A stretch of 64,000 nucleotides of DNA from an uncultured Verrucomicrobiota bacterium (GCA_964431965.1 CAYSLU010000021.1:1698-65697); one strand, 5' to 3'. Shown: positions 1 through 64,000, counted from the stretch's first letter. Program-made: numbers and translations. The notes: generated from the sequence alone by a model not told the origin.

Positions 1-395
1 CCGCCGCCATCTCCCGCAAGGTCGCCGAGGCGTCGGACGGCGGGACGGTCGAGGTGTGGGGCGACGGCACCGCGGTGCGGTCGTACACCTACGTGGACGA
101 CATGGTGGACGGAATCTTCCGCCTCATGCACTCCGATCTGGAAGGGGCCGTGAACATCGGGTGCCCGGAGTACGTGGATGTAAACGAGCTGGTGCGGACG
201 GTCGCCGCCGCGGCCGGCAAGCGGATCTCGATCCGGCACATCAAGGGCCCGGTTGGCGTGCAGTCCCGCAACTTCAGCAACGAGCGCATCTATTCCATCG
301 GCTGGAAGGCCCGGTTCCCCTTGAAGGACGGCATCGCCCGCACGTACCCGTGGGTCGAGGAGCAGGTTCGCAAGGCCGCCGGCCCGAAGCACTAG
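1..395 (+). CDS. NAD-dependent nucleotide-sugar epimerase/dehydratase, C-terminal part (GDP-mannose 3,5-epimerase-like); 5' truncated by window
   Basis: Frame open from window edge: AAISRKVAEA...EVWGDGTAVRSYTYVDD...VNIG...GPVGVQSRN, typical extended-SDR C-terminus. Confidence 0.8.
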   Translation, partial: AAISRKVAEASDGGTVEVWGDGTAVRSYTYVDDMVDGIFRLMHSDLEGAVNIGCPEYVDVNELVRTVAAAAGKRISIRHIKGPVGVQSRNFSNERIYSIGWKARFPLKDGIARTYPWVEEQVRKAAGPKH

Positions 396-423
396 TGGAA
401 CCGGCGTTCCGGATCACTTCGAT

Positions 424-1785
424 ATGGCGTTTCTTGACAGGGTCAGCCGGCCGCTCGTGTTCGTGCTCATCGCGGCGCCGGTTCTCGGCGGTCCGTGGCT
501 GTTCGGCGCGTGGGAGGCCTGGTGGTTCTGGCCGTTCGCCATGTGCATCTTCGCCGCCGCCGGGCTCCTCGGGCTGCGTGCCGCCTTTGGCGTGGAGCCG
601 GACTGGAGCGGCTTCCGGATGCGCCGCTGGCTGTGGACCGTCGGGGCGGCCTGGGGGGTCTTTCTGGTCTACGCGGCGGCTCGCGCGGCGCAGGCCCGCG
701 TCCATACCGATGCGGAGCGCGCGTTTCTGCTGTTCCTGACGCCGGTTCTGCTGGCGCTGGCGATCGCGTTCGGGCTGTCGGCGCGTCGTGCCCGTCTGCT
801 GATCGGCCTGTCGATGGCGAACCTGACGGCGATCGGCCTGTACGGCATCGTCAACCAGCACATCACCGGCGGCGTCTGGGTGCTCTGGCTGCCCGGCTAT
901 CCGCAGTACATCATCGAGAACCGCGTGACCGGCACCTATTTCTGTCCGGACCACTTCGCCGGCCTCATGGAGATCCTGTTCGCGTGCGCCGCCGGGGTTC
1001 TCCTGGCCCGCGAGCCGCGCTGGCCGGCCCGGCTCGGCTCGGCCGCGGCGCTGGCCGTGGCGGCGGCGGGCGTCGTGATGAGCAAGTCGCGCGGCGGCGG
1101 GCTTGCGCTGGCCGTGGTGTGCGGGCTGGCCCTGGTGATCGGCTTCGCCCAGTGGCGGCCGGCCGTGCGCTGGACGCTCCGGGCGTGCACGCTGGCCGCG
1201 GTGGTGCTGGCGGGGCTGGCAGTGATCGTCTGCGGCCGGACGTACGTCGAGCGGTTCCGCCAGTATCCGTGGGACCGGCTCGAGCAATCCGACCGGGGCC
1301 AGATGATCGCCGGTGCTCTGCGCGCGTGGCGCACCTCCCCGGTGGTGGGGATTGGCCCGGGCATGCACCAGAACCTGTGGCCGCACTTTGCGGCCAGCCC
1401 GGACGGCGATCGGGCGAAGGGCATCTGGCCCAGCCGCCCGAACTACACGTTCCATTCGTACGAGGTGCATAGCGACTGGGTGCAGCTTCTGGAGGAGCTG
1501 GGCGTTGTGGGATTTGCGCTGTTCGGCGCGGCGGCGGCGGCGGGCGCCGGGCTGCTTGAGTCCGCGCGCCGCCGAGCGGTGGCGCGGCTGCGCGCGGCCG
1601 GGCGCGCGACGCCGGGCTACTGGACCGGGCTGGCGGCGCTGCTGGCCGTGGCCGCCCTGGCGTTCCACTCGCTCGGCGACTTCAACCTGCAGATCCCGGC
1701 CACCACGTGGGTTCTGGCCGCGGTTGTCGCGGCGGCGATCGGCCAGGCGGCGGATGCGGCCGGCGCCGAGGGGGAGGGTCGGTGA
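424..1785 (+). CDS. O-antigen ligase (Wzy_C) family membrane protein
   Basis: Multiple TM segments, RVTGTYFCPDHFAG, SKSRGG, GIGPG and HSDWVQLLEELG motifs. Confidence 0.8.
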   Translation: MAFLDRVSRPLVFVLIAAPVLGGPWLFGAWEAWWFWPFAMCIFAAAGLLGLRAAFGVEPDWSGFRMRRWLWTVGAAWGVFLVYAAARAAQARVHTDAERAFLLFLTPVLLALAIAFGLSARRARLLIGLSMANLTAIGLYGIVNQHITGGVWVLWLPGYPQYIIENRVTGTYFCPDHFAGLMEILFACAAGVLLAREPRWPARLGSAAALAVAAAGVVMSKSRGGGLALAVVCGLALVIGFAQWRPAVRWTLRACTLAAVVLAGLAVIVCGRTYVERFRQYPWDRLEQSDRGQMIAGALRAWRTSPVVGIGPGMHQNLWPHFAASPDGDRAKGIWPSRPNYTFHSYEVHSDWVQLLEELGVVGFALFGAAAAAGAGLLESARRRAVARLRAAGRATPGYWTGLAALLAVAALAFHSLGDFNLQIPATTWVLAAVVAAAIGQAADAAGAEGEGR

Positions 1786-2441
1786 GGACGATCATCATCA
1801 GCGACCTTCACCTCGGGTCTCGCTACTTCCAGCTGGCGCTGTACGACCGGTTCATGGATGGGCTGCCCGACGATGCGACGCTGGTCCTCAACGGCGATAC
1901 GGTGGACGCCGTGCATCGCGACCTCCCGCCCGCCCACCGGAGCGCGCTGGATCGCTTGCGCGCCGAATCGCGGCGGCGACGCGTCGTCTGGCTGTTCGGC
2001 AACCACGACGACACCTACGCGATGGACGACCCGGCGCAGATCGAGTTCCGGAAGGACTACTCCATCGGAAAGCGCCTGTACGTGGCGCACGGGTTCGACT
2101 TCGACAACGTGATTCCGTACCATACGATCTTCGTGCATCTCTTCCGGGCGATGCACCAGGTCCGCGTGCTGCTCGGTGCGGAGGCGGTGCACGTGGCGCA
2201 GTACGCGAAGAAGTGGAGCGCCCTGTACCGCGTGCTGCGGAAGAGCGTGGCCATGAACGCGGTCGAGCACGCGAAGGAGAGCGGCTACTCCGCCGTGACG
2301 TGCGGGCACACCCACTTCATGGAGGACGTGACGCTGGACGGGATACGCTATATCAACACCGGGGCGTGGACCGAGCGGCCCGCCTATTACGTGGACGTGG
2401 ACGACGTGAACATCCTGCTGCGTCAGGTCGACGAACAATGA
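1782..2441 (+). CDS. Calcineurin-like metallophosphoesterase (LpxH/UDP-2,3-diacylglucosamine hydrolase-like)
   Basis: ISDLHLG, NGD, GNHD, AHG, CGHTH, YINTGAW motifs; GTGA overlap with upstream stop. Confidence 0.8.
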   Translation: MRTIIISDLHLGSRYFQLALYDRFMDGLPDDATLVLNGDTVDAVHRDLPPAHRSALDRLRAESRRRRVVWLFGNHDDTYAMDDPAQIEFRKDYSIGKRLYVAHGFDFDNVIPYHTIFVHLFRAMHQVRVLLGAEAVHVAQYAKKWSALYRVLRKSVAMNAVEHAKESGYSAVTCGHTHFMEDVTLDGIRYINTGAWTERPAYYVDVDDVNILLRQVDEQ

Positions 2442-3094
2442 GCGCCGGGGCATCGAGCAAGCGACCGGGCGAACCACCGCCGGCGGCCGGTGCGAACCTG
2501 CGCTGGCACGCGGGGCTGGTGACGCCGGAGGACCGGCGCCGCCTCCTGGGCCAGACCGGCTGCGTGATCTGGCTTACCGGCCTGAGCGGCTCCGGCAAGT
2601 CCACCCTGGCCTGTGCCGTGGAGCGGGCCTTGGTGGACGCCGGGCACGCCGCGTACGTACTCGACGGCGACAACGTCCGCCACGGGCTCAACGCGAACCT
2701 CGGGTTCTCCGCCGAGGATCGCGTCGAAAACATCCGCCGCGTGGCGCACGTGGCCCGGCTCTTTGCCGACGCCGGGGTTATCCTGCTCACGGCCTTCATC
2801 TCGCCATTCCGGAGCGGGCGCGATGCGGCCCGGGCCATCGTGGGTCCCGATCGATTCGTGGAGGTCTACCTCGACGTGCCGGTTTCCGTGTGCGAAGGGC
2901 GCGACCCGAAGGGCCTCTACCGAAAAGCCCGCGCCGGTGAGATCGCGGACTTCACGGGAGTCACCTCCCCGTTCGAGCCGCCGCTGGCTCCCGAGCTGGC
3001 CCTTGACACAGCGCGATTGGATCTTTCTTTATGCGTGAGCGGCGTGGTAACCTTTTTGGCCGGCCGAGACCTGCTCGGCACGGTGTCGCCATGA
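2438..3094 (+). CDS. cysC: Adenylyl-sulfate (APS) kinase
   Basis: [34 protein letters not shown] motifs; ATGA overlap at 2438-2441. Confidence 0.95.
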
Positions 3095-3996
3095 GCATGT
3101 ATAACCTGACCCATCTGAAGCAGTTGGAGGCGGAGAGCATCTTCATCCTCCGCGAGGTGGCTGCCGAGTTCGAGCGGCCGGTGATGCTGTATTCCATCGG
3201 CAAGGACTCGTCCGTGATGGTGCATCTGGCGCGAAAGGCGTTCCACCCGGGGCCCATTCCATTTCCGTTACTGCACGTAGATACCACCTACAAGTTCCGC
3301 GAGATGTACGAGTTTCGGGACCGCTACACGAAGGAGATCGGCGTCGAACTCCACGTGCACATCAACCGGAAGGCAATCGAAGAGGGGGCGAACCCGTGGA
3401 CTCTGGGGACGCAGAAGTGCTGCGGGCTCCTCAAGACCCAGGCCTTGATCGACGCCCTTCGCGAGGGACGCCACGACGCCGCCTTCGGCGGGGCTCGCCG
3501 CGATGAGGAGAAGTCGCGGGCCAAGGAGCGCATCTACTCGTTCCGGGACTCGCTCGGCCAGTGGGACCCCAAGAACCAGCGGCCTGAGCTGTGGAACCTC
3601 TTCAACGCCCGCGTCAACAAGGGCGAGTCGATCCGGGTGTTCCCGATCTCCAACTGGACCGAGCTCGACGTGTGGCAGTACATCCACCAGGAGCACATTC
3701 CGGTGGTGCCGATGTACTTCGCGGCCATGCGCCAGATGATCGTGCGTGAGGGGCAGCTGATTCCCCTGGACCGCCCGATCCCGCTGCGTCCCGGCGAGAA
3801 GCCGGAGTCCGTTCTGTGCCGGTTCCGGACGCTCGGCTGCTACCCGTGCACCGGAGCCGTGCGCTCCGCCGCCATCACGGTGCCGGAGATCATCGAGGAG
3901 ATGATGGTCTGCCGCGTGTCCGAGCGTTCGACCCGGATCATCGACCACGATGCCGAGGGCTCGATGGAAATGAAGAAGCGCGAGGGGTACTTCTAG
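3091..3996 (+). CDS. cysD: Sulfate adenylyltransferase subunit 2
   Basis: [34 protein letters not shown], ends KKREGYF. Confidence 0.97.
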
Positions 3997-4000
3997 CGCC

Positions 4001-5944
4001 ATGAGCGATCGCACGGATGCCGCCATCGAGGAGTTTCTCCGCCAGAACGAGCGGAAGGAGCTGCTTCGCTTCTCCACGGCCGGCAGCGTGGACGACGGCA
4101 AGTCGACCCTGATCGGCCGCCTGCTCCATGACGCCAAGGGCATCTACGAGGACCACCTGGCCTCGGTCAAGGCCGCCTCCGCCAAGGGCTCCGCCGAGGG
4201 AGATATCGACTACGCGCTCGTGACGGACGGACTCAAGGCCGAGCGCGAGCAGGGCATCACCATCGACGTGGCGTACCGCTACTTCTCCACGCCACGCCGG
4301 AAGTTCATCATCGCCGACACGCCGGGCCACGAGCAGTACACGCGCAACATGGCCACCGGCGCATCCACGGCGAACCTGGCCATCATCCTCATCGACGCCC
4401 AGCAGGGCGTGCTCGTGCAGTCGAGGCGGCACGCGTTCATCGCGTCCCTTCTCGGCATCCCGCACCTCATCGTCGCCGTGAACAAGATGGACCTCGTCGG
4501 CTACGACGAGGCCGTGTTCGAGGCCGTCCGGGCGGAGTTCAGCGGCTTTGCCGCGAAGCTGGGCATCGTCGATGTGCGCTTCATCCCGATCAGCGCGCTG
4601 AAGGGCGACAACGTCGTCGAGCGGAGCGGCCGCATGCCGTGGTTCCGCGGCGAGAGCCTGCTCGAGGTGCTGGAGACCATCCACATTTCGAGCGACCGCA
4701 ATCTGATCGACATGCGGTTTCCCGTGCAGTACGTGCTGCGGCCCGACCGCACCTACCGCGGGTACTGCGGCTCCATCGCCTCCGGACTGATCCGGCCGGG
4801 CGACGAGGTGATGGTGCTCCCGTCGATGAAGACCACGCGGGTGACCGGGATCACGAGCTTTGACGGCGACCGCGAGCTGGCGTTCCCGCCCATGTCGGTT
4901 GCGATCACGCTGGCCGACCAGGTGGATATCAGCCGCGGCGACATGCTGGTGCATCCGCACAACGTGCCCAAGGTGGAGCGGCACTTCGAGGCCATGGTGG
5001 TGTGGATGAGCGAGGCGCCGATGGACCTGGCCCGTCCCTATCTCATCAAGCACACGACGCGCACGACGCGCGTGCGCATCGATGCGGTCCGGTACCAGGT
5101 CGACGTGAACACGCTGCACCGCCTGCCGTGCACGGGCCTCGAGCTGAACGCCATCGGCCGCGTGGTCTTCACGGCGAACCAGCCGCTCTTCTACGACCCC
5201 TATAGCCGGAATCGGTCCACGGGCTGCTTCATCCTGGTGGATCCGATCAGCAACAACACGGTGGCGGCGGGCATGATCATCGACCGCGAGCCGTCGGAGC
5301 GCCTGCCGGCTCGCATGGAGTCGGCCGCGGCGGAGCCGCGCGCCCCGCTGCAGCGCCACGACAGCCGGGTGGGCGAGGCGGAGCGGTCCGAGCGGCTCGC
5401 GCAGCGTCCGGCGACCATCTGGCTTACGGGGCTCGTGGGCTCGGGCAAGACCGGCATCGCGTATGCGCTTGAGCGGCGGATCTTCGACCTCGGCGGCCTG
5501 GCGGCGGTGCTCGACGGATCCAACTTCCGGATGGGGCTGAGCCGCGACCTCGACTTCTCCACGTCGGGCATCGCGGAGCACCTGCGCCGCGTGGCGGAAA
5601 CGGCCCGGCTGATGAACCAGGGCGGGCTCATCGCCATCTGCGCGTTCGCCTCGCCGGTCGCCTCGCTGCGGGCGGAGGCCGGTGCAATCGTGGGGCGCGA
5701 CCGGTTTATTGAAGTGCACGTCGATGCCCCGCTCGAGTGGTGCGAGGCACACGACCGCTCCGGGCTCTACGCCCGGGCCCGGGCCGGCGAGATCCGCAAT
5801 CTCGCGGGCGTCGACCTGCCGTACGAGCCGCCCGCTCAGCCGGACCTGGTGATTCCCGCCGATCGCACGACCGCGGATGCGGCCGTCGAGCGGATCTTGG
5901 AGATCCTTCGCGGCAAGGGCATCTTCCCTCGGCCGCGGACCTGA
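4001..5944 (+). CDS. cysN: Sulfate adenylyltransferase large subunit fused to a divergent APS-kinase domain (CysNC)
   Basis: [42 protein letters not shown]; C-terminal P-loop GLVGSGKT. Confidence 0.95.
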
Positions 5945-6200
5945 TCGGCCGCCGGCCGCCTATCGATTCGGCCCGACGAAGCCTGTGGGCATCTGATTGC
6001 CGGAGCCCGCTGGCCCGCCGCGAACGCGCTTCATGCGTGCCAGCCGCTGTGCTACTGTCTCCATCCGGTCTCCGTGCCTGCGTCGGCCCGGCGCCGGACC
6101 GGTCCTTTTCCGACCGTGAGGCGCGCTGTCGTTGCTGCCTGAGCGGACCGCTAAGCCGTCGATTGGGCGCATAATCGACCGGCACGGAGTGTGTCTTCCG

Positions 6201-7559
6201 ATGACCCAAGGTGAGTCCCTGACGACGTCGCCCGTGCCTGCGGGCAGCTGGCGCGGCCGGCTGTTCCGGGGGCTGTCATGGGCGCTGGCCGGCGCCGTGG
6301 TCTCGCGCGCCTTCGCTCTGCTGGCCTCCATCGTCGTGGCGCGGCTGGTGGGCCGGGAGTCCTTTGGCGAGCTGGGCGTGATCATGAGCACCGTGGGGAT
6401 GTTCCAGGTATTCGCTGGGTTTGGGCTGGGCACCACTGCGACCAAGTATGTGGCGCAGTACCGGGAAACAGATCCGCTGCGGGCCGCGCGCGTGGCGCGC
6501 CTGGCCCGGGTGGGGGCGGTTGTGACCGGTGTGGCGATGGCGGCGGGGCTGTTCCTCCTGGCGCCGTGGCTGGCGGCCGAGACGCTGAAGTCGCCGCAGC
6601 TGACGGGCCTGCTGCGGGTCGGCGCGGCATGGCTGTTTCTGATGGCTGTGAACGACGCGCAGACGGGGCTCCTGGCCGGGTTCGAGGCGTTCGGCGCCAT
6701 TGCGCGAGCCAACGCCGCGGCGGGCATGTTGTCCTTTCCGCTCACGGTCGCGTGTGCCTGGCAGTGGGGCGTGACCGGAGCCGTATGGGCGCTGGTCGGG
6801 ACGGCGGCCGTGACCGCGCTGCTATACCGCGCCGCGCTGACGCGGGAGTACGCGCGCACCGGGTTTCTCCGCCGCCCCGAGGGCTGGACGCGTGAGTGGC
6901 CCGCGTTGCTCGCGTTCAGCGTTCCGGCCGCCCTTGCGGGTGCGCTGGTGGCTCCCGCCAACTGGCTGGGCGTTGCCATGGTCGTCAACCACCCGGGCGG
7001 CTATGCGGAGATGGGGCTGTTCAATGCGGCCAACCAGTGGCGTACCGCCATCCTGTTCCTGCCCGGCGCGCTGGGGTTTGCGGCGCTGCCGCTGCTGACC
7101 CAGCTGTACGCGCAGGACGATCGGCGCCGGTTCGCCCGGATGCTGGGCGCGAACCTCGGCATCAACGGCGGAGTGGCGTTGATGGGCGCGGGCGCCGTCG
7201 TGCTGTTCGGGGGGTGGATCATGCGGAGCTACGGATCGGACTTCGCCGGCGGACGGCTGGTGCTGGCCCTGCTGGCGGGATCCGCGGTGCTGATGGCGGT
7301 CGGATCGGTCGTGGGCTCCGCGATCACCAGCTCCGGGCGCATGTGGTATGGATTCGCGTTCAACGCCCTCTGGGCCGTGGCGTTGGTCGGCGGGGCGTGG
7401 GTGCTGGTGCCGACGCGCGGCGCGGCCGGGCTTGCGCTGGCGACGCTGGTGGCCTATGGCCTGCACCTCCTGTGGCAGGGAGGCTATCTGCTGACTTCCG
7501 TGGTTCCGGCGGGGCGCCGGGCTTCGGCCGTCCGCGGGGAGGGGGCGCCGCCCGCGTGA
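6201..7559 (+). CDS. Wzx-type polysaccharide flippase
   Basis: About 12 hydrophobic segments, ARLVGRESFGELG and GLFNAANQW patterns typical of the PST family. Confidence 0.85.
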   Translation: MTQGESLTTSPVPAGSWRGRLFRGLSWALAGAVVSRAFALLASIVVARLVGRESFGELGVIMSTVGMFQVFAGFGLGTTATKYVAQYRETDPLRAARVARLARVGAVVTGVAMAAGLFLLAPWLAAETLKSPQLTGLLRVGAAWLFLMAVNDAQTGLLAGFEAFGAIARANAAAGMLSFPLTVACAWQWGVTGAVWALVGTAAVTALLYRAALTREYARTGFLRRPEGWTREWPALLAFSVPAALAGALVAPANWLGVAMVVNHPGGYAEMGLFNAANQWRTAILFLPGALGFAALPLLTQLYAQDDRRRFARMLGANLGINGGVALMGAGAVVLFGGWIMRSYGSDFAGGRLVLALLAGSAVLMAVGSVVGSAITSSGRMWYGFAFNALWAVALVGGAWVLVPTRGAAGLALATLVAYGLHLLWQGGYLLTSVVPAGRRASAVRGEGAPPA

Positions 7560-8731
7560 GGATCTGCATGCTGTCGTCGGACTTCCTTCCCGCCGTGGGA
7601 GGAATCGCCTCCCACGTGCTCGGTCTGTCCCGGGCCCTGCAGCGCGCGGGGCATGAGGTGGACGTGGTCATGCCGTACATCGGCCGGCGCCCCAACGGCG
7701 AAGCCGAGTGGGAGGCGATGGGCGTCCGGGTCGAGCCGGTCCGGATACCGCGCATCCCGAAGCTCATGCGCCTCGTCTACGGGCCCCGGCTCGCGCACCG
7801 GCTCCGCGAACTCCACGCACAGCGCCGCTACGACCTGGTGCACTGGCACACGCTGCCGTACGACGGATGGGCCGCGGCGCGCAGCGGAATTGCCTGCCGC
7901 ATCTTCACCAATCACACGTCCGATTTCCTGGAGATGATCGAGAGCGCGCGGGGCCGCCGCCGCGCCGCGTGGATCCTGGCGCCCGCCCAGCGCGTCATCG
8001 CGCCCAGCCAGGAGCTCGCCGACCGCAGCGTCGAGGCCGGATTTCCGGCGGATCGCGTGCTCTGCATCCCGAACGGCGTGAACGCCGACCGGTTCCGGCC
8101 GGGGATTGACGGAGCGCCGACCCGCCAGCGCCACGCGATACCGCCCGGTGCGTTCGTCTTCATCTGCGCCCGGCGGCTGGACGAGAAGAACGGAGTCCGG
8201 TACTGGGCGGCGGCGCTTCCTCTGATCCTGGCGAAGGCGTCCAGACCGGTTCACTTCCTGTTCGTCGGAGATGCGCCAGACGATGAGCGCTCCGATCGGC
8301 GGGCGGTGCTGCGGCACCTCTGGCATCTGGCGAAGCCGAGCGCCTTCACGTTCGCCGGCAGCATCCCGACCTCGGACATGCCGCTCTACTATGCCGCCTC
8401 CAGCGCGGCGGTCCTGCCGTCGCTCCGCGAGGCCACGAGCATCACCGGCCTGGAATCGATGGCTTCCGGCCTGCCGCTCATCGGCACCCGCGTGGGCGGC
8501 ATTCCCGAGATCGTCGAGGACGGTGTGACCGGCATGCTGGTGACCCCGGCGTCGACGGAGGCGCTGGCCACGGCCGCGCTCGATCTAATGGGTCGCCCGG
8601 CCGAGGCGATTGCGCGCATGGGCCGGGCCGCGCGGCGGGCGGTCGAGGAGCGGTTCAGCTGGGACGCGGTGGCGCAGCGGACCGTGCGCGTCTACGAAGG
8701 GATGCTCGCGGCTGAAGGGGGCGGAGCCTAG
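7556..8731 (+). CDS. Glycosyltransferase family 4
   Basis: RICMLSSDFLPAVGGI, IPNGV, EATSITGLESMASGLP, GGIPE; GTGA overlap. Confidence 0.9.
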   Translation: MRICMLSSDFLPAVGGIASHVLGLSRALQRAGHEVDVVMPYIGRRPNGEAEWEAMGVRVEPVRIPRIPKLMRLVYGPRLAHRLRELHAQRRYDLVHWHTLPYDGWAAARSGIACRIFTNHTSDFLEMIESARGRRRAAWILAPAQRVIAPSQELADRSVEAGFPADRVLCIPNGVNADRFRPGIDGAPTRQRHAIPPGAFVFICARRLDEKNGVRYWAAALPLILAKASRPVHFLFVGDAPDDERSDRRAVLRHLWHLAKPSAFTFAGSIPTSDMPLYYAASSAAVLPSLREATSITGLESMASGLPLIGTRVGGIPEIVEDGVTGMLVTPASTEALATAALDLMGRPAEAIARMGRAARRAVEERFSWDAVAQRTVRVYEGMLAAEGGGA

Positions 8732-8733
8732 CC

Positions 8734-10662
8734 ATGTGCGGAATTGCCGGCAGCTTCGGGGTCGCCGACGCGGATGCGATTCGCCGGATGATCCGCGCCC
8801 TCGCACACCGGGGGCCCGACGACGAGGGCGTATGGACCGACCCATCCCTGCCGGCCGCGTTCGGGCACCGCCGGCTGTCGATCCTGGACCTGTCGTCCGC
8901 CGGCCACCAGCCCATGAGCGACCCGAGCGGGCGCCTGTGGATCGTGTTCAACGGCGAGATTTACAACTACCGCGATTTGCGCCGCGAGCTCGAAGCCCGC
9001 GGTCGCCCGTTCCGGACGCAGAGCGACACGGAAGTCATCCTCGCGGCATATGCCGAATGGGGGCCGACGTGCGTAACCCGGCTGCGCGGCATGTTCGCGA
9101 TGGCCATCGCGGACCGCGCGCCCGGGTCCGGGGCGCCGTCCCTGCTGCTGGCCCGGGACCGGCTGGGCATCAAGCCGCTCCTCTATCACCTCCGGGGGAG
9201 CGAGCTGTGGTTCGCCTCTGAGCTGCGCGCGCTGGTCGCGGGCGGCAGGCTGGAGCCGCGGGTGCGGGCCGATGCGATCGTCGATTTCCTTGCGTTCGGA
9301 TCGGTCAGCCAGCCGGGCACCGTGTTCGAGGGGGTCAAGGCGCTGCCCCCCGGCCACTGGATGGAGGTGCGCGGCTCCGACCGCCGCCTGGTTTCGTACT
9401 GGGATCTGCACGACGTAACGGCGGGGCTTCGCCGCGAGCTGGCTGGAGTGGACGAGGAGGAGGCCCGCCTGCGGCTGCGCGCCGCGCTCGAGGAGGCCAC
9501 GCGGTATCACCTGATCGCCGACGTGCCGGTCGGCGCCTTCTTCAGCGGCGGGATCGACTCCACGGCGATCGTCGGCCTGATGTCCCGCGTGTCCGGCCGC
9601 CGGATCCGGACGCTGTCGGTCGGGTACGAGTCGGACTCCGGGGACGAGCGCTCGTTCGCCGGGCAGGCCGCCGCCCGGCTGGGCACGGAGCACCGCGAGG
9701 TGGTTGTTCGCGAGACGGATGTGGTCGATCTGTTCCCCAAGATCGTTGAGGCGATCGATCAGCCGAGCGTGGACGGCGCGAACACATGGATCGTCTCCCG
9801 CGCGGCCCGCGCGGACTTCCCGGTGGCTCTGTCGGGGCTGGGGGGCGACGAGCTCATGGCCGGATACGGACACTTTGGCCTCCTCGCTCGCGCGGACCGC
9901 GAGTCGCCGGTCGGTTCGCCGGTCGCGTTCGGGTGCTGGCGGCGCGTCCGGGAGATCGGGCGGGTCGGCCGGCAGAGCTATCGCCGGTTCATGGCGGCAG
10001 CGGACCCTGCCGAGCGGCGGGGGCTGGCCCGGAGCGTGCTCGCTCCGCACCAGCTTCGGCGGGCGTTCGCCCCCGGACTGCGGGATGCGGTCTGGCAGCG
10101 GATTCGCGCCGGCTCCCGCCCGTGGTTTCGCGCGGAAGCGGATTCCGTGCAGCGTACGAGCTACGCCGAGGTGCAGGGGTATCTGCTCAACACGCTGCTG
10201 CGCGACGGCGACTGCATGAGCATGGCGCACGCGCTGGAGATGCGCCCGGTCCTGCTCGATCACCCGCTGGTGGAGCTGCTATATGCGCTGCCCGAGCGCC
10301 TGAAGCTGCGCGAGGGCCGGACGAAGTATTTGTTCGTCCGGGCCGTCGAGGATATTCTCGGGCCCGAGACAGTCGGCCGCCGTAAGATGGGCTTCGAGCT
10401 GCCGTACGCCGCATGGATGGGCTCCGCGCGGTGCCTCCGTCCGCTGATCGAGGACCTGCTGGAGTCGGCTCCGGCCCGCGCGCTGTTCGGGGAGCGATGC
10501 CGTGCATCGCTGCGGATCCGGCTCGCGGCGGGCCGGCCTCCGGAGGCGCTGTGGGGGTGGTCGATGCTGCTGCTCTGGCTGGAGCAGGGGGGGCACGAGC
10601 TGCCGCCGATTCCGGGGCCGGTCGAGTCCGATGCGGGTGCGGGTGTGGAGGGGAGCCGATGA
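8734..10662 (+). CDS. asnB: Asparagine synthase (glutamine-hydrolysing) family amidotransferase, likely sugar-amidating
   Basis: MCGIAG, HRGPD, RRLSILDL, FNGEIYN, SGGIDS, SGLGGDEL. Confidence 0.9.
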   Translation: MCGIAGSFGVADADAIRRMIRALAHRGPDDEGVWTDPSLPAAFGHRRLSILDLSSAGHQPMSDPSGRLWIVFNGEIYNYRDLRRELEARGRPFRTQSDTEVILAAYAEWGPTCVTRLRGMFAMAIADRAPGSGAPSLLLARDRLGIKPLLYHLRGSELWFASELRALVAGGRLEPRVRADAIVDFLAFGSVSQPGTVFEGVKALPPGHWMEVRGSDRRLVSYWDLHDVTAGLRRELAGVDEEEARLRLRAALEEATRYHLIADVPVGAFFSGGIDSTAIVGLMSRVSGRRIRTLSVGYESDSGDERSFAGQAAARLGTEHREVVVRETDVVDLFPKIVEAIDQPSVDGANTWIVSRAARADFPVALSGLGGDELMAGYGHFGLLARADRESPVGSPVAFGCWRRVREIGRVGRQSYRRFMAAADPAERRGLARSVLAPHQLRRAFAPGLRDAVWQRIRAGSRPWFRAEADSVQRTSYAEVQGYLLNTLLRDGDCMSMAHALEMRPVLLDHPLVELLYALPERLKLREGRTKYLFVRAVEDILGPETVGRRKMGFELPYAAWMGSARCLRPLIEDLLESAPARALFGERCRASLRIRLAAGRPPEALWGWSMLLLWLEQGGHELPPIPGPVESDAGAGVEGSR

Positions 10663-12188
10663 GCGAATCTCTGTCGATATCGCGCAACCGCTTGCTGGCC
10701 GGGCTGGTCGTGACGGCTTCGCTGACGCTGGGCCTGGTCCTGACCCTCTACACCGGAGGAATGTCCGGCTGGATCCTGCTGCTGGGGCTCCTGGCGGTCA
10801 GCCTGTTCTTCGCCCGTCCCTCGTCCCTCGTTCCGGTCTACTGGGGGTGGGCGGCGATCGTGAGCTATCTGCGGACCGTCGTGAGCATTCCCGGGATGAG
10901 TTTCGTCGATGAAGCCCTGGTCTCGCTCATGGTCTGCCTGATCGCCGGGAGCCATGTGCTGGGTCGGGCGGGCGACCCCGAGCTCCACCGGGCCAACCGG
11001 CTGTTTGCCGTCCTCCTGATCATCACCGGCGTCTCCGCTGTGGTCAACCGGGTGCCTCCGCTGCCGGCGTTCCACTTCGTGACCACGTACTTCGCCTGCT
11101 TCGCCGTCTTCTACATGACGATCTACTACCCGCCGTCGGTCCGTGCGGTCTTTGCCGCCGTCATCGTCACGTTCATCGCCCAGCTCATCCTCAACTTCAC
11201 GTGGTACGCCGGCGTCAACCCGCTGCCCAACTTCCGCGGTGGAACGGTGGACTTTGCCATCGGATCCTTCGGAAGCTGCGACTTGGTGGCCTACTTCTGC
11301 ATCTTCGTGCTGTTTCTGATGAGAGCGGCCAACCGGTACGCCAGTTCGCTCGCGACGCGGCTGTGGGCGGGAGTGCTGGCGCTTGCCGGCATCTTCCAGC
11401 TGTTCATCACGTTTACGGTGCATGCCTACCTGCTGTTCGTCCTTGGGGTCCTCGTCCAGATGGCGATCGTCTACCGAAGCATGAAGGCCCGCGTGTCCGT
11501 GGCGGTCGGCATGGCGGTCGTCTGTGCCTCCTTCTACTTCTTCAGCGCGACCGATTTCGCCGGCCAGCACGGCTTCGGGCGCTCGGACCTCGTGCTGACG
11601 GCGAACTCCCTGGGTCCGCGTTCGCTGGCCATGTGGTCGGGACCCAAGGGGCAGGTGTACAAGGCCGTCCTGTTCGAATCTCACGAGGATCTGCCGTTTG
11701 TGCCCATCGGCGGCGGCCCCGGGAACTTCGCCAGCCCCATCGCCTCGCAGTACGAGCGCCCCCTGGCCGAGAAGTACGTCAACGTGTTCTTTTCCACATA
11801 CTCGGGGCTCGTGGAGATGTACGGCAGCAGCGTGCTCCAGAGCGTCTTGACCGGCTTTCTGGCGATCTACGGGGACCTGGGATTTGTCGGCATGGCCGTG
11901 TTCTTCGGCCTTCACTTCTATGCGTTCGGCCGGATCCTGTCGCATTACCAGAACGGCCGCTATCGCAGCCGGGAGAAGCGGATGCTGGCCGAGGCGCTGC
12001 TGCCGTCCATGGTTCTCTTCTTCGTCCTGGTGTTCATCACGGACGTGTTCTCGCAGCACCTGATCCAGAGCGGCATCTGGATGTGCGTGGCACTGCTTTG
12101 GAAGGCGGATCTGGCGCCGGCGGCGACTCCGCCGGAGCCGGCGCGTCCAACGCGGGATCCCATGGCCCGCTTCGTGGCTCCGGTCTAG
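10659..12188 (+). CDS. Wzy-like polysaccharide polymerase / polytopic membrane protein
   Basis: About 11-12 TM helices with a late periplasmic loop carrying IGGGPGNF; located among GTs. Confidence 0.6.
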   Translation: MSESLSISRNRLLAGLVVTASLTLGLVLTLYTGGMSGWILLLGLLAVSLFFARPSSLVPVYWGWAAIVSYLRTVVSIPGMSFVDEALVSLMVCLIAGSHVLGRAGDPELHRANRLFAVLLIITGVSAVVNRVPPLPAFHFVTTYFACFAVFYMTIYYPPSVRAVFAAVIVTFIAQLILNFTWYAGVNPLPNFRGGTVDFAIGSFGSCDLVAYFCIFVLFLMRAANRYASSLATRLWAGVLALAGIFQLFITFTVHAYLLFVLGVLVQMAIVYRSMKARVSVAVGMAVVCASFYFFSATDFAGQHGFGRSDLVLTANSLGPRSLAMWSGPKGQVYKAVLFESHEDLPFVPIGGGPGNFASPIASQYERPLAEKYVNVFFSTYSGLVEMYGSSVLQSVLTGFLAIYGDLGFVGMAVFFGLHFYAFGRILSHYQNGRYRSREKRMLAEALLPSMVLFFVLVFITDVFSQHLIQSGIWMCVALLWKADLAPAATPPEPARPTRDPMARFVAPV

Positions 12189-12228
12189 GTCTATTCGTCG
12201 GCCGCGGCGCTCCCCCGTCCGGCCTATC

Positions 12229-13347
12229 GTGATGACTGCGCTTCCGATCGAGCTCGGCCCGATCCTCCTGGATCGCACTGGCTGCATGTACACGCACACC
12301 GGCGTGGCGCGCTACATCAACGGCCTGCAGACCGCGCTGATTGCGGCGGGCTGCGAGGTGCGGCCGTTCCAACCATATCCCGACCTCGCGCTGGCAAGGC
12401 GTACGCCCCGGCGCCCGCTCCGCTCCGTGCTCACCCAGTGGTGGCATGCCGTGCGTCTGCCGGCGCGGCTCGCCCGAGGCCGGCCAGGCGCCGTCGCCCA
12501 CTACACCGCCATGGCGGCGCGCTGTCCGCCGCTGTGCACCGTGATCACGGTGCACGATCTCAACCCGCTGTTCTGTCCCGCCGACTTTTCCAGGTACTCG
12601 CGCTTCATGGGGCGGTGTTACCTGCGGACGCTTGACCGGGCCGATGCCATCATCACCGGCGCCGGATTTGTGCGCGACGAGATGCTCCGCCATCGGCCCG
12701 GGCTGGCGGGTCGCATCCACGTGGTCCATCACGGGTACGCGTTCGAGCCCGCCGGCGCGTCGCCAGCCAAGGAGCCGGGGCTCTTCCTCTTCGTTGGTGG
12801 AATCGGCCCGAACAAGAATCTGGGCCGGGCCATCGCGGCGTTTGCCGCATGCGCCGCGCAGCGGCCGGGGGCTGATATGCGCTTCCTGATCGTCGGTCCG
12901 GTGATCAACCGGCCATACGCCGATGCGCTCGAGCGCCAGGTTCGGTCGGCCGGCCTGGAGCGCCGCGTCCGGTTCCTCGGGGAGCAGCCGGACTCCGTCG
13001 TGGCGGACTGCTACCGCCGGGCGTCCGGATTCGTCTTTGTCTCGCTTCGTGAAGGGTTCGGCTTCCCGGTGCTCGAGGCCCAGGCGAACGGCTGCGCCTG
13101 CATCGCAAGCCGAACGACATCGCTCCCGGAAGTCGGCGGCGACGGGTGCCTCTACGTGGATCCGGAGCGGACAGACGAGATGGCCGATGCCATGGGCCGG
13201 GTGCTGGATGACCCTGCTGGGACCGGGCGGCTCGTCGACCGCGGCCGGCGGAACGCGGCGCGCTTCTCATGGGACGCGTGCGCGCGGGACACGATCGCCG
13301 TCTATCGCGAGGCGCTGGCCCGGCACCGCATGGGGCGGGGCGCATGA
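12229..13347 (+). CDS. Glycosyltransferase family 4 (mannosyltransferase-like)
   Basis: TGVARY, TVHDL, NKNL, EGFGFPVLEA, SLPEVGG. Confidence 0.9.
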   Translation: MMTALPIELGPILLDRTGCMYTHTGVARYINGLQTALIAAGCEVRPFQPYPDLALARRTPRRPLRSVLTQWWHAVRLPARLARGRPGAVAHYTAMAARCPPLCTVITVHDLNPLFCPADFSRYSRFMGRCYLRTLDRADAIITGAGFVRDEMLRHRPGLAGRIHVVHHGYAFEPAGASPAKEPGLFLFVGGIGPNKNLGRAIAAFAACAAQRPGADMRFLIVGPVINRPYADALERQVRSAGLERRVRFLGEQPDSVVADCYRRASGFVFVSLREGFGFPVLEAQANGCACIASRTTSLPEVGGDGCLYVDPERTDEMADAMGRVLDDPAGTGRLVDRGRRNAARFSWDACARDTIAVYREALARHRMGRGA

Positions 13348-13937
13348 TCGCGAGCGCCGACCGCTCGATGCGGATCCTCGCCATCGCGCAGGATTTTTCG
13401 CGGCGCAATCCGTCGGGCTCGGCCTTGCTGCGCCTGCTGAATGTCTTGGTTCGACGGCACGCGGTGACGTGCATGGGCGGGACGCCCCGCCCCGCGGAGA
13501 TGGATCCGGCGATTCGGTACATCCGCGCCTGGCGGCCGCGCCGGGGCGGCGTGCTGGCCGGCTTGCTCGCCTTTCACGCCTCGCACTGGGTGGCGTACCG
13601 CTGGCTGACCGCGGTTCGCGGCGAGCGTTTTGACATCGTGCAGACGATTGACTCCGAGTCGCTTCTGGGGACGGTCGTGACGTTCCACTGCTGTCATGCC
13701 GCATACCTGGAGACGATGGATCGGAGCGGATTGCTGCGGTGGACGGGCTGGCGGGGGCACGCGGCTGCCGCATACACGCGGTTGATCTACCGCTTCCGGG
13801 CCGCCGTGGAGCGGCGCGTCTGCCGGTCGTCGCGCACGGCCGGGATTATTGCCCTGTCGGCGGGCTCGGCCGCGGATGTCGTGCGGCACTACTCGCCGCG
13901 GGCTGCGCCGGTCGTCATCCCGAACTCCATCGCATGA
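13344..13937 (+). CDS. GT4 N-terminal (acceptor-binding) domain as a separate ORF
   Basis: RILAIAQDF, FDIVQT, VTFH, IIALSAGSAADV, ends PVVIPNSIA* at the usual inter-domain point. Confidence 0.65.
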   Translation: MIASADRSMRILAIAQDFSRRNPSGSALLRLLNVLVRRHAVTCMGGTPRPAEMDPAIRYIRAWRPRRGGVLAGLLAFHASHWVAYRWLTAVRGERFDIVQTIDSESLLGTVVTFHCCHAAYLETMDRSGLLRWTGWRGHAAAAYTRLIYRFRAAVERRVCRSSRTAGIIALSAGSAADVVRHYSPRAAPVVIPNSIA

Positions 13938-14479
13938 GCCCGCTTGCATGCCTGTTTGTCGCGCTCGGCGCCTGGCGGCGAAAGGGGCTTCCGCTCATAC
14001 TGGACGCGGTGGCGGCGGCGGATTCTCGTCGCCCGGGGGCATGTAGGCTGCGGGTGGTCGGCGCGCCGGGCCTGGGAGATGACGGCGTGCTGGATGCGCA
14101 CCGGGAGCTGCTGGAGCGGGGGGTGGTGGCTGCCCTGGGCTTCCAGGCGGACGTCGCTCCGGCCTACACCGAGTCGGATGTCCTCTTGGTGGGGTCGCAT
14201 TACGAGACGTGCTCGCTGGTCATGCTGGATGCGCTGAAGCACGGGCTGGCGATCGTCGCCGTACCCGTGCACGGGACGGGTGAAATGGTGCGAGACGGAG
14301 TGAACGGCTTTCTCGTCGACGCGCGCGCCGAAGCGATGGCCGCGCGCATCGTTGAACTCGCGGCCGACCCCGGGCGCCTCGCCGCGATGAAGCGCGAGAG
14401 CCGGGCGCTCGCCGGGCGGTTCGGCGCCGCCGAGCTGGCCCGCGAAACGGAGCGGGCCTACCGCCGGGTGGCCGGATGA
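13934..14479 (+). CDS. GT4 C-terminal (nucleotide-sugar-binding) domain as a separate ORF
   Basis: LFVALGAWRRKGL, LGFQADV, YETCSLVMLDALKHGL, DGVNGFLV; ATGA overlaps on both sides. Confidence 0.7.
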   Translation: MSPLACLFVALGAWRRKGLPLILDAVAAADSRRPGACRLRVVGAPGLGDDGVLDAHRELLERGVVAALGFQADVAPAYTESDVLLVGSHYETCSLVMLDALKHGLAIVAVPVHGTGEMVRDGVNGFLVDARAEAMAARIVELAADPGRLAAMKRESRALAGRFGAAELARETERAYRRVAG

Positions 14480-15690
14480 AGCGCGTCCTCTACTTCGACA
14501 TCAGCGGCCGGGGCGGCGGCTCCAACGTGAGCCTGCGCACGCTCGTTGACGCCCTCGATCCCCTGCGCGTGGAGCCGGTGCTCGCCTTCGGGACGGCGCC
14601 GAGCCCAGCCATCTGGGGGGAGCGCCCCGCGATCTCCATCGCCATGGCGGGACTCGACAACTACGACTTCTTTCCGGCGGGCTGGAACGCCCCGTGGCTG
14701 CACCACCTGGCTTGCTGGCTCTTGCGCCTGCCGCGCGACTACGCAGCGTCGGTCCGGATCGTCCGGCGGATCCGCCCCGACGTCGTTCACGTCAACTGCG
14801 GCCAGGCTATCGCGTTTGGGCTCGCGGCGCGGCGGCTTCGGGTGCCGACCGTCTGGCACGTTCGCGAGCTGGTGTGCCGGAACACGCTGGGCCGGATGCA
14901 GGCCCGCCTCTACGGCGCCTGCGCGGCGCGTGTGATCGTGCCGTCCCATGCGGTGGCCCGGCGCCTGGCCGGATGCCGGTCGCCCGTGCTGGTCATTCCA
15001 AATGCCGCCGCCGTTGCCCCGGTGTCGGACGCTACGGCTGCCGATTTCCGGGCGCAGCATGGCATCCGCCCGGACGCTCTGGCCGTGCTGTTCCTGGGCG
15101 CGTACCAGATTCCCAAGGGTCCGCTGTTCCTGGCCGGAGTCGCCGACCGGCTGACCGACGCACCGATCGTGTTCGTTCTGGCCGGCGAGCCGCCGGCCGC
15201 GCCCTCCGGACCGGCCCACCGAGCTCTGCGCGCAGCGTATCGCGGGCTGGGTGGAGGCCCTGCGCCGGCGGCGCAGATCGCCGCCCGCTGGGGCGAGCAC
15301 GCGCGCGCCGGGCGCGCCGTGTTCACGGGCTACGTTCCGGCGGCGACGGCCATCGGCGCGTGTGACCTCGTCGTCTGTCCGAATCTCGCCGGCGAGTCGT
15401 TCGGCCGTACCGTGGTCGAGGCGAATGCCCTGGGGCGGGCGGTTGTCGCGAGCGAGGTCGAACCGTTCGACGAGACGATCGAGGACGGTGTGACCGGCTG
15501 GCGGCTGCCGCTGAGCGAGGTGCGATGGGCGGCCCGGCTGCGCGGGCTGGCGCGTGAGCCGGAGCGGCTGGCAGCAGCCGGCGAGCGCGCGCGGAACCGG
15601 TCCGCGCGCTACGAGCCAGCCGCCCACGCGGCGCGCCTAATGGCCGTGTACGACGAGGTTGCCGACGGCGCGCCGAAGCTGGCGCGTTGA
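14476..15690 (+). CDS. Glycosyltransferase family 4
   Basis: RPDVVHVN, VWHVRE, ESFGRTVVEANALG, DGVTG. Confidence 0.88.
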   Translation: MKRVLYFDISGRGGGSNVSLRTLVDALDPLRVEPVLAFGTAPSPAIWGERPAISIAMAGLDNYDFFPAGWNAPWLHHLACWLLRLPRDYAASVRIVRRIRPDVVHVNCGQAIAFGLAARRLRVPTVWHVRELVCRNTLGRMQARLYGACAARVIVPSHAVARRLAGCRSPVLVIPNAAAVAPVSDATAADFRAQHGIRPDALAVLFLGAYQIPKGPLFLAGVADRLTDAPIVFVLAGEPPAAPSGPAHRALRAAYRGLGGGPAPAAQIAARWGEHARAGRAVFTGYVPAATAIGACDLVVCPNLAGESFGRTVVEANALGRAVVASEVEPFDETIEDGVTGWRLPLSEVRWAARLRGLAREPERLAAAGERARNRSARYEPAAHAARLMAVYDEVADGAPKLAR

Positions 15691-17048
15691 ACGTGGATTC
15701 GATCATGCCGTTCTGCGACGTCATCCGGATCGACCGGTGGGGTGGGGCGCGCGCCTGGATTGCGTCGCACCTGCCCGAGGGGCGCTTCTCCCGGATCTTC
15801 GTGAAGCCCAACTGGGTGCGGCACGCTGATGACCCGGCCTTTCCGATCGGCGCGCTGGTGACGAGCCCCGGGCTGATCGAGGCCGTCGTTGACGCGTGCA
15901 TCGAGAAGTACCCGGCCGCGGAGCGCATCACGGTGGGCGATGTCCCGCTGCAGAGCTGCGAGTGGGATCGGCTCCGGGAGCAGGCCGGAATTGCACGGCT
16001 CGAGGTGAAGCATCGGGAGGGGCGCGGCCCGGTCGTCGAATGGCGTGACTTGCGGCGCGAGCGATTCGTGCTGCGCGACGGATTCCTTGAGCCCGCCGCC
16101 GAGACGGCTCCGGGCGACCCGCGCGGCTACCGCGAGGTGATCCTCGACGAGTCGAGTTTTCTGGATCCGGTGAGCGATGACGTGTCCCGGTTCCGCGTCT
16201 CCGACTACGATCCCGGCGAGACGACCAGCAGCCATCGCCGAGGCTCGCACCGATACCTGATGTGCGGGAGTGCGCTCGACAGCGATCTCTTCATCAACCT
16301 GCCCAAGATGAAGACGCACCAGAAGACCGGTATCACCGGCGCGCTCAAGAACATCGTGGGGCTGGTCGGCGCGAAGTCGTGTCTCGTGCACCACCGCATG
16401 GGCCGTCCAGCGGCGGGGGGCGATGAGTTTCCGGCCGACGGCTCGGCGTGGGTACAGGCTCAGACGCGGCTGCGCGAGCGGCTGCAGAAGCGCTCCCGGC
16501 TGCTCTTCGCGGCTGGCCGGGCCGCGTGGCGCGTCATCCGGCGCGGCGCGGGGATCGAGACCCGCGGCACGCCGGAGAATCTGGGGAGGCGCATGTACGT
16601 CGGCGCAGGCTCGTGGTACGGCAACGACACGATCTGGCGGATGATCTACGACCTGAACCGGATCATCCGCTATGCCCCGCCGGGCGGCGGCCGGCTGGCG
16701 TCGGCCCCGCAGCGGCGCTACGTGGCATTTCTCGACGGGGTCGTCGCGGGAGAGGGGAACGGCCCGCTCCAGCCGCTGCCCGTGGATGCGCGAGTGGGCA
16801 TGGCCTCGGACGACCCGTTCCGGATGGACCTGGCCATGGCGGCCCTGATGGGATTCGACCCGGCCCGCATTCCGCTGTTCGCCAACATGGCCCTCTTTGG
16901 AGACGCCGAGTGGGGCGCGTTCGACCTGCGGGAGGCCGTGTTTACGGTTGAGGGGAAGCCGTGCGCGGGGGTAGCGGGAGTTCGGGCGATCAAGGCGTTC
17001 GTGCCGCCCCCGGGCTGGCGCGGGCACATCGAGCGGAGGGATGGATGA
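15687..17048 (+). CDS. DUF362 domain protein
   Basis: FVKPNWV, INLPKMKTHQKTGITGALKNIVG, DGVVAGEGNGP motifs. Confidence 0.85.
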   Translation: MNVDSIMPFCDVIRIDRWGGARAWIASHLPEGRFSRIFVKPNWVRHADDPAFPIGALVTSPGLIEAVVDACIEKYPAAERITVGDVPLQSCEWDRLREQAGIARLEVKHREGRGPVVEWRDLRRERFVLRDGFLEPAAETAPGDPRGYREVILDESSFLDPVSDDVSRFRVSDYDPGETTSSHRRGSHRYLMCGSALDSDLFINLPKMKTHQKTGITGALKNIVGLVGAKSCLVHHRMGRPAAGGDEFPADGSAWVQAQTRLRERLQKRSRLLFAAGRAAWRVIRRGAGIETRGTPENLGRRMYVGAGSWYGNDTIWRMIYDLNRIIRYAPPGGGRLASAPQRRYVAFLDGVVAGEGNGPLQPLPVDARVGMASDDPFRMDLAMAALMGFDPARIPLFANMALFGDAEWGAFDLREAVFTVEGKPCAGVAGVRAIKAFVPPPGWRGHIERRDG

Positions 17049-18430
17049 GCGCGGGGGCCTGGGTCCGGCGGGCGCTGTTCTTCGGCGCCAGCCGCGCGAT
17101 CGGCTCGCGAGTCGGAGCCGACTACCGCGAGTGGCTCGCGCTCGAGCGGGCGAGCCCGTCCGCCGTGCGCGGGATGGCGGACCGGCGGCTGGAGGCGATC
17201 CTGGGCCACGCCGCGCGCCACGTGCCGTATTATCGGGATCGCGCCGGGGGGGGCGGTGCGTCCGGGCTGTCCGGTTTTCCGATCCTGACGAAGGACGACA
17301 TCCGAACGCACGCAACGGAGCTCATGACGCCATCGGTGCGGGCGGAGCACGAGGGGGCCGCCCGCCGCCGCGGCTACTCGTGGGTGGCCGTGAAGACCGG
17401 CGGATCCACCGGGGCGCCGACGACGGTGATTCACGACGCCCGGTTCCGCGACCGCGGCCGCGCCAGCCGGCTGTACTCGCAGCGGCTGTGCGGATTTCCG
17501 TTCGGCACGCCGTACTTCCGCCTCTGGGGATCCATGGCCGACATCAACCGGTCGGCCGATTCGTTCAGCCACCGCGCGCTATCGCGCCTCGCGGCTGAGG
17601 TGACGCTGAATGCGTTCCGGATGGGACCGGCGGACATGGATCAGTACCTCGAGCGGATGAAGGGATCGCCGCTTCGGCACCTCATGGCGTACGTTGACGC
17701 GGCGCAGGCCCTGGCCGGGCACGCGCGCCGGACCGGCCGGGCCGTCGGGCGCCTGGAGTCCGTCATGGCATGCGCCGGCACGGTGACGGCCGGCGCGCGC
17801 TCGGAGATCGCCTCCGTCTTTGGCTCGCGCGTTCACAACAAGTACGGCAGCCGGGACTGCACGGACATGGCTTGCGAGTGCGAGCGCGGCGGCCTGCATG
17901 TGTACAGCCACCACGTCCACCTGGAGGTCGTGGGCGACGACGGCCGGGCGCTGCCGGCCGGACAGGCGGGGCGGCTGCTGGTGACGCTGCTCGGGAATCG
18001 AGCCTTTCCGATGATCCGGTACGAAATCGGCGATGTCGGCGCGCTGGCTGATGGGGCGTGCCCGTGCGGGCGCCCGTTCCCGCTGCTCGACCGGCTCGAA
18101 GGCCGCTCGCTGGAGTTTCTGACGTCGGTTGGCGGCGGGTACGTTTCCCCCGTCTACATTCGTCACCTCGTGGGCGTCGTGCACAACCCCGGCTTCATTC
18201 GACGATTCCAGCTCGTTCAGGAAGCGGTCTCGGTGTTCCGCCTTGCGATCGAGCTGGAGTCCGGCGTCGCGGAATCCGCCTTCCGCGAGCTGGAGGCGCG
18301 CATTCGACCCGATCTGCTGGCGGTGCTCGGCGCTGGCGCCGCCCTGGTGATCGAACGCGTCGCGGAGATCGCGCCTTCCGCGAGCGGGAAATTCCTCTAC
18401 ACGGTCAACCGGGCGGGCCAGACCCGGTGA
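17045..18430 (+). CDS. CapK / phenylacetate-CoA ligase-like adenylate-forming protein
   Basis: HVPYY, FPILTK, KTGGSTGAP, YGSRD, PMIRYEIGD, CPCGRPFP, SGKF. Confidence 0.85.
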   Translation: MSAGAWVRRALFFGASRAIGSRVGADYREWLALERASPSAVRGMADRRLEAILGHAARHVPYYRDRAGGGGASGLSGFPILTKDDIRTHATELMTPSVRAEHEGAARRRGYSWVAVKTGGSTGAPTTVIHDARFRDRGRASRLYSQRLCGFPFGTPYFRLWGSMADINRSADSFSHRALSRLAAEVTLNAFRMGPADMDQYLERMKGSPLRHLMAYVDAAQALAGHARRTGRAVGRLESVMACAGTVTAGARSEIASVFGSRVHNKYGSRDCTDMACECERGGLHVYSHHVHLEVVGDDGRALPAGQAGRLLVTLLGNRAFPMIRYEIGDVGALADGACPCGRPFPLLDRLEGRSLEFLTSVGGGYVSPVYIRHLVGVVHNPGFIRRFQLVQEAVSVFRLAIELESGVAESAFRELEARIRPDLLAVLGAGAALVIERVAEIAPSASGKFLYTVNRAGQTR

Positions 18431-19626
18431 GGATCCTCTTCGTCCACACGGGTGCGGATCTCTATGGGGCCAGCCGCTCGCTTCTGCGCCTCGCGGGGCG
18501 GCTGGTTCGCGACGGCCATGCGGCGGCGTGCCTGCTGCCGTATGAGGGGCCTCTGCGCGAGCGCTTGGCGGCGGCCGGAGTGGACGTTCGCATCGACGGC
18601 CGCATGCCGCTGCTCGTGCGCGGCGAGCTGCGCGGAATCGGCGGATGGGTGCGGCTGGCGGTCCGGTCGATCGGCGCGGGCGTCGGCGCGGCGGCCACGG
18701 TCCGCGAATGGAAGCCGGACCTCGTGCATACGAACACGGCGGCTGTGGTTCCGGTCTACGGCCTCGTTGCCCGCATGATGGGCGTGCCGCACGTGGCGCA
18801 CCTGCGCGAGTCCTTTGGCGACTTCGGGCGCCTGTGGAAGCTCTTCCAGTGGGCGGTGTGGCTCGGAGCCTCGCGGATCGTGGCGGTATCCCAGGCGATT
18901 GCGGACCAGGCGACGCCGGCTGTGCGTCGCCGGGTGGTCGTGATTCACAACGGCTTTCCCCGGGAGGAGTTCGAGCCGGTCCCCCCGGAGCGCGTGGAGC
19001 GGTTTCGCCGGCAGTTCGGCTTGGGCGGCTGCCTGCTGGCGGGCGTCGTGGGCCGCATCAAGTTCAAGCGCAAGGGGCAGGAGACGTTCGTTGCGGCGGC
19101 GGAGCTTCTGTCCGCCTGGCATGACCGGGCGCGATTCCTCATCATCGGAAGCCCGTTCCCGGGGAACGAATCGCACCTCCGGCAGCTCAATAGCCTGGTG
19201 AACGAGCTGGGCGTGGGGCGGGTCGTCGTTCTCACCGGAGAAGTCGAGGACATCAAGGCGGCGATCTCGGCGCTTGACGTGCTGGTGCTTCCGTCCGGCC
19301 AGCCGGAGCCGTTCGGGGGCGTGGTGGTGGAAGCCATGGCCCTGGGGCGACCGGTCGTCGGCACCCGGCTCGGCGGGACCGTCGAGCAGGTGGAGGATGG
19401 CGTCACGGGTCTGCTCGTGCCGCCGGATGACCCCTCGGCGCTGGCCGAAGCCATCGGCCGGCTGTTCGGGAGCCCGGAGCGGCGGGCGGAGATGGGGCGG
19501 CTGGGCCGCGAGCGCTACATGCAGCGCTTCGAGTTCGATCCCTTCTATGCGAGCATGATGGCCCTGTATTCGGCGCTCACGGGTGGCAGCCGGAAGACCA
19601 GTCGTTGCGAGGACAAGCAGCTGTGA
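18427..19626 (+). CDS. Glycosyltransferase family 4
   Basis: DLYGASRSL, PDLVHTNT, KGQ, EPFGGVVVEAMALG. Confidence 0.9.
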   Translation: MRILFVHTGADLYGASRSLLRLAGRLVRDGHAAACLLPYEGPLRERLAAAGVDVRIDGRMPLLVRGELRGIGGWVRLAVRSIGAGVGAAATVREWKPDLVHTNTAAVVPVYGLVARMMGVPHVAHLRESFGDFGRLWKLFQWAVWLGASRIVAVSQAIADQATPAVRRRVVVIHNGFPREEFEPVPPERVERFRRQFGLGGCLLAGVVGRIKFKRKGQETFVAAAELLSAWHDRARFLIIGSPFPGNESHLRQLNSLVNELGVGRVVVLTGEVEDIKAAISALDVLVLPSGQPEPFGGVVVEAMALGRPVVGTRLGGTVEQVEDGVTGLLVPPDDPSALAEAIGRLFGSPERRAEMGRLGRERYMQRFEFDPFYASMMALYSALTGGSRKTSRCEDKQL

Positions 19627-20627
19627 GCCATCGCATCCACATCCAGCGTCTGGGCGACGGCTATCTCGACGCTGTTCGCGCCGGCTTCGAGAGCCTCGGG
19701 CTGGGGCGGCGGGTCCGGCCCGGCGATCCGGTGTTCATCAAGCCGAATCTCACGTTTCCCGTCTATCGGCGGGGCGTGATGACCAGCCCGGCCTGCATAG
19801 AGGCGCTCGTGGTGGCGCTGAAGGACTACACGGACCGCATCATCGTGGGCGAGGCCGACTCGGGCGGCTACAACCGGTTCAGCATGGACGCCGTGCTGGA
19901 GAAGACGGGCATCACGGCGCTGCAGCGCACGCACGGCATCCGGGTGGTGAATCTCAGCCGCCTGCCCAGCCGGGAGATCGTCTGCTTGCGGCGGGGGCGG
20001 GAGATCCGGTTTCCATTTCCCGCGCTTATCCTGGACGAGGCGTCGCTCATGGTCTCGGCCGCCGTGCCGAAGATTCACATGAACACGCTGGTGAGCATGA
20101 CGGTGAAGAACCTCTGGGGCTGCATCCCGGAGCCGCCGGTCCGGCTCCGCCTGCACCCCAGCCTCGAGAGCGTGCTCTACGGCATCGTCCGGCAGCTGCC
20201 GCCGACCATCGGCGTGATCGACGGACGGTTCGGCCTGAACCGCAGCGGCCCGCTCCGGGGCGACCCTGTCGCGCTCGGCTGGCTGGCCATGGCGGACGAC
20301 CTCTACGCGGCGGATGTCGCGGGCTGCCATCTGATCGGCATCGACCCGCGTCGCGTGTACTACCTGCGGGACGTCCAGTCGCGCGACTACCGGATGCCCG
20401 GACTGGCGGATCTGGAGTTCAGCCGGGATTGGCTCCCGTTCCGGGCCGACCCGCCGTTTCACCTCCGGCGCGCCTGGACCGACTACCCGGGCGCGATGGC
20501 CTTCCGCTCGCCACTCCTGGCCTACATCGCCTACCGCTCGCCTCTGGCGCGCGCCCTGCACCGCCTGCTGTATGTGTTCCGTGAGCCCTTCTATGACTAC
20601 GACGACCCCGGCCAGACCGCCGAGTGA
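19623..20627 (+). CDS. DUF362 domain protein (second paralog)
   Basis: VFIKPNLT, GVMTSP, VPKIHMNTLVSMTVKNLWG, IDG...GP. Confidence 0.82.
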   Translation: MSHRIHIQRLGDGYLDAVRAGFESLGLGRRVRPGDPVFIKPNLTFPVYRRGVMTSPACIEALVVALKDYTDRIIVGEADSGGYNRFSMDAVLEKTGITALQRTHGIRVVNLSRLPSREIVCLRRGREIRFPFPALILDEASLMVSAAVPKIHMNTLVSMTVKNLWGCIPEPPVRLRLHPSLESVLYGIVRQLPPTIGVIDGRFGLNRSGPLRGDPVALGWLAMADDLYAADVAGCHLIGIDPRRVYYLRDVQSRDYRMPGLADLEFSRDWLPFRADPPFHLRRAWTDYPGAMAFRSPLLAYIAYRSPLARALHRLLYVFREPFYDYDDPGQTAE

Positions 20628-21426
20628 TGCGCTGGCCTCGGGGCGGGGCGCCGACCGATTCCCGGTGCTCTCCTCGTGGGTCAGCGCGGGGACCATGGAC
20701 GATGCCGTCCGTCGGATCGCCGGATGGATCGCGGGGCGCGAGCGTCGCTACGTGAACCTGTGCACGTCAGACACGATTCTGCAGTGCCATGATACGCCTG
20801 CGCTTCGCGCGGCGGTCGCCGGGGCGGGGATGGCTGCACCGGATGGCATGCCGCTCGTATGGCTGGGGCGGCTGCGCGGCTGCCGCGTGGGCCGGGTGTA
20901 TGGGCCCGACCTGATGCTGCGCGTATGCGAGGCCGGCGTGGCTTCGGGCTGGCGGCATTACTTCTACGGGTCGAGTGCGGACGTGCTGGCGGATCTGGAG
21001 CGGCGCCTGCGCGAGCGCTTCCCGGGCCTGATCGTGGCGGGCCGGCATGCGCCGCCATTCCGGGTGCTGACCGAGGCGGAGGAGCGCGCCGACGCGGATC
21101 TGATCAACGCTGCCCGGCCGGACATCGTCTGGGCGGGGCTGGGCACGCCGAAGCAGGACTACTGGGTTGCGCGGCAGCGCCCGGCGCTCGACGCGCCGGT
21201 GCTCATTGCCGTCGGTGCGGCCTTCGCATTCCACGCCGGTCATCTGCGGCAGGCGCCGCGCTGGATGATGCGCTGCGGCCTGGAATGGGCGTTCCGGCTG
21301 GCCATCGAGCCGCGGCGCTTGTGGCGGCGGTATGTGCTGGGCAATCCGCGTTTCGTGTGGCTGGCGGCGAGGCAGTGGCTGACGGGCCGACCGACGCCGG
21401 ACCGGTCGAGCGGAGGTGCGGCCTGA
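20593..21426 (+). CDS. WecB/TagA/CpsF family glycosyltransferase (GT26); start uncertain
   Basis: PDGMPLVW, RVYGPDLM, GLGTPKQD, VGAAF, GLEWAFRL..EPRRLWRRY. Confidence 0.92.
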   Translation: MTTTTPARPPSDALASGRGADRFPVLSSWVSAGTMDDAVRRIAGWIAGRERRYVNLCTSDTILQCHDTPALRAAVAGAGMAAPDGMPLVWLGRLRGCRVGRVYGPDLMLRVCEAGVASGWRHYFYGSSADVLADLERRLRERFPGLIVAGRHAPPFRVLTEAEERADADLINAARPDIVWAGLGTPKQDYWVARQRPALDAPVLIAVGAAFAFHAGHLRQAPRWMMRCGLEWAFRLAIEPRRLWRRYVLGNPRFVWLAARQWLTGRPTPDRSSGGAA

Positions 21427-21455
21427 GTGGTGCCATACAGGATGAGGGGCGGGGC

Positions 21456-22397
21456 GTGGTCCTGGCGCGTCGTGCGCTGGTGCTCGGGATTGTCGTCCTC
21501 GGCGCGGCCCTGTTCCATTTCTGGGGAAACACCTACGCCGGGCTCGATACGCGCGAATCGACACGCTCCTGCTTCGTGTGGCTGGGGCGGCGGTGGCGCG
21601 ACAGCGCGGCCTCCTTCGGGGGTGGCGACTACTCGCATGCGTGGCTGATTCCGCTGATCAGCGCGTGGCTGGTCTGGCGGCAGCGGGCGGCGCTTCGCAC
21701 CGCACCGGCTGGCGTGAGCCTTACGGGGTTCGCGGTCACGGCGTTCGGGCTGTTCCTGCACTGGGCCGGCGCCCGGGCCCAGCAGCCACAGGCCTCGGCC
21801 GTGGCGATGGTCGTGCTGTGCTGGGGTATCCCGCTCTACCTGCGCGGCTGGCCCACTGCGCGCATCCTGCTCTTTCCGTGCGCCTATCTGCTCTTCTGCA
21901 TTCCCTGGAACTTCTTCGATAGCTTGACGTTTCCGCTCCGGCTTGTCGCGAGCATGATCTCGGCGGGGGTGCTGAACGGGATCGGCATCGCGTCGGTGCG
22001 GGCCGGCACCGCCATCTATTCGGCCGACGGGAGCGGGTTTAACTTCGACGTGGCGGATCCGTGCAGCGGGATTCGATCGCTGCTGGCGATGATGGCCCTC
22101 ACGGCGCTGTACGCGTACTTCCGGCGCGGCTCGATCGTCAAACGGTGGATTCTGTTCGTCGGATCGCTTCCGCTGGCGATGGCGGGGAATATCGCGCGCA
22201 TCGTGGCAATTGCGATCGTGGCGCGGGTCCTCGGCCCGGAGGCGGCGGAAGGCGCCTACCATAGCCTTTCGGGCTATATCTTCTACACGGTCGCCGTGCT
22301 GCTGATGCTGGGGCTCGGCGGGCTGCTCGATGTCGATATGCGCGAGTGGATGCGGCGTCACCGGGCGAGTCGCACGAGCCGGAGGTCGGCGCCGTGA
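21456..22397 (+). CDS. Exosortase (EpsH family); start approximate
   Basis: DYSHAWLIP, catalytic VADPCSGIRSL, NIARI, YH (Cys/Arg/His triad); about 8 TM. Confidence 0.9.
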   Translation: MVLARRALVLGIVVLGAALFHFWGNTYAGLDTRESTRSCFVWLGRRWRDSAASFGGGDYSHAWLIPLISAWLVWRQRAALRTAPAGVSLTGFAVTAFGLFLHWAGARAQQPQASAVAMVVLCWGIPLYLRGWPTARILLFPCAYLLFCIPWNFFDSLTFPLRLVASMISAGVLNGIGIASVRAGTAIYSADGSGFNFDVADPCSGIRSLLAMMALTALYAYFRRGSIVKRWILFVGSLPLAMAGNIARIVAIAIVARVLGPEAAEGAYHSLSGYIFYTVAVLLMLGLGGLLDVDMREWMRRHRASRTSRRSAP

Positions 22398-23227
22398 GTC
22401 GAGGACTCAGTCCATACCTGGTCGTGCTGGCCCTGCTGGGGCTTACGGCGCTGGGCTTGGTGTTCGGCGTTGATGTCACGGTCTCCGACGAGGCCGGGAT
22501 CCGGACCGAGCTGCCGGAGCACGTCGGCCGATGGATCGGGCACGAGCTGGTGTTCTGTCAGAACGAGCGGTGCATGCGCGAGTTCGCGGCGGACGCGCTG
22601 GCCGATCCGAGCCGGTGTCCCGTGTGCGAAGGCGAGCTGGGCCCGCTGGCGCTTGGTGAACGGCAGCTCCTGCCGGCCGATACCGTGATCGCCCGCCGGC
22701 GCTATATCGGGCCGGACGGCCAGTCGATCGTGGCGACCATCGTGCTGAGTGGCCGGGAGCGCGCGAGCATCCACCGCCCCGAGATCTGCGTGACCGGGCA
22801 GGGGTTCCGGACCGCGGGGGCGGGCGTGGAGGCTGTGCCGCTGCCGGGCCGTCCTCCGCTGAAGCTCATGGGGCTGGATCTGGCCCGCGCGCTGGGTCGG
22901 CCGGGTCGGCCAGGTCCCGAGCAGCTCTCGCATTTCGCGTACTGGTTCGCCGGGAAGGGGCGGGAGACGCCGCGACACGTCCAGCGCCTGTGGTGGCAGA
23001 TGACGGACCGTGTGTTTCACTCCGTCTCGCACCGGTGGGCCTACATTTCCGTACACACGCCGCGGCAGGAGCGGTCAGACGTCCACCTGCGCCGCATCCG
23101 TGAGTTCATCCGCGAACTCTATCCCCTGATCCAGCCCGCCGCGGGCCGCGCGGCCGGCGCGCGAACGAGCGAGGCGCTCAGTACGCCCCGCGCGGGAACA
23201 GGATCGCCCGCACCGTCCGGAGGATGA
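22394..23227 (+). CDS. Exosortase-associated EpsI-family protein with Cys-rich insert
   Basis: N-terminal TM, LLPADT...RRY, SIHRPEICVTGQG, FAYWF; GGAGG RBS at 22381. Confidence 0.8.
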   Translation: MSRGLSPYLVVLALLGLTALGLVFGVDVTVSDEAGIRTELPEHVGRWIGHELVFCQNERCMREFAADALADPSRCPVCEGELGPLALGERQLLPADTVIARRRYIGPDGQSIVATIVLSGRERASIHRPEICVTGQGFRTAGAGVEAVPLPGRPPLKLMGLDLARALGRPGRPGPEQLSHFAYWFAGKGRETPRHVQRLWWQMTDRVFHSVSHRWAYISVHTPRQERSDVHLRRIREFIRELYPLIQPAAGRAAGARTSEALSTPRAGTGSPAPSGG

Positions 23228-24644
23228 TCTTCAGATCCAGCATGGCACTGGCGTTGCGCAGGTAGTAGAGGTCCAGGACGCACATGCTGTGGAAGTCGAG
23301 ATCACTCCTGCCGGAAACCTGCCACAGGCACGTCAGGCCCGGCATTCCCTCATGCCGGCTGTAGTGCCACTCCTCGTAGTAGCTGTTGAAGTCCCGCCGC
23401 GGTAGCGGCCGGGGCCCAACCATCACCATCTCCCCCCTCAGGACGTTCACGAGCTGCGGCAGCTCGTCTAGGCTGAACCTCCGCAGCACTCGCCCGACCC
23501 GCGTGATCCGCGGATCCTTCCGCACCTTGAAGAGGGCCCCGGACTGGTTGAACTCTTCCATTGCGACCTGCAGCTCCTCCGCCCGATTGTGCATCGTGCG
23601 GAACTTGAGCATCTGGAACGGCACGCGATTCACGCCGATGCGCTCCTGGATGAACAGGACGGGACGTCCCCCTGTGGCGAGGATCAGGAGCGCGATAAGG
23701 ACGAGGAGCGGGCTGAGCAGGATCAGGAGCAGCAGCGATGCCGCCCGGGAGACGGCCTTCTGGATGGCGATGCGTCGGTCGGGATTCGGGTTCAGGCCGA
23801 AGTGAACCAGCGGCACGCCGTAGACCGTATCGACCGTCACCCGGGCCTTGTGCACGAGCACGTCGAGGTGGTTCGAGAGCACCTTGGTCATCGCCCCCGC
23901 CGTGCGCGCCCGGTCCAGCAGCTTCATGATCGGTGCCACGTCGAGCCCCGGCTCGGCGCAGATGATCATCGCCACCCCAAGCTCTTTCGCGCGCGCCGCG
24001 ACGGCGTCGATCGATTCGTCGGGCCGCGCCGGATCGAATCCAATCCGCCCCGCGAGGCGAATCCCCTGCGGCTCGTCGGCCTGGATGATATCGCGGATGA
24101 AGCTGGCGTGGCGGTTCTCGCCCACAAGGAGCGCGGGGCAGATCCCGCCTCCGAGGTGACCGCGGTCGCGGCGCAGGATCCGGTCGGCGAGCGCCCGGCC
24201 GAACGGCGCAAAGGCCGCGTTCAGGAACAGGATGGTCAGGAACATGCTGCGCGGATGGAACCAGTTCCGGCTCAGGTAGAAATAGCCGAAGAAGACGAGC
24301 AGGGCCAGGATGCTGGCCATGGCGAAGTTCCACGGCGTGTCGCGGCGGCGGATCAGGCGGCGCCCCGCATAGAAATCCATGGCCCCGTAGATGAAGCAGA
24401 GCGTGCCGGCCAGGAAGAACAGGATTCGCGGAGCGGCGGCCAGATAGAAGTCCACGTAGTCGACCGCCCCGGGCGGAGGCAACTGGTCGAAATGGAAGAG
24501 CCCGTTGACCGCGTCATACGCGCGCTGGCCGTACCAGCTCGCGAAGCGCAGCCAGATCGTCGCGTAGTACGCCGCGACGATGGCGAAGACGTCGGCCAGA
24601 AAGTACAGAAAGCCGTGTCTCAGCAAGTTCCCGCGCGGGGTCAT
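23178..24644 (-). CDS. Priming undecaprenyl-phosphate sugar phosphotransferase (WcaJ/WbaP-like)
   Basis: N-terminal TMs, FQMLKFRTM, DPRITRVG, SLDELPQL, VGPRP, PGLTCLWQVSGR. Confidence 0.92.
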   Translation of the reverse strand: MTPRGNLLRHGFLYFLADVFAIVAAYYATIWLRFASWYGQRAYDAVNGLFHFDQLPPPGAVDYVDFYLAAAPRILFFLAGTLCFIYGAMDFYAGRRLIRRRDTPWNFAMASILALLVFFGYFYLSRNWFHPRSMFLTILFLNAAFAPFGRALADRILRRDRGHLGGGICPALLVGENRHASFIRDIIQADEPQGIRLAGRIGFDPARPDESIDAVAARAKELGVAMIICAEPGLDVAPIMKLLDRARTAGAMTKVLSNHLDVLVHKARVTVDTVYGVPLVHFGLNPNPDRRIAIQKAVSRAASLLLLILLSPLLVLIALLILATGGRPVLFIQERIGVNRVPFQMLKFRTMHNRAEELQVAMEEFNQSGALFKVRKDPRITRVGRVLRRFSLDELPQLVNVLRGEMVMVGPRPLPRRDFNSYYEEWHYSRHEGMPGLTCLWQVSGRSDLDFHSMCVLDLYYLRNASAMLDLKIILRTVRAILFPRGAY

Positions 24645-24652
24645 GGCCGGTG

Positions 24653-24682
24653 AGTATAGGGGTTGCCGTTCCATGGACGCAA
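24653..24682 (-). promoter_or_regulatory. sigma70-like promoter of the sugar transferase, probably giving a (near-)leaderless mRNA
   Basis: TTGCGT-N18-TATACT on - strand, 8 nt before the ATG at 24644, no Shine-Dalgarno. Confidence 0.5.
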
Positions 24683-24698
24683 GTCGGAGGGGCGCCAT

Positions 24699-27600
24699 CT
24701 AGCTGACGTCTACGGCCGACGTCACCTCGCGGCCGGTGAACGGCTCGAAGGCGGTGATGGTCCAGCGGCCGCGGCGGGCGTTGTCCGCGAGCGGCTCCTC
24801 GACGCGCAGAACGCCGTTTGTCGCGCACAGCCGTCCGCCGTACGCGCGGCGCTCCGTTCCGCCTGCATCTGCTACGCGCACGTCGACGATCTGATCGCCG
24901 CGAGCCGGGGCGCCGACCTCGTTCAGCAGCCGCACGGTGAAGCCCAGCCGCCCGCCGGCCTCGGCCCGGGCGCTGTCGGGCACCAGCTCCAGCCGCTCCG
25001 CGACCGATGGGTAGAACCCCACGATCCAGCCCTCCCGCTCGTCGAGGTCCGCGTCCACCTCGATTCCCTCCGCGGTTTGCCGAAACGCGACCGATCGCCG
25101 CGTGACCATGTCCCGGGCCGCAACCGCGCGGATGGGCGGGCGGTGCAGCGTGATGTGGCCGCGCTGCCGCCCGCCGGCATGGTTGACGGCTACCAGCACC
25201 AGCGTATCGGATGTGCGGAGCATGTTCGCCTCGATCCATGCGTTGGAGCTGGCGGCGTGCGGGCGAAGGCCGGCGCCGAAGAAGAAGACGCGGACGACCG
25301 CCTCGATCTGCTCCTGCAAGACCAGGTCCTCCCCTTCGACGGCCGCCGTGTACAGCTCGTTGAGGTCGGCGGAGAGCAGAAGCCCCCGGCCCCTGTCGCA
25401 GGTGCTGCGCGTGAGCGTCACCTGCCGGTGGAAGTGCTCCGGCTCGGCTCCCTCGAACACCGGGGCCAGGATGGCGGAGGCGCCGCCGGCCAGGTTGCGC
25501 GAGGGAACCCCGTCACAGATCAGCGCGCCCCCGCGCCGCACCCAGTCCTCGATGGCCCGGGCATCGGCGTCGTCCATGTACTCGACGCCGGCCAGCACGA
25601 GTCCGCCATACCCATCGAGCGCGCCGTCCCGCAGCGCCCGCTGATCGATCACGTCGGCCTCGCCGAAGGAGCGCACCAGAAGCTCGGCCACGTTGACGGC
25701 GGACCGGTGGTAGGGCCAGACCGCGTCATACGGGCGGGCTTCGAGGCCGTAGAACCCAAGGCCCACATGACGGTCCGGTAACCGTCGCGGGGGGATCCGG
25801 TAGAGCCGGTCATGGAACGGAAAGACCATGGCCACTGACCGCTGCGGCGGCTCCGCGCGATCCAGCAGCGGAGCGACCTGCCGCACCTTCCGGACGTCCG
25901 CGGCGAAGGCGTCGAACTTCTCTTCCCTGCAGTTCTGCTTGCTGCTGAACGGCCCTTTCGACATCAGGTGGAACGTCTTGGCGCCCGCCCCCACCGCGGT
26001 ATAGAGCGTTTCGGAGGGCGCGCGGAGCGGATCCCATGGCGTGACGGGCGCATCCCGGTCCGTGACCTGGATGTAGAAGCCGAACCGCTGCCGGTTGCGA
26101 CGGGCGAGAAACCGGAAGTGGCCGGACAGGTAGTGGAACTCGTTCCACCGGAGCGAGCGCGAGCCGCGCCAGTGCGGGTACATGTAGTTGTAGCAGTCGA
26201 ACTCGACGAAGTCCGCGTGCGGCGCCCACGGCAGATCCTCGGCGACGCCGTGCGCGGCTGAGAGGCAGCCGCTGCCGATGCCGCAGAGGACATGGTGCAG
26301 GCTGGGGCCCGGGCCCAGCGACTTCCATGTCTCGTACCCGAGGCGGAACGCCTCGGCTGCGTACTCCACGATCCACTCGAAGTAGTCGCGGGTGCGGCCG
26401 TCCCGGGCGGCGATTGCCTCATCCCACGTCGGCATCGGATAGCCGTGGCGTCGTTCGAACTCGCTCCGGCACCGGGCGCAGCGACATACGTTTCCGCGCA
26501 TCAAGTGGGGCTCGTCCAGGATCTCGAACGAGGCGAGGCGCGGGATGCGCTCGGCGGCGAGGTGCACGCGGTCCAGCATGCCGCGGAGCGCGGCCGCGTG
26601 CTCGGGGTCGAAGAGGCATGGCCGGGTCGGTCGGGAGCCCTCGTCCCCATAGTGGGCGTGCGTGCTGAGCAGCGTCAGCCTGGAGTACTCGCCCCACAGG
26701 TCCAAGCCGTCCCGCTGAATCCGATACTGCTGGTAGGCCGTGGCATCGAACGCGGGCGGCGGTGCGAGCCGGTCCTCCGGACTCGGCAGCCCCGTCGAGA
26801 ATGCGGTGAAGCCGCGGCTGGTGAAGTAGTCGACCCACCAGTCGATGCGCTCCTCGGTGGCCCCGTGCGCGTTGGCGACAAACGAGAAGCCGATGCGGCG
26901 CAGCGGATCCGCCACGCTGAAGCGGACGCGCGCCTCGTCGTCGCCCGCCCGCAGCGCGGCCTCGTAGTCGCCGGTCTCAAGCCGGGGCAGCGGGACGTCG
27001 ATCGCCCCGGCGGTCACGCGCTCCCGACGCAGCACCTCGCGTCCGTCGAAGTCCCGGATCGTCAGCTGGCCTGACAGCGGACGCGTGGCGGAGGCCGCGA
27101 GCGGAAGGGCGCGCCCGGGCGCCGCCACGAAGCCGCCGTGCCGGATCCACAGGCGCAGGTCCGCCGGCGAGCGAGCGTCAAGCGTGACGATCCGGACGTT
27201 GCACGGCGCCTGCCGCCCGACGGGCGGTAGGCCGTCGCCGGTCCGGGGTGGTGCGCCGGCGCCGGTCACCTCGATCCGTACCTGCCAGAGCCCGGGCGCC
27301 GGCGGGACGAACTCGTAGTCGACCGTATCGCCTTGAACCGGCACGCTGCTGCGTTGGACGGGCTCGAATTGCGGCTCGCGTCCGGCCGCCAGCCACCCGG
27401 GATCAGCGCGGCTGATTGCGGCCTGGGCCTGCCATCCTGCCCCGGGGTCAGCCGCGAGGCGCAGGGTGATGCGCCGCTGGTCGCCCGCCAGCCGGGGCGA
27501 GGAGTCGATGGCGCATGCGGTGATCGCCAGATCCTGGTCGCGACGCATGAGCCACGCCATCGTCTGGCGCAGGAGCTCGCCCCAGGCCGGCGTCCGGAAC

Positions 27601-28256
27601 ATGGTGTCGGTCGCATCGCCCGGATAGGCGCTGACCATCACGACCCGGCCGCGGCCGTAGGTGCCGGCGAGGATGATCGGCGCCTGCTCCGACCGGGCCA
27701 CGATGGCGGCAGAGGCCGTGGGCCGGCACGGTTGAGCATGGCGAATTTCGCCAAGCGGGCCGCTCAGGCCGCGCGCGATCGGATGGTCGGCTGCGAGGGT
27801 GACCGGCGCGGCCGGGCAGGTTGACTCGGGTGCCGGCGGGTCGTTCCACAGGCGGGTCGCCTTGTCAGGCTGCAGCTCGATCACGGCGGGCATCGCCTCC
27901 CGGAACGGACCCCAGTTGCGTTGCCCGCTGGAGAACGAATGAGGGCCGCCGATCATCAGGACGCCTCCGCCGCCCTCAACGTACGCCAGCAGGTTGTACA
28001 GGTCATCGGTATCGAAGACGCAGGGGTCGATATCCGCGAGCACGACCGCGTCGAGCGCGTGCAGGCCGACGTGCTGCTGGAGCGTGGCGTCGAGCCGCTT
28101 CGGCAGCGGACGCGTGAGCGGAAGATGCAGCCCGAAGAAGAAGCTCTCCGTCCAGCGCGCCAGGAACGGCAGCTCGCGCAGCGCGCGGCGGACCCCGTAG
28201 TCCGGCGCCGCACCGCACTCCGCGTGAAACACGACTCGAACGCCTTCCGGATCCAC
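24699..28256 (-). CDS. Large multidomain protein: GATase-like N-domain + GH42-like TIM barrel + trimerisation-like domain + C-terminal beta-sandwich
   Basis: DAVVLAD..YVEGGGGVLMIGGPHSF; ILDEPH followed by CRCARC; GYGGLVLAG..DWVRRGGALI; no signal peptide. Confidence 0.6.
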   Translation of the reverse strand: MDPEGVRVVFHAECGAAPDYGVRRALRELPFLARWTESFFFGLHLPLTRPLPKRLDATLQQHVGLHALDAVVLADIDPCVFDTDDLYNLLAYVEGGGGVLMIGGPHSFSSGQRNWGPFREAMPAVIELQPDKATRLWNDPPAPESTCPAAPVTLAADHPIARGLSGPLGEIRHAQPCRPTASAAIVARSEQAPIILAGTYGRGRVVMVSAYPGDATDTMFRTPAWGELLRQTMAWLMRRDQDLAITACAIDSSPRLAGDQRRITLRLAADPGAGWQAQAAISRADPGWLAAGREPQFEPVQRSSVPVQGDTVDYEFVPPAPGLWQVRIEVTGAGAPPRTGDGLPPVGRQAPCNVRIVTLDARSPADLRLWIRHGGFVAAPGRALPLAASATRPLSGQLTIRDFDGREVLRRERVTAGAIDVPLPRLETGDYEAALRAGDDEARVRFSVADPLRRIGFSFVANAHGATEERIDWWVDYFTSRGFTAFSTGLPSPEDRLAPPPAFDATAYQQYRIQRDGLDLWGEYSRLTLLSTHAHYGDEGSRPTRPCLFDPEHAAALRGMLDRVHLAAERIPRLASFEILDEPHLMRGNVCRCARCRSEFERRHGYPMPTWDEAIAARDGRTRDYFEWIVEYAAEAFRLGYETWKSLGPGPSLHHVLCGIGSGCLSAAHGVAEDLPWAPHADFVEFDCYNYMYPHWRGSRSLRWNEFHYLSGHFRFLARRNRQRFGFYIQVTDRDAPVTPWDPLRAPSETLYTAVGAGAKTFHLMSKGPFSSKQNCREEKFDAFAADVRKVRQVAPLLDRAEPPQRSVAMVFPFHDRLYRIPPRRLPDRHVGLGFYGLEARPYDAVWPYHRSAVNVAELLVRSFGEADVIDQRALRDGALDGYGGLVLAGVEYMDDADARAIEDWVRRGGALICDGVPSRNLAGGASAILAPVFEGAEPEHFHRQVTLTRSTCDRGRGLLLSADLNELYTAAVEGEDLVLQEQIEAVVRVFFFGAGLRPHAASSNAWIEANMLRTSDTLVLVAVNHAGGRQRGHITLHRPPIRAVAARDMVTRRSVAFRQTAEGIEVDADLDEREGWIVGFYPSVAERLELVPDSARAEAGGRLGFTVRLLNEVGAPARGDQIVDVRVADAGGTERRAYGGRLCATNGVLRVEEPLADNARRGRWTITAFEPFTGREVTSAVDVS

Positions 28257-28275
28257 GGCACGTCCTCCCTGACGG

Positions 28276-29274
28276 TCACGGCCGGGCAGCCGCCCTCGCG
28301 CTGTACTCCTGGAGCAGCGCCGTGTAGATGCGGTAGTCGGCCAGCGACACCTGCGGCGGCGTCTGGTGGTCGCACGACGGGATGAAGCGCCCCGCCCGCA
28401 TGGCCGGCAGCAGCCGCTCGAACTCCGCCCGCATCGCTGCCTCCCCGCGCCACATCACCATCTTGTCGTACGCCCCGATGAACCGGAACTCCGGGTGCCG
28501 CCGCCGGAGCGCCACGATATCGACGCCAGCGGCACGCTCGAGCGGGAGAAGCCCCTCGACGCCGACCGATTCGAACCAGGGGATAAGCTCCGAGATGTCG
28601 CCGTCCGAGTCCACGATCGGCGTGATGTCGAACTCGCGCAGGAGCGGGATCAGGCGGCGATAGTACGGGGCGATGAACTCCTCGAAGCACGCGTGGGAGA
28701 CCATGGGGCCGAGGTTGTACGACATATCCTCTGCGACCGTCGCGAACTCCGGCTTCACGATGCGGCAGAACCCGCGGACGACCTCCAGATTGAACGCGAG
28801 CACGTCTTCATTGATCCGGTGAATCAGGTCCGGCTGGTCGTGGAAGGCGTAGAGGTGGCGCTCGATACCCAGGATGCGGCGAGGGAACCAGAAGAATCCC
28901 TCGAGGGTCAGCCAGATGACGAGGTCCCCCCGGCGGTGCTGAGCGAGCCACTCCGGTCGAAGCAGGGCCGGAAAGTCCGTCCGGGGATAGAGCAGCGGCC
29001 GGAGTCGCTCGTAGTCGCCGGGATCCGCCGCGATGCCGGCGCCGTGGGCGGCGGGGCTCGGCGCACCGGGGCCGATCGCGCCGATCCAGAACTGACGGTA
29101 GGGATCGAGCCCCAGATGAGCGCGGATGTCCGCTCCATCGGTCAGGTCGGCGGGCAGGCCCTCCGCGCGCCAGCGGTCGATCGTCTGGTTCCACCAGCCG
29201 GCCCACTCGATGACGGGCAGGCGGTCGACGGGCTGCCCGGCCATGACGGCGCGGAAACGGTCGACGTGGTTCAT
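28276..29274 (-). CDS. Uroporphyrinogen decarboxylase / MtaA-CmuA family protein (not canonical HemE)
   Basis: DRLPVIEWA, AEDMSYN.GPMVS, VDSDGD, GAYDK, FIPSCDHQTPP. Confidence 0.8.
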   Translation of the reverse strand: MNHVDRFRAVMAGQPVDRLPVIEWAGWWNQTIDRWRAEGLPADLTDGADIRAHLGLDPYRQFWIGAIGPGAPSPAAHGAGIAADPGDYERLRPLLYPRTDFPALLRPEWLAQHRRGDLVIWLTLEGFFWFPRRILGIERHLYAFHDQPDLIHRINEDVLAFNLEVVRGFCRIVKPEFATVAEDMSYNLGPMVSHACFEEFIAPYYRRLIPLLREFDITPIVDSDGDISELIPWFESVGVEGLLPLERAAGVDIVALRRRHPEFRFIGAYDKMVMWRGEAAMRAEFERLLPAMRAGRFIPSCDHQTPPQVSLADYRIYTALLQEYSARAAARP

Positions 29275-30509
29275 CGCGGCTCTCCTTCCGGTGTCCGCCG
29301 GGTGATCTGCCAGGCGAGGGGGAACCAGCCGGCGATCGCCATGAGGGCGATGGCGGGCAGGGCCGGTGTGGGGAGGACGACGAAGCGAGCCGCGACGGCG
29401 AGGGCGATGGACGTGGCGCCCTTGGCGAAGCGGTAGGTGAAGGCGTCGATCAGTTCCTTCGCGCGGTAGCGGGCGTCGTAGGAGAGCGGCACGTAGAGGA
29501 GCTCCTTGGCCGCGCGGAAGATCGAGTAGTCGAGCACCTTGAAGGCGAAGTAGGCGATGCCGGCGGAGGCGAGCGACGGCCGGCCCAGCGCGCAGGCGCA
29601 GGCGGCTAGGTGGACGGCGGGGATGGCGAGGTGGATCGCGCGAAGCGACGCGCGGCGGAGGAGCAGGGGGGCGGCGATGAACTGGAACCCGGCCGCGGCG
29701 GCGTTGAGCTGGGCGTAGAAGCCCCCGAGCCACTGGGTGCGCAGGTCCTTCACCGGGAACGCCTGTTCGACAAAGCGGCTGAACTGCAGGTCGACCAGCG
29801 TCGAGACGATCTGCGTGGCCGCGACCAGGAGCGCGAGGTCGCGGAGCGTGCGGCTGCGCACCAGCAGTCCGACGCCCAGGTGACCGCCTTGTCCGCCTGC
29901 CTCGTCGGCCCGGGGCTGGGGCTCTCCGGCGATGTCGTACGCGAGGATCGCGAGCAGGCTGGTCGGCACGAGCGTCGCGGCCGCGAGCAGCAGCAGGTTG
30001 GCGCTTCCCAGCGTGACGGCGAGGGCCCTCACGAGCAGGCCGCCCGCGATGGCGCCGAGCGAGGCAATGCCGCAGACGGGCCCGTTCAGCCGGGCGCCTT
30101 CGTCGCGGCGGACCGAGCTGTTGATGAAGGACCAGACCTGCTCGACGAGCACCACGATGTAGGCCTCGCGGAACACGTACAGGGCGCCGGTGGCGGCGCG
30201 GCTGCCGGCCTGGATGGCGGCGAAACAGGCCACGAGCGCCAGGGCGGACCCGGCGGCCGTCAGCAGAATCGCGCGGCGGGCGCCGACCGCCGAGAGCAGC
30301 CGGGCGTACGCCCAGATGAAGGCGAGCGTTCCGACCGGCCCGAGCGCCATGACCACCGGCAGGCGGTCGGCCGTGTAGGCGCCGATGAAGAGCGATTGCG
30401 ACACGCTGCGCAGGAACTCGTAGCCGCAGAGGAGGAAGCCGGCCGATCCCCCGATGGCGAGAGCGGCTAGCGCGCGATCCCGGCGGATCCCGAGCCACGT
30501 GGCGGTCAT
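29271..30509 (-). CDS. NTT/TLC (Npt1/Npt2-like) nucleotide-transporter family MFS protein
   Basis: GYEFLRSVSQSLF, WSFINS, and DYSIFRAAKELLYVPL...RYRAKELIDAFTYRFAKG signature. Confidence 0.75.
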   Translation of the reverse strand: MTATWLGIRRDRALAALAIGGSAGFLLCGYEFLRSVSQSLFIGAYTADRLPVVMALGPVGTLAFIWAYARLLSAVGARRAILLTAAGSALALVACFAAIQAGSRAATGALYVFREAYIVVLVEQVWSFINSSVRRDEGARLNGPVCGIASLGAIAGGLLVRALAVTLGSANLLLLAAATLVPTSLLAILAYDIAGEPQPRADEAGGQGGHLGVGLLVRSRTLRDLALLVAATQIVSTLVDLQFSRFVEQAFPVKDLRTQWLGGFYAQLNAAAAGFQFIAAPLLLRRASLRAIHLAIPAVHLAACACALGRPSLASAGIAYFAFKVLDYSIFRAAKELLYVPLSYDARYRAKELIDAFTYRFAKGATSIALAVAARFVVLPTPALPAIALMAIAGWFPLAWQITRRTPEGEPR

Positions 30510-30555
30510 GCTCCCTCCGTGAGCCAGCAACCGAATCCGGCTTTGGCGCGGGCGG

Positions 30556-31371
30556 TCACTGCGGATGCTGCAGCGTGCCCTCGAATACGTGTACGGCGGG
30601 GCCGAGCAACGTGACGCACTCCGCGGTGTCGTCCGTCATCCGATAGTCGACTTCCAGCACGTCGCCGCTGGCGCAGGTGATGAGGACGGGTGTCCGGACC
30701 ACCCAGCCGAGCTTCCCGGCGATCAGGCCGCTGGCGACGACTCCGGTCCCGCACGCCTGGGTCTCGGCTTCGACGCCGCGCTCGAAGGTCCGAATGGCGA
30801 GCGCCTGCGGGCCGTCCACGCGGACGAAGTTCACGTTCGTTCCCGCCGGAGCGAATGCCGCATGGCGGCGCATGGCGGACCCGAATGCCGCGACATCCAC
30901 TTCGTCGAGGTCGTCGACCTCGATCACGCAGTGGGGGACGCCGCTGTTCACAAAGCTGTAGGTGATGCCCCGCCCGTCCCAGTCCAGCGTCTGGCGGAGG
31001 CGCCAATCCTTCGGGGGCGTCATCTGCAGCTGGACGCGGTCCCCGATGACTTCGGCTCGCAGCAGGCCGGCCACGGTGTCGATGGTCATGTGGCCGGGCG
31101 CGGCTCCGATCTCGTGGGCCAGGCGGGCGACGCACCGGGCGCCGTTTCCGCACATCTCGACCTCGCCGCCGTCCGGGTTGAAGAACCGCATCCGGAAGTC
31201 CGCCTTCTCGGACCGCCCGATGAGGATGACGCCTTCGCATCCGACTCCGGTGCGGCGACGCGAGATCGCCGCGATCCAGTCGCGGTCGTCAGCCGGGAAG
31301 GTCCCGGCCCGGTCATCCACAAGGATGAAGTCGTTGGCGGCTCCGTGCATCTTCCAGAAGGGGATCTTCAT
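30556..31371 (-). CDS. dapF: Diaminopimelate epimerase
   Basis: KMHGAANDF, EMCGNGARC, GVPHCV, TNVNF, ERGVEAETQACGTG. Confidence 0.97.
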   Translation of the reverse strand: MKIPFWKMHGAANDFILVDDRAGTFPADDRDWIAAISRRRTGVGCEGVILIGRSEKADFRMRFFNPDGGEVEMCGNGARCVARLAHEIGAAPGHMTIDTVAGLLRAEVIGDRVQLQMTPPKDWRLRQTLDWDGRGITYSFVNSGVPHCVIEVDDLDEVDVAAFGSAMRRHAAFAPAGTNVNFVRVDGPQALAIRTFERGVEAETQACGTGVVASGLIAGKLGWVVRTPVLITCASGDVLEVDYRMTDDTAECVTLLGPAVHVFEGTLQHPQ

Positions 31372-33506
31372 GGTGCTCTCTCCGGTGGTTTCTGGAGTTC
31401 GATCATATCGCTGAGGACCTGCAGGGTCTCGAGCAGAACCAGGTCGGAATCGATGCTCTTCGGTCCGGTGCCCTCCTCGTCGACCTCCTTTTCCGCATCT
31501 CCGAGGCGGCGCTCTTCGCGCGCCATCTCGACGCGCTCCTGAAGGTTCAGCGAGATCGTCTTCGCCCGCTGCATGGCGGCGACGCGCTCGATAAGCTCGC
31601 GCTCCGCGGCAAAGCGGGGGCTGTCCGCCCGGCGCGCCTCGGAACGCGCGCGCAGCAGCGGGATGGCCTGGCGGGGCTCGATCGCCGGCCGATACGGGGC
31701 GGGATCGACGGCCGCCCAGCCGAGCGCGTTCGGCAGGTGCTCCTCGCCGATTTCGAGGGCGTCAAGGGCGGACGACATGACGATGTCCGGGGTCACGCCG
31801 CGAAGCTGGGTCGAGCCGCCGGCTATGCGGTAGAACTTGGCGGCCGTAATTTTCAGCGAGCCAAGCGCCGGGTCGCGGCGGTCGAGCGGGACCAGCGACT
31901 GGACGGTGCCCTTGCCGTGGGTCTTCGCGTCGCCCACGATGAGGGCGCGACCGTAGTCCTGGAGGGCGGCGGCCAGAATCTCCGATGCGGATGCGCTCTG
32001 CCGGTTCACCAGCACGACGATCGGGCGGCGCCAGGCAACCGAGAAGTCCGGGTCGCTCAGAACCTGTACGCCGCGTCGTTCCCGGACCTGCACGACGGGG
32101 CCGGCGGCGATGAAGAGGCCGGTCATCTCGATGGCTTCGGCGAGCGAGCCGCCGCCGTTGTTGCGCAGGTCGAGCACGATGCCGACGGCGTTTGAAGCCG
32201 ACATTTCGCCGAGCAGGCGGCGGACGTCCCGGGTCGAGCTGCGGTAGTTCGCGTCGTCGTTCCCCATCCGCCCGGCCATGTCGGCGTAGAACGTCGGCAG
32301 GCTGATGATGCCCAGGCGCCGCACGATGCCGTCGCTGCCGCTCACGTCCCGGACGCGCGCCTGGGCGGCCTGCTCCTCGAGCTTGACCTCGTCGCGCATG
32401 ATGTCGATCCGGATGGTGCGGGACCCGCTGGCGTCGGCGGCCGGAATGACGGCCAGGACGACCTTCGTTCCCTTCTCCCCCCGGATCTTGTCGACGATCT
32501 TCCGGAGCGGCCAGTGGAGGATGTCCTCGATCTCGCCGTCGCCTTGCGCCACGCCGATGATCTTGTCGCCGTCCTTGAGGCGGCCGTCGCGGGCCGCCGG
32601 CCCGCCGGGGATGATGCGCTCGACCCTGGCCGCGCCGTCCTCGGTGCCCAGGAGGGCTCCGATGCCGACCAGGGACAGCTTCATTCCGATGTCAAAGTCC
32701 TCGGCCGTGCTCGGCGCCATGTAGTCGGAGTGCGGGTCGCACGCCTGCGCCCAGGCGGACAGGTAGCGCTGCAACACCCACTCGGCATCGCTGTCCTGGA
32801 TCACCGTGAGGAACTGCTTGTATCGCTTGAAGATGGATTCCTGCGGTGTCGGGGGGGGCGGTCCGCCGGCGGCCGGCGCATTCGTGCCCGAGGCGACGAC
32901 GTTCGTCAGGGCGGCCGGCGCATTCGTGGCTCCGGGCGATGCGGCGTTGGTGCTGGAGTTCCTTCGGGCGTTCTCCTCGGTGATGCGCTTGGACACCAGC
33001 TGGCTGACGTATTCGTTCTTGATCTTCCGCCGCCAGAGGTCGTTCCACTCGGCTTCGCTGGCCGGCCAGGCCGCCTCGCGGCGCTTCCACGCGTAGGTCT
33101 CCTTCACGCCGGCGTCGATCGGTTCGGCGAGCAGGCGCCGGACGTAGTCCACGCGGTTGCTCACGCGCTGCTGGAAGAGGGCGAACGCGGAATAGGCGAA
33201 GGCCATGTCGCCGTGCTTCATGCTCTCGCCCAAGGCGGCCCCCTCCCGGCGGAACTGCTCGATGTCGGCGGCGAGGAAGAACGAGTGGTCGAAGTCGAGC
33301 GCGTTGATGTAGAGCGCCAAGGCGTTCGTGGAGAGGTGCTCGTTGAAGGCCGGGCGCTCCAGATGGGCCTCCGGGAGCATGCGTGCGACCGTTCGGGCGA
33401 TGCGGCCGTACAGGGGGTCGGGATCCATCGGCACGCCGGGCGTGGCGGATGCCGCGCCGGCGCCGCCGAGCGTTAGAATGGCGATGGCTCGAAACAGGCG
33501 GTTCAT
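31368..33506 (-). CDS. prc: Carboxy-terminal processing protease (tail-specific protease, S41A)
   Basis: Signal peptide, DPHSDY, PDZ GIGA, DLRNNGGGSL, SASASEI, GKGTVQ, GVTPDI. Confidence 0.92.
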   Translation of the reverse strand: MNRLFRAIAILTLGGAGAASATPGVPMDPDPLYGRIARTVARMLPEAHLERPAFNEHLSTNALALYINALDFDHSFFLAADIEQFRREGAALGESMKHGDMAFAYSAFALFQQRVSNRVDYVRRLLAEPIDAGVKETYAWKRREAAWPASEAEWNDLWRRKIKNEYVSQLVSKRITEENARRNSSTNAASPGATNAPAALTNVVASGTNAPAAGGPPPPTPQESIFKRYKQFLTVIQDSDAEWVLQRYLSAWAQACDPHSDYMAPSTAEDFDIGMKLSLVGIGALLGTEDGAARVERIIPGGPAARDGRLKDGDKIIGVAQGDGEIEDILHWPLRKIVDKIRGEKGTKVVLAVIPAADASGSRTIRIDIMRDEVKLEEQAAQARVRDVSGSDGIVRRLGIISLPTFYADMAGRMGNDDANYRSSTRDVRRLLGEMSASNAVGIVLDLRNNGGGSLAEAIEMTGLFIAAGPVVQVRERRGVQVLSDPDFSVAWRRPIVVLVNRQSASASEILAAALQDYGRALIVGDAKTHGKGTVQSLVPLDRRDPALGSLKITAAKFYRIAGGSTQLRGVTPDIVMSSALDALEIGEEHLPNALGWAAVDPAPYRPAIEPRQAIPLLRARSEARRADSPRFAAERELIERVAAMQRAKTISLNLQERVEMAREERRLGDAEKEVDEEGTGPKSIDSDLVLLETLQVLSDMIELQKPPERAP

Positions 33507-33663
33507 ATGGCTTTCCGGCGACCCCTGCCGGCCACCTAAAGATTCAAATTGTGCCCCCGTTGGATGGCAAAACAAGCTATTTGTGGGCAAGCGGCACGCT
33601 TCGCATTGCCTTGGCCGCTCCGAACGGCTATGAAAGCGGTTCGCACACGCAACCGGAGAGATC

Positions 33664-34077
33664 ATGTCACTGACACGCTTCAGCGTATCGCTCGATGAGG
33701 GGCTGGTGCAGCAGTTTGACGCCAAGATCCGGAGGGATCGCTGTCCCACCCGGTCGAAGGCCGTCGGAGACCTGATCCGCTCCAGCCTGGTCCAGACAGA
33801 GTGGCAGGCGGGGGACGCCGTCGCCGGGGCCGTCGTGCTCGTCTACGACCATCATAAGCGGGACATCGTGCGGCGGCTGATGGAGGTCCAGCACGACTGC
33901 CACGACGTCATCATCTCGACCCAGCACGTCCATCTCGACCATGACAACTGCCTGGAGATTGTGGCCGTCCGGGGGAAGCCCGGCGAGATCGATGCGATCG
34001 TCAAGCGCCTCCGGTCGGTCAAGGGGCTGAAGCACGTGTCCCTGGCCGCGGGAACGACCGGCCGGCGCCTGGCCTAG
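33664..34077 (+). CDS. nikR: Nickel-responsive regulator
   Basis: RHH N-terminus RFSVSL..RSKAVGDLIR; YDHH, QH, HVHLDHDNCLE. Confidence 0.95.
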   Translation: MSLTRFSVSLDEGLVQQFDAKIRRDRCPTRSKAVGDLIRSSLVQTEWQAGDAVAGAVVLVYDHHKRDIVRRLMEVQHDCHDVIISTQHVHLDHDNCLEIVAVRGKPGEIDAIVKRLRSVKGLKHVSLAAGTTGRRLA

Positions 34078-34155
34078 CCGCCCCGGGGCCGCCGACGGGT
34101 TGCGCCATAAGAAAATGTTACCGATGCCGAGGAGGGGGAGACCGCTTCTTTTTGC

Positions 34156-34189
34156 TTGAGTGGTGTTACGTTGTAGTTATAAGTATTAC
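34156..34189 (+). promoter_or_regulatory. Putative NikR operator overlapping the promoter of the Ni ECF operon
   Basis: GTGTTAC-N13-GTATTAC (34163-34189) in an AT-rich patch, overlapping TTGAGT...TATAAG; resembles the GTGTTAC-N13-GTAACAC type NikR palindrome. Confidence 0.7.
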
Positions 34190-34241
34190 TGTTCTGTAGT
34201 GGCGCTCCGGAGGGCGAAGCGAGACGGAGGGACGGCGCCGG

Positions 34242-34524
34242 ATGCGGGATGGAAGGTGGCGGGGAGGCGCCGCTCTGGGGGGGGGTGCTGACCGTGTCGC
34301 GCGGCGCGGGCGAGGGGCGGACGCTGGCCATTGACGACGCGGTGGAGCGGTTCGGCGAGATGCGTGCGGGCCAGGTGATCGAGTGCGGGGGCGACGTGCG
34401 GCACCGCATGGGACGCCGATGGAGCCCGGGCGAGAGCCTGGCGCCGGATCTGGCCCGGGGGCCGAGGACCAGCTGCGAAGCGCCGGACTTCGCGGCGACC
34501 GCTGGACTGACCCGGGCATTCGGG
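34242..34524 (+). pseudogene. Probable decayed remnant of an outer-membrane beta-barrel 'transporter' gene
   Basis: GGAGG+ATG, frameshift in a G9 run, RTLAIDDA N-terminal-like motif, APDFAATAGLTRAF C-terminal-like motif, coding-like GC3, only about 95 codons and no stop. Confidence 0.4.
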
Positions 34525-34561
34525 GTCACGAACGACAACAGCCAGCAGCAGGAGACGGGAT

Positions 34562-35605
34562 ATGCACATGGCGGACGCTCTGATCTCTCCCGCCGTCGGC
34601 GGGGCTCTCTGGGCGGTTTCGGGCGGGCTGGTTGCCTTCTGCGCCCGGAAGGTGAAGCAGAGCCGCCGGGACAACCTGGTCCCCCTGATGGGCGTTCTGG
34701 GCGCGTTCATCTTCGCCGCGCAGATGATCAACTTCTCGATTCCGGGGACCGGATCGAGCGGGCACCTCGGTGGGGGGCTGATCCTGGCGGTTCTGCTCGG
34801 GCCGCACGCGGCGCTCCTGGTCATCGCCTCGGTCCTGACCGTGCAGGCGTTTTTCTTTGCCGACGGCGGACTGCTGGCCCTGGGCTGCAACATCTTCAAC
34901 CTCGGGTTCTTCCCGGCGTTCGTCGCGTACCCGCTGGTCTACCGAGTCGTGGCGCGGGATCAGCGGGGGACCACGCGCGCCTGGGTGGCCGCGATGGCGG
35001 CCGCCGTCGCGGGACTGCAGCTCGGTGCCTTTAGCGTCGTGCTCGAGACCCGGGCGTCCGGCATCTCGGAATTGCCCTTCCGCACCTTTGTCCTCATGAT
35101 GCTTCCCATCCATCTGGCGATCGGGGCGGTTGAGGGGCTGGCCACTGCGGCGGTTGTCTCTTTCGTGGCCCGCGCGCGCCCGGAGGCGCTGCAGGCGGCC
35201 GCGGCGCCACGCCCGGAGAGCATGCGGCCGGCGCTGCTCGGGCTGGCGATCGCCGCCGCTCTGGTGGGCGGCGTCGCCAGCTGGTTCGCCTCGTCACGGC
35301 CGGACGGCCTGGAAGGGTCGCTGGCCGCGATCACCGGCGAGGGCGAGCTTGCCGTTGCGGACGTCGGGCTCCGGAAGGGGTTGGCCGAGCTGCAACGCCG
35401 GACGGCCTTCCTGCCGGACTACGGGTTCCGGGCGCCGGAAGGCGGGCCCGGGGCCGTCGATGCGGCGGCCCCAGAGCCGGATCCGTGGCCCGCGGTCAGC
35501 GCGGGGACGTCCATCTCCGGGCTGGTCGGAGGGCTGATAACCCTGGCACTGGCCGGCCTGGCCGGGCTGGCGCTGACGGCGCGATCGGCCCGGCGGGAGC
35601 GGTAG
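34562..35605 (+). CDS. Ni/Co ECF transporter substrate component fused to PDGLE domain (NikMN/CbiMN)
   Basis: MHMAD N-terminus, GSSGHLGG, ADGGLLALG, FASSRPDGLE. Confidence 0.92.
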   Translation: MHMADALISPAVGGALWAVSGGLVAFCARKVKQSRRDNLVPLMGVLGAFIFAAQMINFSIPGTGSSGHLGGGLILAVLLGPHAALLVIASVLTVQAFFFADGGLLALGCNIFNLGFFPAFVAYPLVYRVVARDQRGTTRAWVAAMAAAVAGLQLGAFSVVLETRASGISELPFRTFVLMMLPIHLAIGAVEGLATAAVVSFVARARPEALQAAAAPRPESMRPALLGLAIAAALVGGVASWFASSRPDGLEGSLAAITGEGELAVADVGLRKGLAELQRRTAFLPDYGFRAPEGGPGAVDAAAPEPDPWPAVSAGTSISGLVGGLITLALAGLAGLALTARSARRER

Positions 35606-35630
35606 GCACGGAGGCCGGAAGAGGAGCGTC

Positions 35631-36437
35631 ATGGCGATTGCGGACTGGATCGAGGTTGGCCGCATGGACGAGCTGGGGCGAATGGACTCGCCGGCGCACC
35701 GGCTCGACGCCCGGGCGAAGGCGGTCGTTACGCTTGTGTTCGTCGCCGTCGTGATGTCTTTCCCGCGCCGCGAGCTGTCGGCGCTGACGCCGTTCCTGCT
35801 GTACCCGGTGGCGCTGCTCTCGGCCGGGCGCATCCCGGCCGGGTACATCGCCCGGAAGGTGCTGGTGGCGGCCCCGTTCGCCGTGGTGGTTGGCATGTTC
35901 AACCCGCTGCTCGACCGCGAGCCGGTTCTGGCGATCGGCCCGCTCGTGCTGACCGGCGGATGGATGTCCTTCTTCTCGATCCTGTTCCGCTTCGTGCTGA
36001 CGGTCGGCGCGGCGCTCGCGCTCGTCGCCTGCACCGGCATGATCGGGCTGGTCTCCGGCATCGAGCGGCTGGGCGTGCCGCGCGTCTTTGCCGTCCAGCT
36101 GCTGTTCCTGTACCGGTACCTGTTCGTCGTGGCCGACCAAGGGGTCAAGATGCGGCGCGCGGTCGGCCTCCGGTCGGGGCCGCTCCGCTCCGTGCCCCTC
36201 CGCGTCTACGGGTCGCTGATCGGGAACCTGCTGCTGCGGTCGATGGACCGGGCCGAGCGCGTGCACCGCGCCATGGTGGCGCGGGGATTCGACGGCGAGG
36301 TCCGCGTGCTGAGGCGGCCGGCGCCCGGGCCGGCTGACTGGGCGTTTGTGGGCGGCTGCCTGGCCCTGTTCGCGGTCGGTCGGGCGTGGAACCTGGCGGA
36401 AGCGCTCGGCATTCTTCTGACGCGGATGGCATCATGA
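35631..36437 (+). CDS. ECF transporter T component (CbiQ/NikQ)
   Basis: HRLDARAK, YRYLFV, RAERVHRAMVARGF. Confidence 0.92.
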   Translation: MAIADWIEVGRMDELGRMDSPAHRLDARAKAVVTLVFVAVVMSFPRRELSALTPFLLYPVALLSAGRIPAGYIARKVLVAAPFAVVVGMFNPLLDREPVLAIGPLVLTGGWMSFFSILFRFVLTVGAALALVACTGMIGLVSGIERLGVPRVFAVQLLFLYRYLFVVADQGVKMRRAVGLRSGPLRSVPLRVYGSLIGNLLLRSMDRAERVHRAMVARGFDGEVRVLRRPAPGPADWAFVGGCLALFAVGRAWNLAEALGILLTRMAS

Positions 36438-37198
36438 GTCACCACATCGTTGAGGTCCGCGATCTGTGCTACGCGTATCCGGACGGCACGGAGGCGCTCA
36501 AGGGCGTGTCGTTCCGTATCGAGCACGGCGGCGCGGTCGCGCTCGTCGGCGCCAACGGGGCCGGCAAGTCCACGCTGCTCCTTCACCTGAACGGCTGTTT
36601 GCCGGGCGCTCGCGGCGAGGTCCGGATCGGCGATACGCCGCTGACGCGCGAGACGGCGTCGGCCGTAAGGCGGTCGGTCGGCATGGTGTTCCAGGACCCG
36701 GACGACCAGCTGTTCATGCCGACCGTCGGGGAGGACGTGGCGTTCGGCCCGCTGAACGCCGGTCTGCCCCCGAGGCAGGTCGAGGAGCGCGTGGCGCAAG
36801 CGCTGGAGCGGGTGGGGATGACGCGCGTCCGCGAGCGCCCGCCGTACCGGCTGTCGGCGGGCGAGAAGCGCGCCGTGGCGATCGCGACCGTCCTGGCGAT
36901 GGCGCCGGGCATCCGGGGGAGGGGCGAGCCTTCGTCGAACCTCGATCCCCGGGCGCGCCGGCGCCTGATCGATCTGCTCCGGTCGTTCGAGCACACGAAG
37001 ATCATCGCGACGCACGACCTGGAGCTGGTCGTGGAGGTCTGCTCGCGGGTGATCGTGCTCGACGGGGGGAAGGTCGTGGCCGACGGCCCCGCCCGCGACG
37101 TCCTCAACGACGAGCCGCTGATGCTGGCGCACGGGCTGGAGCGGCCGCATATCCTCCGGCACGTCCATTCCCACCCGGCGGCTGAGCACGCGCACTGA
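36434..37198 (+). CDS. ECF transporter ATPase (CbiO/NikO); Walker B reads abnormally
   Basis: GANGAGKST, VFQDPDDQLF, LSAGEKR, ATHD; His-rich C-tail. Confidence 0.88.
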   Translation: MSHHIVEVRDLCYAYPDGTEALKGVSFRIEHGGAVALVGANGAGKSTLLLHLNGCLPGARGEVRIGDTPLTRETASAVRRSVGMVFQDPDDQLFMPTVGEDVAFGPLNAGLPPRQVEERVAQALERVGMTRVRERPPYRLSAGEKRAVAIATVLAMAPGIRGRGEPSSNLDPRARRRLIDLLRSFEHTKIIATHDLELVVEVCSRVIVLDGGKVVADGPARDVLNDEPLMLAHGLERPHILRHVHSHPAAEHAH

Positions 37199-37209
37199 GC
37201 GGGCCGGGG

Positions 37210-37785
37210 CTATCCCTGGGCCAGAATGAACCGGACCGCTTCGGGGAGCGTATCGAAGAAGCGGTCGGGCCGGGTGTCGCCCTCCGCCCACGGGTGGCCC
37301 GTGCGCACGAGCGCCGTGCGGAGACCGGCGCTCCGGCCGCACTCCGCGTCGCGACCCGTGTCGCCGATCATCCATGAGCGGGCGAGGTCGATCCCGTACT
37401 CCTGATCGGCGCGACGGATCAGCCCGGTCTTTGGCTTGCGGCAGGCGCAGTCCACGGCGTACTCGCGGTTGGGGTTGGGTCCGCCGGGGGCCGGGTGGTG
37501 CGGGCAGAAGTAGATCGCGTCAAGCCGCGCCCCGCGCTCGGCGAGCATGGCCGCGAGCCGGGCGTGAATCGCGTCCAGCTCGGAGATTGTGCACAGGTTG
37601 CGCGCGACCACGGACTGGTTGGTGATGACGATGGCCAGATACGCCGAGGCATTGATGGCGGCGATGGCGTCTGCCACCCCGGGCAGCAGTCGCAGGTCCT
37701 CGGGTCGCCGGAGGTAGTCGACCTCGACGTTGATCACGCCGTCGCGGTCCAGGAAGATCGCCCGCCGCTTCGGTGTGCCCGTCAT
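37210..37785 (-). CDS. gmhB: HAD IIIA phosphatase, D,D-heptose-1,7-bisphosphate phosphatase-like
   Basis: FLDRDGVIN, TNQS, CPHHP..CACRKP, MIGD. Confidence 0.8.
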   Translation of the reverse strand: MTGTPKRRAIFLDRDGVINVEVDYLRRPEDLRLLPGVADAIAAINASAYLAIVITNQSVVARNLCTISELDAIHARLAAMLAERGARLDAIYFCPHHPAPGGPNPNREYAVDCACRKPKTGLIRRADQEYGIDLARSWMIGDTGRDAECGRSAGLRTALVRTGHPWAEGDTRPDRFFDTLPEAVRFILAQG

Positions 37786-37828
37786 GTTGACTCCCGGCCG
37801 AAAGAGGTTCGTTGCGTGCCGCTTCCCG

Positions 37829-39151
37829 TCATGCTCTGGACGCCGACGAATCGGGCTGCATGCGTCGGCGATTGTGCTCTGTCAGTCGGGCACGATAGGC
37901 CGACAGGTCGATGCCGGGTTTGGCCGCGCCGGAGCTGATAGCCGCCTCGGCCACGGCGGCGGATATTTCGACGAACAGCCGCCGGTCGAACGGCTTGGGG
38001 ATGATGTAGCCCGCGCCGAATCCGAGCTCTTCCCGGGGGTACAGAGCCTGGACCTCCGGTGGCACCTCGAGCTTGGCCAGGGACGCGAGCGCGCGGGACG
38101 CGGCTGTCTTCATGGCCATATTGATTGTCCGGCTCCGGGCGTCGAGCGCACCCCGGAACAGGAACGGGAATCCCAGCACGTTGTTGATCTGATTGGGGAA
38201 GTCCGAGCGGCCCGTGGCCATGACGTACGGGGCGTTTCCCAAGGCCTGGGAGACCAGCTCCGGCCTGATCTCCGGGTCGGGGTTCGCCATGGCGAATATG
38301 GCGGGATAGGTCGACATGGCCCGGACGTGGTCCGGCTTCAGGCAGTCCGCCGCCGAAACGCCGATGAAGACATGCGCGCCCGCCATCGCGTCGGCGAGGG
38401 TTGTGGCGGCCGTGTCCGATGCATGGCGTCGCTTCTCGGCATTCAGGTCGGCCCGCCCGACTCGAATCACGCCCTTCGAGTCGCAGATCACCACGCTCCG
38501 GGCTCCGGCCGCCTTCAGCATGTCGGCGATCCGGATTCCGGCGGCTCCGGCCCCATTGATGACGATGCGGAGCTCGTCCAGACTACGCTGAGACAGCTCC
38601 GCGTAGTTCATGACGCCGGCGAGCGTGATGACGGCGGTCCCCCATTGGTCATCGTGGAAGACGGGTATGTCGAGCAGTTGATCCAGCCGGTCTTCGATCT
38701 CGAAGCAGGCTGGCGCGGCGATGTCTTCGAGGTTGATGCCGCCATACATGGGGGCGATCGCGCAGACGGCGTCGATCACCCGCTGGGGATCGGTGGGGCC
38801 CCGGCTCTGCCCCCCGGCGCGGCAATGCGCGAGCGGAACGGGCCATCCGTCCACATCGCCGAATGACTTGAACAGCACCGCCTTGCCTTCCATGACGGGG
38901 ATGCTGGCCTCGGCGCCTAGGTCGCCCAGACCCAGAATGGCCGTTCCGTCCGTGACGACGGCCACCAAGTTGCCCTTTGCGGTGTATTCCCAGATGGAGT
39001 CGGGACGCGCGGCGATCTCGCGAACCGGAACCGCGACGCCGGGCGTGTAGGCCTTGCACAAGTCGTTCAGGCTGGCCAGGGGGCGGGTCGCTCGCATGCC
39101 AACCTTGCCGCCGTGATGGTACGAGAGAATGTCCTCGCGGCTGATGCTCAT
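37829..39151 (-). CDS. NAD(P)-dependent malic enzyme (short form, no PTA domain)
   Basis: [51 protein letters not shown]. Confidence 0.93.
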
Positions 39152-39186
39152 GTCCGTGCTCTCCCTCTATGTGCGGATCGCGATGG

Positions 39187-39215
39187 ACAGTAGCGGCCCG
39201 GAGGATGCGGGTCAA
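39187..39215 (-). promoter_or_regulatory. sigma70-like promoter of malic enzyme-gmhB
   Basis: TTGACC-N17-TACTGT on - strand, upstream of GGAGAG RBS. Confidence 0.55.
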
Positions 39216-39267
39216 GACCCGGTCGGATCGGTTCGTCCGGATCGGATGGCGTGCGGCAGGGCTGGAT

Positions 39268-40290
39268 CTACGAGGCCGAGCCGGCGGCTCCGCGGATATA
39301 GGCTGTCGTGCTGAAGGATCCCTCCATGGGGCAGAAGGCGACGCGGCCGCCCCACGACGAAAGCAGGGATTCCTCCTCGCGCACGCGATCCGGCTCGTAG
39401 GACCCGCCCTTGACGTGGACCGCGGGCTGGAGGCGGCGGATCAGGTCCAAGGGCTTGTCCTCTGCGAACGCATACACGGCGGAGACCGACTCGAGCGAGC
39501 GGAGCGCCGCCGCCCGGAAGGAGAGGGGGAAGACCGGCCTCGTCGGCCCCTTGTATCGGCGTACCGACTCGTCGCTATTGAGCAGCACCGCCAGCTCGCT
39601 TCCCATCGTGCGAGCTTGGGCGAGGAAGCGGAGATGTCCGACGTGGAGGATATCGAAGCATCCGTTCGCCGTGACTCGCCGCGCCGGGGGCGTCGGCGGA
39701 GCCGGAGGAGGGGAGTCGACGGCCTCCGGGATGCCCGCCGGCCACGTTACCGGCAGCGGAAACGGGCCCTCGCTCAGGCGGGCGATGATCTCCCGGGTGG
39801 AGCAACCGGCGACGGCGGGCACATCGATCCGGACCGTCGCTTCCGCGGCGGCGCACTCGGATGATGGATCCGGCGATCCGTGCGCCGGTCCAGTGACCCA
39901 CGCGAAGGGCTTCAGCTCGCGCAGCAGGCTGCGGGCGCAGTCCGGCTCGGCGGCTGTGACGGCCGAGACCTGCCGAAGGTGCGTCAGCGCCTCTGCCCGG
40001 TCGCTGAATGCATTCCGGGGCTTGTTGGCTCCGAGGTCCGAATCGTCCGGGGTGAGAAGGACCGATACATGGGACGCATGTCGCGCAGCCAAGACCAGCG
40101 TCAGAAGGTTCCCGGGCTGTAGGATGTCGAACGTTCCGACTACGACGGCGCGGAGCGGATACCGGCGGGCGTCGTTGATAAGTTGCGAAGGGGTGACCAG
40201 CTTGACTCGGGGCTCTGGGGTAACGGACATGAGCGCTGGTCCACCCCCGGGTTCCGCAAGGGTTCCGTGGATCCGAAAAAGCGGCTTCAC
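39268..40290 (-). CDS. Tandem cytidylyl/adenylyltransferase (RfaE/HldE domain II-like) protein; start may be 40230
   Basis: Repeat 1 GTFDILQPGN (degenerate), repeat 2 NGCFDILHVGH..NSDESVRRYKGPTRP..KGGSY..STT. Confidence 0.8.
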   Translation of the reverse strand: MKPLFRIHGTLAEPGGGPALMSVTPEPRVKLVTPSQLINDARRYPLRAVVVGTFDILQPGNLLTLVLAARHASHVSVLLTPDDSDLGANKPRNAFSDRAEALTHLRQVSAVTAAEPDCARSLLRELKPFAWVTGPAHGSPDPSSECAAAEATVRIDVPAVAGCSTREIIARLSEGPFPLPVTWPAGIPEAVDSPPPAPPTPPARRVTANGCFDILHVGHLRFLAQARTMGSELAVLLNSDESVRRYKGPTRPVFPLSFRAAALRSLESVSAVYAFAEDKPLDLIRRLQPAVHVKGGSYEPDRVREEESLLSSWGGRVAFCPMEGSFSTTAYIRGAAGSAS

Positions 40291-40308
40291 AGCCCGCGGA
40301 GGCGTTCG

Positions 40309-40677
40309 TCACACCAGACATTTCTGGCGCTGATCGACGTACTCCTCCCAAGTCTGAAGGCTGTTTCCTGTCGGAGTGGTGAACTCCACGCCGACGGAGA
40401 ACGGCTCGCTGTCCGATCCCCGCCTCACCCAGCGGACTACGCCGCTGTGCGTCAGCGTCTTCAGCGGATCTTTCAGGGCGATATGAATCGTGAAGTCGGT
40501 ATTGACGGGTATGAAATTCCGGTTTCGGAATCGCAATCCGCCTCTGGATATGTCCTGAGTCAGATGAAAGAACATATGGCTGCGCTTTGTTCCTTCCTCC
40601 GACGTATATTTCAGGGCTATCGTGTGCTCGTCTCGCAGGCGGGGATAACGCCGCCTTTCCGCGGATGCTGTCTCCAT
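40309..40677 (-). CDS. PilZ-domain (c-di-GMP-binding) protein
   Basis: ERRRYPR and DISRGG motifs, VVRWVR, VGVEF. Confidence 0.88.
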   Translation of the reverse strand: METASAERRRYPRLRDEHTIALKYTSEEGTKRSHMFFHLTQDISRGGLRFRNRNFIPVNTDFTIHIALKDPLKTLTHSGVVRWVRRGSDSEPFSVGVEFTTPTGNSLQTWEEYVDQRQKCLV

Positions 40678-40759
40678 CTTGTACCTCCCTTACAGTGCGA
40701 ATGTAAGGGACGAGAAATCAACCTTCAACTTCAGTATACTAGGGCGAGCGGCTCGAATA

Positions 40760-41560
40760 TCAAGATATTTGTTTTTCCACCTTCAGGCCGACCAGGCGGC
40801 GGAGCATGGTGAGGGGCCCGACGCGCCGGCCGGCGATTCTCCACGTCCCGGCGGGCTGTCCGAGCAGTCGGCGAAGGGCTTGGGCAGGATGGTCCGCATC
40901 GAACGGCTGATCGGAGACGATGCCGTACGAACCCATGGTGCGCTCCTGGCCGGAGAGCGGCAGCGGATCCGACCCGGCTACAACAGAGAGCCCGCGGTCC
41001 TGCGCTCGCCGGTAGGCGGCCGGCTCGGTCCAGCCGGTGCAGCGGAGCGATGTGTCTCCGATCAGCAGGGCTCCCGGGCTTGCCTCATCGATCAGCTCTT
41101 GCACCAGCCTGCCGCGCCGGCCGAACCATTTTCCAGGCGCCCAGCTGGCGACCGGTATTCCCCCGGCCATTCGAATGCGATCCGCTACTTCCCGGGCCGG
41201 CAGGCGATCCAGATCCGTCGGGGCCGAGGCCAGAGAGAGGAGTTCGATCCGCTCGCCGGTAACCACCTGCCGTCCGGCCACCAACAGGATATCGCGCATC
41301 CCTGCCGCGCTGATGCGTATGGCGTCGCCGTCTCCGGTCCGGCTGACGGAGAATCCCGCCGGTAGCGTTCCGCTGTCGCCACGGCGCAGCCGGCAGAAGG
41401 CGTCGGTCGACGATCCGTCCGTCAGCACGGCGACCCGCTCGGCCGGGGTAGATCCCGGGGGGGCGAGTGCGTCGAGATTGCGAGACAAGTGACGGAAGGC
41501 GAGGGCCGGATCGTATCGGGAGTACAGATGGACGTGGCAGTCGATACACGTCGAGGTCAC
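40760..41560 (-). CDS. PHP-like hypothetical protein with partly degenerate metal ligands
   Basis: IDCHVHLY, LTD, GRQV, AGSDP; GTGA overlap with upstream gene. Confidence 0.55.
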   Translation of the reverse strand: MTSTCIDCHVHLYSRYDPALAFRHLSRNLDALAPPGSTPAERVAVLTDGSSTDAFCRLRRGDSGTLPAGFSVSRTGDGDAIRISAAGMRDILLVAGRQVVTGERIELLSLASAPTDLDRLPAREVADRIRMAGGIPVASWAPGKWFGRRGRLVQELIDEASPGALLIGDTSLRCTGWTEPAAYRRAQDRGLSVVAGSDPLPLSGQERTMGSYGIVSDQPFDADHPAQALRRLLGQPAGTWRIAGRRVGPLTMLRRLVGLKVEKQIS

Positions 41561-42387
41561 GGCTTGTCCTCGGCCGTCGCGGCCTTCCAGTTGCAGAGCG
41601 CCTTCCAGATGGCGGCGTGGGCCTGGCGAACAACAGCCTCCGCCTGCTGCTCTTGCTGACGGCGGACGGACGCGCCATGGGTGTGGGCGAGCAGCACGAG
41701 GGTGTCCTCGTCCGCCCACACGGGCTGCCGCAGCTTGAGAAACGTGGCGATGTCGCACCGCGCATTGTTCCACTTCACTTGAAGGAACTGCCTAAAGTTG
41801 CTGACGGGGTTGCGAAAGCTGGACAGCGTCAGGCCGCGCGGGATCCAGCTGGGGTCATCGCGGGCCGATATTCGAGGGAACGCCATGGAGCGAATGTCGA
41901 TGTGCGCCGGCCGGTAGTCAACGGCGCGAGCCATGGCGGTGATCCAGACGGAGGAATCTCCGCTTTCAGACGTGAGTCGCCATGCCTGCGTCCCGTCCGT
42001 GCTCGCGTCGTCCTTGAGATTCTCAACCGTATAGCCCTTGATCTTCATGCACATGGGCATGTTGTAGCCGTGTACCAGGCGAATGACGATCGTGCCCCGC
42101 CAGCCGGAGGCCGGATGGGCGGCATAGGCGAGGAGGTTGGGGGCGGTCGGATCATGGACTTCAACTGCGATGGGCTGGAAGACCCATTCGGGAGCGGATG
42201 GCGCGAACGTTCGGAAATCGGCCGACGTCAGCTCGAACGGCTCGAACGGCCTGGAGCTGCGCTGCGCCATGATCTCCCAGAATCCGACGAGGACGACGCA
42301 TACGGCCAGCAGGATGGGGATCCGCCACGACCGTGCTGTCGTGGCTCGAGGGTCCGGGTTGCCGGGGGTGCCCGATTGAGCGCTCAT
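41557..42387 (-). CDS. EpsI-like exosortase-associated periplasmic protein
   Basis: Single N-terminal TM; HGYNMPMCMKIKGY resembles the EpsI HxPxxCxxxxGW motif; operon context. Confidence 0.55.
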   Translation of the reverse strand: MSAQSGTPGNPDPRATTARSWRIPILLAVCVVLVGFWEIMAQRSSRPFEPFELTSADFRTFAPSAPEWVFQPIAVEVHDPTAPNLLAYAAHPASGWRGTIVIRLVHGYNMPMCMKIKGYTVENLKDDASTDGTQAWRLTSESGDSSVWITAMARAVDYRPAHIDIRSMAFPRISARDDPSWIPRGLTLSSFRNPVSNFRQFLQVKWNNARCDIATFLKLRQPVWADEDTLVLLAHTHGASVRRQQEQQAEAVVRQAHAAIWKALCNWKAATAEDKP

Positions 42388-43691
42388 CAGTAGTACGCCA
42401 AGTTCAGCAGGACGATCGACACATAAATATAGATCACGCTGACGATCGAAGCGATGGTGTTTCCGACCATCACATCCCGACGCGTGTCGTAGAAGGCGGC
42501 GGTCTCCGCCGGGAGCATCTGCTGGGCGATGAGCGGGATCGAGTTGAGCAGGGCGATCAGGAAGAATATCGGGTAGACCCATGACCGGCTGAGGAAGTAG
42601 GCGGAGGCCATGAATCCGGAAAACGTGATGAGGCAGACGCCGGTGAATCGGCGCATGAACCGCTCCTCCGGGTCGCGGGGCGCGGCGAAGGCCAGACGCA
42701 CTCGCCAGCAGCCGAGAGCCCCCAGGAGCAGCAGGCCGAACCAGAACCAGTATCCGACCAAGCCGATCTCCGTATAGCACGCTACGAACGCATTGTGTGC
42801 GGCGCGGTCGCTGGCGACCGTGTAGAACATTCCGTAACCGATGCCGAACAGGACGTTGTGCTTGAAGACCTCGTTCGCCATTCCCCAGAAGACCACGCGT
42901 TCCTGGGCCGACATATCGAGCATCGCACCGCCCTTTGTTCCCGCCAGCACCAAACCAACCACGAGCATAATTCCGACGGCGCGCGGGAACACCCGCTCGG
43001 GCAGGCGGAGCAGCACGACGATGCCGCCCGCCGTGGCGAGACCGACGAGGCCGCCGCGCGAGTGCGTCGACAGGAAGGCCGGCATCAGCAGCAGGGCGCA
43101 TAGCAGGCTGCAGGCAATGAACCAGAGGACCGACATCCGGCGCGGGATCCCGAATGCCAGCGACATGGCGGCGGCCAGCACCTGCGCCATGTCGTTCGGG
43201 TCTCCGAATATCCCGAAGAACTGGGTGCGGATCTGCATCTCGCCGCTGGGCTTCGTGATGAACAAGGGCTCGCCGCCCGCGAAGCCGCTGCCGGTCTCCT
43301 GCTGTCTCAGGGCGTGTACGGCCATGATGCAGGCGCCCAAGACCAGGACGGCGGCGAACATGCGGAGCCGAGACGGGCGGTCGAGAACGCACAGCAACAG
43401 CAGCGTGAAGAAGCAGATCTTTCCCGTGTCGGGCAGCGTCTCGATGATTCCCCCGACATAGGTGTGGGGGATATGACTGAACCCGGACATGAGCCACAGG
43501 CCGAAGAGCAGGGTGATGGCGGGGGTCTTGGGGAATCGGATCTTGCCCTGCTGGATTTCCATCAGCAGCGCCAGCAGCGCCGTGTATACCACGGCATCGA
43601 GCAGGGGCCATCCCTCCAGCTGCGGGACCAGCCATTCCTGCGGTCTCCAGAAGACGAGGATGACGAAAACGATGGTGAGGAAGAACGTCAT
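42387..43691 (-). CDS. O-antigen ligase / O-oligosaccharyltransferase-like membrane protein
   Basis: GIFGDPNDMAQ, THSRGG, FGIGYG, AAHNAFV..EIGLVG. Confidence 0.82.
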   Translation of the reverse strand: MTFFLTIVFVILVFWRPQEWLVPQLEGWPLLDAVVYTALLALLMEIQQGKIRFPKTPAITLLFGLWLMSGFSHIPHTYVGGIIETLPDTGKICFFTLLLLCVLDRPSRLRMFAAVLVLGACIMAVHALRQQETGSGFAGGEPLFITKPSGEMQIRTQFFGIFGDPNDMAQVLAAAMSLAFGIPRRMSVLWFIACSLLCALLLMPAFLSTHSRGGLVGLATAGGIVVLLRLPERVFPRAVGIMLVVGLVLAGTKGGAMLDMSAQERVVFWGMANEVFKHNVLFGIGYGMFYTVASDRAAHNAFVACYTEIGLVGYWFWFGLLLLGALGCWRVRLAFAAPRDPEERFMRRFTGVCLITFSGFMASAYFLSRSWVYPIFFLIALLNSIPLIAQQMLPAETAAFYDTRRDVMVGNTIASIVSVIYIYVSIVLLNLAYY

Positions 43692-43712
43692 GGCGCTAAC
43701 ACGGCTTCCGCG

Positions 43713-45137
43713 TCACCGAACGTAGCGCTCCATGCCGAACAGCACGATGCGCGTGGTACGGAGAATGATCTGCAGATCCAGCGGGATCGACAGATTCTTG
43801 ATGTAGTACATGTCGAATTCAAGCTTGCGGCGGGCATCTTCGAAGCTGCTTCCGTATGGGTACCGAATCTGGGCCCATCCCGTCAACCCGGGCAGCACGT
43901 TTTCGCGCTCGCGATAGTAGGGGATGCGCTTCTCCAACTCGGCCACGAGCTCCGGGCGCTCCGGCCGGGGCCCCACGATGCTCATGTCGCCCCGGATCAC
44001 GTTGATCAGCTGAGGCAGTTCATCCAGCCGGAACCGCCTCAGCACGTGGCCGATTCGAGTGATGCGAGCGTCGTCGGCGGGCGACCACATCACGCCGGAT
44101 TGCGCCTCGGCCTGGTCGACCATCGTCCGGAACTTGTACATGCGGAACGGCGCGCCGAACCGACCGACCCGGATCTGGCTGTAGAGGATCGGACTGCGGG
44201 GTGCGCTGAGCTTGAGGGCGGCCGCAATGACGAGCGCGAGCGGGACGGCCAGAGCGCCGCCGACGAACGACGTGACGAGATCGACGAAGCGCTTGATGCG
44301 GGAGGTCACCGGCGTCGCTGTCGCCATGCAGGCCTCCGTCAGCCATGACTCGTCGATCAAGTCGAGCGGGATGCGTCCGTTGTATATCTCGGTGGCGTTC
44401 AGGGCGTTGAGAACGAGGACGCCTTCGAAGCGCAACCGACGCAGCTGGGGGTAGATCAGGGCCGCGCGTTCCTGAGGCTCGATTCCGATGATGATGACCT
44501 GCACTCCGAGGCTGCGGAGGACGTCGGTCAGCGTGTCCGGCTGGACGTGTATTGCTGCGACACGGTCGATCGTTTCGCTGGGGGCGGTGGCGGCGGTGCG
44601 CCGGTCTGTCAGGCTGATGAAGGCGGACACGCGATGGATAGGCCGGATGAACTCGTTCTCGACCATCTGTCGGATGCTGGTTGCCAGCTCGCCGGTGCCG
44701 ATGACTGCAACGCGGTAGGCGAACATCGGGCTGCGCAGGATGAAGCGGTAGAGCGCGACGGTCATCAGCAGCCAGAGAAGGGAATAGATGCCCATCGCCA
44801 GCAGCAGGGTGCCGCGGCCGAGCAGCGTTTGAAACCAGGCATACGACGTCATGCTGACGATCAGGATGGCCACCAGGAGCGAGAAGGCCCAGTTCACGAC
44901 CAGGTTGAACCGCGACACGCGGAGCTGGATGCCGTATGTGCCGGCGATGTAGTTGACCAAAACGATGCTGCCGCAGAAGAAGAGCCAGCCGTCGAGTCGG
45001 TCGATCAGGTAGCCAGGAAGGGAGTCGAGGCCGAATCGGATGGTGATTCCGGAGATGACGCCGACGGCTAGGCAGAAGGCGTTGAGAAGCGCCATCCAGA
45101 GGGTCTGCCCGCCGAGGTGATCGCGCGAGACATTCAC
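43713..45137 (-). CDS. Priming sugar transferase of PEP-CTERM/EPS type; GTG start at 45137 preferred (ORF extends to 45203)
   Basis: FRMYKFRTM, DARITRIG, RLDELPQL, VGPRPERP, PGLTGWAQIRYPYG, KLEFDMYYIKN. Confidence 0.92.
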   Translation of the reverse strand: MNVSRDHLGGQTLWMALLNAFCLAVGVISGITIRFGLDSLPGYLIDRLDGWLFFCGSIVLVNYIAGTYGIQLRVSRFNLVVNWAFSLLVAILIVSMTSYAWFQTLLGRGTLLLAMGIYSLLWLLMTVALYRFILRSPMFAYRVAVIGTGELATSIRQMVENEFIRPIHRVSAFISLTDRRTAATAPSETIDRVAAIHVQPDTLTDVLRSLGVQVIIIGIEPQERAALIYPQLRRLRFEGVLVLNALNATEIYNGRIPLDLIDESWLTEACMATATPVTSRIKRFVDLVTSFVGGALAVPLALVIAAALKLSAPRSPILYSQIRVGRFGAPFRMYKFRTMVDQAEAQSGVMWSPADDARITRIGHVLRRFRLDELPQLINVIRGDMSIVGPRPERPELVAELEKRIPYYRERENVLPGLTGWAQIRYPYGSSFEDARRKLEFDMYYIKNLSIPLDLQIILRTTRIVLFGMERYVR

Positions 45138-45139
45138 GG

Positions 45140-47434
45140 TTACTCCGTCGGGAGAAACGTTTTCCGGATCCAGCGCATGGCTGAACGTCGGCGTGAATCC
45201 CACTTGCGGTCTCGCGGCGTCCGGCGTCCGGTGACGCCCGCCTCGTCATGAAGATAGTAGTCGTACCCGTATGCGTACGCGTAGCTGTAGTATGCGTAGT
45301 TCGGATACTGGTAGGCATAGTACAGGCTGCTGATGCGGTGCATTTCGATGCTGTTGACGATCAGCCCGATGACGTGCGCGTCCTCGAGCATGTCGATCGA
45401 GTAGCGGATCGTGGACTTCGGGGTCCGGTTGGCATGGGCCACGTAGATTACGGAGCACAGCTGCGGGGAAGCCAGAATCACCGTGTCCGTTATGCGCAGA
45501 ACCGGCGCGCTGTCCATGTAGATCACGTCGAACTCCTCGCGGGCTTCTGCGAGGAAGGCCCGCAGATCGGCCGAATGCAGGAGCTCCGCCGTGTTCTTAT
45601 GGGGCGTACCGGCAGGCGCGAACCAGAGGTTGTCGAAGGCCGTCTTCGCTATGACGTCGCGGAGCGGGCGTTTCTCCTTGAGCATGTCGGTGATCCCGGG
45701 GCTGCGCTCGCGGTCGAGCGACTTGTGCAGCACGCCGCGGCGAAGATCCGCGTCCATCAGCAGCACCTTCCGCCCGGTTCGAGCGGTCATGATGGCCAGG
45801 TTGAGCACGGTGAGCGTCTTGCCTTCCTTGGAGTCGGCGCTGGTGAGCAGGGCCACCTTCTGCCCGGCCTTCTCGAGGGCCGAGATCACGTTTGTGCGGA
45901 GCGCGCGATACGCCTCGGCGGCGCCGGTCGAATGCTCCTCGCTGACGATCGGCCGAATGCGGCTGTGCAGCCCGCTGTGCACCCAGTACGGGACGCCGCC
46001 GAGGAATGGGACGCCGATGAGCGATTCGACGTCGGTGATGGACTGGACCTTGTTGTCGAGCACGTGCGTCAGCAGGGCGAGCCCGAAGCCCGACCCGAGT
46101 CCGGCCATGAGGGTGACCAGCAGGATCTTGAGGGGATCGGGCCAGATCGGCCGGCCGCTGGACCCGATGTCCTCCGCGACCAGGAAGTGCTCGCTCTTGA
46201 GCTCCTCATCGACCTTGAGCTCCTGCAGGCGCGAGTACAGATTTTGGTACATGCTCTCGATGCGGGACACGGCCAGCGAGAGATGGCGCAGGTCCGACTG
46301 CTTCCGGCTCGCCATCAGGTAGGAATCCTGCCAGCGCCGCTCGGCTTGGGCCAGCGCCTCGGATTGGATCGTCAGGGCCTTGCGCCGGGACTTCAGCCGC
46401 TCAAACTCCACGGTGGCGGAGAAATCGAGTTGGCCCTTCATCTCGGCGATCTTGCTCTTGACGGCCTGGATCTCCGGGTGCTCCGGACGGAGCGTCTGCG
46501 TCAGCTCCTGCTCGCGCTGCTGCAGCCGCATCAGCTGGACGCGCAGATCCTGGTAGCGTCCCAGCTCCTCCAAGCGCGAATCCAAGTCGTCTGTTCGTGC
46601 CGGCTGGTCCCGGACTCCGGCCTCCGCGAGGGCCTTGTCGCGGGCGGCTCCGGTCAGCGGCTCGTTCGGCGGGGCCACCGCGCCGGTCTCTCGCGTGAGG
46701 GTATTGACGTCGCGGATCACAAACAGGTCCTCGCCCTTCAGGCGGGGAAACTGGGCGTCGAGCATGTAGATCTCGGAGTTGAGCTGCTGCTGGCGAGACA
46801 TCAGGGCACCCAGATATCCGCGCTCCAGCGACGCCTTGTTCTCGACGTAGGCCATCTGGTGGAGGCGCTCGTATTCCACGACATCCTCTTCGGCCGAGCG
46901 GATGCGATCGCTCAGGCGATCCAGCTCTTCCGAGAGCACGGAAGTGGCCGAGGAATAGGACTCGCGCTTGACGTTGTTGATCTCCTTCTGAAACTCGTCA
47001 AGGAGGGTCTGGAGGAACGCCTGCCCGTAGTGAGGGTTCGTACTCCGCGCGGTGATGGTGATCATATTCAGCGCGCGATCGATGTAGATGTTGACTCCCA
47101 GCCAAAGGGCCGCCTCGCTGCCGACCTCCCGGGCCCAGCGCTCCCGGAGCAGTTGCACCACGCGGACGCGCATCCGCGTGCTGGTGAGAAAGTGGTTATA
47201 CATGTTCATGTTTCGCCACATTTCGCCCTGGTTGGATACCGAGAGGGTCGGGTCGCGATACATCATGACCTTGCAGCTCGCGAGATACTCCTTGGGAACG
47301 ACCTCGAGGTAGAGCACCCCGCCGAGCAGGCAGTACAGGAAGCACACCATGATGAGCTTCCAGCGGAAGAACAGGATGGCGAAGTAGACCCGTGGGTCGA
47401 GCTTCTGCTGTTCCTGCCGTGGAGTAACGGGCAT
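45140..47434 (-). CDS. wzc: Wzc-type polysaccharide co-polymerase / BY tyrosine kinase
   Basis: Two TMs around coiled coils, EAYRALRTN, TSADSKEGKT, DADLRR, DSAP, C-terminal Tyr cluster. Confidence 0.9.
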   Translation of the reverse strand: MPVTPRQEQQKLDPRVYFAILFFRWKLIMVCFLYCLLGGVLYLEVVPKEYLASCKVMMYRDPTLSVSNQGEMWRNMNMYNHFLTSTRMRVRVVQLLRERWAREVGSEAALWLGVNIYIDRALNMITITARSTNPHYGQAFLQTLLDEFQKEINNVKRESYSSATSVLSEELDRLSDRIRSAEEDVVEYERLHQMAYVENKASLERGYLGALMSRQQQLNSEIYMLDAQFPRLKGEDLFVIRDVNTLTRETGAVAPPNEPLTGAARDKALAEAGVRDQPARTDDLDSRLEELGRYQDLRVQLMRLQQREQELTQTLRPEHPEIQAVKSKIAEMKGQLDFSATVEFERLKSRRKALTIQSEALAQAERRWQDSYLMASRKQSDLRHLSLAVSRIESMYQNLYSRLQELKVDEELKSEHFLVAEDIGSSGRPIWPDPLKILLVTLMAGLGSGFGLALLTHVLDNKVQSITDVESLIGVPFLGGVPYWVHSGLHSRIRPIVSEEHSTGAAEAYRALRTNVISALEKAGQKVALLTSADSKEGKTLTVLNLAIMTARTGRKVLLMDADLRRGVLHKSLDRERSPGITDMLKEKRPLRDVIAKTAFDNLWFAPAGTPHKNTAELLHSADLRAFLAEAREEFDVIYMDSAPVLRITDTVILASPQLCSVIYVAHANRTPKSTIRYSIDMLEDAHVIGLIVNSIEMHRISSLYYAYQYPNYAYYSYAYAYGYDYYLHDEAGVTGRRTPRDRKWDSRRRSAMRWIRKTFLPTE

Positions 47435-47446
47435 GAGGTATGTGTC

Positions 47447-48631
47447 TTAGAAGAGGCTGAGGTGCCGGGCGGGCACGATGATCTTATCGCCGTTCTCGAG
47501 CGCGACGTCGTCTTCGGTCCGGCCTTCCTTCATGAGCACGTCTGCATTCCCCAGAATCTCGGTTTCGACGCCGTTCTTGTCCCGCCGGACGATTCGGATC
47601 GAATCCCCCTTGGCGAACGGAGGCAACCCCCCGATCTTGAAGAGCAGGTACATGAGGGTGCAGGGCTCCTCCGCGGCGAACCGAACCACTCCGGGATTCT
47701 TGACTTCGCCCAGCAGCAGGATGTGCTTCTCGCCCATCGGCCCCTGCACGCGGTTCTCGTACGAGAACACGTGGATGATGTCGTTGTTCTGCAGGAACAC
47801 CTGGGGAATGTTGGGTCGCCCCTTGTCGTCGACCAGCGCCACGCTCTCGCCCGGCGCGGCCACTTGAAACGGTGAAAGCATGCCGCCGCGCACAATCTTG
47901 ACGCGCGCGTTGTTGGCCTGGGGGCGGAGTCCGCCGGCCCGCAGCAGCGCCTCGTGGAGCGTGATCGACGACCCGGGGCCGATCTTGAGCGTACCCGGGC
48001 GGAGCACTTCCCCGCTGATCCCGACCTTGTCGTATGATGCCTTCGCCATGCGGACGGTCACGGTGGCCTTTCTCAGATAGCGGCTTTCGAGCACGCTCCG
48101 AATTTTGGCGGCCACCTGCTCGACGGTCATGTCATGGAGCGTCACGAGGCCCACGTACCCGAAATCGATCGCCGAGAAATCGTTGACGGCGTAGCGCCCG
48201 GTGAGGCTGGGATCCTCTTCGACGGTGATCTGCAGCACGCTGTCGGGCTGAACCGTCACAGGCCCCGACTCGCTCGGCTGTGCTTCGTCGGCCGGCGCCT
48301 GCAGGGGCGGTTCCTCTCCGGCGGGCGGGGGTGGCGAGGCTGGAAGGCGAGGCGCTGTGCCCGGCGTGGCCGCGAGGGGTGGGGCGACACGGGCGGCAGC
48401 GGTTGCCGGGGTGACGGAAGGAGCCAAAGCCGGGGGCGTCGATGCGGACGATGTGGGTGTGGCGGCTGGAGCGCCCGAGTTGTTGGCGGCCGCCTCCTCC
48501 TGCAGGATCTGTGCGATCAACTCGTCCGTCCGGCGCGAGGACGCACATCCGCCGCCCAACCAGCCGGCCAGCGCGGGGGCCATGAGAAGCGCAATCGCCA
48601 CGCGCAGGCAACGGTTGGACTGCGTTTTCAT
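47447..48631 (-). CDS. Wza/OPX-type polysaccharide export lipoprotein with SLBB domains
   Basis: Lipobox GGGC, Pro/Ala-rich linker, poly_export motif, GEV..PG SLBB repeats, LENGDKIIVP. Confidence 0.85.
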   Translation of the reverse strand: MKTQSNRCLRVAIALLMAPALAGWLGGGCASSRRTDELIAQILQEEAAANNSGAPAATPTSSASTPPALAPSVTPATAAARVAPPLAATPGTAPRLPASPPPPAGEEPPLQAPADEAQPSESGPVTVQPDSVLQITVEEDPSLTGRYAVNDFSAIDFGYVGLVTLHDMTVEQVAAKIRSVLESRYLRKATVTVRMAKASYDKVGISGEVLRPGTLKIGPGSSITLHEALLRAGGLRPQANNARVKIVRGGMLSPFQVAAPGESVALVDDKGRPNIPQVFLQNNDIIHVFSYENRVQGPMGEKHILLLGEVKNPGVVRFAAEEPCTLMYLLFKIGGLPPFAKGDSIRIVRRDKNGVETEILGNADVLMKEGRTEDDVALENGDKIIVPARHLSLF

Positions 48632-48714
48632 GGAATACTTCCAGCCGCCCCGCAACCTGCGGGGATCCGCCATTTCCTCACCAGCTGCCAAATCGAGCCA
48701 ACTGTAGCAAACAA

Positions 48715-48743
48715 ATTCTACGTATTCACATCCTTGGCGTCAA
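48715..48743 (-). promoter_or_regulatory. Near-consensus sigma70 promoter of the wza-wzc operon
   Basis: TTGACG-N17-TAGAAT on - strand in an AT-rich intergenic patch. Confidence 0.7.
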
Positions 48744-48790
48744 TTGTCGGATCGGGGCGGGCGGAATCCGGCCGTCGGGGGGGGGCGCGG

Positions 48791-51700
48791 TCACCACAGC
48801 CGCCGCAACGTGCCGGACTGCTCGTCCACCCGTCGGATGAGATCGCGCGCCCTCAGGTCCGCCAGCGCGGAGCGGGTTGCGTCCCGCTGGATCCGTTCGA
48901 GCGTCCGGCGAGCCTCTTCATACCGCCCGAGGGAGAACTGGATCTCGGCGGCGTTGATGTTCATTTCGGCCCAGGCGTAGTCGCCCTGCCGTGCCAACTT
49001 CAGCGCCCGCGTCATGTACTGCTCGGCCTTGGATGGCGCGCCGGATCGGAGGAAGACGACGGCGGCCGTGTCCAAGGCCGCAAAGCTGTTGCTCCCGATG
49101 GTGACCAGGCGATCCACCAGCTGGATGGCGCGCGGCGTCGTCCGGGGCTCCTGAGCCAGGCAGTAGACGAGGTTGTTCAGCACGCTCAGCTCGTTGGGAT
49201 ACTTCGCGTAGGCCGTCTCGAGAATGCGTAGTGCCTTGTCGGACTTTCCCTCGAGCCGGGCGGCTTCGGCCGCCAGCAGCAGCGTCCTCAAGTGGACGTC
49301 GGCTCCGCCCTTCTGGACGGCTGCATCCAAGACGGCCACGGCCCGCTCCCTCTGTCCCTTCGAGAAATAGACATCCCCCAGCTGCTCGGCCCACTGGTTT
49401 TCGTTGGGGTATCGCTGGCTCAGGCTTTCCAGGGCGGACACCAAGTCCTGGTCGAGCGATCGCTCCGCGGTCTTGATCCCGACGATCACGCGATAGAACG
49501 GCCATGGTTCGTCCGCCTCGCCCGCTCCAGCCTGCGCGCACGAGAGGGCCCACTTGTTGTCCCGGACAGCCAGGGCACAGCGCAGCCCCAGCATGTAGGC
49601 GGGCAGCATTCCCCGTCCGTTGGCGATGGAGTTGCTGGCGGCCAGGCAGGCCGCGTTGGTCATCCCGTTCCTGAGCAGGAAGTCCCCGGCTCGCACCATC
49701 GTGCCGGGAGAGAACCGCGTCCCCGCGATGGCTCCCCCGATCTCCCGGTCGGCCCATGTCCCGGCGCCGTCCGCGCGGGTCTTGGCCACGAGGTGAGCGA
49801 GCCAGACCTCGGAATCCTGGGGGCACAGCGTGCGCGCGGACTCCACGACGTCCTTCCGTCCCCCGGTGAGCGCGATCAGGATCCGGTGCAGCATGCTGGA
49901 ATGGGGGCAGAGCTCGGCGGCCCGCGCGGCGGCGCCCCGTGCCTCGTTCACCCGTCCGGCGCCGGCCAACAGCATGGTCAGCTCGTTCAGCGCCACGGCT
50001 TGTTCATAGGAATTCCGTCCGATCGACGTCCATCGCGCCAGCTCGGATGACGCGCCCTCGGCTTTCCCGGCCAGCCACTGGCGCCGGATCGCGTACAGAT
50101 TGGTCAGGAACGGGCTGGGAACGCCCGCCTCCGGCCCCGGAAGCCGGTTGCGCTCGTACTGGGCTTGGACGGCGGTGCGGTTGGTGGGGCCCTGCCAGGC
50201 TACGGTCCACTCCGCCGGCGGCAGGAACAGCGTCTGCGGTCGCCCGTCGGTCGAGGGGAGCTTCACGCCGCCGGCCGCTTTGGCCATCTGGGCGGCGGCC
50301 CGATAGCGCTGGGTCTCGAACAGCAGGCGTGCCATGACGGGAGCCCGCTCAACGTCCGGCAGGCGGCTGGTGAGGAAGAGGGCTTCCTCCTTGAATCCGT
50401 AGAAGTCCCATATGGCGCTGATGGCCGACCGGACCTGATCGGAGTCTGGCAAATCCCGCTGGAACCGCTCTGCGATCGTCATGGCGTAGACGCCCATCTG
50501 CAGATGGAGCAGGCAGTTGACCATCCGAAGCCCGGCGGCCATGTCGAGTTCGTCGTCCTCTCTCTGGACCTCGTGCAGCGCCTCGTAGGCGGAGGGCCAC
50601 GCCTGGGTCTTTTCGTACAGCCCGACCTGCTCCTGCAGGATCTCGCGCCGCTTGCCCGGGTACCGAGCGGCCAGCTTGGACACGCGCTCGAGCGCGTCGT
50701 CGATCCGCCCCGCCATCTCCAGCACCATGGGGTACGCCATGTCCATGCGGGGCGTGAGCGTCCCCGTTTCCTCCGCCTTTCGGAGCTTGGCCAGCGACTC
50801 GTCCACGTACCGGCGCCGGATGTCCGTCGATCCGTCCTGGGCGATCTCATGGCCGTGCGGCATGCGGCTCCAGATTCCGCGCCAGGGCGAGAGATTCCGC
50901 GTGAGCCGGCAGAACGACGAGAGGTTGATCGTATCCGTGTCGGTGTCCGCCTTCAGGTTCAATGCCTGGCGCCGCATCAGGAACCAGCTGTCGGCGAAGC
51001 GCGCCGGAACGAGCGGCAGAGCGAGATCCTCCGGGGCCTTCGACTGGATCCGGCAGTAGGCCAGCCATGCGAGGTCGGGGCGGTTCAGGGCGAAGGCCGA
51101 GTCGATGATCCGGGTCAAGTCCTCGACGTCGGTCTGCCGAAGGCTGGCCTTGAAGGTCTCGGCGAACAGCGCCTCCCACTCCGGGCCCTGCCGGAGCATC
51201 GCCATCGTGAGCATCGCGTTGAGGAAGAGCGGTTCGCGGGGCCAGGACTTGATGCCCCGGCGCAGTGCTTCGGCGGCGCCGCTGCGGTCGTTCATGCGCA
51301 GGCCGGCGGCGAACGAGATGGCGGCATGAAGCGGCTGGCGGTATGGGGTTACCCCGTCCGACTTCCATATCGCCCGCCACTTGTGCCGCGCGGCCATGTA
51401 GGGAAAGAGCGCGCGCACGCGTTCCTGCAGGAGGTAGGACTGGGCGGCCTTCGTGACGTTGGCTTCCACCACGTCCGCCTGGTCGGATGCAGCGCCGAGC
51501 TCGGCCAGGATCATGGCCACCGTGGGCCAGTTTCGAGTGTCCTCCGGGAGGTCCGAGATGACCTGCAGCGCCCGGGCCGTCTCGCCCAAGCCGCCGAGGG
51601 CCTGGGCCTCGACCACGCGGTCGTCCATCGTGCGCTTGTCCGGCGGGATGCGGCGGATCTCGACCAGGGCCTCCGTGAACTTGCGCCGCTGGACGAGCAC

Positions 51701-52831
51701 ATTGAGGCGGTCCTGCTTGAGCGCGGCGTTGTCCGGAGTCAGGCGCAGGGCCGCCTGAATGGCCCGCTCCGCGGCCTCGGGATTGGTGAGCAGCAGCTCC
51801 TCGGCCGCCGCGCGGATCATTTCCACGCGGTGGCTGGGCCGCAGTTTGTACGCCACGGCGGCGACGGCCACCGCGGCGACGGCGATCACGGTGGCCGCCG
51901 CTGCGCTTCGCGAGAGCACGGTCCAGAAGCGGGGAATGCGCGACGCCCTGTCCCGGGGCTCCTGGTCCCCGGCGCGCGAGGCCCGCTGGCGCAGGCGCGC
52001 GTCCGTTCGCCAGCGCTTCCAGAACGATGCCTCGAAGTGGATGGCCACTACGCTGACCACCAGGAGCACGCCCAGCGAGTCGTGCAGGAAATTCGTGGCC
52101 CACTCCTGCGGCATGTTGGCTCCGACCTTCACCATGACGAACACCCGCACGATGTTGAGCACCAGCACCTGGGCCAGGCCCGCCGCCGCCACGCCGACGA
52201 TCTCTGCCGCCTTCAGCCGTAGCAGCATGCCGACGCCCACCCCGCACAGGAGAACCGTCACGGCCGTCCGCATGCCGCTGCACTCCTCCGGCACCATGAA
52301 CGACCGGAAGCCGGTGTGCAGGAGCAGCCCGTCGGCCCAGACCCGGACGTTGACGGTGTGCAGCAGCGCGCCCGCCCCGATCACCGACAGGCGTTGCATG
52401 GCGAGTTCGAGCGGGCCGAACAGCTGGCCGGGCAGGGGATGGACCCAGTACAGAATGATCAGTGCCCGCGCGATGTCGCCGCCGAACCGGGCGGGGAGCG
52501 ACCAGCGCATGCAGGAGAAGAGGAGCAGCAGGAGCCCCAGCCACTCGAACTGCCGGACATCGAAGACGATGGCCAGGATGACGAGCGCGGCCCCGCCGAC
52601 CCCGGCCGGGAGGACCAGCCGGTCCGAAATCACCAAGTCCGGAGCTTCCGGCTTGGGGCGGAGCAGGATCAGGGCGGAGAACAGGAAGCCCAGGGTGAAC
52701 CGCAGGATCCCGTTGGGATCACCCGTTACCCGGGCGAAATTCACCCAGAACCAGAGGGCAAACAGCATGGCCGCCAGAACGAGAACCGAGCGCTGGGGGG
52801 ATAGGGCGGTGCGTGCCATGAAGCCGCTCAA
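48791..52831 (-). CDS. Exosortase domain fused to about 1000 aa of TPR-like helical repeats
   Basis: N-terminal about 8 TM with VPEECSGMRT, LNIVRV, FLHD; extra TM; TPR-like segments e.g. IQAALRLTPDN, VLNNLVYCLA, ALDTAAVVF, LGRYEEARR. Confidence 0.85.
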   Translation of the reverse strand: MSGFMARTALSPQRSVLVLAAMLFALWFWVNFARVTGDPNGILRFTLGFLFSALILLRPKPEAPDLVISDRLVLPAGVGGAALVILAIVFDVRQFEWLGLLLLLFSCMRWSLPARFGGDIARALIILYWVHPLPGQLFGPLELAMQRLSVIGAGALLHTVNVRVWADGLLLHTGFRSFMVPEECSGMRTAVTVLLCGVGVGMLLRLKAAEIVGVAAAGLAQVLVLNIVRVFVMVKVGANMPQEWATNFLHDSLGVLLVVSVVAIHFEASFWKRWRTDARLRQRASRAGDQEPRDRASRIPRFWTVLSRSAAAATVIAVAAVAVAAVAYKLRPSHRVEMIRAAAEELLLTNPEAAERAIQAALRLTPDNAALKQDRLNVLVQRRKFTEALVEIRRIPPDKRTMDDRVVEAQALGGLGETARALQVISDLPEDTRNWPTVAMILAELGAASDQADVVEANVTKAAQSYLLQERVRALFPYMAARHKWRAIWKSDGVTPYRQPLHAAISFAAGLRMNDRSGAAEALRRGIKSWPREPLFLNAMLTMAMLRQGPEWEALFAETFKASLRQTDVEDLTRIIDSAFALNRPDLAWLAYCRIQSKAPEDLALPLVPARFADSWFLMRRQALNLKADTDTDTINLSSFCRLTRNLSPWRGIWSRMPHGHEIAQDGSTDIRRRYVDESLAKLRKAEETGTLTPRMDMAYPMVLEMAGRIDDALERVSKLAARYPGKRREILQEQVGLYEKTQAWPSAYEALHEVQREDDELDMAAGLRMVNCLLHLQMGVYAMTIAERFQRDLPDSDQVRSAISAIWDFYGFKEEALFLTSRLPDVERAPVMARLLFETQRYRAAAQMAKAAGGVKLPSTDGRPQTLFLPPAEWTVAWQGPTNRTAVQAQYERNRLPGPEAGVPSPFLTNLYAIRRQWLAGKAEGASSELARWTSIGRNSYEQAVALNELTMLLAGAGRVNEARGAAARAAELCPHSSMLHRILIALTGGRKDVVESARTLCPQDSEVWLAHLVAKTRADGAGTWADREIGGAIAGTRFSPGTMVRAGDFLLRNGMTNAACLAASNSIANGRGMLPAYMLGLRCALAVRDNKWALSCAQAGAGEADEPWPFYRVIVGIKTAERSLDQDLVSALESLSQRYPNENQWAEQLGDVYFSKGQRERAVAVLDAAVQKGGADVHLRTLLLAAEAARLEGKSDKALRILETAYAKYPNELSVLNNLVYCLAQEPRTTPRAIQLVDRLVTIGSNSFAALDTAAVVFLRSGAPSKAEQYMTRALKLARQGDYAWAEMNINAAEIQFSLGRYEEARRTLERIQRDATRSALADLRARDLIRRVDEQSGTLRRLW

Positions 52832-54303
52832 AACTCGTGCGTGTACGTCAGCAGCGCCCAGAACGTGTCGCGCGTGAACGCGATCCCGTCATTGTCGCTG
52901 AATCGCTCGGCGTGTTCGACCGAGAGCGAAAGCGATAGCTCCTTTGCGAGCTGGAACGCGAGCCCCACGCTGCTCACCCACGTGCTGTAGTCGGTACTCA
53001 AGGTCGGGTCGGTGAGCAGCGAGGAGAGGGCGGCGGAGTTGGTCGATAGCGAGGAGGACGAGTCATTGTGGCGGACGTCGTAGGCCGTCGCCCCCAGCAG
53101 ATCGACTCGCTTGGAGAGTGGATGCGTAGCCGAGCCCCCGACGCTCATGGTCGAGTACCCGGGCAGGTCGGTGAGCTGCGGATCGGCCTGCGTGTAGCGG
53201 GCGAAGGCGCTGGCGGCCAACCGGTCGCTGGCCCAGCTGATGTCGTAGCCGACCGACGTGTCGATCTCCACCGCGGTCCGGAATCCGCCGGACTGGCTGC
53301 GGCTGGCGTTCAGCCCGTGGCTCAGGTTCTTGGACAGCTGGGTCTTCAGACCGGCGGAGCCGGTGAGGGCTTCAGACGACCCGCTGTCCTCGCCCGGTCC
53401 GGGCGAGATCAGCCCGTAGATCGAGTAGCCGATGGCGCCGCTCAGCCTCGTGCGCTCAGTCGGCGACAGCCCCGTATTGACCTCGTAGTTCTGGCCGAAT
53501 ACGTTGCCCCGGTCGGCGGCCGGGTAGATGCCGTAGGTGTAGCCGGCGCTGACGCCGACCACCCAGACGGGGTTCACCTGCCACTGGTAGGTCTGGCTCT
53601 CGGCGTACGTCGTGCTGCGCACGTCTTCAAAGCGGCTGCCGAGCGGAATCACGTCGCCGCGGGTCGCCGATAGCGCCAGGCTCTGATCGGAGGCCGTGAG
53701 CCAGTCCAGGTCCAGCCCCAGAAGATTGTCGAAATGCTCGTATCTCCGGCCGCCGTACAGATCGATCATGCCCCGGGAGTCAATGTAATCGATCCGATAC
53801 GTCGGGCGGTCGTATACCCGCCCCCTCACGTTCGGCGCGAGCTGGAATTGCAGGGCGAAATCCCCCGTGATGCCGGAGCCGGGCGGGGTGATGAAGAAGC
53901 CGCCGTCCTGAGTGCCCAGGGGATAGTACTCGTAGCCGACGGAAATGGAGGCCTCCAGGTCCGTGTGCCGGTTAATCATGAGGTAGTTGCGGAACGACAT
54001 CGTCGAGATGAGCGGAATCTCGGAGCCGTCTTCCGTGATCTGGCCCCGCCCCTCGCCCCGGATGGCATCCGTCTGGGCCTGGGTGGATCGGCTGTAGCGA
54101 TAGCCCGCGGTCTGGGTGAACGTCCAGTTCGAGTAGAACGGTCCCAGACGGAAGGTGGCATAGTCGGGAATTCCGACTTCCCGGTAGTTCGTATAGCGCA
54201 GGCTTTGGGCATGGGCGGCCCCGGCGGAAGCCATCAGAAGGCTGCCGAGCATCAGGCTGGCTGCGCCCGACGGTCGGCCGCGCCGCTGGGAGGCGATGTT
54301 CAT
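52828..54303 (-). CDS. Outer-membrane beta-barrel associated with EPS export
   Basis: Signal peptide (AHA|Q), alternating beta-strand pattern, C-terminal YTHEF beta-signal. Confidence 0.75.
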   Translation of the reverse strand: MNIASQRRGRPSGAASLMLGSLLMASAGAAHAQSLRYTNYREVGIPDYATFRLGPFYSNWTFTQTAGYRYSRSTQAQTDAIRGEGRGQITEDGSEIPLISTMSFRNYLMINRHTDLEASISVGYEYYPLGTQDGGFFITPPGSGITGDFALQFQLAPNVRGRVYDRPTYRIDYIDSRGMIDLYGGRRYEHFDNLLGLDLDWLTASDQSLALSATRGDVIPLGSRFEDVRSTTYAESQTYQWQVNPVWVVGVSAGYTYGIYPAADRGNVFGQNYEVNTGLSPTERTRLSGAIGYSIYGLISPGPGEDSGSSEALTGSAGLKTQLSKNLSHGLNASRSQSGGFRTAVEIDTSVGYDISWASDRLAASAFARYTQADPQLTDLPGYSTMSVGGSATHPLSKRVDLLGATAYDVRHNDSSSSLSTNSAALSSLLTDPTLSTDYSTWVSSVGLAFQLAKELSLSLSVEHAERFSDNDGIAFTRDTFWALLTYTHEF

Positions 54304-54404
54304 CTTGATCCTTACGAACGCGCAGCCCCATGGCTGCGCCCAACCCGTATACCCTCAAACGCTATCACGTCACGCCGCCGTCCTTCCACGAAAAAAGCGG
54401 GTTC

Positions 54405-55818
54405 TGTCGTGTAGCATTTGAACTTTCCGTTCTGCGTGCGTTGAACGTTCCGTGCGTGCGTTGAAGTTTCCGCGAGGGGTCAGATGGTCCAGAAGGGGGC
54501 GTGGCGCTTGTACGAGCACAGCAAGATGGGTTTACCGCCAGTGCGGGGTTCATTGGCGAGGAAGGATACCGTGCCATCGGGATGGTCGCATCGCAGGACC
54601 CAGGAGTTGAACCGCGGCCCCAGCTTGACCTTGGTCGTATCGAGGCTCACGCAGCCATCGAGACCGACGCGGACGCGCTGACGTACCGACCAGACGTACT
54701 TCCACCAAGGGTCCTTGCGGCAGGGACGCAGGAGGCAACGCCCCTCCCGTTTGGCCCGCCGCCAAGCGGTGTTGGGTGTCATCTGGAGTTCGCGGTGTAT
54801 TTCCTCCTGATTGTGATGATGGCGCAGGTCGTCGAGAGGCGGATTGGCCGGTTCGATCTCTCCGATGGCGTGAGCCGCAAAGAAGCTCGGCAAGCGGTTC
54901 TGCCAGAACTGATGCTGCTGTTCGATCTTGCCATTGGCTTGGGGCGTGGGAGCCGGCTTCAACGTCACGTCATAGCGCCGGAGTGCCTCAGCCAAGTACG
55001 TCATGCTGTCGGGGATCTTGGAGAAGAAGAAGCTGTGGTGGTCCACGTATAGGGCCAACGGCAGCCCATACTCCTCAAAGGCGCGGGGCAGGAAATCCAT
55101 GTACGCCAGCAGGCATTCTCTCGGGTAGAGCCGGGCGCCCACGATCACGCGACTGCAGTCATCCACCATGTCCAGCAACGGATACAGGCGATCCTCTTGC
55201 CCAAACCAGTGGTGGGGTGTTGCATCCAACTGCCAGAGGGCACCAAGTTCCGCACATTGCCACCGCCGGATCGGCCCTGAACTGGTCTTCTTGGGTGGAC
55301 CCGCATGCGCACAGCCCTGCTGCAACGCCCAGCGTCGGACCGTGGCCCGATCCGTGTGGAACTGATGCAGCCGCAAAGCCTCGGAGGCGCAGAACGCATA
55401 GGGCGCCGCAGGCCGGACTGTCAGCATCTTGCGCCACAGCGCTTCGACGGAATCGGGAATCTGGCGCTGGCGATTGCCTCCTGACTTGCCAGGACCCCAT
55501 TCATCCGTTCGGCCGTCGGCACAGGCCTGCAGGTACCCGTGGTACAACTGCCGCACGCGCCGTTCACTCACCCCCACTTCCGTCGCCACCTCCCGGGCCG
55601 TGATGGCTCCCGTTCTTAGTTGGCCCATCAGATGCCGCACGTGCCCGGACCCCACTCGCCCCATCAGTTGAACGTAGTTCTTTTCATCATCCCATCCTAT
55701 CTCTCCCGCCCATATCCCTCCACGCTTCAAGCGGAAAGTTCAACGCACGCATCCGGAACCTTCAACGCACGGGGGGAAGCTTCAACGCACAGACGGAAAG
55801 TTTGTTCGCACCACGACA
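54405..55818 (-). mobile_element. Complete insertion sequence, IS1202/IS481-like, 1414 bp
   Basis: Ends TGTCGTG...CACGACA; 16-bp direct repeat CGAAAAAAGCGGGTTC at 54389-54404 and 55819-55834; repeated GTGCGTTGAAnnTTCC motifs inside both ends. Confidence 0.92.
54480..55664 (-). CDS. DDE transposase (HTH + rve integrase core); start uncertain (ORF open to 55730)
   Basis: GVSERRVRQL HTH, WQLDATPH, DDCSR, YGLPLALYVD, PQANGKIE. Confidence 0.9.
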   Translation of the reverse strand: MGRVGSGHVRHLMGQLRTGAITAREVATEVGVSERRVRQLYHGYLQACADGRTDEWGPGKSGGNRQRQIPDSVEALWRKMLTVRPAAPYAFCASEALRLHQFHTDRATVRRWALQQGCAHAGPPKKTSSGPIRRWQCAELGALWQLDATPHHWFGQEDRLYPLLDMVDDCSRVIVGARLYPRECLLAYMDFLPRAFEEYGLPLALYVDHHSFFFSKIPDSMTYLAEALRRYDVTLKPAPTPQANGKIEQQHQFWQNRLPSFFAAHAIGEIEPANPPLDDLRHHHNQEEIHRELQMTPNTAWRRAKREGRCLLRPCRKDPWWKYVWSVRQRVRVGLDGCVSLDTTKVKLGPRFNSWVLRCDHPDGTVSFLANEPRTGGKPILLCSYKRHAPFWTI

Positions 55819-55820
55819 CG

Positions 55821-55853
55821 AAAAAAGCGGGTTCGGCGCCGCGGGCAGGCGCC
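55821..55853 (-). terminator. Probable intrinsic terminator of the GT-C gene, also the IS target site
   Basis: On - strand after the stop: GC-rich stems (GGCGCC..GGCGCC or GCGG..CCGC) followed by TTTTTT. Confidence 0.45.
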
Positions 55854-57428
55854 TCAGTTGGCGTCGCGTCGTCCCAGAATGCGGAGGACGGTCGCCGCCT
55901 GCCCGAAGCTCGGAACATCCCGGACGGGGCGGTAGACCCGGAGCACCTCGCCCCAGAGCCGGTCCTGCTCGGACTGCGGGAGCTCCGCGACCGCCGGGCA
56001 GGAGATCGACAGGCTGTACCCGCTCAGGGCCGCCACCGGCGCGCCCGCGTCCCGGATCAGGGCGAGCAGCATTGGGGTGTTGACCACGTGCACGCGCTGG
56101 CACCGGTCATCCGACCACCCCGGGTAATAGCTGAAGGGGCCCAGCTCCAGGCCGGACGGGACCCGCCGGTTCGCTTCCACCGCCAGGTACATGTCCTGCG
56201 TCAGGATTCGATCCGCCGGCTCCGTCATTCCCCGTATCCCGGCGGCCACGCGCTGCAGCTTGCGCAGCGGGGGCTCGTCCTTGAGCCGCCACCAGATGCG
56301 ATCGCGGCCCTGGATGAACCAGCCCTGATTGATGGGGGACGAGCACGCGGCGGCGATGCTCGCGAGCAGGACGGCCGTGCAGATCCACGCCCGCACGGGG
56401 CCGCTCCCCGCGCCGCGGAACACAGCCAGCGCGAGGGCGACGGCAAAAAGGGGAAACGCCATCACCTGGTAGTCTTCGTACGGCACCGGTGCGGCTATGT
56501 GCACGGCGGTCAGCGCGGCCGCGGCCGCCCACAGCGCTCGCGGCAGCCACGGCGCCGGGGACTCGTCCGGTTCCCCGGCCACCCGCGAAAGGCCAAATCC
56601 ACGCGCCAGCACCAGGACGGCCCAGAGAGCGGCGGCGACGAAGTACGCCTGGACGAGCCGGGATATGAACCCGGCCTTGTAGACCAGCATCTGCATCGGA
56701 GCCCCGCCGTCCCGCGACGTATGATAGGTGAGCAGGCCGAAGAGGAACCCGTCGGGCGCGGCCAGCAGGAACGGCCCGAAAAGCGCCGCCGCCCCGGCCG
56801 CTGCGCCCGCCGCGAACCCCGCCGCCGCCGGCCACCGCTTCCGCCCGTCCGCCGCCATGAGGAGGAAGACCACGGGCAGGACGATTCCGGCCGAAACGCG
56901 CGTTGCGGCCGCGGCCATCATGGCGGCGCCTGCCCCTGCGGCGGCTGGCACGGCCCAGCGCTTCCCGCGGACGGTCAGCAGCAGAAAGCCGCCGGCCAGC
57001 ATGAGGCTGGACAGCGAGTAGGTCTTCACGACGGTCGTGTAGTAGCTGTGATAGACGTTGACCGCGATCAGGGAGAAGGCCGCCGCGGCTACGAACGGCC
57101 GCGCCGGGCCCGAGGCGAGCCGGCCCGCCAGCCATGCGGCCAAGCCGGCGGCCGCCAGGCCCATGATGGCCGTGAAGAGGCGCCCGCCCGCCACTCCCCA
57201 CGCATCAACCAGTGGGGCGGCCAGGGCGTAGGCATAGGCCATGAACGGGCCTTGCGTGAAGGCGAAATCGCGGTAGGGGACCTGCCCGTCCGCGACGAGC
57301 CGGGCCGCGTACAGATACCAGCCCTCGTCCTGGTTGAGATCGCCCAGGTACAGGTTGGCGGCGGACAGCGCGAGGGCCGTTCCGGCGGCGGCCGCCCACA
57401 GCCCGATCATGAGTGCCTTGCGCGGCAT
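55854..57428 (-). CDS. GT-C fold (ArnT/PMT-like) membrane glycosyltransferase
   Basis: NQDEGWYLY..GQVPYRDF..QGP after TM1, about 11 TM, periplasmic C-domain. Confidence 0.75.
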   Translation of the reverse strand: MPRKALMIGLWAAAAGTALALSAANLYLGDLNQDEGWYLYAARLVADGQVPYRDFAFTQGPFMAYAYALAAPLVDAWGVAGGRLFTAIMGLAAAGLAAWLAGRLASGPARPFVAAAAFSLIAVNVYHSYYTTVVKTYSLSSLMLAGGFLLLTVRGKRWAVPAAAGAGAAMMAAAATRVSAGIVLPVVFLLMAADGRKRWPAAAGFAAGAAAGAAALFGPFLLAAPDGFLFGLLTYHTSRDGGAPMQMLVYKAGFISRLVQAYFVAAALWAVLVLARGFGLSRVAGEPDESPAPWLPRALWAAAAALTAVHIAAPVPYEDYQVMAFPLFAVALALAVFRGAGSGPVRAWICTAVLLASIAAACSSPINQGWFIQGRDRIWWRLKDEPPLRKLQRVAAGIRGMTEPADRILTQDMYLAVEANRRVPSGLELGPFSYYPGWSDDRCQRVHVVNTPMLLALIRDAGAPVAALSGYSLSISCPAVAELPQSEQDRLWGEVLRVYRPVRDVPSFGQAATVLRILGRRDAN

Positions 57429-57474
57429 GCTCGTCCTTTCCCCGTCAGGCGGCCCCGCTCCCCGGCCCGGCTCC

Positions 57475-58053
57475 TCAGGAGCCCGGGTGTACCGCCGGAA
57501 TCTTTCGGGCGCAGAGCGGACAGGCGGCCGGCTCGTAGGTGACTGGTTCCATCTTCAGGAGGCTGAACGTCGGATAGGGGAACCGGGCCTTGCCGCCGCT
57601 GCGGTCCACCAGCACGGCGACCGCTCCCACCTTCCCCCCCGCCGCCTCGACGATATCAATGGTCTCCTGCACCCGCCCGCCGCGGGTGATCACGTCTTCG
57701 GCCACCACGAAGACCTCTCCCGGGGCGACTCGGAATCCTCTCCGGAGCACCAGCTTGTTGTTTTCCTTCTCGGCGAAGTAGGACTTCGTATCCAGCGCCT
57801 TGGCGATCTCGTGCCCCACGAACAGCCCGCCCATCGCCGGCGCGATTACCCCGTCGGGCTTCCACGACGCCCCGAGGCTCCGGCGCATCTGCTCCGTGAG
57901 CGCCCCGCAGAGCCGCTCGGCGATGCGCGGGTGCTGGAGCACCATGGCACACTGGAAGAACTGGTCGCTATGCAGGCCGGATCGCAGCTCGAAGTGCCCC
58001 TGCAGCAGGGCGCTGGTTTCGCGGAACACGCTGAGAATGTCCTCTGGGGTCAT
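57475..58053 (-). CDS. pyrE: Orotate phosphoribosyltransferase
   Basis: GHFELRSGLHS, PAMGG, VAEDVITRGG, VDRS, CPLC..PGS. Confidence 0.95.
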   Translation of the reverse strand: MTPEDILSVFRETSALLQGHFELRSGLHSDQFFQCAMVLQHPRIAERLCGALTEQMRRSLGASWKPDGVIAPAMGGLFVGHEIAKALDTKSYFAEKENNKLVLRRGFRVAPGEVFVVAEDVITRGGRVQETIDIVEAAGGKVGAVAVLVDRSGGKARFPYPTFSLLKMEPVTYEPAACPLCARKIPAVHPGS

Positions 58054-58350
58054 CTGCCTCTCCTGGCCCGGCGCCGGCCGGCGGGTTGCTTCAAATCGGT
58101 CGCGTACACTATCATGGCCCGGTTGCGGTTCCAAGAGCTACGCGGCGTGAACGGCACGGGTGTCAGTGATGGGCGGGTCGGAACGGCGGAGACCGCCGGT
58201 CTCCACGGAACGAGGCCAAGCGGGCTCGCTTGGAGCCGGCCGTCCCCGGCCGGTTCGGGCTCCTTCCCCCCTCCCGACACGGGCCCAGTGCAGAGAGCGG
58301 CCGGAAGGCGGGCGGCCGATACGCCAGGCCTCCGGCGGGGGAGGACGGCC

Positions 58351-59628
58351 ATGTGCGAATCGATGAGTGAGGTGCTGGAGCGGTATCAGGTCGCGAATCT
58401 CGGCGTCCTCTCGGCGCCCGCCCCGAGGTCGGCGCTGGCAGACGACGAGATCCGGGATGCGCTCCGCCGGCCGGTCTGGAGCGGCGCGGGCGCCGGAGCG
58501 GCGTGGAGCCGGGTTGCGCCCGGCGAACGAACGTGCATCGTCGTCTCCGACCACACGCGCAAGACGGGCGCCAGCCGCGTCCTGCCGATCTTACTGGACG
58601 GGCTCTTCGCGCGTGGATGCTCGGCCGGGGATCTGTTCATCCTCTTTGCATCGGGCATTCATCGTCGGCCGAAGAGCGAGGAGATCGATCGGATTCTCGG
58701 GCCCGACGTCGCACGCGCGTTCGCCGGGCGGATCTTCTTCCACGATGCGGATGCCTCCGCGGGCCTGGTTGATGTGGGAGCCACCCCTCGGGGGCACCGC
58801 GTGCGGCTGAACCGCCTGGCCGTCGAAGCCCGGCGGCTGATCCTGGTCGGCGCCGCCACCTATCACTACCACGCCGGCTTCGGAGGCGGGCGGAAGTCGC
58901 TCGTACCCGGGTTGGCCGGTCGCGAAACCATCGCGTGGAACCATAGCCTTACCCTCGATCCGGATGCCGATCGGATCCACCCCGCCGTCCGGATCGGCAA
59001 CACGGATGGGAACCCCGTTGCGGAGGAGATGCTGGCAGGCGCCCGGCTCCGCCCGCCCGACGCGATCGTCAACACCGTGCTTTCTCCGGCGGGCGAGGTG
59101 GTCGGAGTGTTTGCCGGGGATATGGAGCCGGCGCACCGGGCGGCCTGCGCGCTCGTGGAGCGGGTGAGCCGCGTGGATATCCGGGAGGCGGCCGACTTGG
59201 TGATCGCCTCGGCCGGCTCCGCCTCCAACTGGGTCCAGTCACACAAGGCGCTGTTCAACGCGTCGCGTGCAGTCGGCGCCGAAGGGCGTATCATCCTGCT
59301 GGCGCCGTGTCCCGATGGGCTGGGCGACGAGGGCTTCCGCCGATGGGCGCGCCTGCGCGATGTCCGCGATATCTACCGCGGCCTGCGTCAGGCTCCCGAG
59401 GTGCTGGGGCAGACGGCGTTGTCGACGCGCGAGCGGGGCGCTCGAACGATCGCGGTCACCGGCATGGGGGCGGACGACGTGTCGGATCTGGGCATCGAGA
59501 CGGCGCCCGATCTCGATGCGGCGGTTTGTGATTCGCTGGCGCGGCTGCGCGAGCGCGTGGGAGGCCGAACGCCCACCTGTTACCTCATGCCCGAGGCGAT
59601 GTCCGTCGTCCCGTTCCTCAGCCCTTGA
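58351..59628 (+). CDS. LarA-family nickel-pincer racemase/epimerase
   Basis: SDHTR, ASGIHR, HYHAGFGGGRKS..PG, WNH, APCPDGLG. Confidence 0.85.
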   Translation: MCESMSEVLERYQVANLGVLSAPAPRSALADDEIRDALRRPVWSGAGAGAAWSRVAPGERTCIVVSDHTRKTGASRVLPILLDGLFARGCSAGDLFILFASGIHRRPKSEEIDRILGPDVARAFAGRIFFHDADASAGLVDVGATPRGHRVRLNRLAVEARRLILVGAATYHYHAGFGGGRKSLVPGLAGRETIAWNHSLTLDPDADRIHPAVRIGNTDGNPVAEEMLAGARLRPPDAIVNTVLSPAGEVVGVFAGDMEPAHRAACALVERVSRVDIREAADLVIASAGSASNWVQSHKALFNASRAVGAEGRIILLAPCPDGLGDEGFRRWARLRDVRDIYRGLRQAPEVLGQTALSTRERGARTIAVTGMGADDVSDLGIETAPDLDAAVCDSLARLRERVGGRTPTCYLMPEAMSVVPFLSP

Positions 59629-60112
59629 AGATCACGAATTTCCGCATCGCGTAGTTGATGAGCAGCGCGCTCACCAGGTTGGCGCAGAAGGCCACAGTGG
59701 TCATCATGCCGTAATAGCGGATGAGGAAGCCCATGATCGACGTTCCGACGAATATGCTGACGCCCGAGACCGCGTAGAACATGGCGATCTCGACCACGGG
59801 ATGGTGCCGCCCCGGCTTGAATACCCACAGGATGTTCAGGATATAAGCGGTGAGATTCGAGACGAGAAACGCCAGGAAGTTGTCGATCATCGAGTTCCGC
59901 GACCGGATCGCATCGGACACCTCCTGCACGGGCATGTGAAGCAGGCCGGCCACGACATCGTTGCCGCTCAAGGCCGGCATGAGCTTCCAGGCGAGGAGGT
60001 AGAAGAGGCAGATGTGAACGGCCGTGGCGACGCCGCCGGAGATGCCGTACTTGATGAACTGGACGAGCGGCCCGGCGTCGCGTTGCTTGAACTGCTGAAG
60101 GAGATCATTCAT
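59618..60112 (-). CDS. GtrA-family small flippase
   Basis: QFIKYGISGG, AYILN..WVF, NYAMRKFVIF; 4 TM. Confidence 0.85.
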   Translation of the reverse strand: MNDLLQQFKQRDAGPLVQFIKYGISGGVATAVHICLFYLLAWKLMPALSGNDVVAGLLHMPVQEVSDAIRSRNSMIDNFLAFLVSNLTAYILNILWVFKPGRHHPVVEIAMFYAVSGVSIFVGTSIMGFLIRYYGMMTTVAFCANLVSALLINYAMRKFVIFKG

Positions 60113-60128
60113 GTCATGTGCTCCGGAA

Positions 60129-60752
60129 ATGGCGCGAAATGATGGGCCACCCCGGCGGGCCTGTAAACAAGAAACGCGGCCCAATCGTCTGCCGGCCGAG
60201 GCGGCCGCCTGGGTCCGGCGGCTGAAGCTCCGGCCCCATCCGGAGGGCGGATGGTTCCGCGAAACCTACCGCTCGGCACAATCCATCCCGGCCTCCGGCC
60301 TTCCGGCGCGGTTCGGCGGGGCGCGGGCGATCTCGACGGCCATCTACTTTCTGCTGCCCGGCGGCGCGTACTCAGCCTTCCACCGGATCCGATCCGACGA
60401 ACTCTGGCACTTCCACGCCGGCGATCCGCTGACGATTCACGTCATTGCATCCGACGGGTGCCTCAGCCGGATCCGGCTGGGCGCCGACCCGCGTTGGGGA
60501 GCGCGCTTCCAAGCCAGCGTTCCGGCCGGCGCCTGGTTTGCCGCCGAACTCGGACCGCGAGGGCGATATGCCCTGGTTGGCTGCACGGTGGCCCCGGGAT
60601 TCGATTTTTGCGACTTCGAGCTGGCCGAGCGCGGGGCGCTGATGAGTGCGTTCCCTCGGCACCGGGCGCTGATCGGCCGGTTGACCCGCTCAGTCATCGA
60701 TTCTACGAGCCGCTCGACCATGCGGGGCAAGTCAGGCAGTCGCGCTCGCTGA
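60129..60752 (+). CDS. Cupin_5 (DUF985) protein; start uncertain
   Basis: LRPHPEGGWFRET, TAIYFLL, HRIRSDELWHFHAG, VGCTVAPGFDF.DFE. Confidence 0.88.
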   Translation: MARNDGPPRRACKQETRPNRLPAEAAAWVRRLKLRPHPEGGWFRETYRSAQSIPASGLPARFGGARAISTAIYFLLPGGAYSAFHRIRSDELWHFHAGDPLTIHVIASDGCLSRIRLGADPRWGARFQASVPAGAWFAAELGPRGRYALVGCTVAPGFDFCDFELAERGALMSAFPRHRALIGRLTRSVIDSTSRSTMRGKSGSRAR

Positions 60753-60947
60753 GCCGGAACGATGCGGTTGCTGACTGGTGCCCGGTGGCCCGCGACCTCC
60801 GGGCGCGGGCCACCTTTGTTGATCTCGTCTCGGCCGTCAACCACGTGCCATCAGCGGCGTCCGTGTCGGCGGGGCAAAACTGTTGCATTTCGAGGGGTCC
60901 GGCGTAGCATGAACGACGTTGAGCGCCCAGCGGGGAGGGGAAATGAC

Positions 60948-61490
60948 GTGCGTGTCAATCGGAACGTGCTGGCTGGGGCCATGGCGGCTGCCGTGGCGTG
61001 CATGTGCGGACTCGCCGGATGCGAGGGCGATGACTCCAAGGGCAATCCCGTGGCCATCAGTCCGACCGCGGCGACGATCGGGCCGGGAGACGTCCTCGAA
61101 CTCACCGTCCACGGCGGTAGCGTGACCGCGTGGCATGAGTCACATCCGGGCTGGGGGCGGATCAAGGCGATCGCGCCGAACCGCGTCACGTACACCAGCG
61201 CGTACACCCCGGGCGGGGCGGACGAGCTGCAGATCCTGAAGGCCGACGTCACCGTGTCCGTCGATCCGCCGCGTTCGGCCACGGCCGAGGCCTACATCAC
61301 GCACCGCGGGGCGCAGTCGAGTTCGACCACCACAACGACCACCACAACCGGGGGATCGACGACGACGAGCACCGGCGCGGGCAGCACGACGACTACGACG
61401 GCCGCCGCGACGACCACCACCACGACCGTTGTTGCGACCACCACGACCACTACGACGACGACTTCGGTCGCGCCTCCGCTTCCGGGGTGA
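60948..61490 (+). CDS. Lipoprotein with small Ig-like domain and Thr-rich C-terminal tail
   Basis: GGGAGGGG RBS, lipobox LAGC, ISPTAATIGPG, about 50-aa poly-Thr tail. Confidence 0.7.
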   Translation: MRVNRNVLAGAMAAAVACMCGLAGCEGDDSKGNPVAISPTAATIGPGDVLELTVHGGSVTAWHESHPGWGRIKAIAPNRVTYTSAYTPGGADELQILKADVTVSVDPPRSATAEAYITHRGAQSSSTTTTTTTTGGSTTTSTGAGSTTTTTAAATTTTTTVVATTTTTTTTTSVAPPLPG

Positions 61491-61553
61491 GGCGGTGTCC
61501 GATTTCGATGCGGTGGCTTGAAACGGCTTGAAAAGCGGGGTGCCCTCCTCTAA

Positions 61554-62882
<1,329 letters not shown>

Positions 62883-62970
62883 TCGAGCGGCGTCGAGCGG
62901 AGCGGCCGGGGCGCGGGCGGGTCAGCCCGTGCCGCCGGCGGATGGGCATGTCACCGGACAGGAATCGCGG

Positions 62971-63282
62971 TTGAACTACTGGGTCGTCATCTACCGGGTG
63001 GCGTGGGTCATGCTGGTCATCCTGTGCGTGATCGGCCTCACGTGCATCTTCCTGCCCAAGTGCCAGCAGTATCGCGAGCTCCAGATCCGCAAGGGGAAGC
63101 TCGGGCAGGAGACCGCGCAGATCGAGGCGGGCATCAAGGGGCTTCAGGCCAACGAGGAACGTCTTCAGACCGATCGCGGGTTCGTCGAGCGCACCGCGCG
63201 CGAGCTCGGAATGGTCAAGCCCGGCGAAACCGTTTACCGCGTGACGCGAGAGGCGTCGAACACCATCGGCGGGACCCGGTGA
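62971..63282 (+). CDS. ftsB: Septum formation initiator (FtsB/DivIC family)
   Basis: TM + coiled coil + VERTARELGMVKPGE; follows eno. Confidence 0.8.
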   Translation: MNYWVVIYRVAWVMLVILCVIGLTCIFLPKCQQYRELQIRKGKLGQETAQIEAGIKGLQANEERLQTDRGFVERTARELGMVKPGETVYRVTREASNTIGGTR

Positions 63283-64000
63283 GCCGGCTGATGACATGGC
63301 GCGGCGGCGTAGCGGCGTGCGTCCTTGCAGGCTTGCTTTCGGCCGGCGGATGCGTCAGGATACAAGAAGAATTGACGCTGAACGCGGACGGTTCAGGGCG
63401 GCTTCGGCTCGTGTACGCGATGTCGGAGCAGTCCTTGGCGCAGATCGACAGCGCGGTCGGCCTCGCCCGTCAGATGGACGCGGCGGCGGGGTCCAATGTG
63501 GTGGCGGGCGCGGACCGCGACCTTGAGAACCCCTTGTTCTTTGAAGAGGACCGGATTTCGCGTGCCTTCCGGAAGTACCGGGATGGCGGGGTGACCTTGG
63601 ATGCCGTCAAGGTCTCCGTGCGCGAGGGATGGAAGTACGCGGACCTGACGATCAGCTTCCGCAGCCTGGATGCGCTGTCGCGTCTCTGGCTGTTCGAGAA
63701 CAGCGTGATCACGGTGAAGCGGACGCCGGAAGGCAACTACCTCCTGTATCAGCAACCGGTCAATTTCGCGGGCGATGTGGATCTTCGGGATCCGGCGGTG
63801 ATGCGGGACTTGGGACCGCTGTTGTCCGGCTTTCAAGTTTCGGTGAAGATCGAGTCGCCGGCGCGGGTGATGGATAGCAATGCCTTACGCCAAGCGGACC
63901 GGACGGTTCAGTGGGACGCGAATCTCGACCGCGATCCCGCGTCGCTCGGCCGGTTGCAGGCTGGGGGGTTGTACGTGGTTCTGAACGGTTCGGAGATCAC
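63279..64000 (+). CDS. Lipoprotein (LppM-like), 3' truncated; absent from the ORF track because it runs off the window
   Basis: GTGA overlap; MSRLMTWRGGVAACVLAGLLSAGG-C-VRIQEELTLNADGSG, frame open to the window end. Confidence 0.7.
   Translation, partial: MSRLMTWRGGVAACVLAGLLSAGGCVRIQEELTLNADGSGRLRLVYAMSEQSLAQIDSAVGLARQMDAAAGSNVVAGADRDLENPLFFEEDRISRAFRKYRDGGVTLDAVKVSVREGWKYADLTISFRSLDALSRLWLFENSVITVKRTPEGNYLLYQQPVNFAGDVDLRDPAVMRDLGPLLSGFQVSVKIESPARVMDSNALRQADRTVQWDANLDRDPASLGRLQAGGLYVVLNGSEI

Follow-up and report, generated by a model that had tools for sequence, protein, structure and literature searches.

An exosortase fused to a long TPR-like arm in uncultured Kiritimatiellae-type bacteria, encoded next to an outer-membrane barrel in a polysaccharide locus

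A stretch of 64,000 nucleotides from an uncultured Verrucomicrobiota bacterium (GCA_964431965.1 CAYSLU010000021.1:1698-65697, hereafter the window) carries a gene that encodes, in one open frame, an exosortase domain, one additional transmembrane (TM) helix and a very long TPR-like region (48791..52831, stop codon 48791-48793; this gene and all the other window features described below lie on the minus strand). Its product, a membrane enzyme that is as yet uncharacterised, is real and conserved in uncultured Kiritimatiellae-type bacteria. With a probability that we put at about 0.55, it combines in one chain an XrtA-like exosortase and a PrsT-type TPR partner that work with an inherited barrel in an exopolysaccharide export locus. 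The fusion reads as a variant of the XrtA/EpsI/PrsT system in which the enzyme and the TPR partner have been merged. A previous sequence-only reading of the window had already described the single frame with its catalytic motifs, the extra TM helix and the long TPR-like region, all of which were borne out; the neighbours that it had named were also found, i.e. the gene of a 491-aa barrel upstream (52828-54303) and those of Wza-like and Wzc-like proteins downstream.

The translational coupling of the barrel and fusion genes by a TTGA overlap, also proposed from the sequence, was upheld only in part. The overlap does exist in the DNA, as the barrel stop codon TGA (52830-52828) overlaps a TTG codon (52831-52829) from which a protein of 1346 aa would be made, but a start at the ATG 52819-52817, 8 nt past the barrel stop, is more likely. 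This ATG gives a protein of 1342 aa, which is the length of a database entry 100% identical to the fusion protein. Whichever start is used, the two genes are tightly packed.

The exosortase (EpsH) membrane domain covers residues 24-266 of the fusion protein (52034..52762). Its membership of the exosortase/archaeosortase superfamily is given by two profiles whose curated cut-offs are both exceeded, Pfam Exosortase_EpsH (PF09721, 81.4 bits for a cut-off of 25.7) and the NCBIfam signature TIGR04178 (37.4 bits for a cut-off of 23). The triad had been described as intact-looking on the basis of the motifs EECSG (residues 182-186), NIVR (226-229) and LHD (249-251), and the alignment of 35 homologous sequences sharing 30-49% identity agrees with this: Cys184, Arg229 and His250, whose codons were checked in the DNA (52280-52282, 52145-52147 and 52082-52084, respectively), are invariant in 35/35 sequences. 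The hydropathy of the family alignment and the AlphaFold2 helices predict about eight TM helices for the core and put the triad residues together at a single face of the membrane. The domain is a divergent member of the superfamily. None of the named Xrt subfamily models of NCBIfam reaches its cut-off with the fusion protein (bits/cut-off: XrtA (TIGR03109) 52.4/208, XrtD 46.2/400, XrtW 31.4/425, XrtV 28.2/313, XrtJ 27.3/200, XrtB 26.6/275, XrtT 22.9/250, XrtH 22.8/86, XrtN 20.3/200, XrtC 16.7/300, CrtC 32.1/225). Assignment to XrtA or to any other named Xrt subfamily was therefore rejected, and the architecture is, as had been suggested, claimed by none of them.

The exosortase core is followed by a Lys+Arg-rich and probably cytoplasmic loop (residues 272-307; 51911..52018), which contains a mean of 9.3 Lys+Arg per sequence in the 35 homologs and is disordered in the AlphaFold2 model at model positions 287-295. 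A ninth TM helix comes next at approximately residues 308-327 (51851..51910), as indicated both by hydropathy (peak of 2.08 centred on residue 318) and by an AlphaFold2 helix at model positions 297-325, i.e. residues 301-329; hydropathy reveals no hydrophobic segment in the fusion protein beyond it. The following ~1017 aa (residues 330-1346; 48794..51844) form an all-alpha, TPR-like solenoid that is modelled by AlphaFold2 as helical hairpins (pLDDT 86) and whose Foldseek matches are long TPR solenoids only. Pfam TPR families match residues 338-454 and 1149-1329, the middle of the arm being TPR-like by its fold and by weak profile matches only; invariant Trp, Pro and Arg are numerous all along the arm in the alignment of the 35 homologs. 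Its C-terminal part includes a PrsT-like TPR block (residues 1131-1314; 48890..49441), which matches positions 723-897 of the 899-position PrsT model TIGR02917 (70.4 bits for a cut-off of 312.2). In addition, the C-terminal end of the A1 family profile (positions 1202-1325) matches PA4667 from Pseudomonas aeruginosa (7rqf, 8sxe) with an E value of 2.5e-16.

The arm is most likely periplasmic, as the sequence-only reading had assumed, and a cytoplasmic placement is not favoured. This placement follows from the topology, because two membrane passes separate His250 from the TPR region in the model helices and the 272-307 loop is basic, and also from the relationship of the C-terminal TPRs with the lipoprotein PrsT and with PA4667. 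As the 15 residues that immediately follow the ninth helix are likewise basic, the positive-inside argument draws on the exosortase core and not just on this helix. The relative placement of the domains in the AlphaFold2 model of the fusion protein is unreliable, its pTM being 0.57.

The fusion is not an assembly artefact, and the single chain described in the window is the rule among its relatives. PF09721 and TPR families are found together in 97/98 database relatives, most of which have 1300-1420 aa, and a sample of 401 genomes of this class yields the fusion in 91, the matches listed being nearly always one uninterrupted frame. Only six matches are shorter, five of them on contigs of 808-2705 nt and the last one labelled as partial; no clearly unfused relative was found among the database relatives and the 401 class genomes.

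The gene directly upstream (52828..54303) encodes the 491-aa outer-membrane beta-barrel, which has a signal peptide, ~20 strands and a C-terminal ...THEF. This protein has no sequence match in NCBIfam or PDB; its AlphaFold2 model (20 long strands, pLDDT 82.9) suggests an outer-membrane barrel of ~20 strands that belongs to no known family. Two fold searches retrieved generic 18-22-strand barrels, the best 50 rows being TonB-dependent receptor barrels and general porins (Z 12.5-16.4, TM 0.35-0.51), and the AlgE, PgaA, BcsC and PelB porins are absent among the matches listed. TIGR03016 (pepcterm_hypo_1), which we take to be an outer-membrane protein of PEP-CTERM systems, was considered for the barrel and rejected, since hmmscan gave no match at E up to 1 and a genome-wide TIGR03016 search missed the gene too. 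In 17/20 related loci, the barrel gene is located directly upstream of the fusion gene, and the two are separated by a median of 23.5 nt. Of the 401 genomes, 84 have both genes and 309 lack both; the fusion occurs without the barrel in 7 and the barrel without the fusion in 1. These counts overstate the number of independent events, as related genomes are not independent. The two genes co-occur even when they are carried by different contigs. Synteny and co-occurrence thus support the proposal of a barrel dedicated to the fusion.

Downstream of the fusion gene are found genes encoding a Wza-like polysaccharide export protein with Poly_export and SLBB domains (Pfam; 47447..48691), a fusion of a Wzc-like chain-length determinant and a tyrosine autokinase (45140..47434), a priming polyprenyl glycosylphosphotransferase with a Bac_transf domain (43713..45203) and a Wzy_C / O-antigen-ligase-like membrane protein (42387..43691). 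The Wzc-like protein exceeds the cut-off of TIGR01007 (122 bits), the priming transferase that of TIGR03025 (341 bits) and the ligase-like protein that of Pfam Wzy_C (42.2 bits). Other matches fall under the cut-offs: TIGR03027 (pepcterm_export) for the Wza-like protein (85 bits), TIGR03018 and TIGR03007 for the Wzc-like protein (132.5 and 72.7 bits), the XrtA-system type TIGR03013 for the priming transferase (340.5 bits for a cut-off of 393) and TIGR03097 for the ligase-like protein (38 bits). The best or near-best NCBIfam matches of the polysaccharide genes of the locus are XrtA-system families, and neither PrsK nor PrsR was found among the locus genes profiled (NCBIfam, Pfam). Among the locus genes scanned, no synthase was detected and a synthase-dependent pathway was rejected as their context: with its priming phosphotransferase and Wzy_C-type protein, the locus belongs to the Wza/Wzc type.

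In their description of the XrtA/EpsH-EpsI-PrsT system, Haft et al. (2006, PMC1569441) present PrsT as a lipoprotein and already report that its gene can lie close to that of the exosortase or directly beside it. The fusion shares with this system the exosortase fold, the Cys/Arg/His triad, a long TPR partner and, at the level of its family, a genomic link to PEP-CTERM proteins. It also resembles the XrtA system by its location among polysaccharide genes (Wza-like, chain-length/kinase, priming transferase, ligase-like), but differs from it in that the TPR region is attached to the enzyme by an additional TM helix, PrsT being a lipoprotein on its own, and in that no EpsI is recognisable by HMM in the locus. 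The source genome harbours the split form: on contig C19, an XrtC-like exosortase gene is immediately followed by a gene (C19:19963-23193) encoding a PrsT-like TPR lipoprotein of 1076 aa, with its own signal and Cys, to which the TPR region is only weakly similar (BLASTP identity of 28% on 103 aa, E 5e-4). The novelty attributed to the architecture is thus partly maintained: no named model fits it, but it is less isolated than it seemed, as the same genome holds an exosortase and a PrsT-type protein as two separate chains. The arm is similar to PrsT in size (899 model positions; 1076 aa in the source genome), TPR content and association with an exosortase, whereas only the last ~175 positions of the model match the fusion and the arm is anchored by the TM helix of the enzyme, without lipobox or lipoprotein signal of its own. 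Given this low and partial match and the missing signal, identification of the arm as a true PrsT was rejected.

Like the fusion, XrtD, XrtJ, XrtT and XrtW (models of 472-522 positions) carry in one chain a core and a periplasmic partner domain, presumably EpsI-like, with an additional TM segment between them. Their extensions have ~200 aa, versus ~1000 aa of TPR in the fusion, which scores far under the cut-offs of all four (46/27/23/31 bits). PA4667, which we take to be LbcA, the TPR lipoprotein partner of the periplasmic processing protease CtpA, would be comparable to the arm as a TPR protein associated with a processing enzyme; unlike it, PA4667 is a separate lipoprotein of 540 aa, and its protease is a soluble serine enzyme and not a membrane Cys enzyme. 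In the synthase-dependent pathways of AlgK/AlgE, PgaA, BcsC and PelB, the TPR region either belongs to a lipoprotein or forms one chain with the barrel. A periplasmic TPR solenoid is there, as in the fusion, genetically coupled to a barrel within an exopolysaccharide locus, but the TPR of the fusion is carried by an inner-membrane sortase and its locus encodes Wza/Wzc. AlgK/AlgE, PelB and BcsC may be taken as parallels by analogy only.

Three genomic observations point to a link between the fusion family and PEP-CTERM proteins. In four genomes (G644, G497, G568 and G652), every exosortase-domain match falls in a fusion-type frame; TIGR02595 (PEP-CTERM) matches are found in G644 (1), G497 (2) and G652 (1), and none in G568 (82% complete) though the fusion is the sole exosortase found there. 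In the paralogous clade, a protein of ~246 aa with a signal peptide and a PEP-CTERM is encoded by an adjacent gene in 12/16 loci; TIGR02595 is listed for 8/8 members tested, 3 of them being above the cut-off. Proteins of the same family flank window-clade enzymes in 2/20 loci (L010 and L018), where they were detected by homology only and missed by a tail scan that found no C-terminally tagged protein in the 20 first-set related loci. The PEP-CTERM profile logic is leaky, since the exosortase-less control genome G426 has 15 matches. The source genome (85.8% complete) encodes two other exosortases, one PEP-CTERM protein detected by HMM and ~8 VPDSG-like tails beside the XrtC-like enzyme, so that no cargo is assignable to the fusion in this genome.

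Combined, these data lead to the following model. The fusion would be an active exosortase, a transpeptidase-like Cys/Arg/His enzyme of the membrane by which secreted proteins are cleaved at their PEP-CTERM sorting signal. In the chain, the eighth helix would be followed by the cytoplasmic basic loop, one more TM helix and the periplasmic TPR solenoid of ~1000 aa, and the locus would provide a GT-C-like protein, Wza, Wzc, a priming transferase, a Wzy/ligase-like protein and possibly an EpsI. The membrane domain would strip a few PEP-CTERM proteins of their C-terminal anchor on the outer side of the inner membrane. The tethered TPR arm would then keep cargo or partner proteins within the periplasm, the barrel being the outer-membrane end of the route. 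The contact between arm and barrel, the hand-off of cargo or glycan along the arm and the nature of what passes through the barrel are what we infer here.

The arm could also be an adaptor or regulator tethered to the enzyme, acting in cargo recognition or active-site control, with a barrel that serves polysaccharide or other traffic and not the sortase cargo. Such a role is attributed to PrsT in XrtA systems and is played by PA4667 towards the protease CtpA; the C-terminus of the arm is PrsT-like, with PA4667 as its best match among solved structures. Furthermore, the paralogous clade retains the whole arm with no barrel gene nearby in 16/16 loci, and three genomes having the fusion only, at the paralog level of ~33% identity to the window protein (G432, G467 and G581), show no barrel match, which suggests a role of the arm that is independent of a barrel in cis. 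This possibility is less probable than the model above, as the barrel family is accompanied by the fusion in 84/85 cases, the barrel gene is directly upstream of the fusion rather than beside Wza/Wzc, and most paralog-bearing genomes also have a window-type copy and the barrel.

It is less probable still that the window-type enzyme no longer sorts proteins and acts on the polysaccharide pathway, where it might anchor or release the polymer that the neighbouring Wza/Wzc/priming-transferase genes produce. The downstream genes are indeed all polysaccharide genes, the tail scan found no cargo encoded in 17 barrel-type loci, and the source genome has few detectable PEP-CTERM proteins. However, the triad is invariant, PEP-CTERM proteins persist in genomes having only fusion-type exosortases, the L010 and L018 enzymes adjoin PEP-CTERM genes, and canonical XrtA genes likewise lie in polysaccharide loci according to PMC1569441. 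That the arm would be an assembly factor of the barrel, i.e. a periplasmic chaperone of the BepA/BamD style with the barrel as client and not as docking site, is very unlikely: although the two genes are closely paired and the TPR region shows a weak match to BepA (18.5 bits), this likeness is generic TPR similarity, and a chaperone would explain neither why the arm is joined to an exosortase whose triad is intact nor why barrel-less paralog loci retain the arm.

Two other genes of the locus encode divergent proteins. At its downstream end, p276 (41557..42387), a membrane-anchored periplasmic protein found in 7/20 related loci, may be a very divergent EpsI. The EpsI likeness previously noticed is recovered among language-model look-alikes (atlas score of 0.96 with DUF3485/EpsI clusters, from language-model features only) but not by HMM, as p276 matches no family at E up to 1 (NCBIfam) or 0.1 (Pfam), PF11984 and the EpsI models included, and its hhalign probability with the window's own EpsI is 0.15. 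The other, p524 (55854..57428), is a polytopic membrane protein without Pfam or PDB match and is likely a GT-C (PMT_2/GT39-like) glycosyltransferase, the PMT_2/PMT domains of its atlas look-alikes being a lead only. Its gene is upstream of the barrel gene in 7/20 related loci. In the window, this conserved adjacency is interrupted by an inserted IS element (54405..55816), which is outside the system and has no counterpart at this site in the 7 related loci having p524. Its transposase ORF (54480-55730) matches the ISNCY and IS481 models of NCBIfam, and the element has terminal inverted repeats and is flanked by a perfect direct repeat of 18 nt (54387-54404 and 55817-55834).

The exosortase-TPR gene (48791..52831, minus strand) is a single long frame of 1346 aa when counted, as residues are numbered here, from the TTG at 52831. 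The TTGA that couples it to the stop of the upstream barrel gene is present in the DNA, but an in-frame ATG at 52819, 8 nt past the TGA stop of the barrel gene, is the more likely start; it gives a fusion of 1342 aa, the length of a 100% identical database entry. The exosortase domain is intact. Residues 24–266 match Pfam Exosortase_EpsH (81.4 bits for a cut-off of 25.7), the NCBIfam exosortase/archaeosortase signature is recognized (37.4 for a cut-off of 23) and the triad motifs noticed in the sequence-only reading are all found (EECSG at 182–186, NIVR at 226–229 and LHD at 249–251), Cys184, Arg229 and His250 being invariant across 35 aligned homologs (30–49% identity to the query). As that reading had supposed, no model of a named exosortase subfamily comes near its cut-off, the best being XrtA (52 bits for 208), and the membrane domain has no sequence match to any solved structure in a family-profile search of the PDB. 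No description of an exosortase-TPR fusion was found in the main text of CC-licensed PMC papers and bioRxiv preprints. The protein was filed as an unnamed exosortase subfamily, in which a PrsT-type partner (PrsT, TIGR02917, being the TPR lipoprotein of XrtA systems) is joined to the enzyme and which has an undescribed barrel family as constant companion.

The fusion of an exosortase to a long TPR arm is constant. Among 98 database relatives, drawn from 8000 scored candidates, 97 combine the exosortase family with TPR families, mostly in 1300–1420 aa, and the sole exception is labelled partial; the named ones are called archaeosortase/exosortase family protein and come from Kiritimatiellae, Lentisphaerae or Verrucomicrobia metagenome bins. 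The fusion occurs in 10 of 401 genomes sampled across the phylum and in 91 of 401 genomes of the class sample (50 of 162 genera), in nearly all cases as a single open frame. A search for shorter proteins with residues 1–335 gave no clear stand-alone version of the exosortase part: of its six matches, five lie on contigs of 808–2705 nt and one is labelled partial. An assembly artefact, or a gene that homologs always keep split, is thus ruled out by the two-part relatives, the frames of the class genomes and the fragmentary nature of the short matches. The 37 family members taken from fetched loci form two clades in a tree, one including the gene of the window and the other a paralog of ~1360–1490 aa that many genomes carry additionally.

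The further transmembrane helix and the long TPR-like region seen at the outset are both borne out. A hydrophobic helix is centred on residue 318 with no hydrophobic segment beyond it, and Pfam TPRs are found at 338–454 and 1149–1329. The AlphaFold2 model (residues 5–1190, 21 sequences, mean pLDDT 86.0, pTM 0.57) is all helical, with the extra helix at model positions 297–325 followed by helical hairpins to the model end; the middle of the arm resembles TPRs in its fold and, weakly, in profile comparisons with TPR/HAT proteins. Residues 1131–1314 match the last 175 positions of the PrsT model (70 bits for a cut-off of 312), and the best solved relative of the C-terminal end (family profile positions 1202–1325) is the TPR protein PA4667 (E 2.5e-16). 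Foldseek with the 1186-aa model retrieves generic long TPR proteins only (TM 0.10–0.18).

In the AlphaFold2 model, the triad lies at helix ends on one membrane face: Cys184 stands before model helix 183–199, Arg229 at the end of model helix 204–233 and His250 ahead of model helix 249–283. Hydropathy and the model place basic loops (58–70, about 107–119, 205–210 and 272–307) on the opposite face, the last of them, which follows the last core helix, having a family mean of 9.3 Lys+Arg. Since exosortase cargo has a C-terminal helix of its own with the PEP motif on the periplasmic side, as stated in a passage of PMC1569441, the triad face would be the periplasmic one. From His250, the chain would enter the cytoplasm and return via the extra helix, so that the core topology makes a periplasmic TPR arm very probable; the lipoprotein signal of PrsT, mentioned in the same source passage (PMC1569441), fits this location. 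The argument rests on the exosortase core, because the extra helix is directly followed by residues that are basic too. If extended, the ~27 helical hairpins of the arm could in principle span the periplasm, a reach taken from general TPR geometry, the domain arrangement in the fusion model being uncertain (pTM 0.57).

The barrel gene (52828–54303, minus strand) encodes a 491-aa protein with a signal peptide and the end ...THEF. It has no match to any NCBIfam model or in a sequence-profile search of the PDB (both at E up to 1), its Pfam OMP_b-brl match is sub-threshold and it is not among the matches of the TIGR03016 profile in the genome of the window. Its AlphaFold2 model (17 sequences, pLDDT 82.9, pTM 0.78) has 20 long strands. 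The top matches of Foldseek and of a wide structural search are TonB-dependent receptor barrels and general porins (TM 0.35–0.51, Z up to 16.4), a result that is generic for a large barrel; AlgE, BcsC, PgaA and Wzi are not among the matches listed.

The barrel is a dedicated, co-inherited outer-membrane partner of the fusion. In a set of 20 loci, taken around the top-ranking window-type relatives, 17 have it immediately upstream of the fusion in the same orientation; one of the other three ends 137 nt past the fusion start and two (L010 and L018) have other neighbours. The gap from barrel stop to fusion start is –5 to 104 nt (median 23.5 for 18 pairs, that of the window included). According to a family profile search, 85 of the 401 class genomes encode the barrel: 84 have both genes, 7 the fusion only, 1 the barrel only and 309 neither. 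The lone barrel-only case is a fragment (142 aa) located where a contig ends, and the seven fusion-only genomes include three with a paralog-level match only and three with a fusion cut by a contig end. The two genes co-occur even in genomes carrying them on separate contigs, and the pattern spans 49 genera, these genomes being related and hence not independent. A complex prediction for TPR residues 810–1346 with barrel residues 40–491 (residues 33–39 thus being absent) scored 0.00, was run without controls and counts neither way. Barrel residues 33–58 (~54130–54207, minus strand) are a highly conserved post-signal segment modelled with low confidence, in which Q33, P46, A49, G54 and S58 are invariant among 17 sequences. 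Extended conserved peptides are the kind of ligand that TPR grooves bind.

The fusion stands in a polysaccharide-export context. In relatives, the gene order is p524 (a GT-C-like membrane protein candidate), barrel, fusion, Wza-like, Wzc-like, priming glycosylphosphotransferase, sometimes a Wzy_C/ligase-like gene, and p276 (a possible divergent EpsI). Among the 20 loci, Wza-Wzc-transferase genes are present in at least 10, p524 and p276 in at least 7 each and a Wzy-like gene in at least 4, all lower bounds, several loci being cut by contig ends. Among NCBIfam models, the genes downstream of the fusion are matched best, or nearly so, by the XrtA-system versions of their families, with only general models above cut-off. 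p524 (55854..57428, minus strand) has no HMM match and no PDB sequence-profile match at E up to 1; its language-model look-alikes, PMT_2/GT39-type GT-C glycosyltransferases, are a lead only. The EpsI-like character proposed for p276 (41557..42387, minus strand) is met with in its language-model likeness to EpsI/DUF3485 but not in HMM or profile searches: hhalign of its family against the EpsI of the window gives a probability of 0.15, and the PDB profile search gives three chance-level matches only (E 0.033–0.65).

The fusion is one of three exosortase genes in the genome of the window (5.1 Mb in 165 contigs, completeness 85.8%). The second is generic (TIGR02602, 170 bits) and is followed by a DUF3485/EpsI gene (20859–23227, plus strand); its domain covers residues 252–489 of a 512-aa ORF whose start is probably over-called. 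A second priming transferase (23178–24698, minus strand) lies beside this system, with glycosyltransferases around. The third exosortase, XrtC-like (209 bits, below the cut-off of 300), is encoded on another contig (C19, 23244–24287) within a one-strand operon (19963–26168) that also includes two VPDSG-like cargo genes and a PrsT-type TPR lipoprotein. The latter, a 1076-aa protein encoded 50 nt after the exosortase gene, has its own signal and Cys and passes the PrsT model (320 bits summed). As this pair is a two-gene form, within the same genome, of what the fusion has in one chain, the fusion can be viewed as the one-chain form of an arrangement that is also kept split. It is not a recent join of the C19 pair: its arm and the 1076-aa protein are barely alike (28% identity over 103 aa).

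A genome scan for C-terminal sorting tails had been proposed; made here for a hydrophobic stretch followed by a basic end, it did not reveal any new recurrent signal. It yielded about eight VPDSG-like tails, two of them in proteins encoded directly beside the XrtC-like gene, and one PEP-CTERM tail, Pfam and TIGRFAM models likewise finding a single PEP-CTERM protein. With three exosortases, one PEP-CTERM protein and VPDSG tails by the XrtC-like gene, the fusion cannot therefore be given a cargo in this genome.

Other genomes link the fusion family to PEP-CTERM proteins. The stronger evidence comes from the paralog clade. Barrel and polysaccharide genes are absent from all 16 fetched paralog loci, and in 12 of them the fusion directly adjoins a gene for a ~246-aa signal-peptide protein whose C-terminus has a '...DNF.L.VPEP' motif, a hydrophobic helix and an Arg/Lys tail. 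TIGR02595 was listed for all eight scanned proteins of this family, three above the 16-bit cut-off and five at 13.6–15.6. The family has no homolog in the genome of the window. It flanks the fusion, together with a longer untagged relative, in L010 and L018, the two of the 20 window-type loci that lack the barrel; their enzymes nest within the clade of the window in the tree.

The exosortase domain is found in 355 of the 401 class-sample genomes. In four of these (G644 and G497, 93% complete; G568, 82%; G652, 74%), all its matches lie in fusion-type frames of 1029–1391 aa, and G528 has the fusion type plus one extra short match. All of these five except G568 have one or two PEP-CTERM matches above cut-off, and none has a VPDSG match. 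Among five control genomes lacking an exosortase match, four have no PEP-CTERM match and G426 has 15, so this sole-exosortase logic is not watertight. At 96% completeness, G426 lacks any exosortase-domain match at E up to 1e-5: either its assembly has missed the gene or it relies on another sortase. The PEP-CTERM neighbours and the sole-exosortase genomes therefore give the fusion family a genomic link to PEP-CTERM proteins of the classical type, with few of them in each genome.

The longer untagged relative (317–405 aa) often lies beside the ~246-aa protein (L031:14117-15184, L032:12957-14174, L034:6181-7203, L038:13162-14127, L041:6180-7133, L010:12790-13785 and L018:5568-6572). It ends in a conserved '...YFYR..VE' domain, of which tblastn finds many copies across the genome of the window.

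Taken as a whole, the following model is the most likely. As is usual for TPRs, the arm would bind proteins, here cargo and/or partners, and the pathway would end at the outer membrane with the barrel. The barrel could pass cargo, glycan or a conjugate of the two formed beforehand; because Wza already gives a polysaccharide channel, we lean towards a role in protein cargo or surface anchoring. The full version, an envelope-spanning sorting machine in which the sortase would cut PEP-CTERM cargo, the arm carry it and the ~20-strand barrel act as translocon, is given about one chance in four. If true, it would identify a step that the exosortase field still lacks, the passage of PEP-CTERM proteins to or through the outer membrane; the route of exosortase cargo from the inner membrane to the cell surface has remained a hypothesis ever since the first description of the system. 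The fusion family offers a simpler handle on this route: enzyme and TPR partner come in one polypeptide, the same barrel family accompanies it across 49 genera, some genomes have it as sole exosortase type with one or two candidate cargos, and its sister clade has a cargo gene adjacent. Partner, cargo and route are therefore testable with a handful of constructs. For annotation, the gain is a definable unnamed exosortase subfamily together with two accessory families that likewise lack a name, that of the barrel and that of the ~246-aa PEP-CTERM protein.

Between p524 and the barrel of the window lies an IS element (54405–55816, ~1412 bp) encoding an ISNCY/IS481-like transposase, with multi-copy terminal inverted repeats and a flanking 18-nt perfect direct repeat (54387–55834 as a whole). 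It is single-copy in the assembly and sits in a short spacer ~100 nt upstream of the barrel start, where it may uncouple barrel and fusion from their upstream promoter. The neighbouring p219 (57475–58134) was rejected as a part of the system, its conserved PRTase-type motif pointing to an orotate phosphoribosyltransferase-like housekeeping gene. Between the two polysaccharide loci, a 1185-aa protein (24699–28256, minus strand) has only weak GATase1-like/ThuA matches, confined to its N-terminus.
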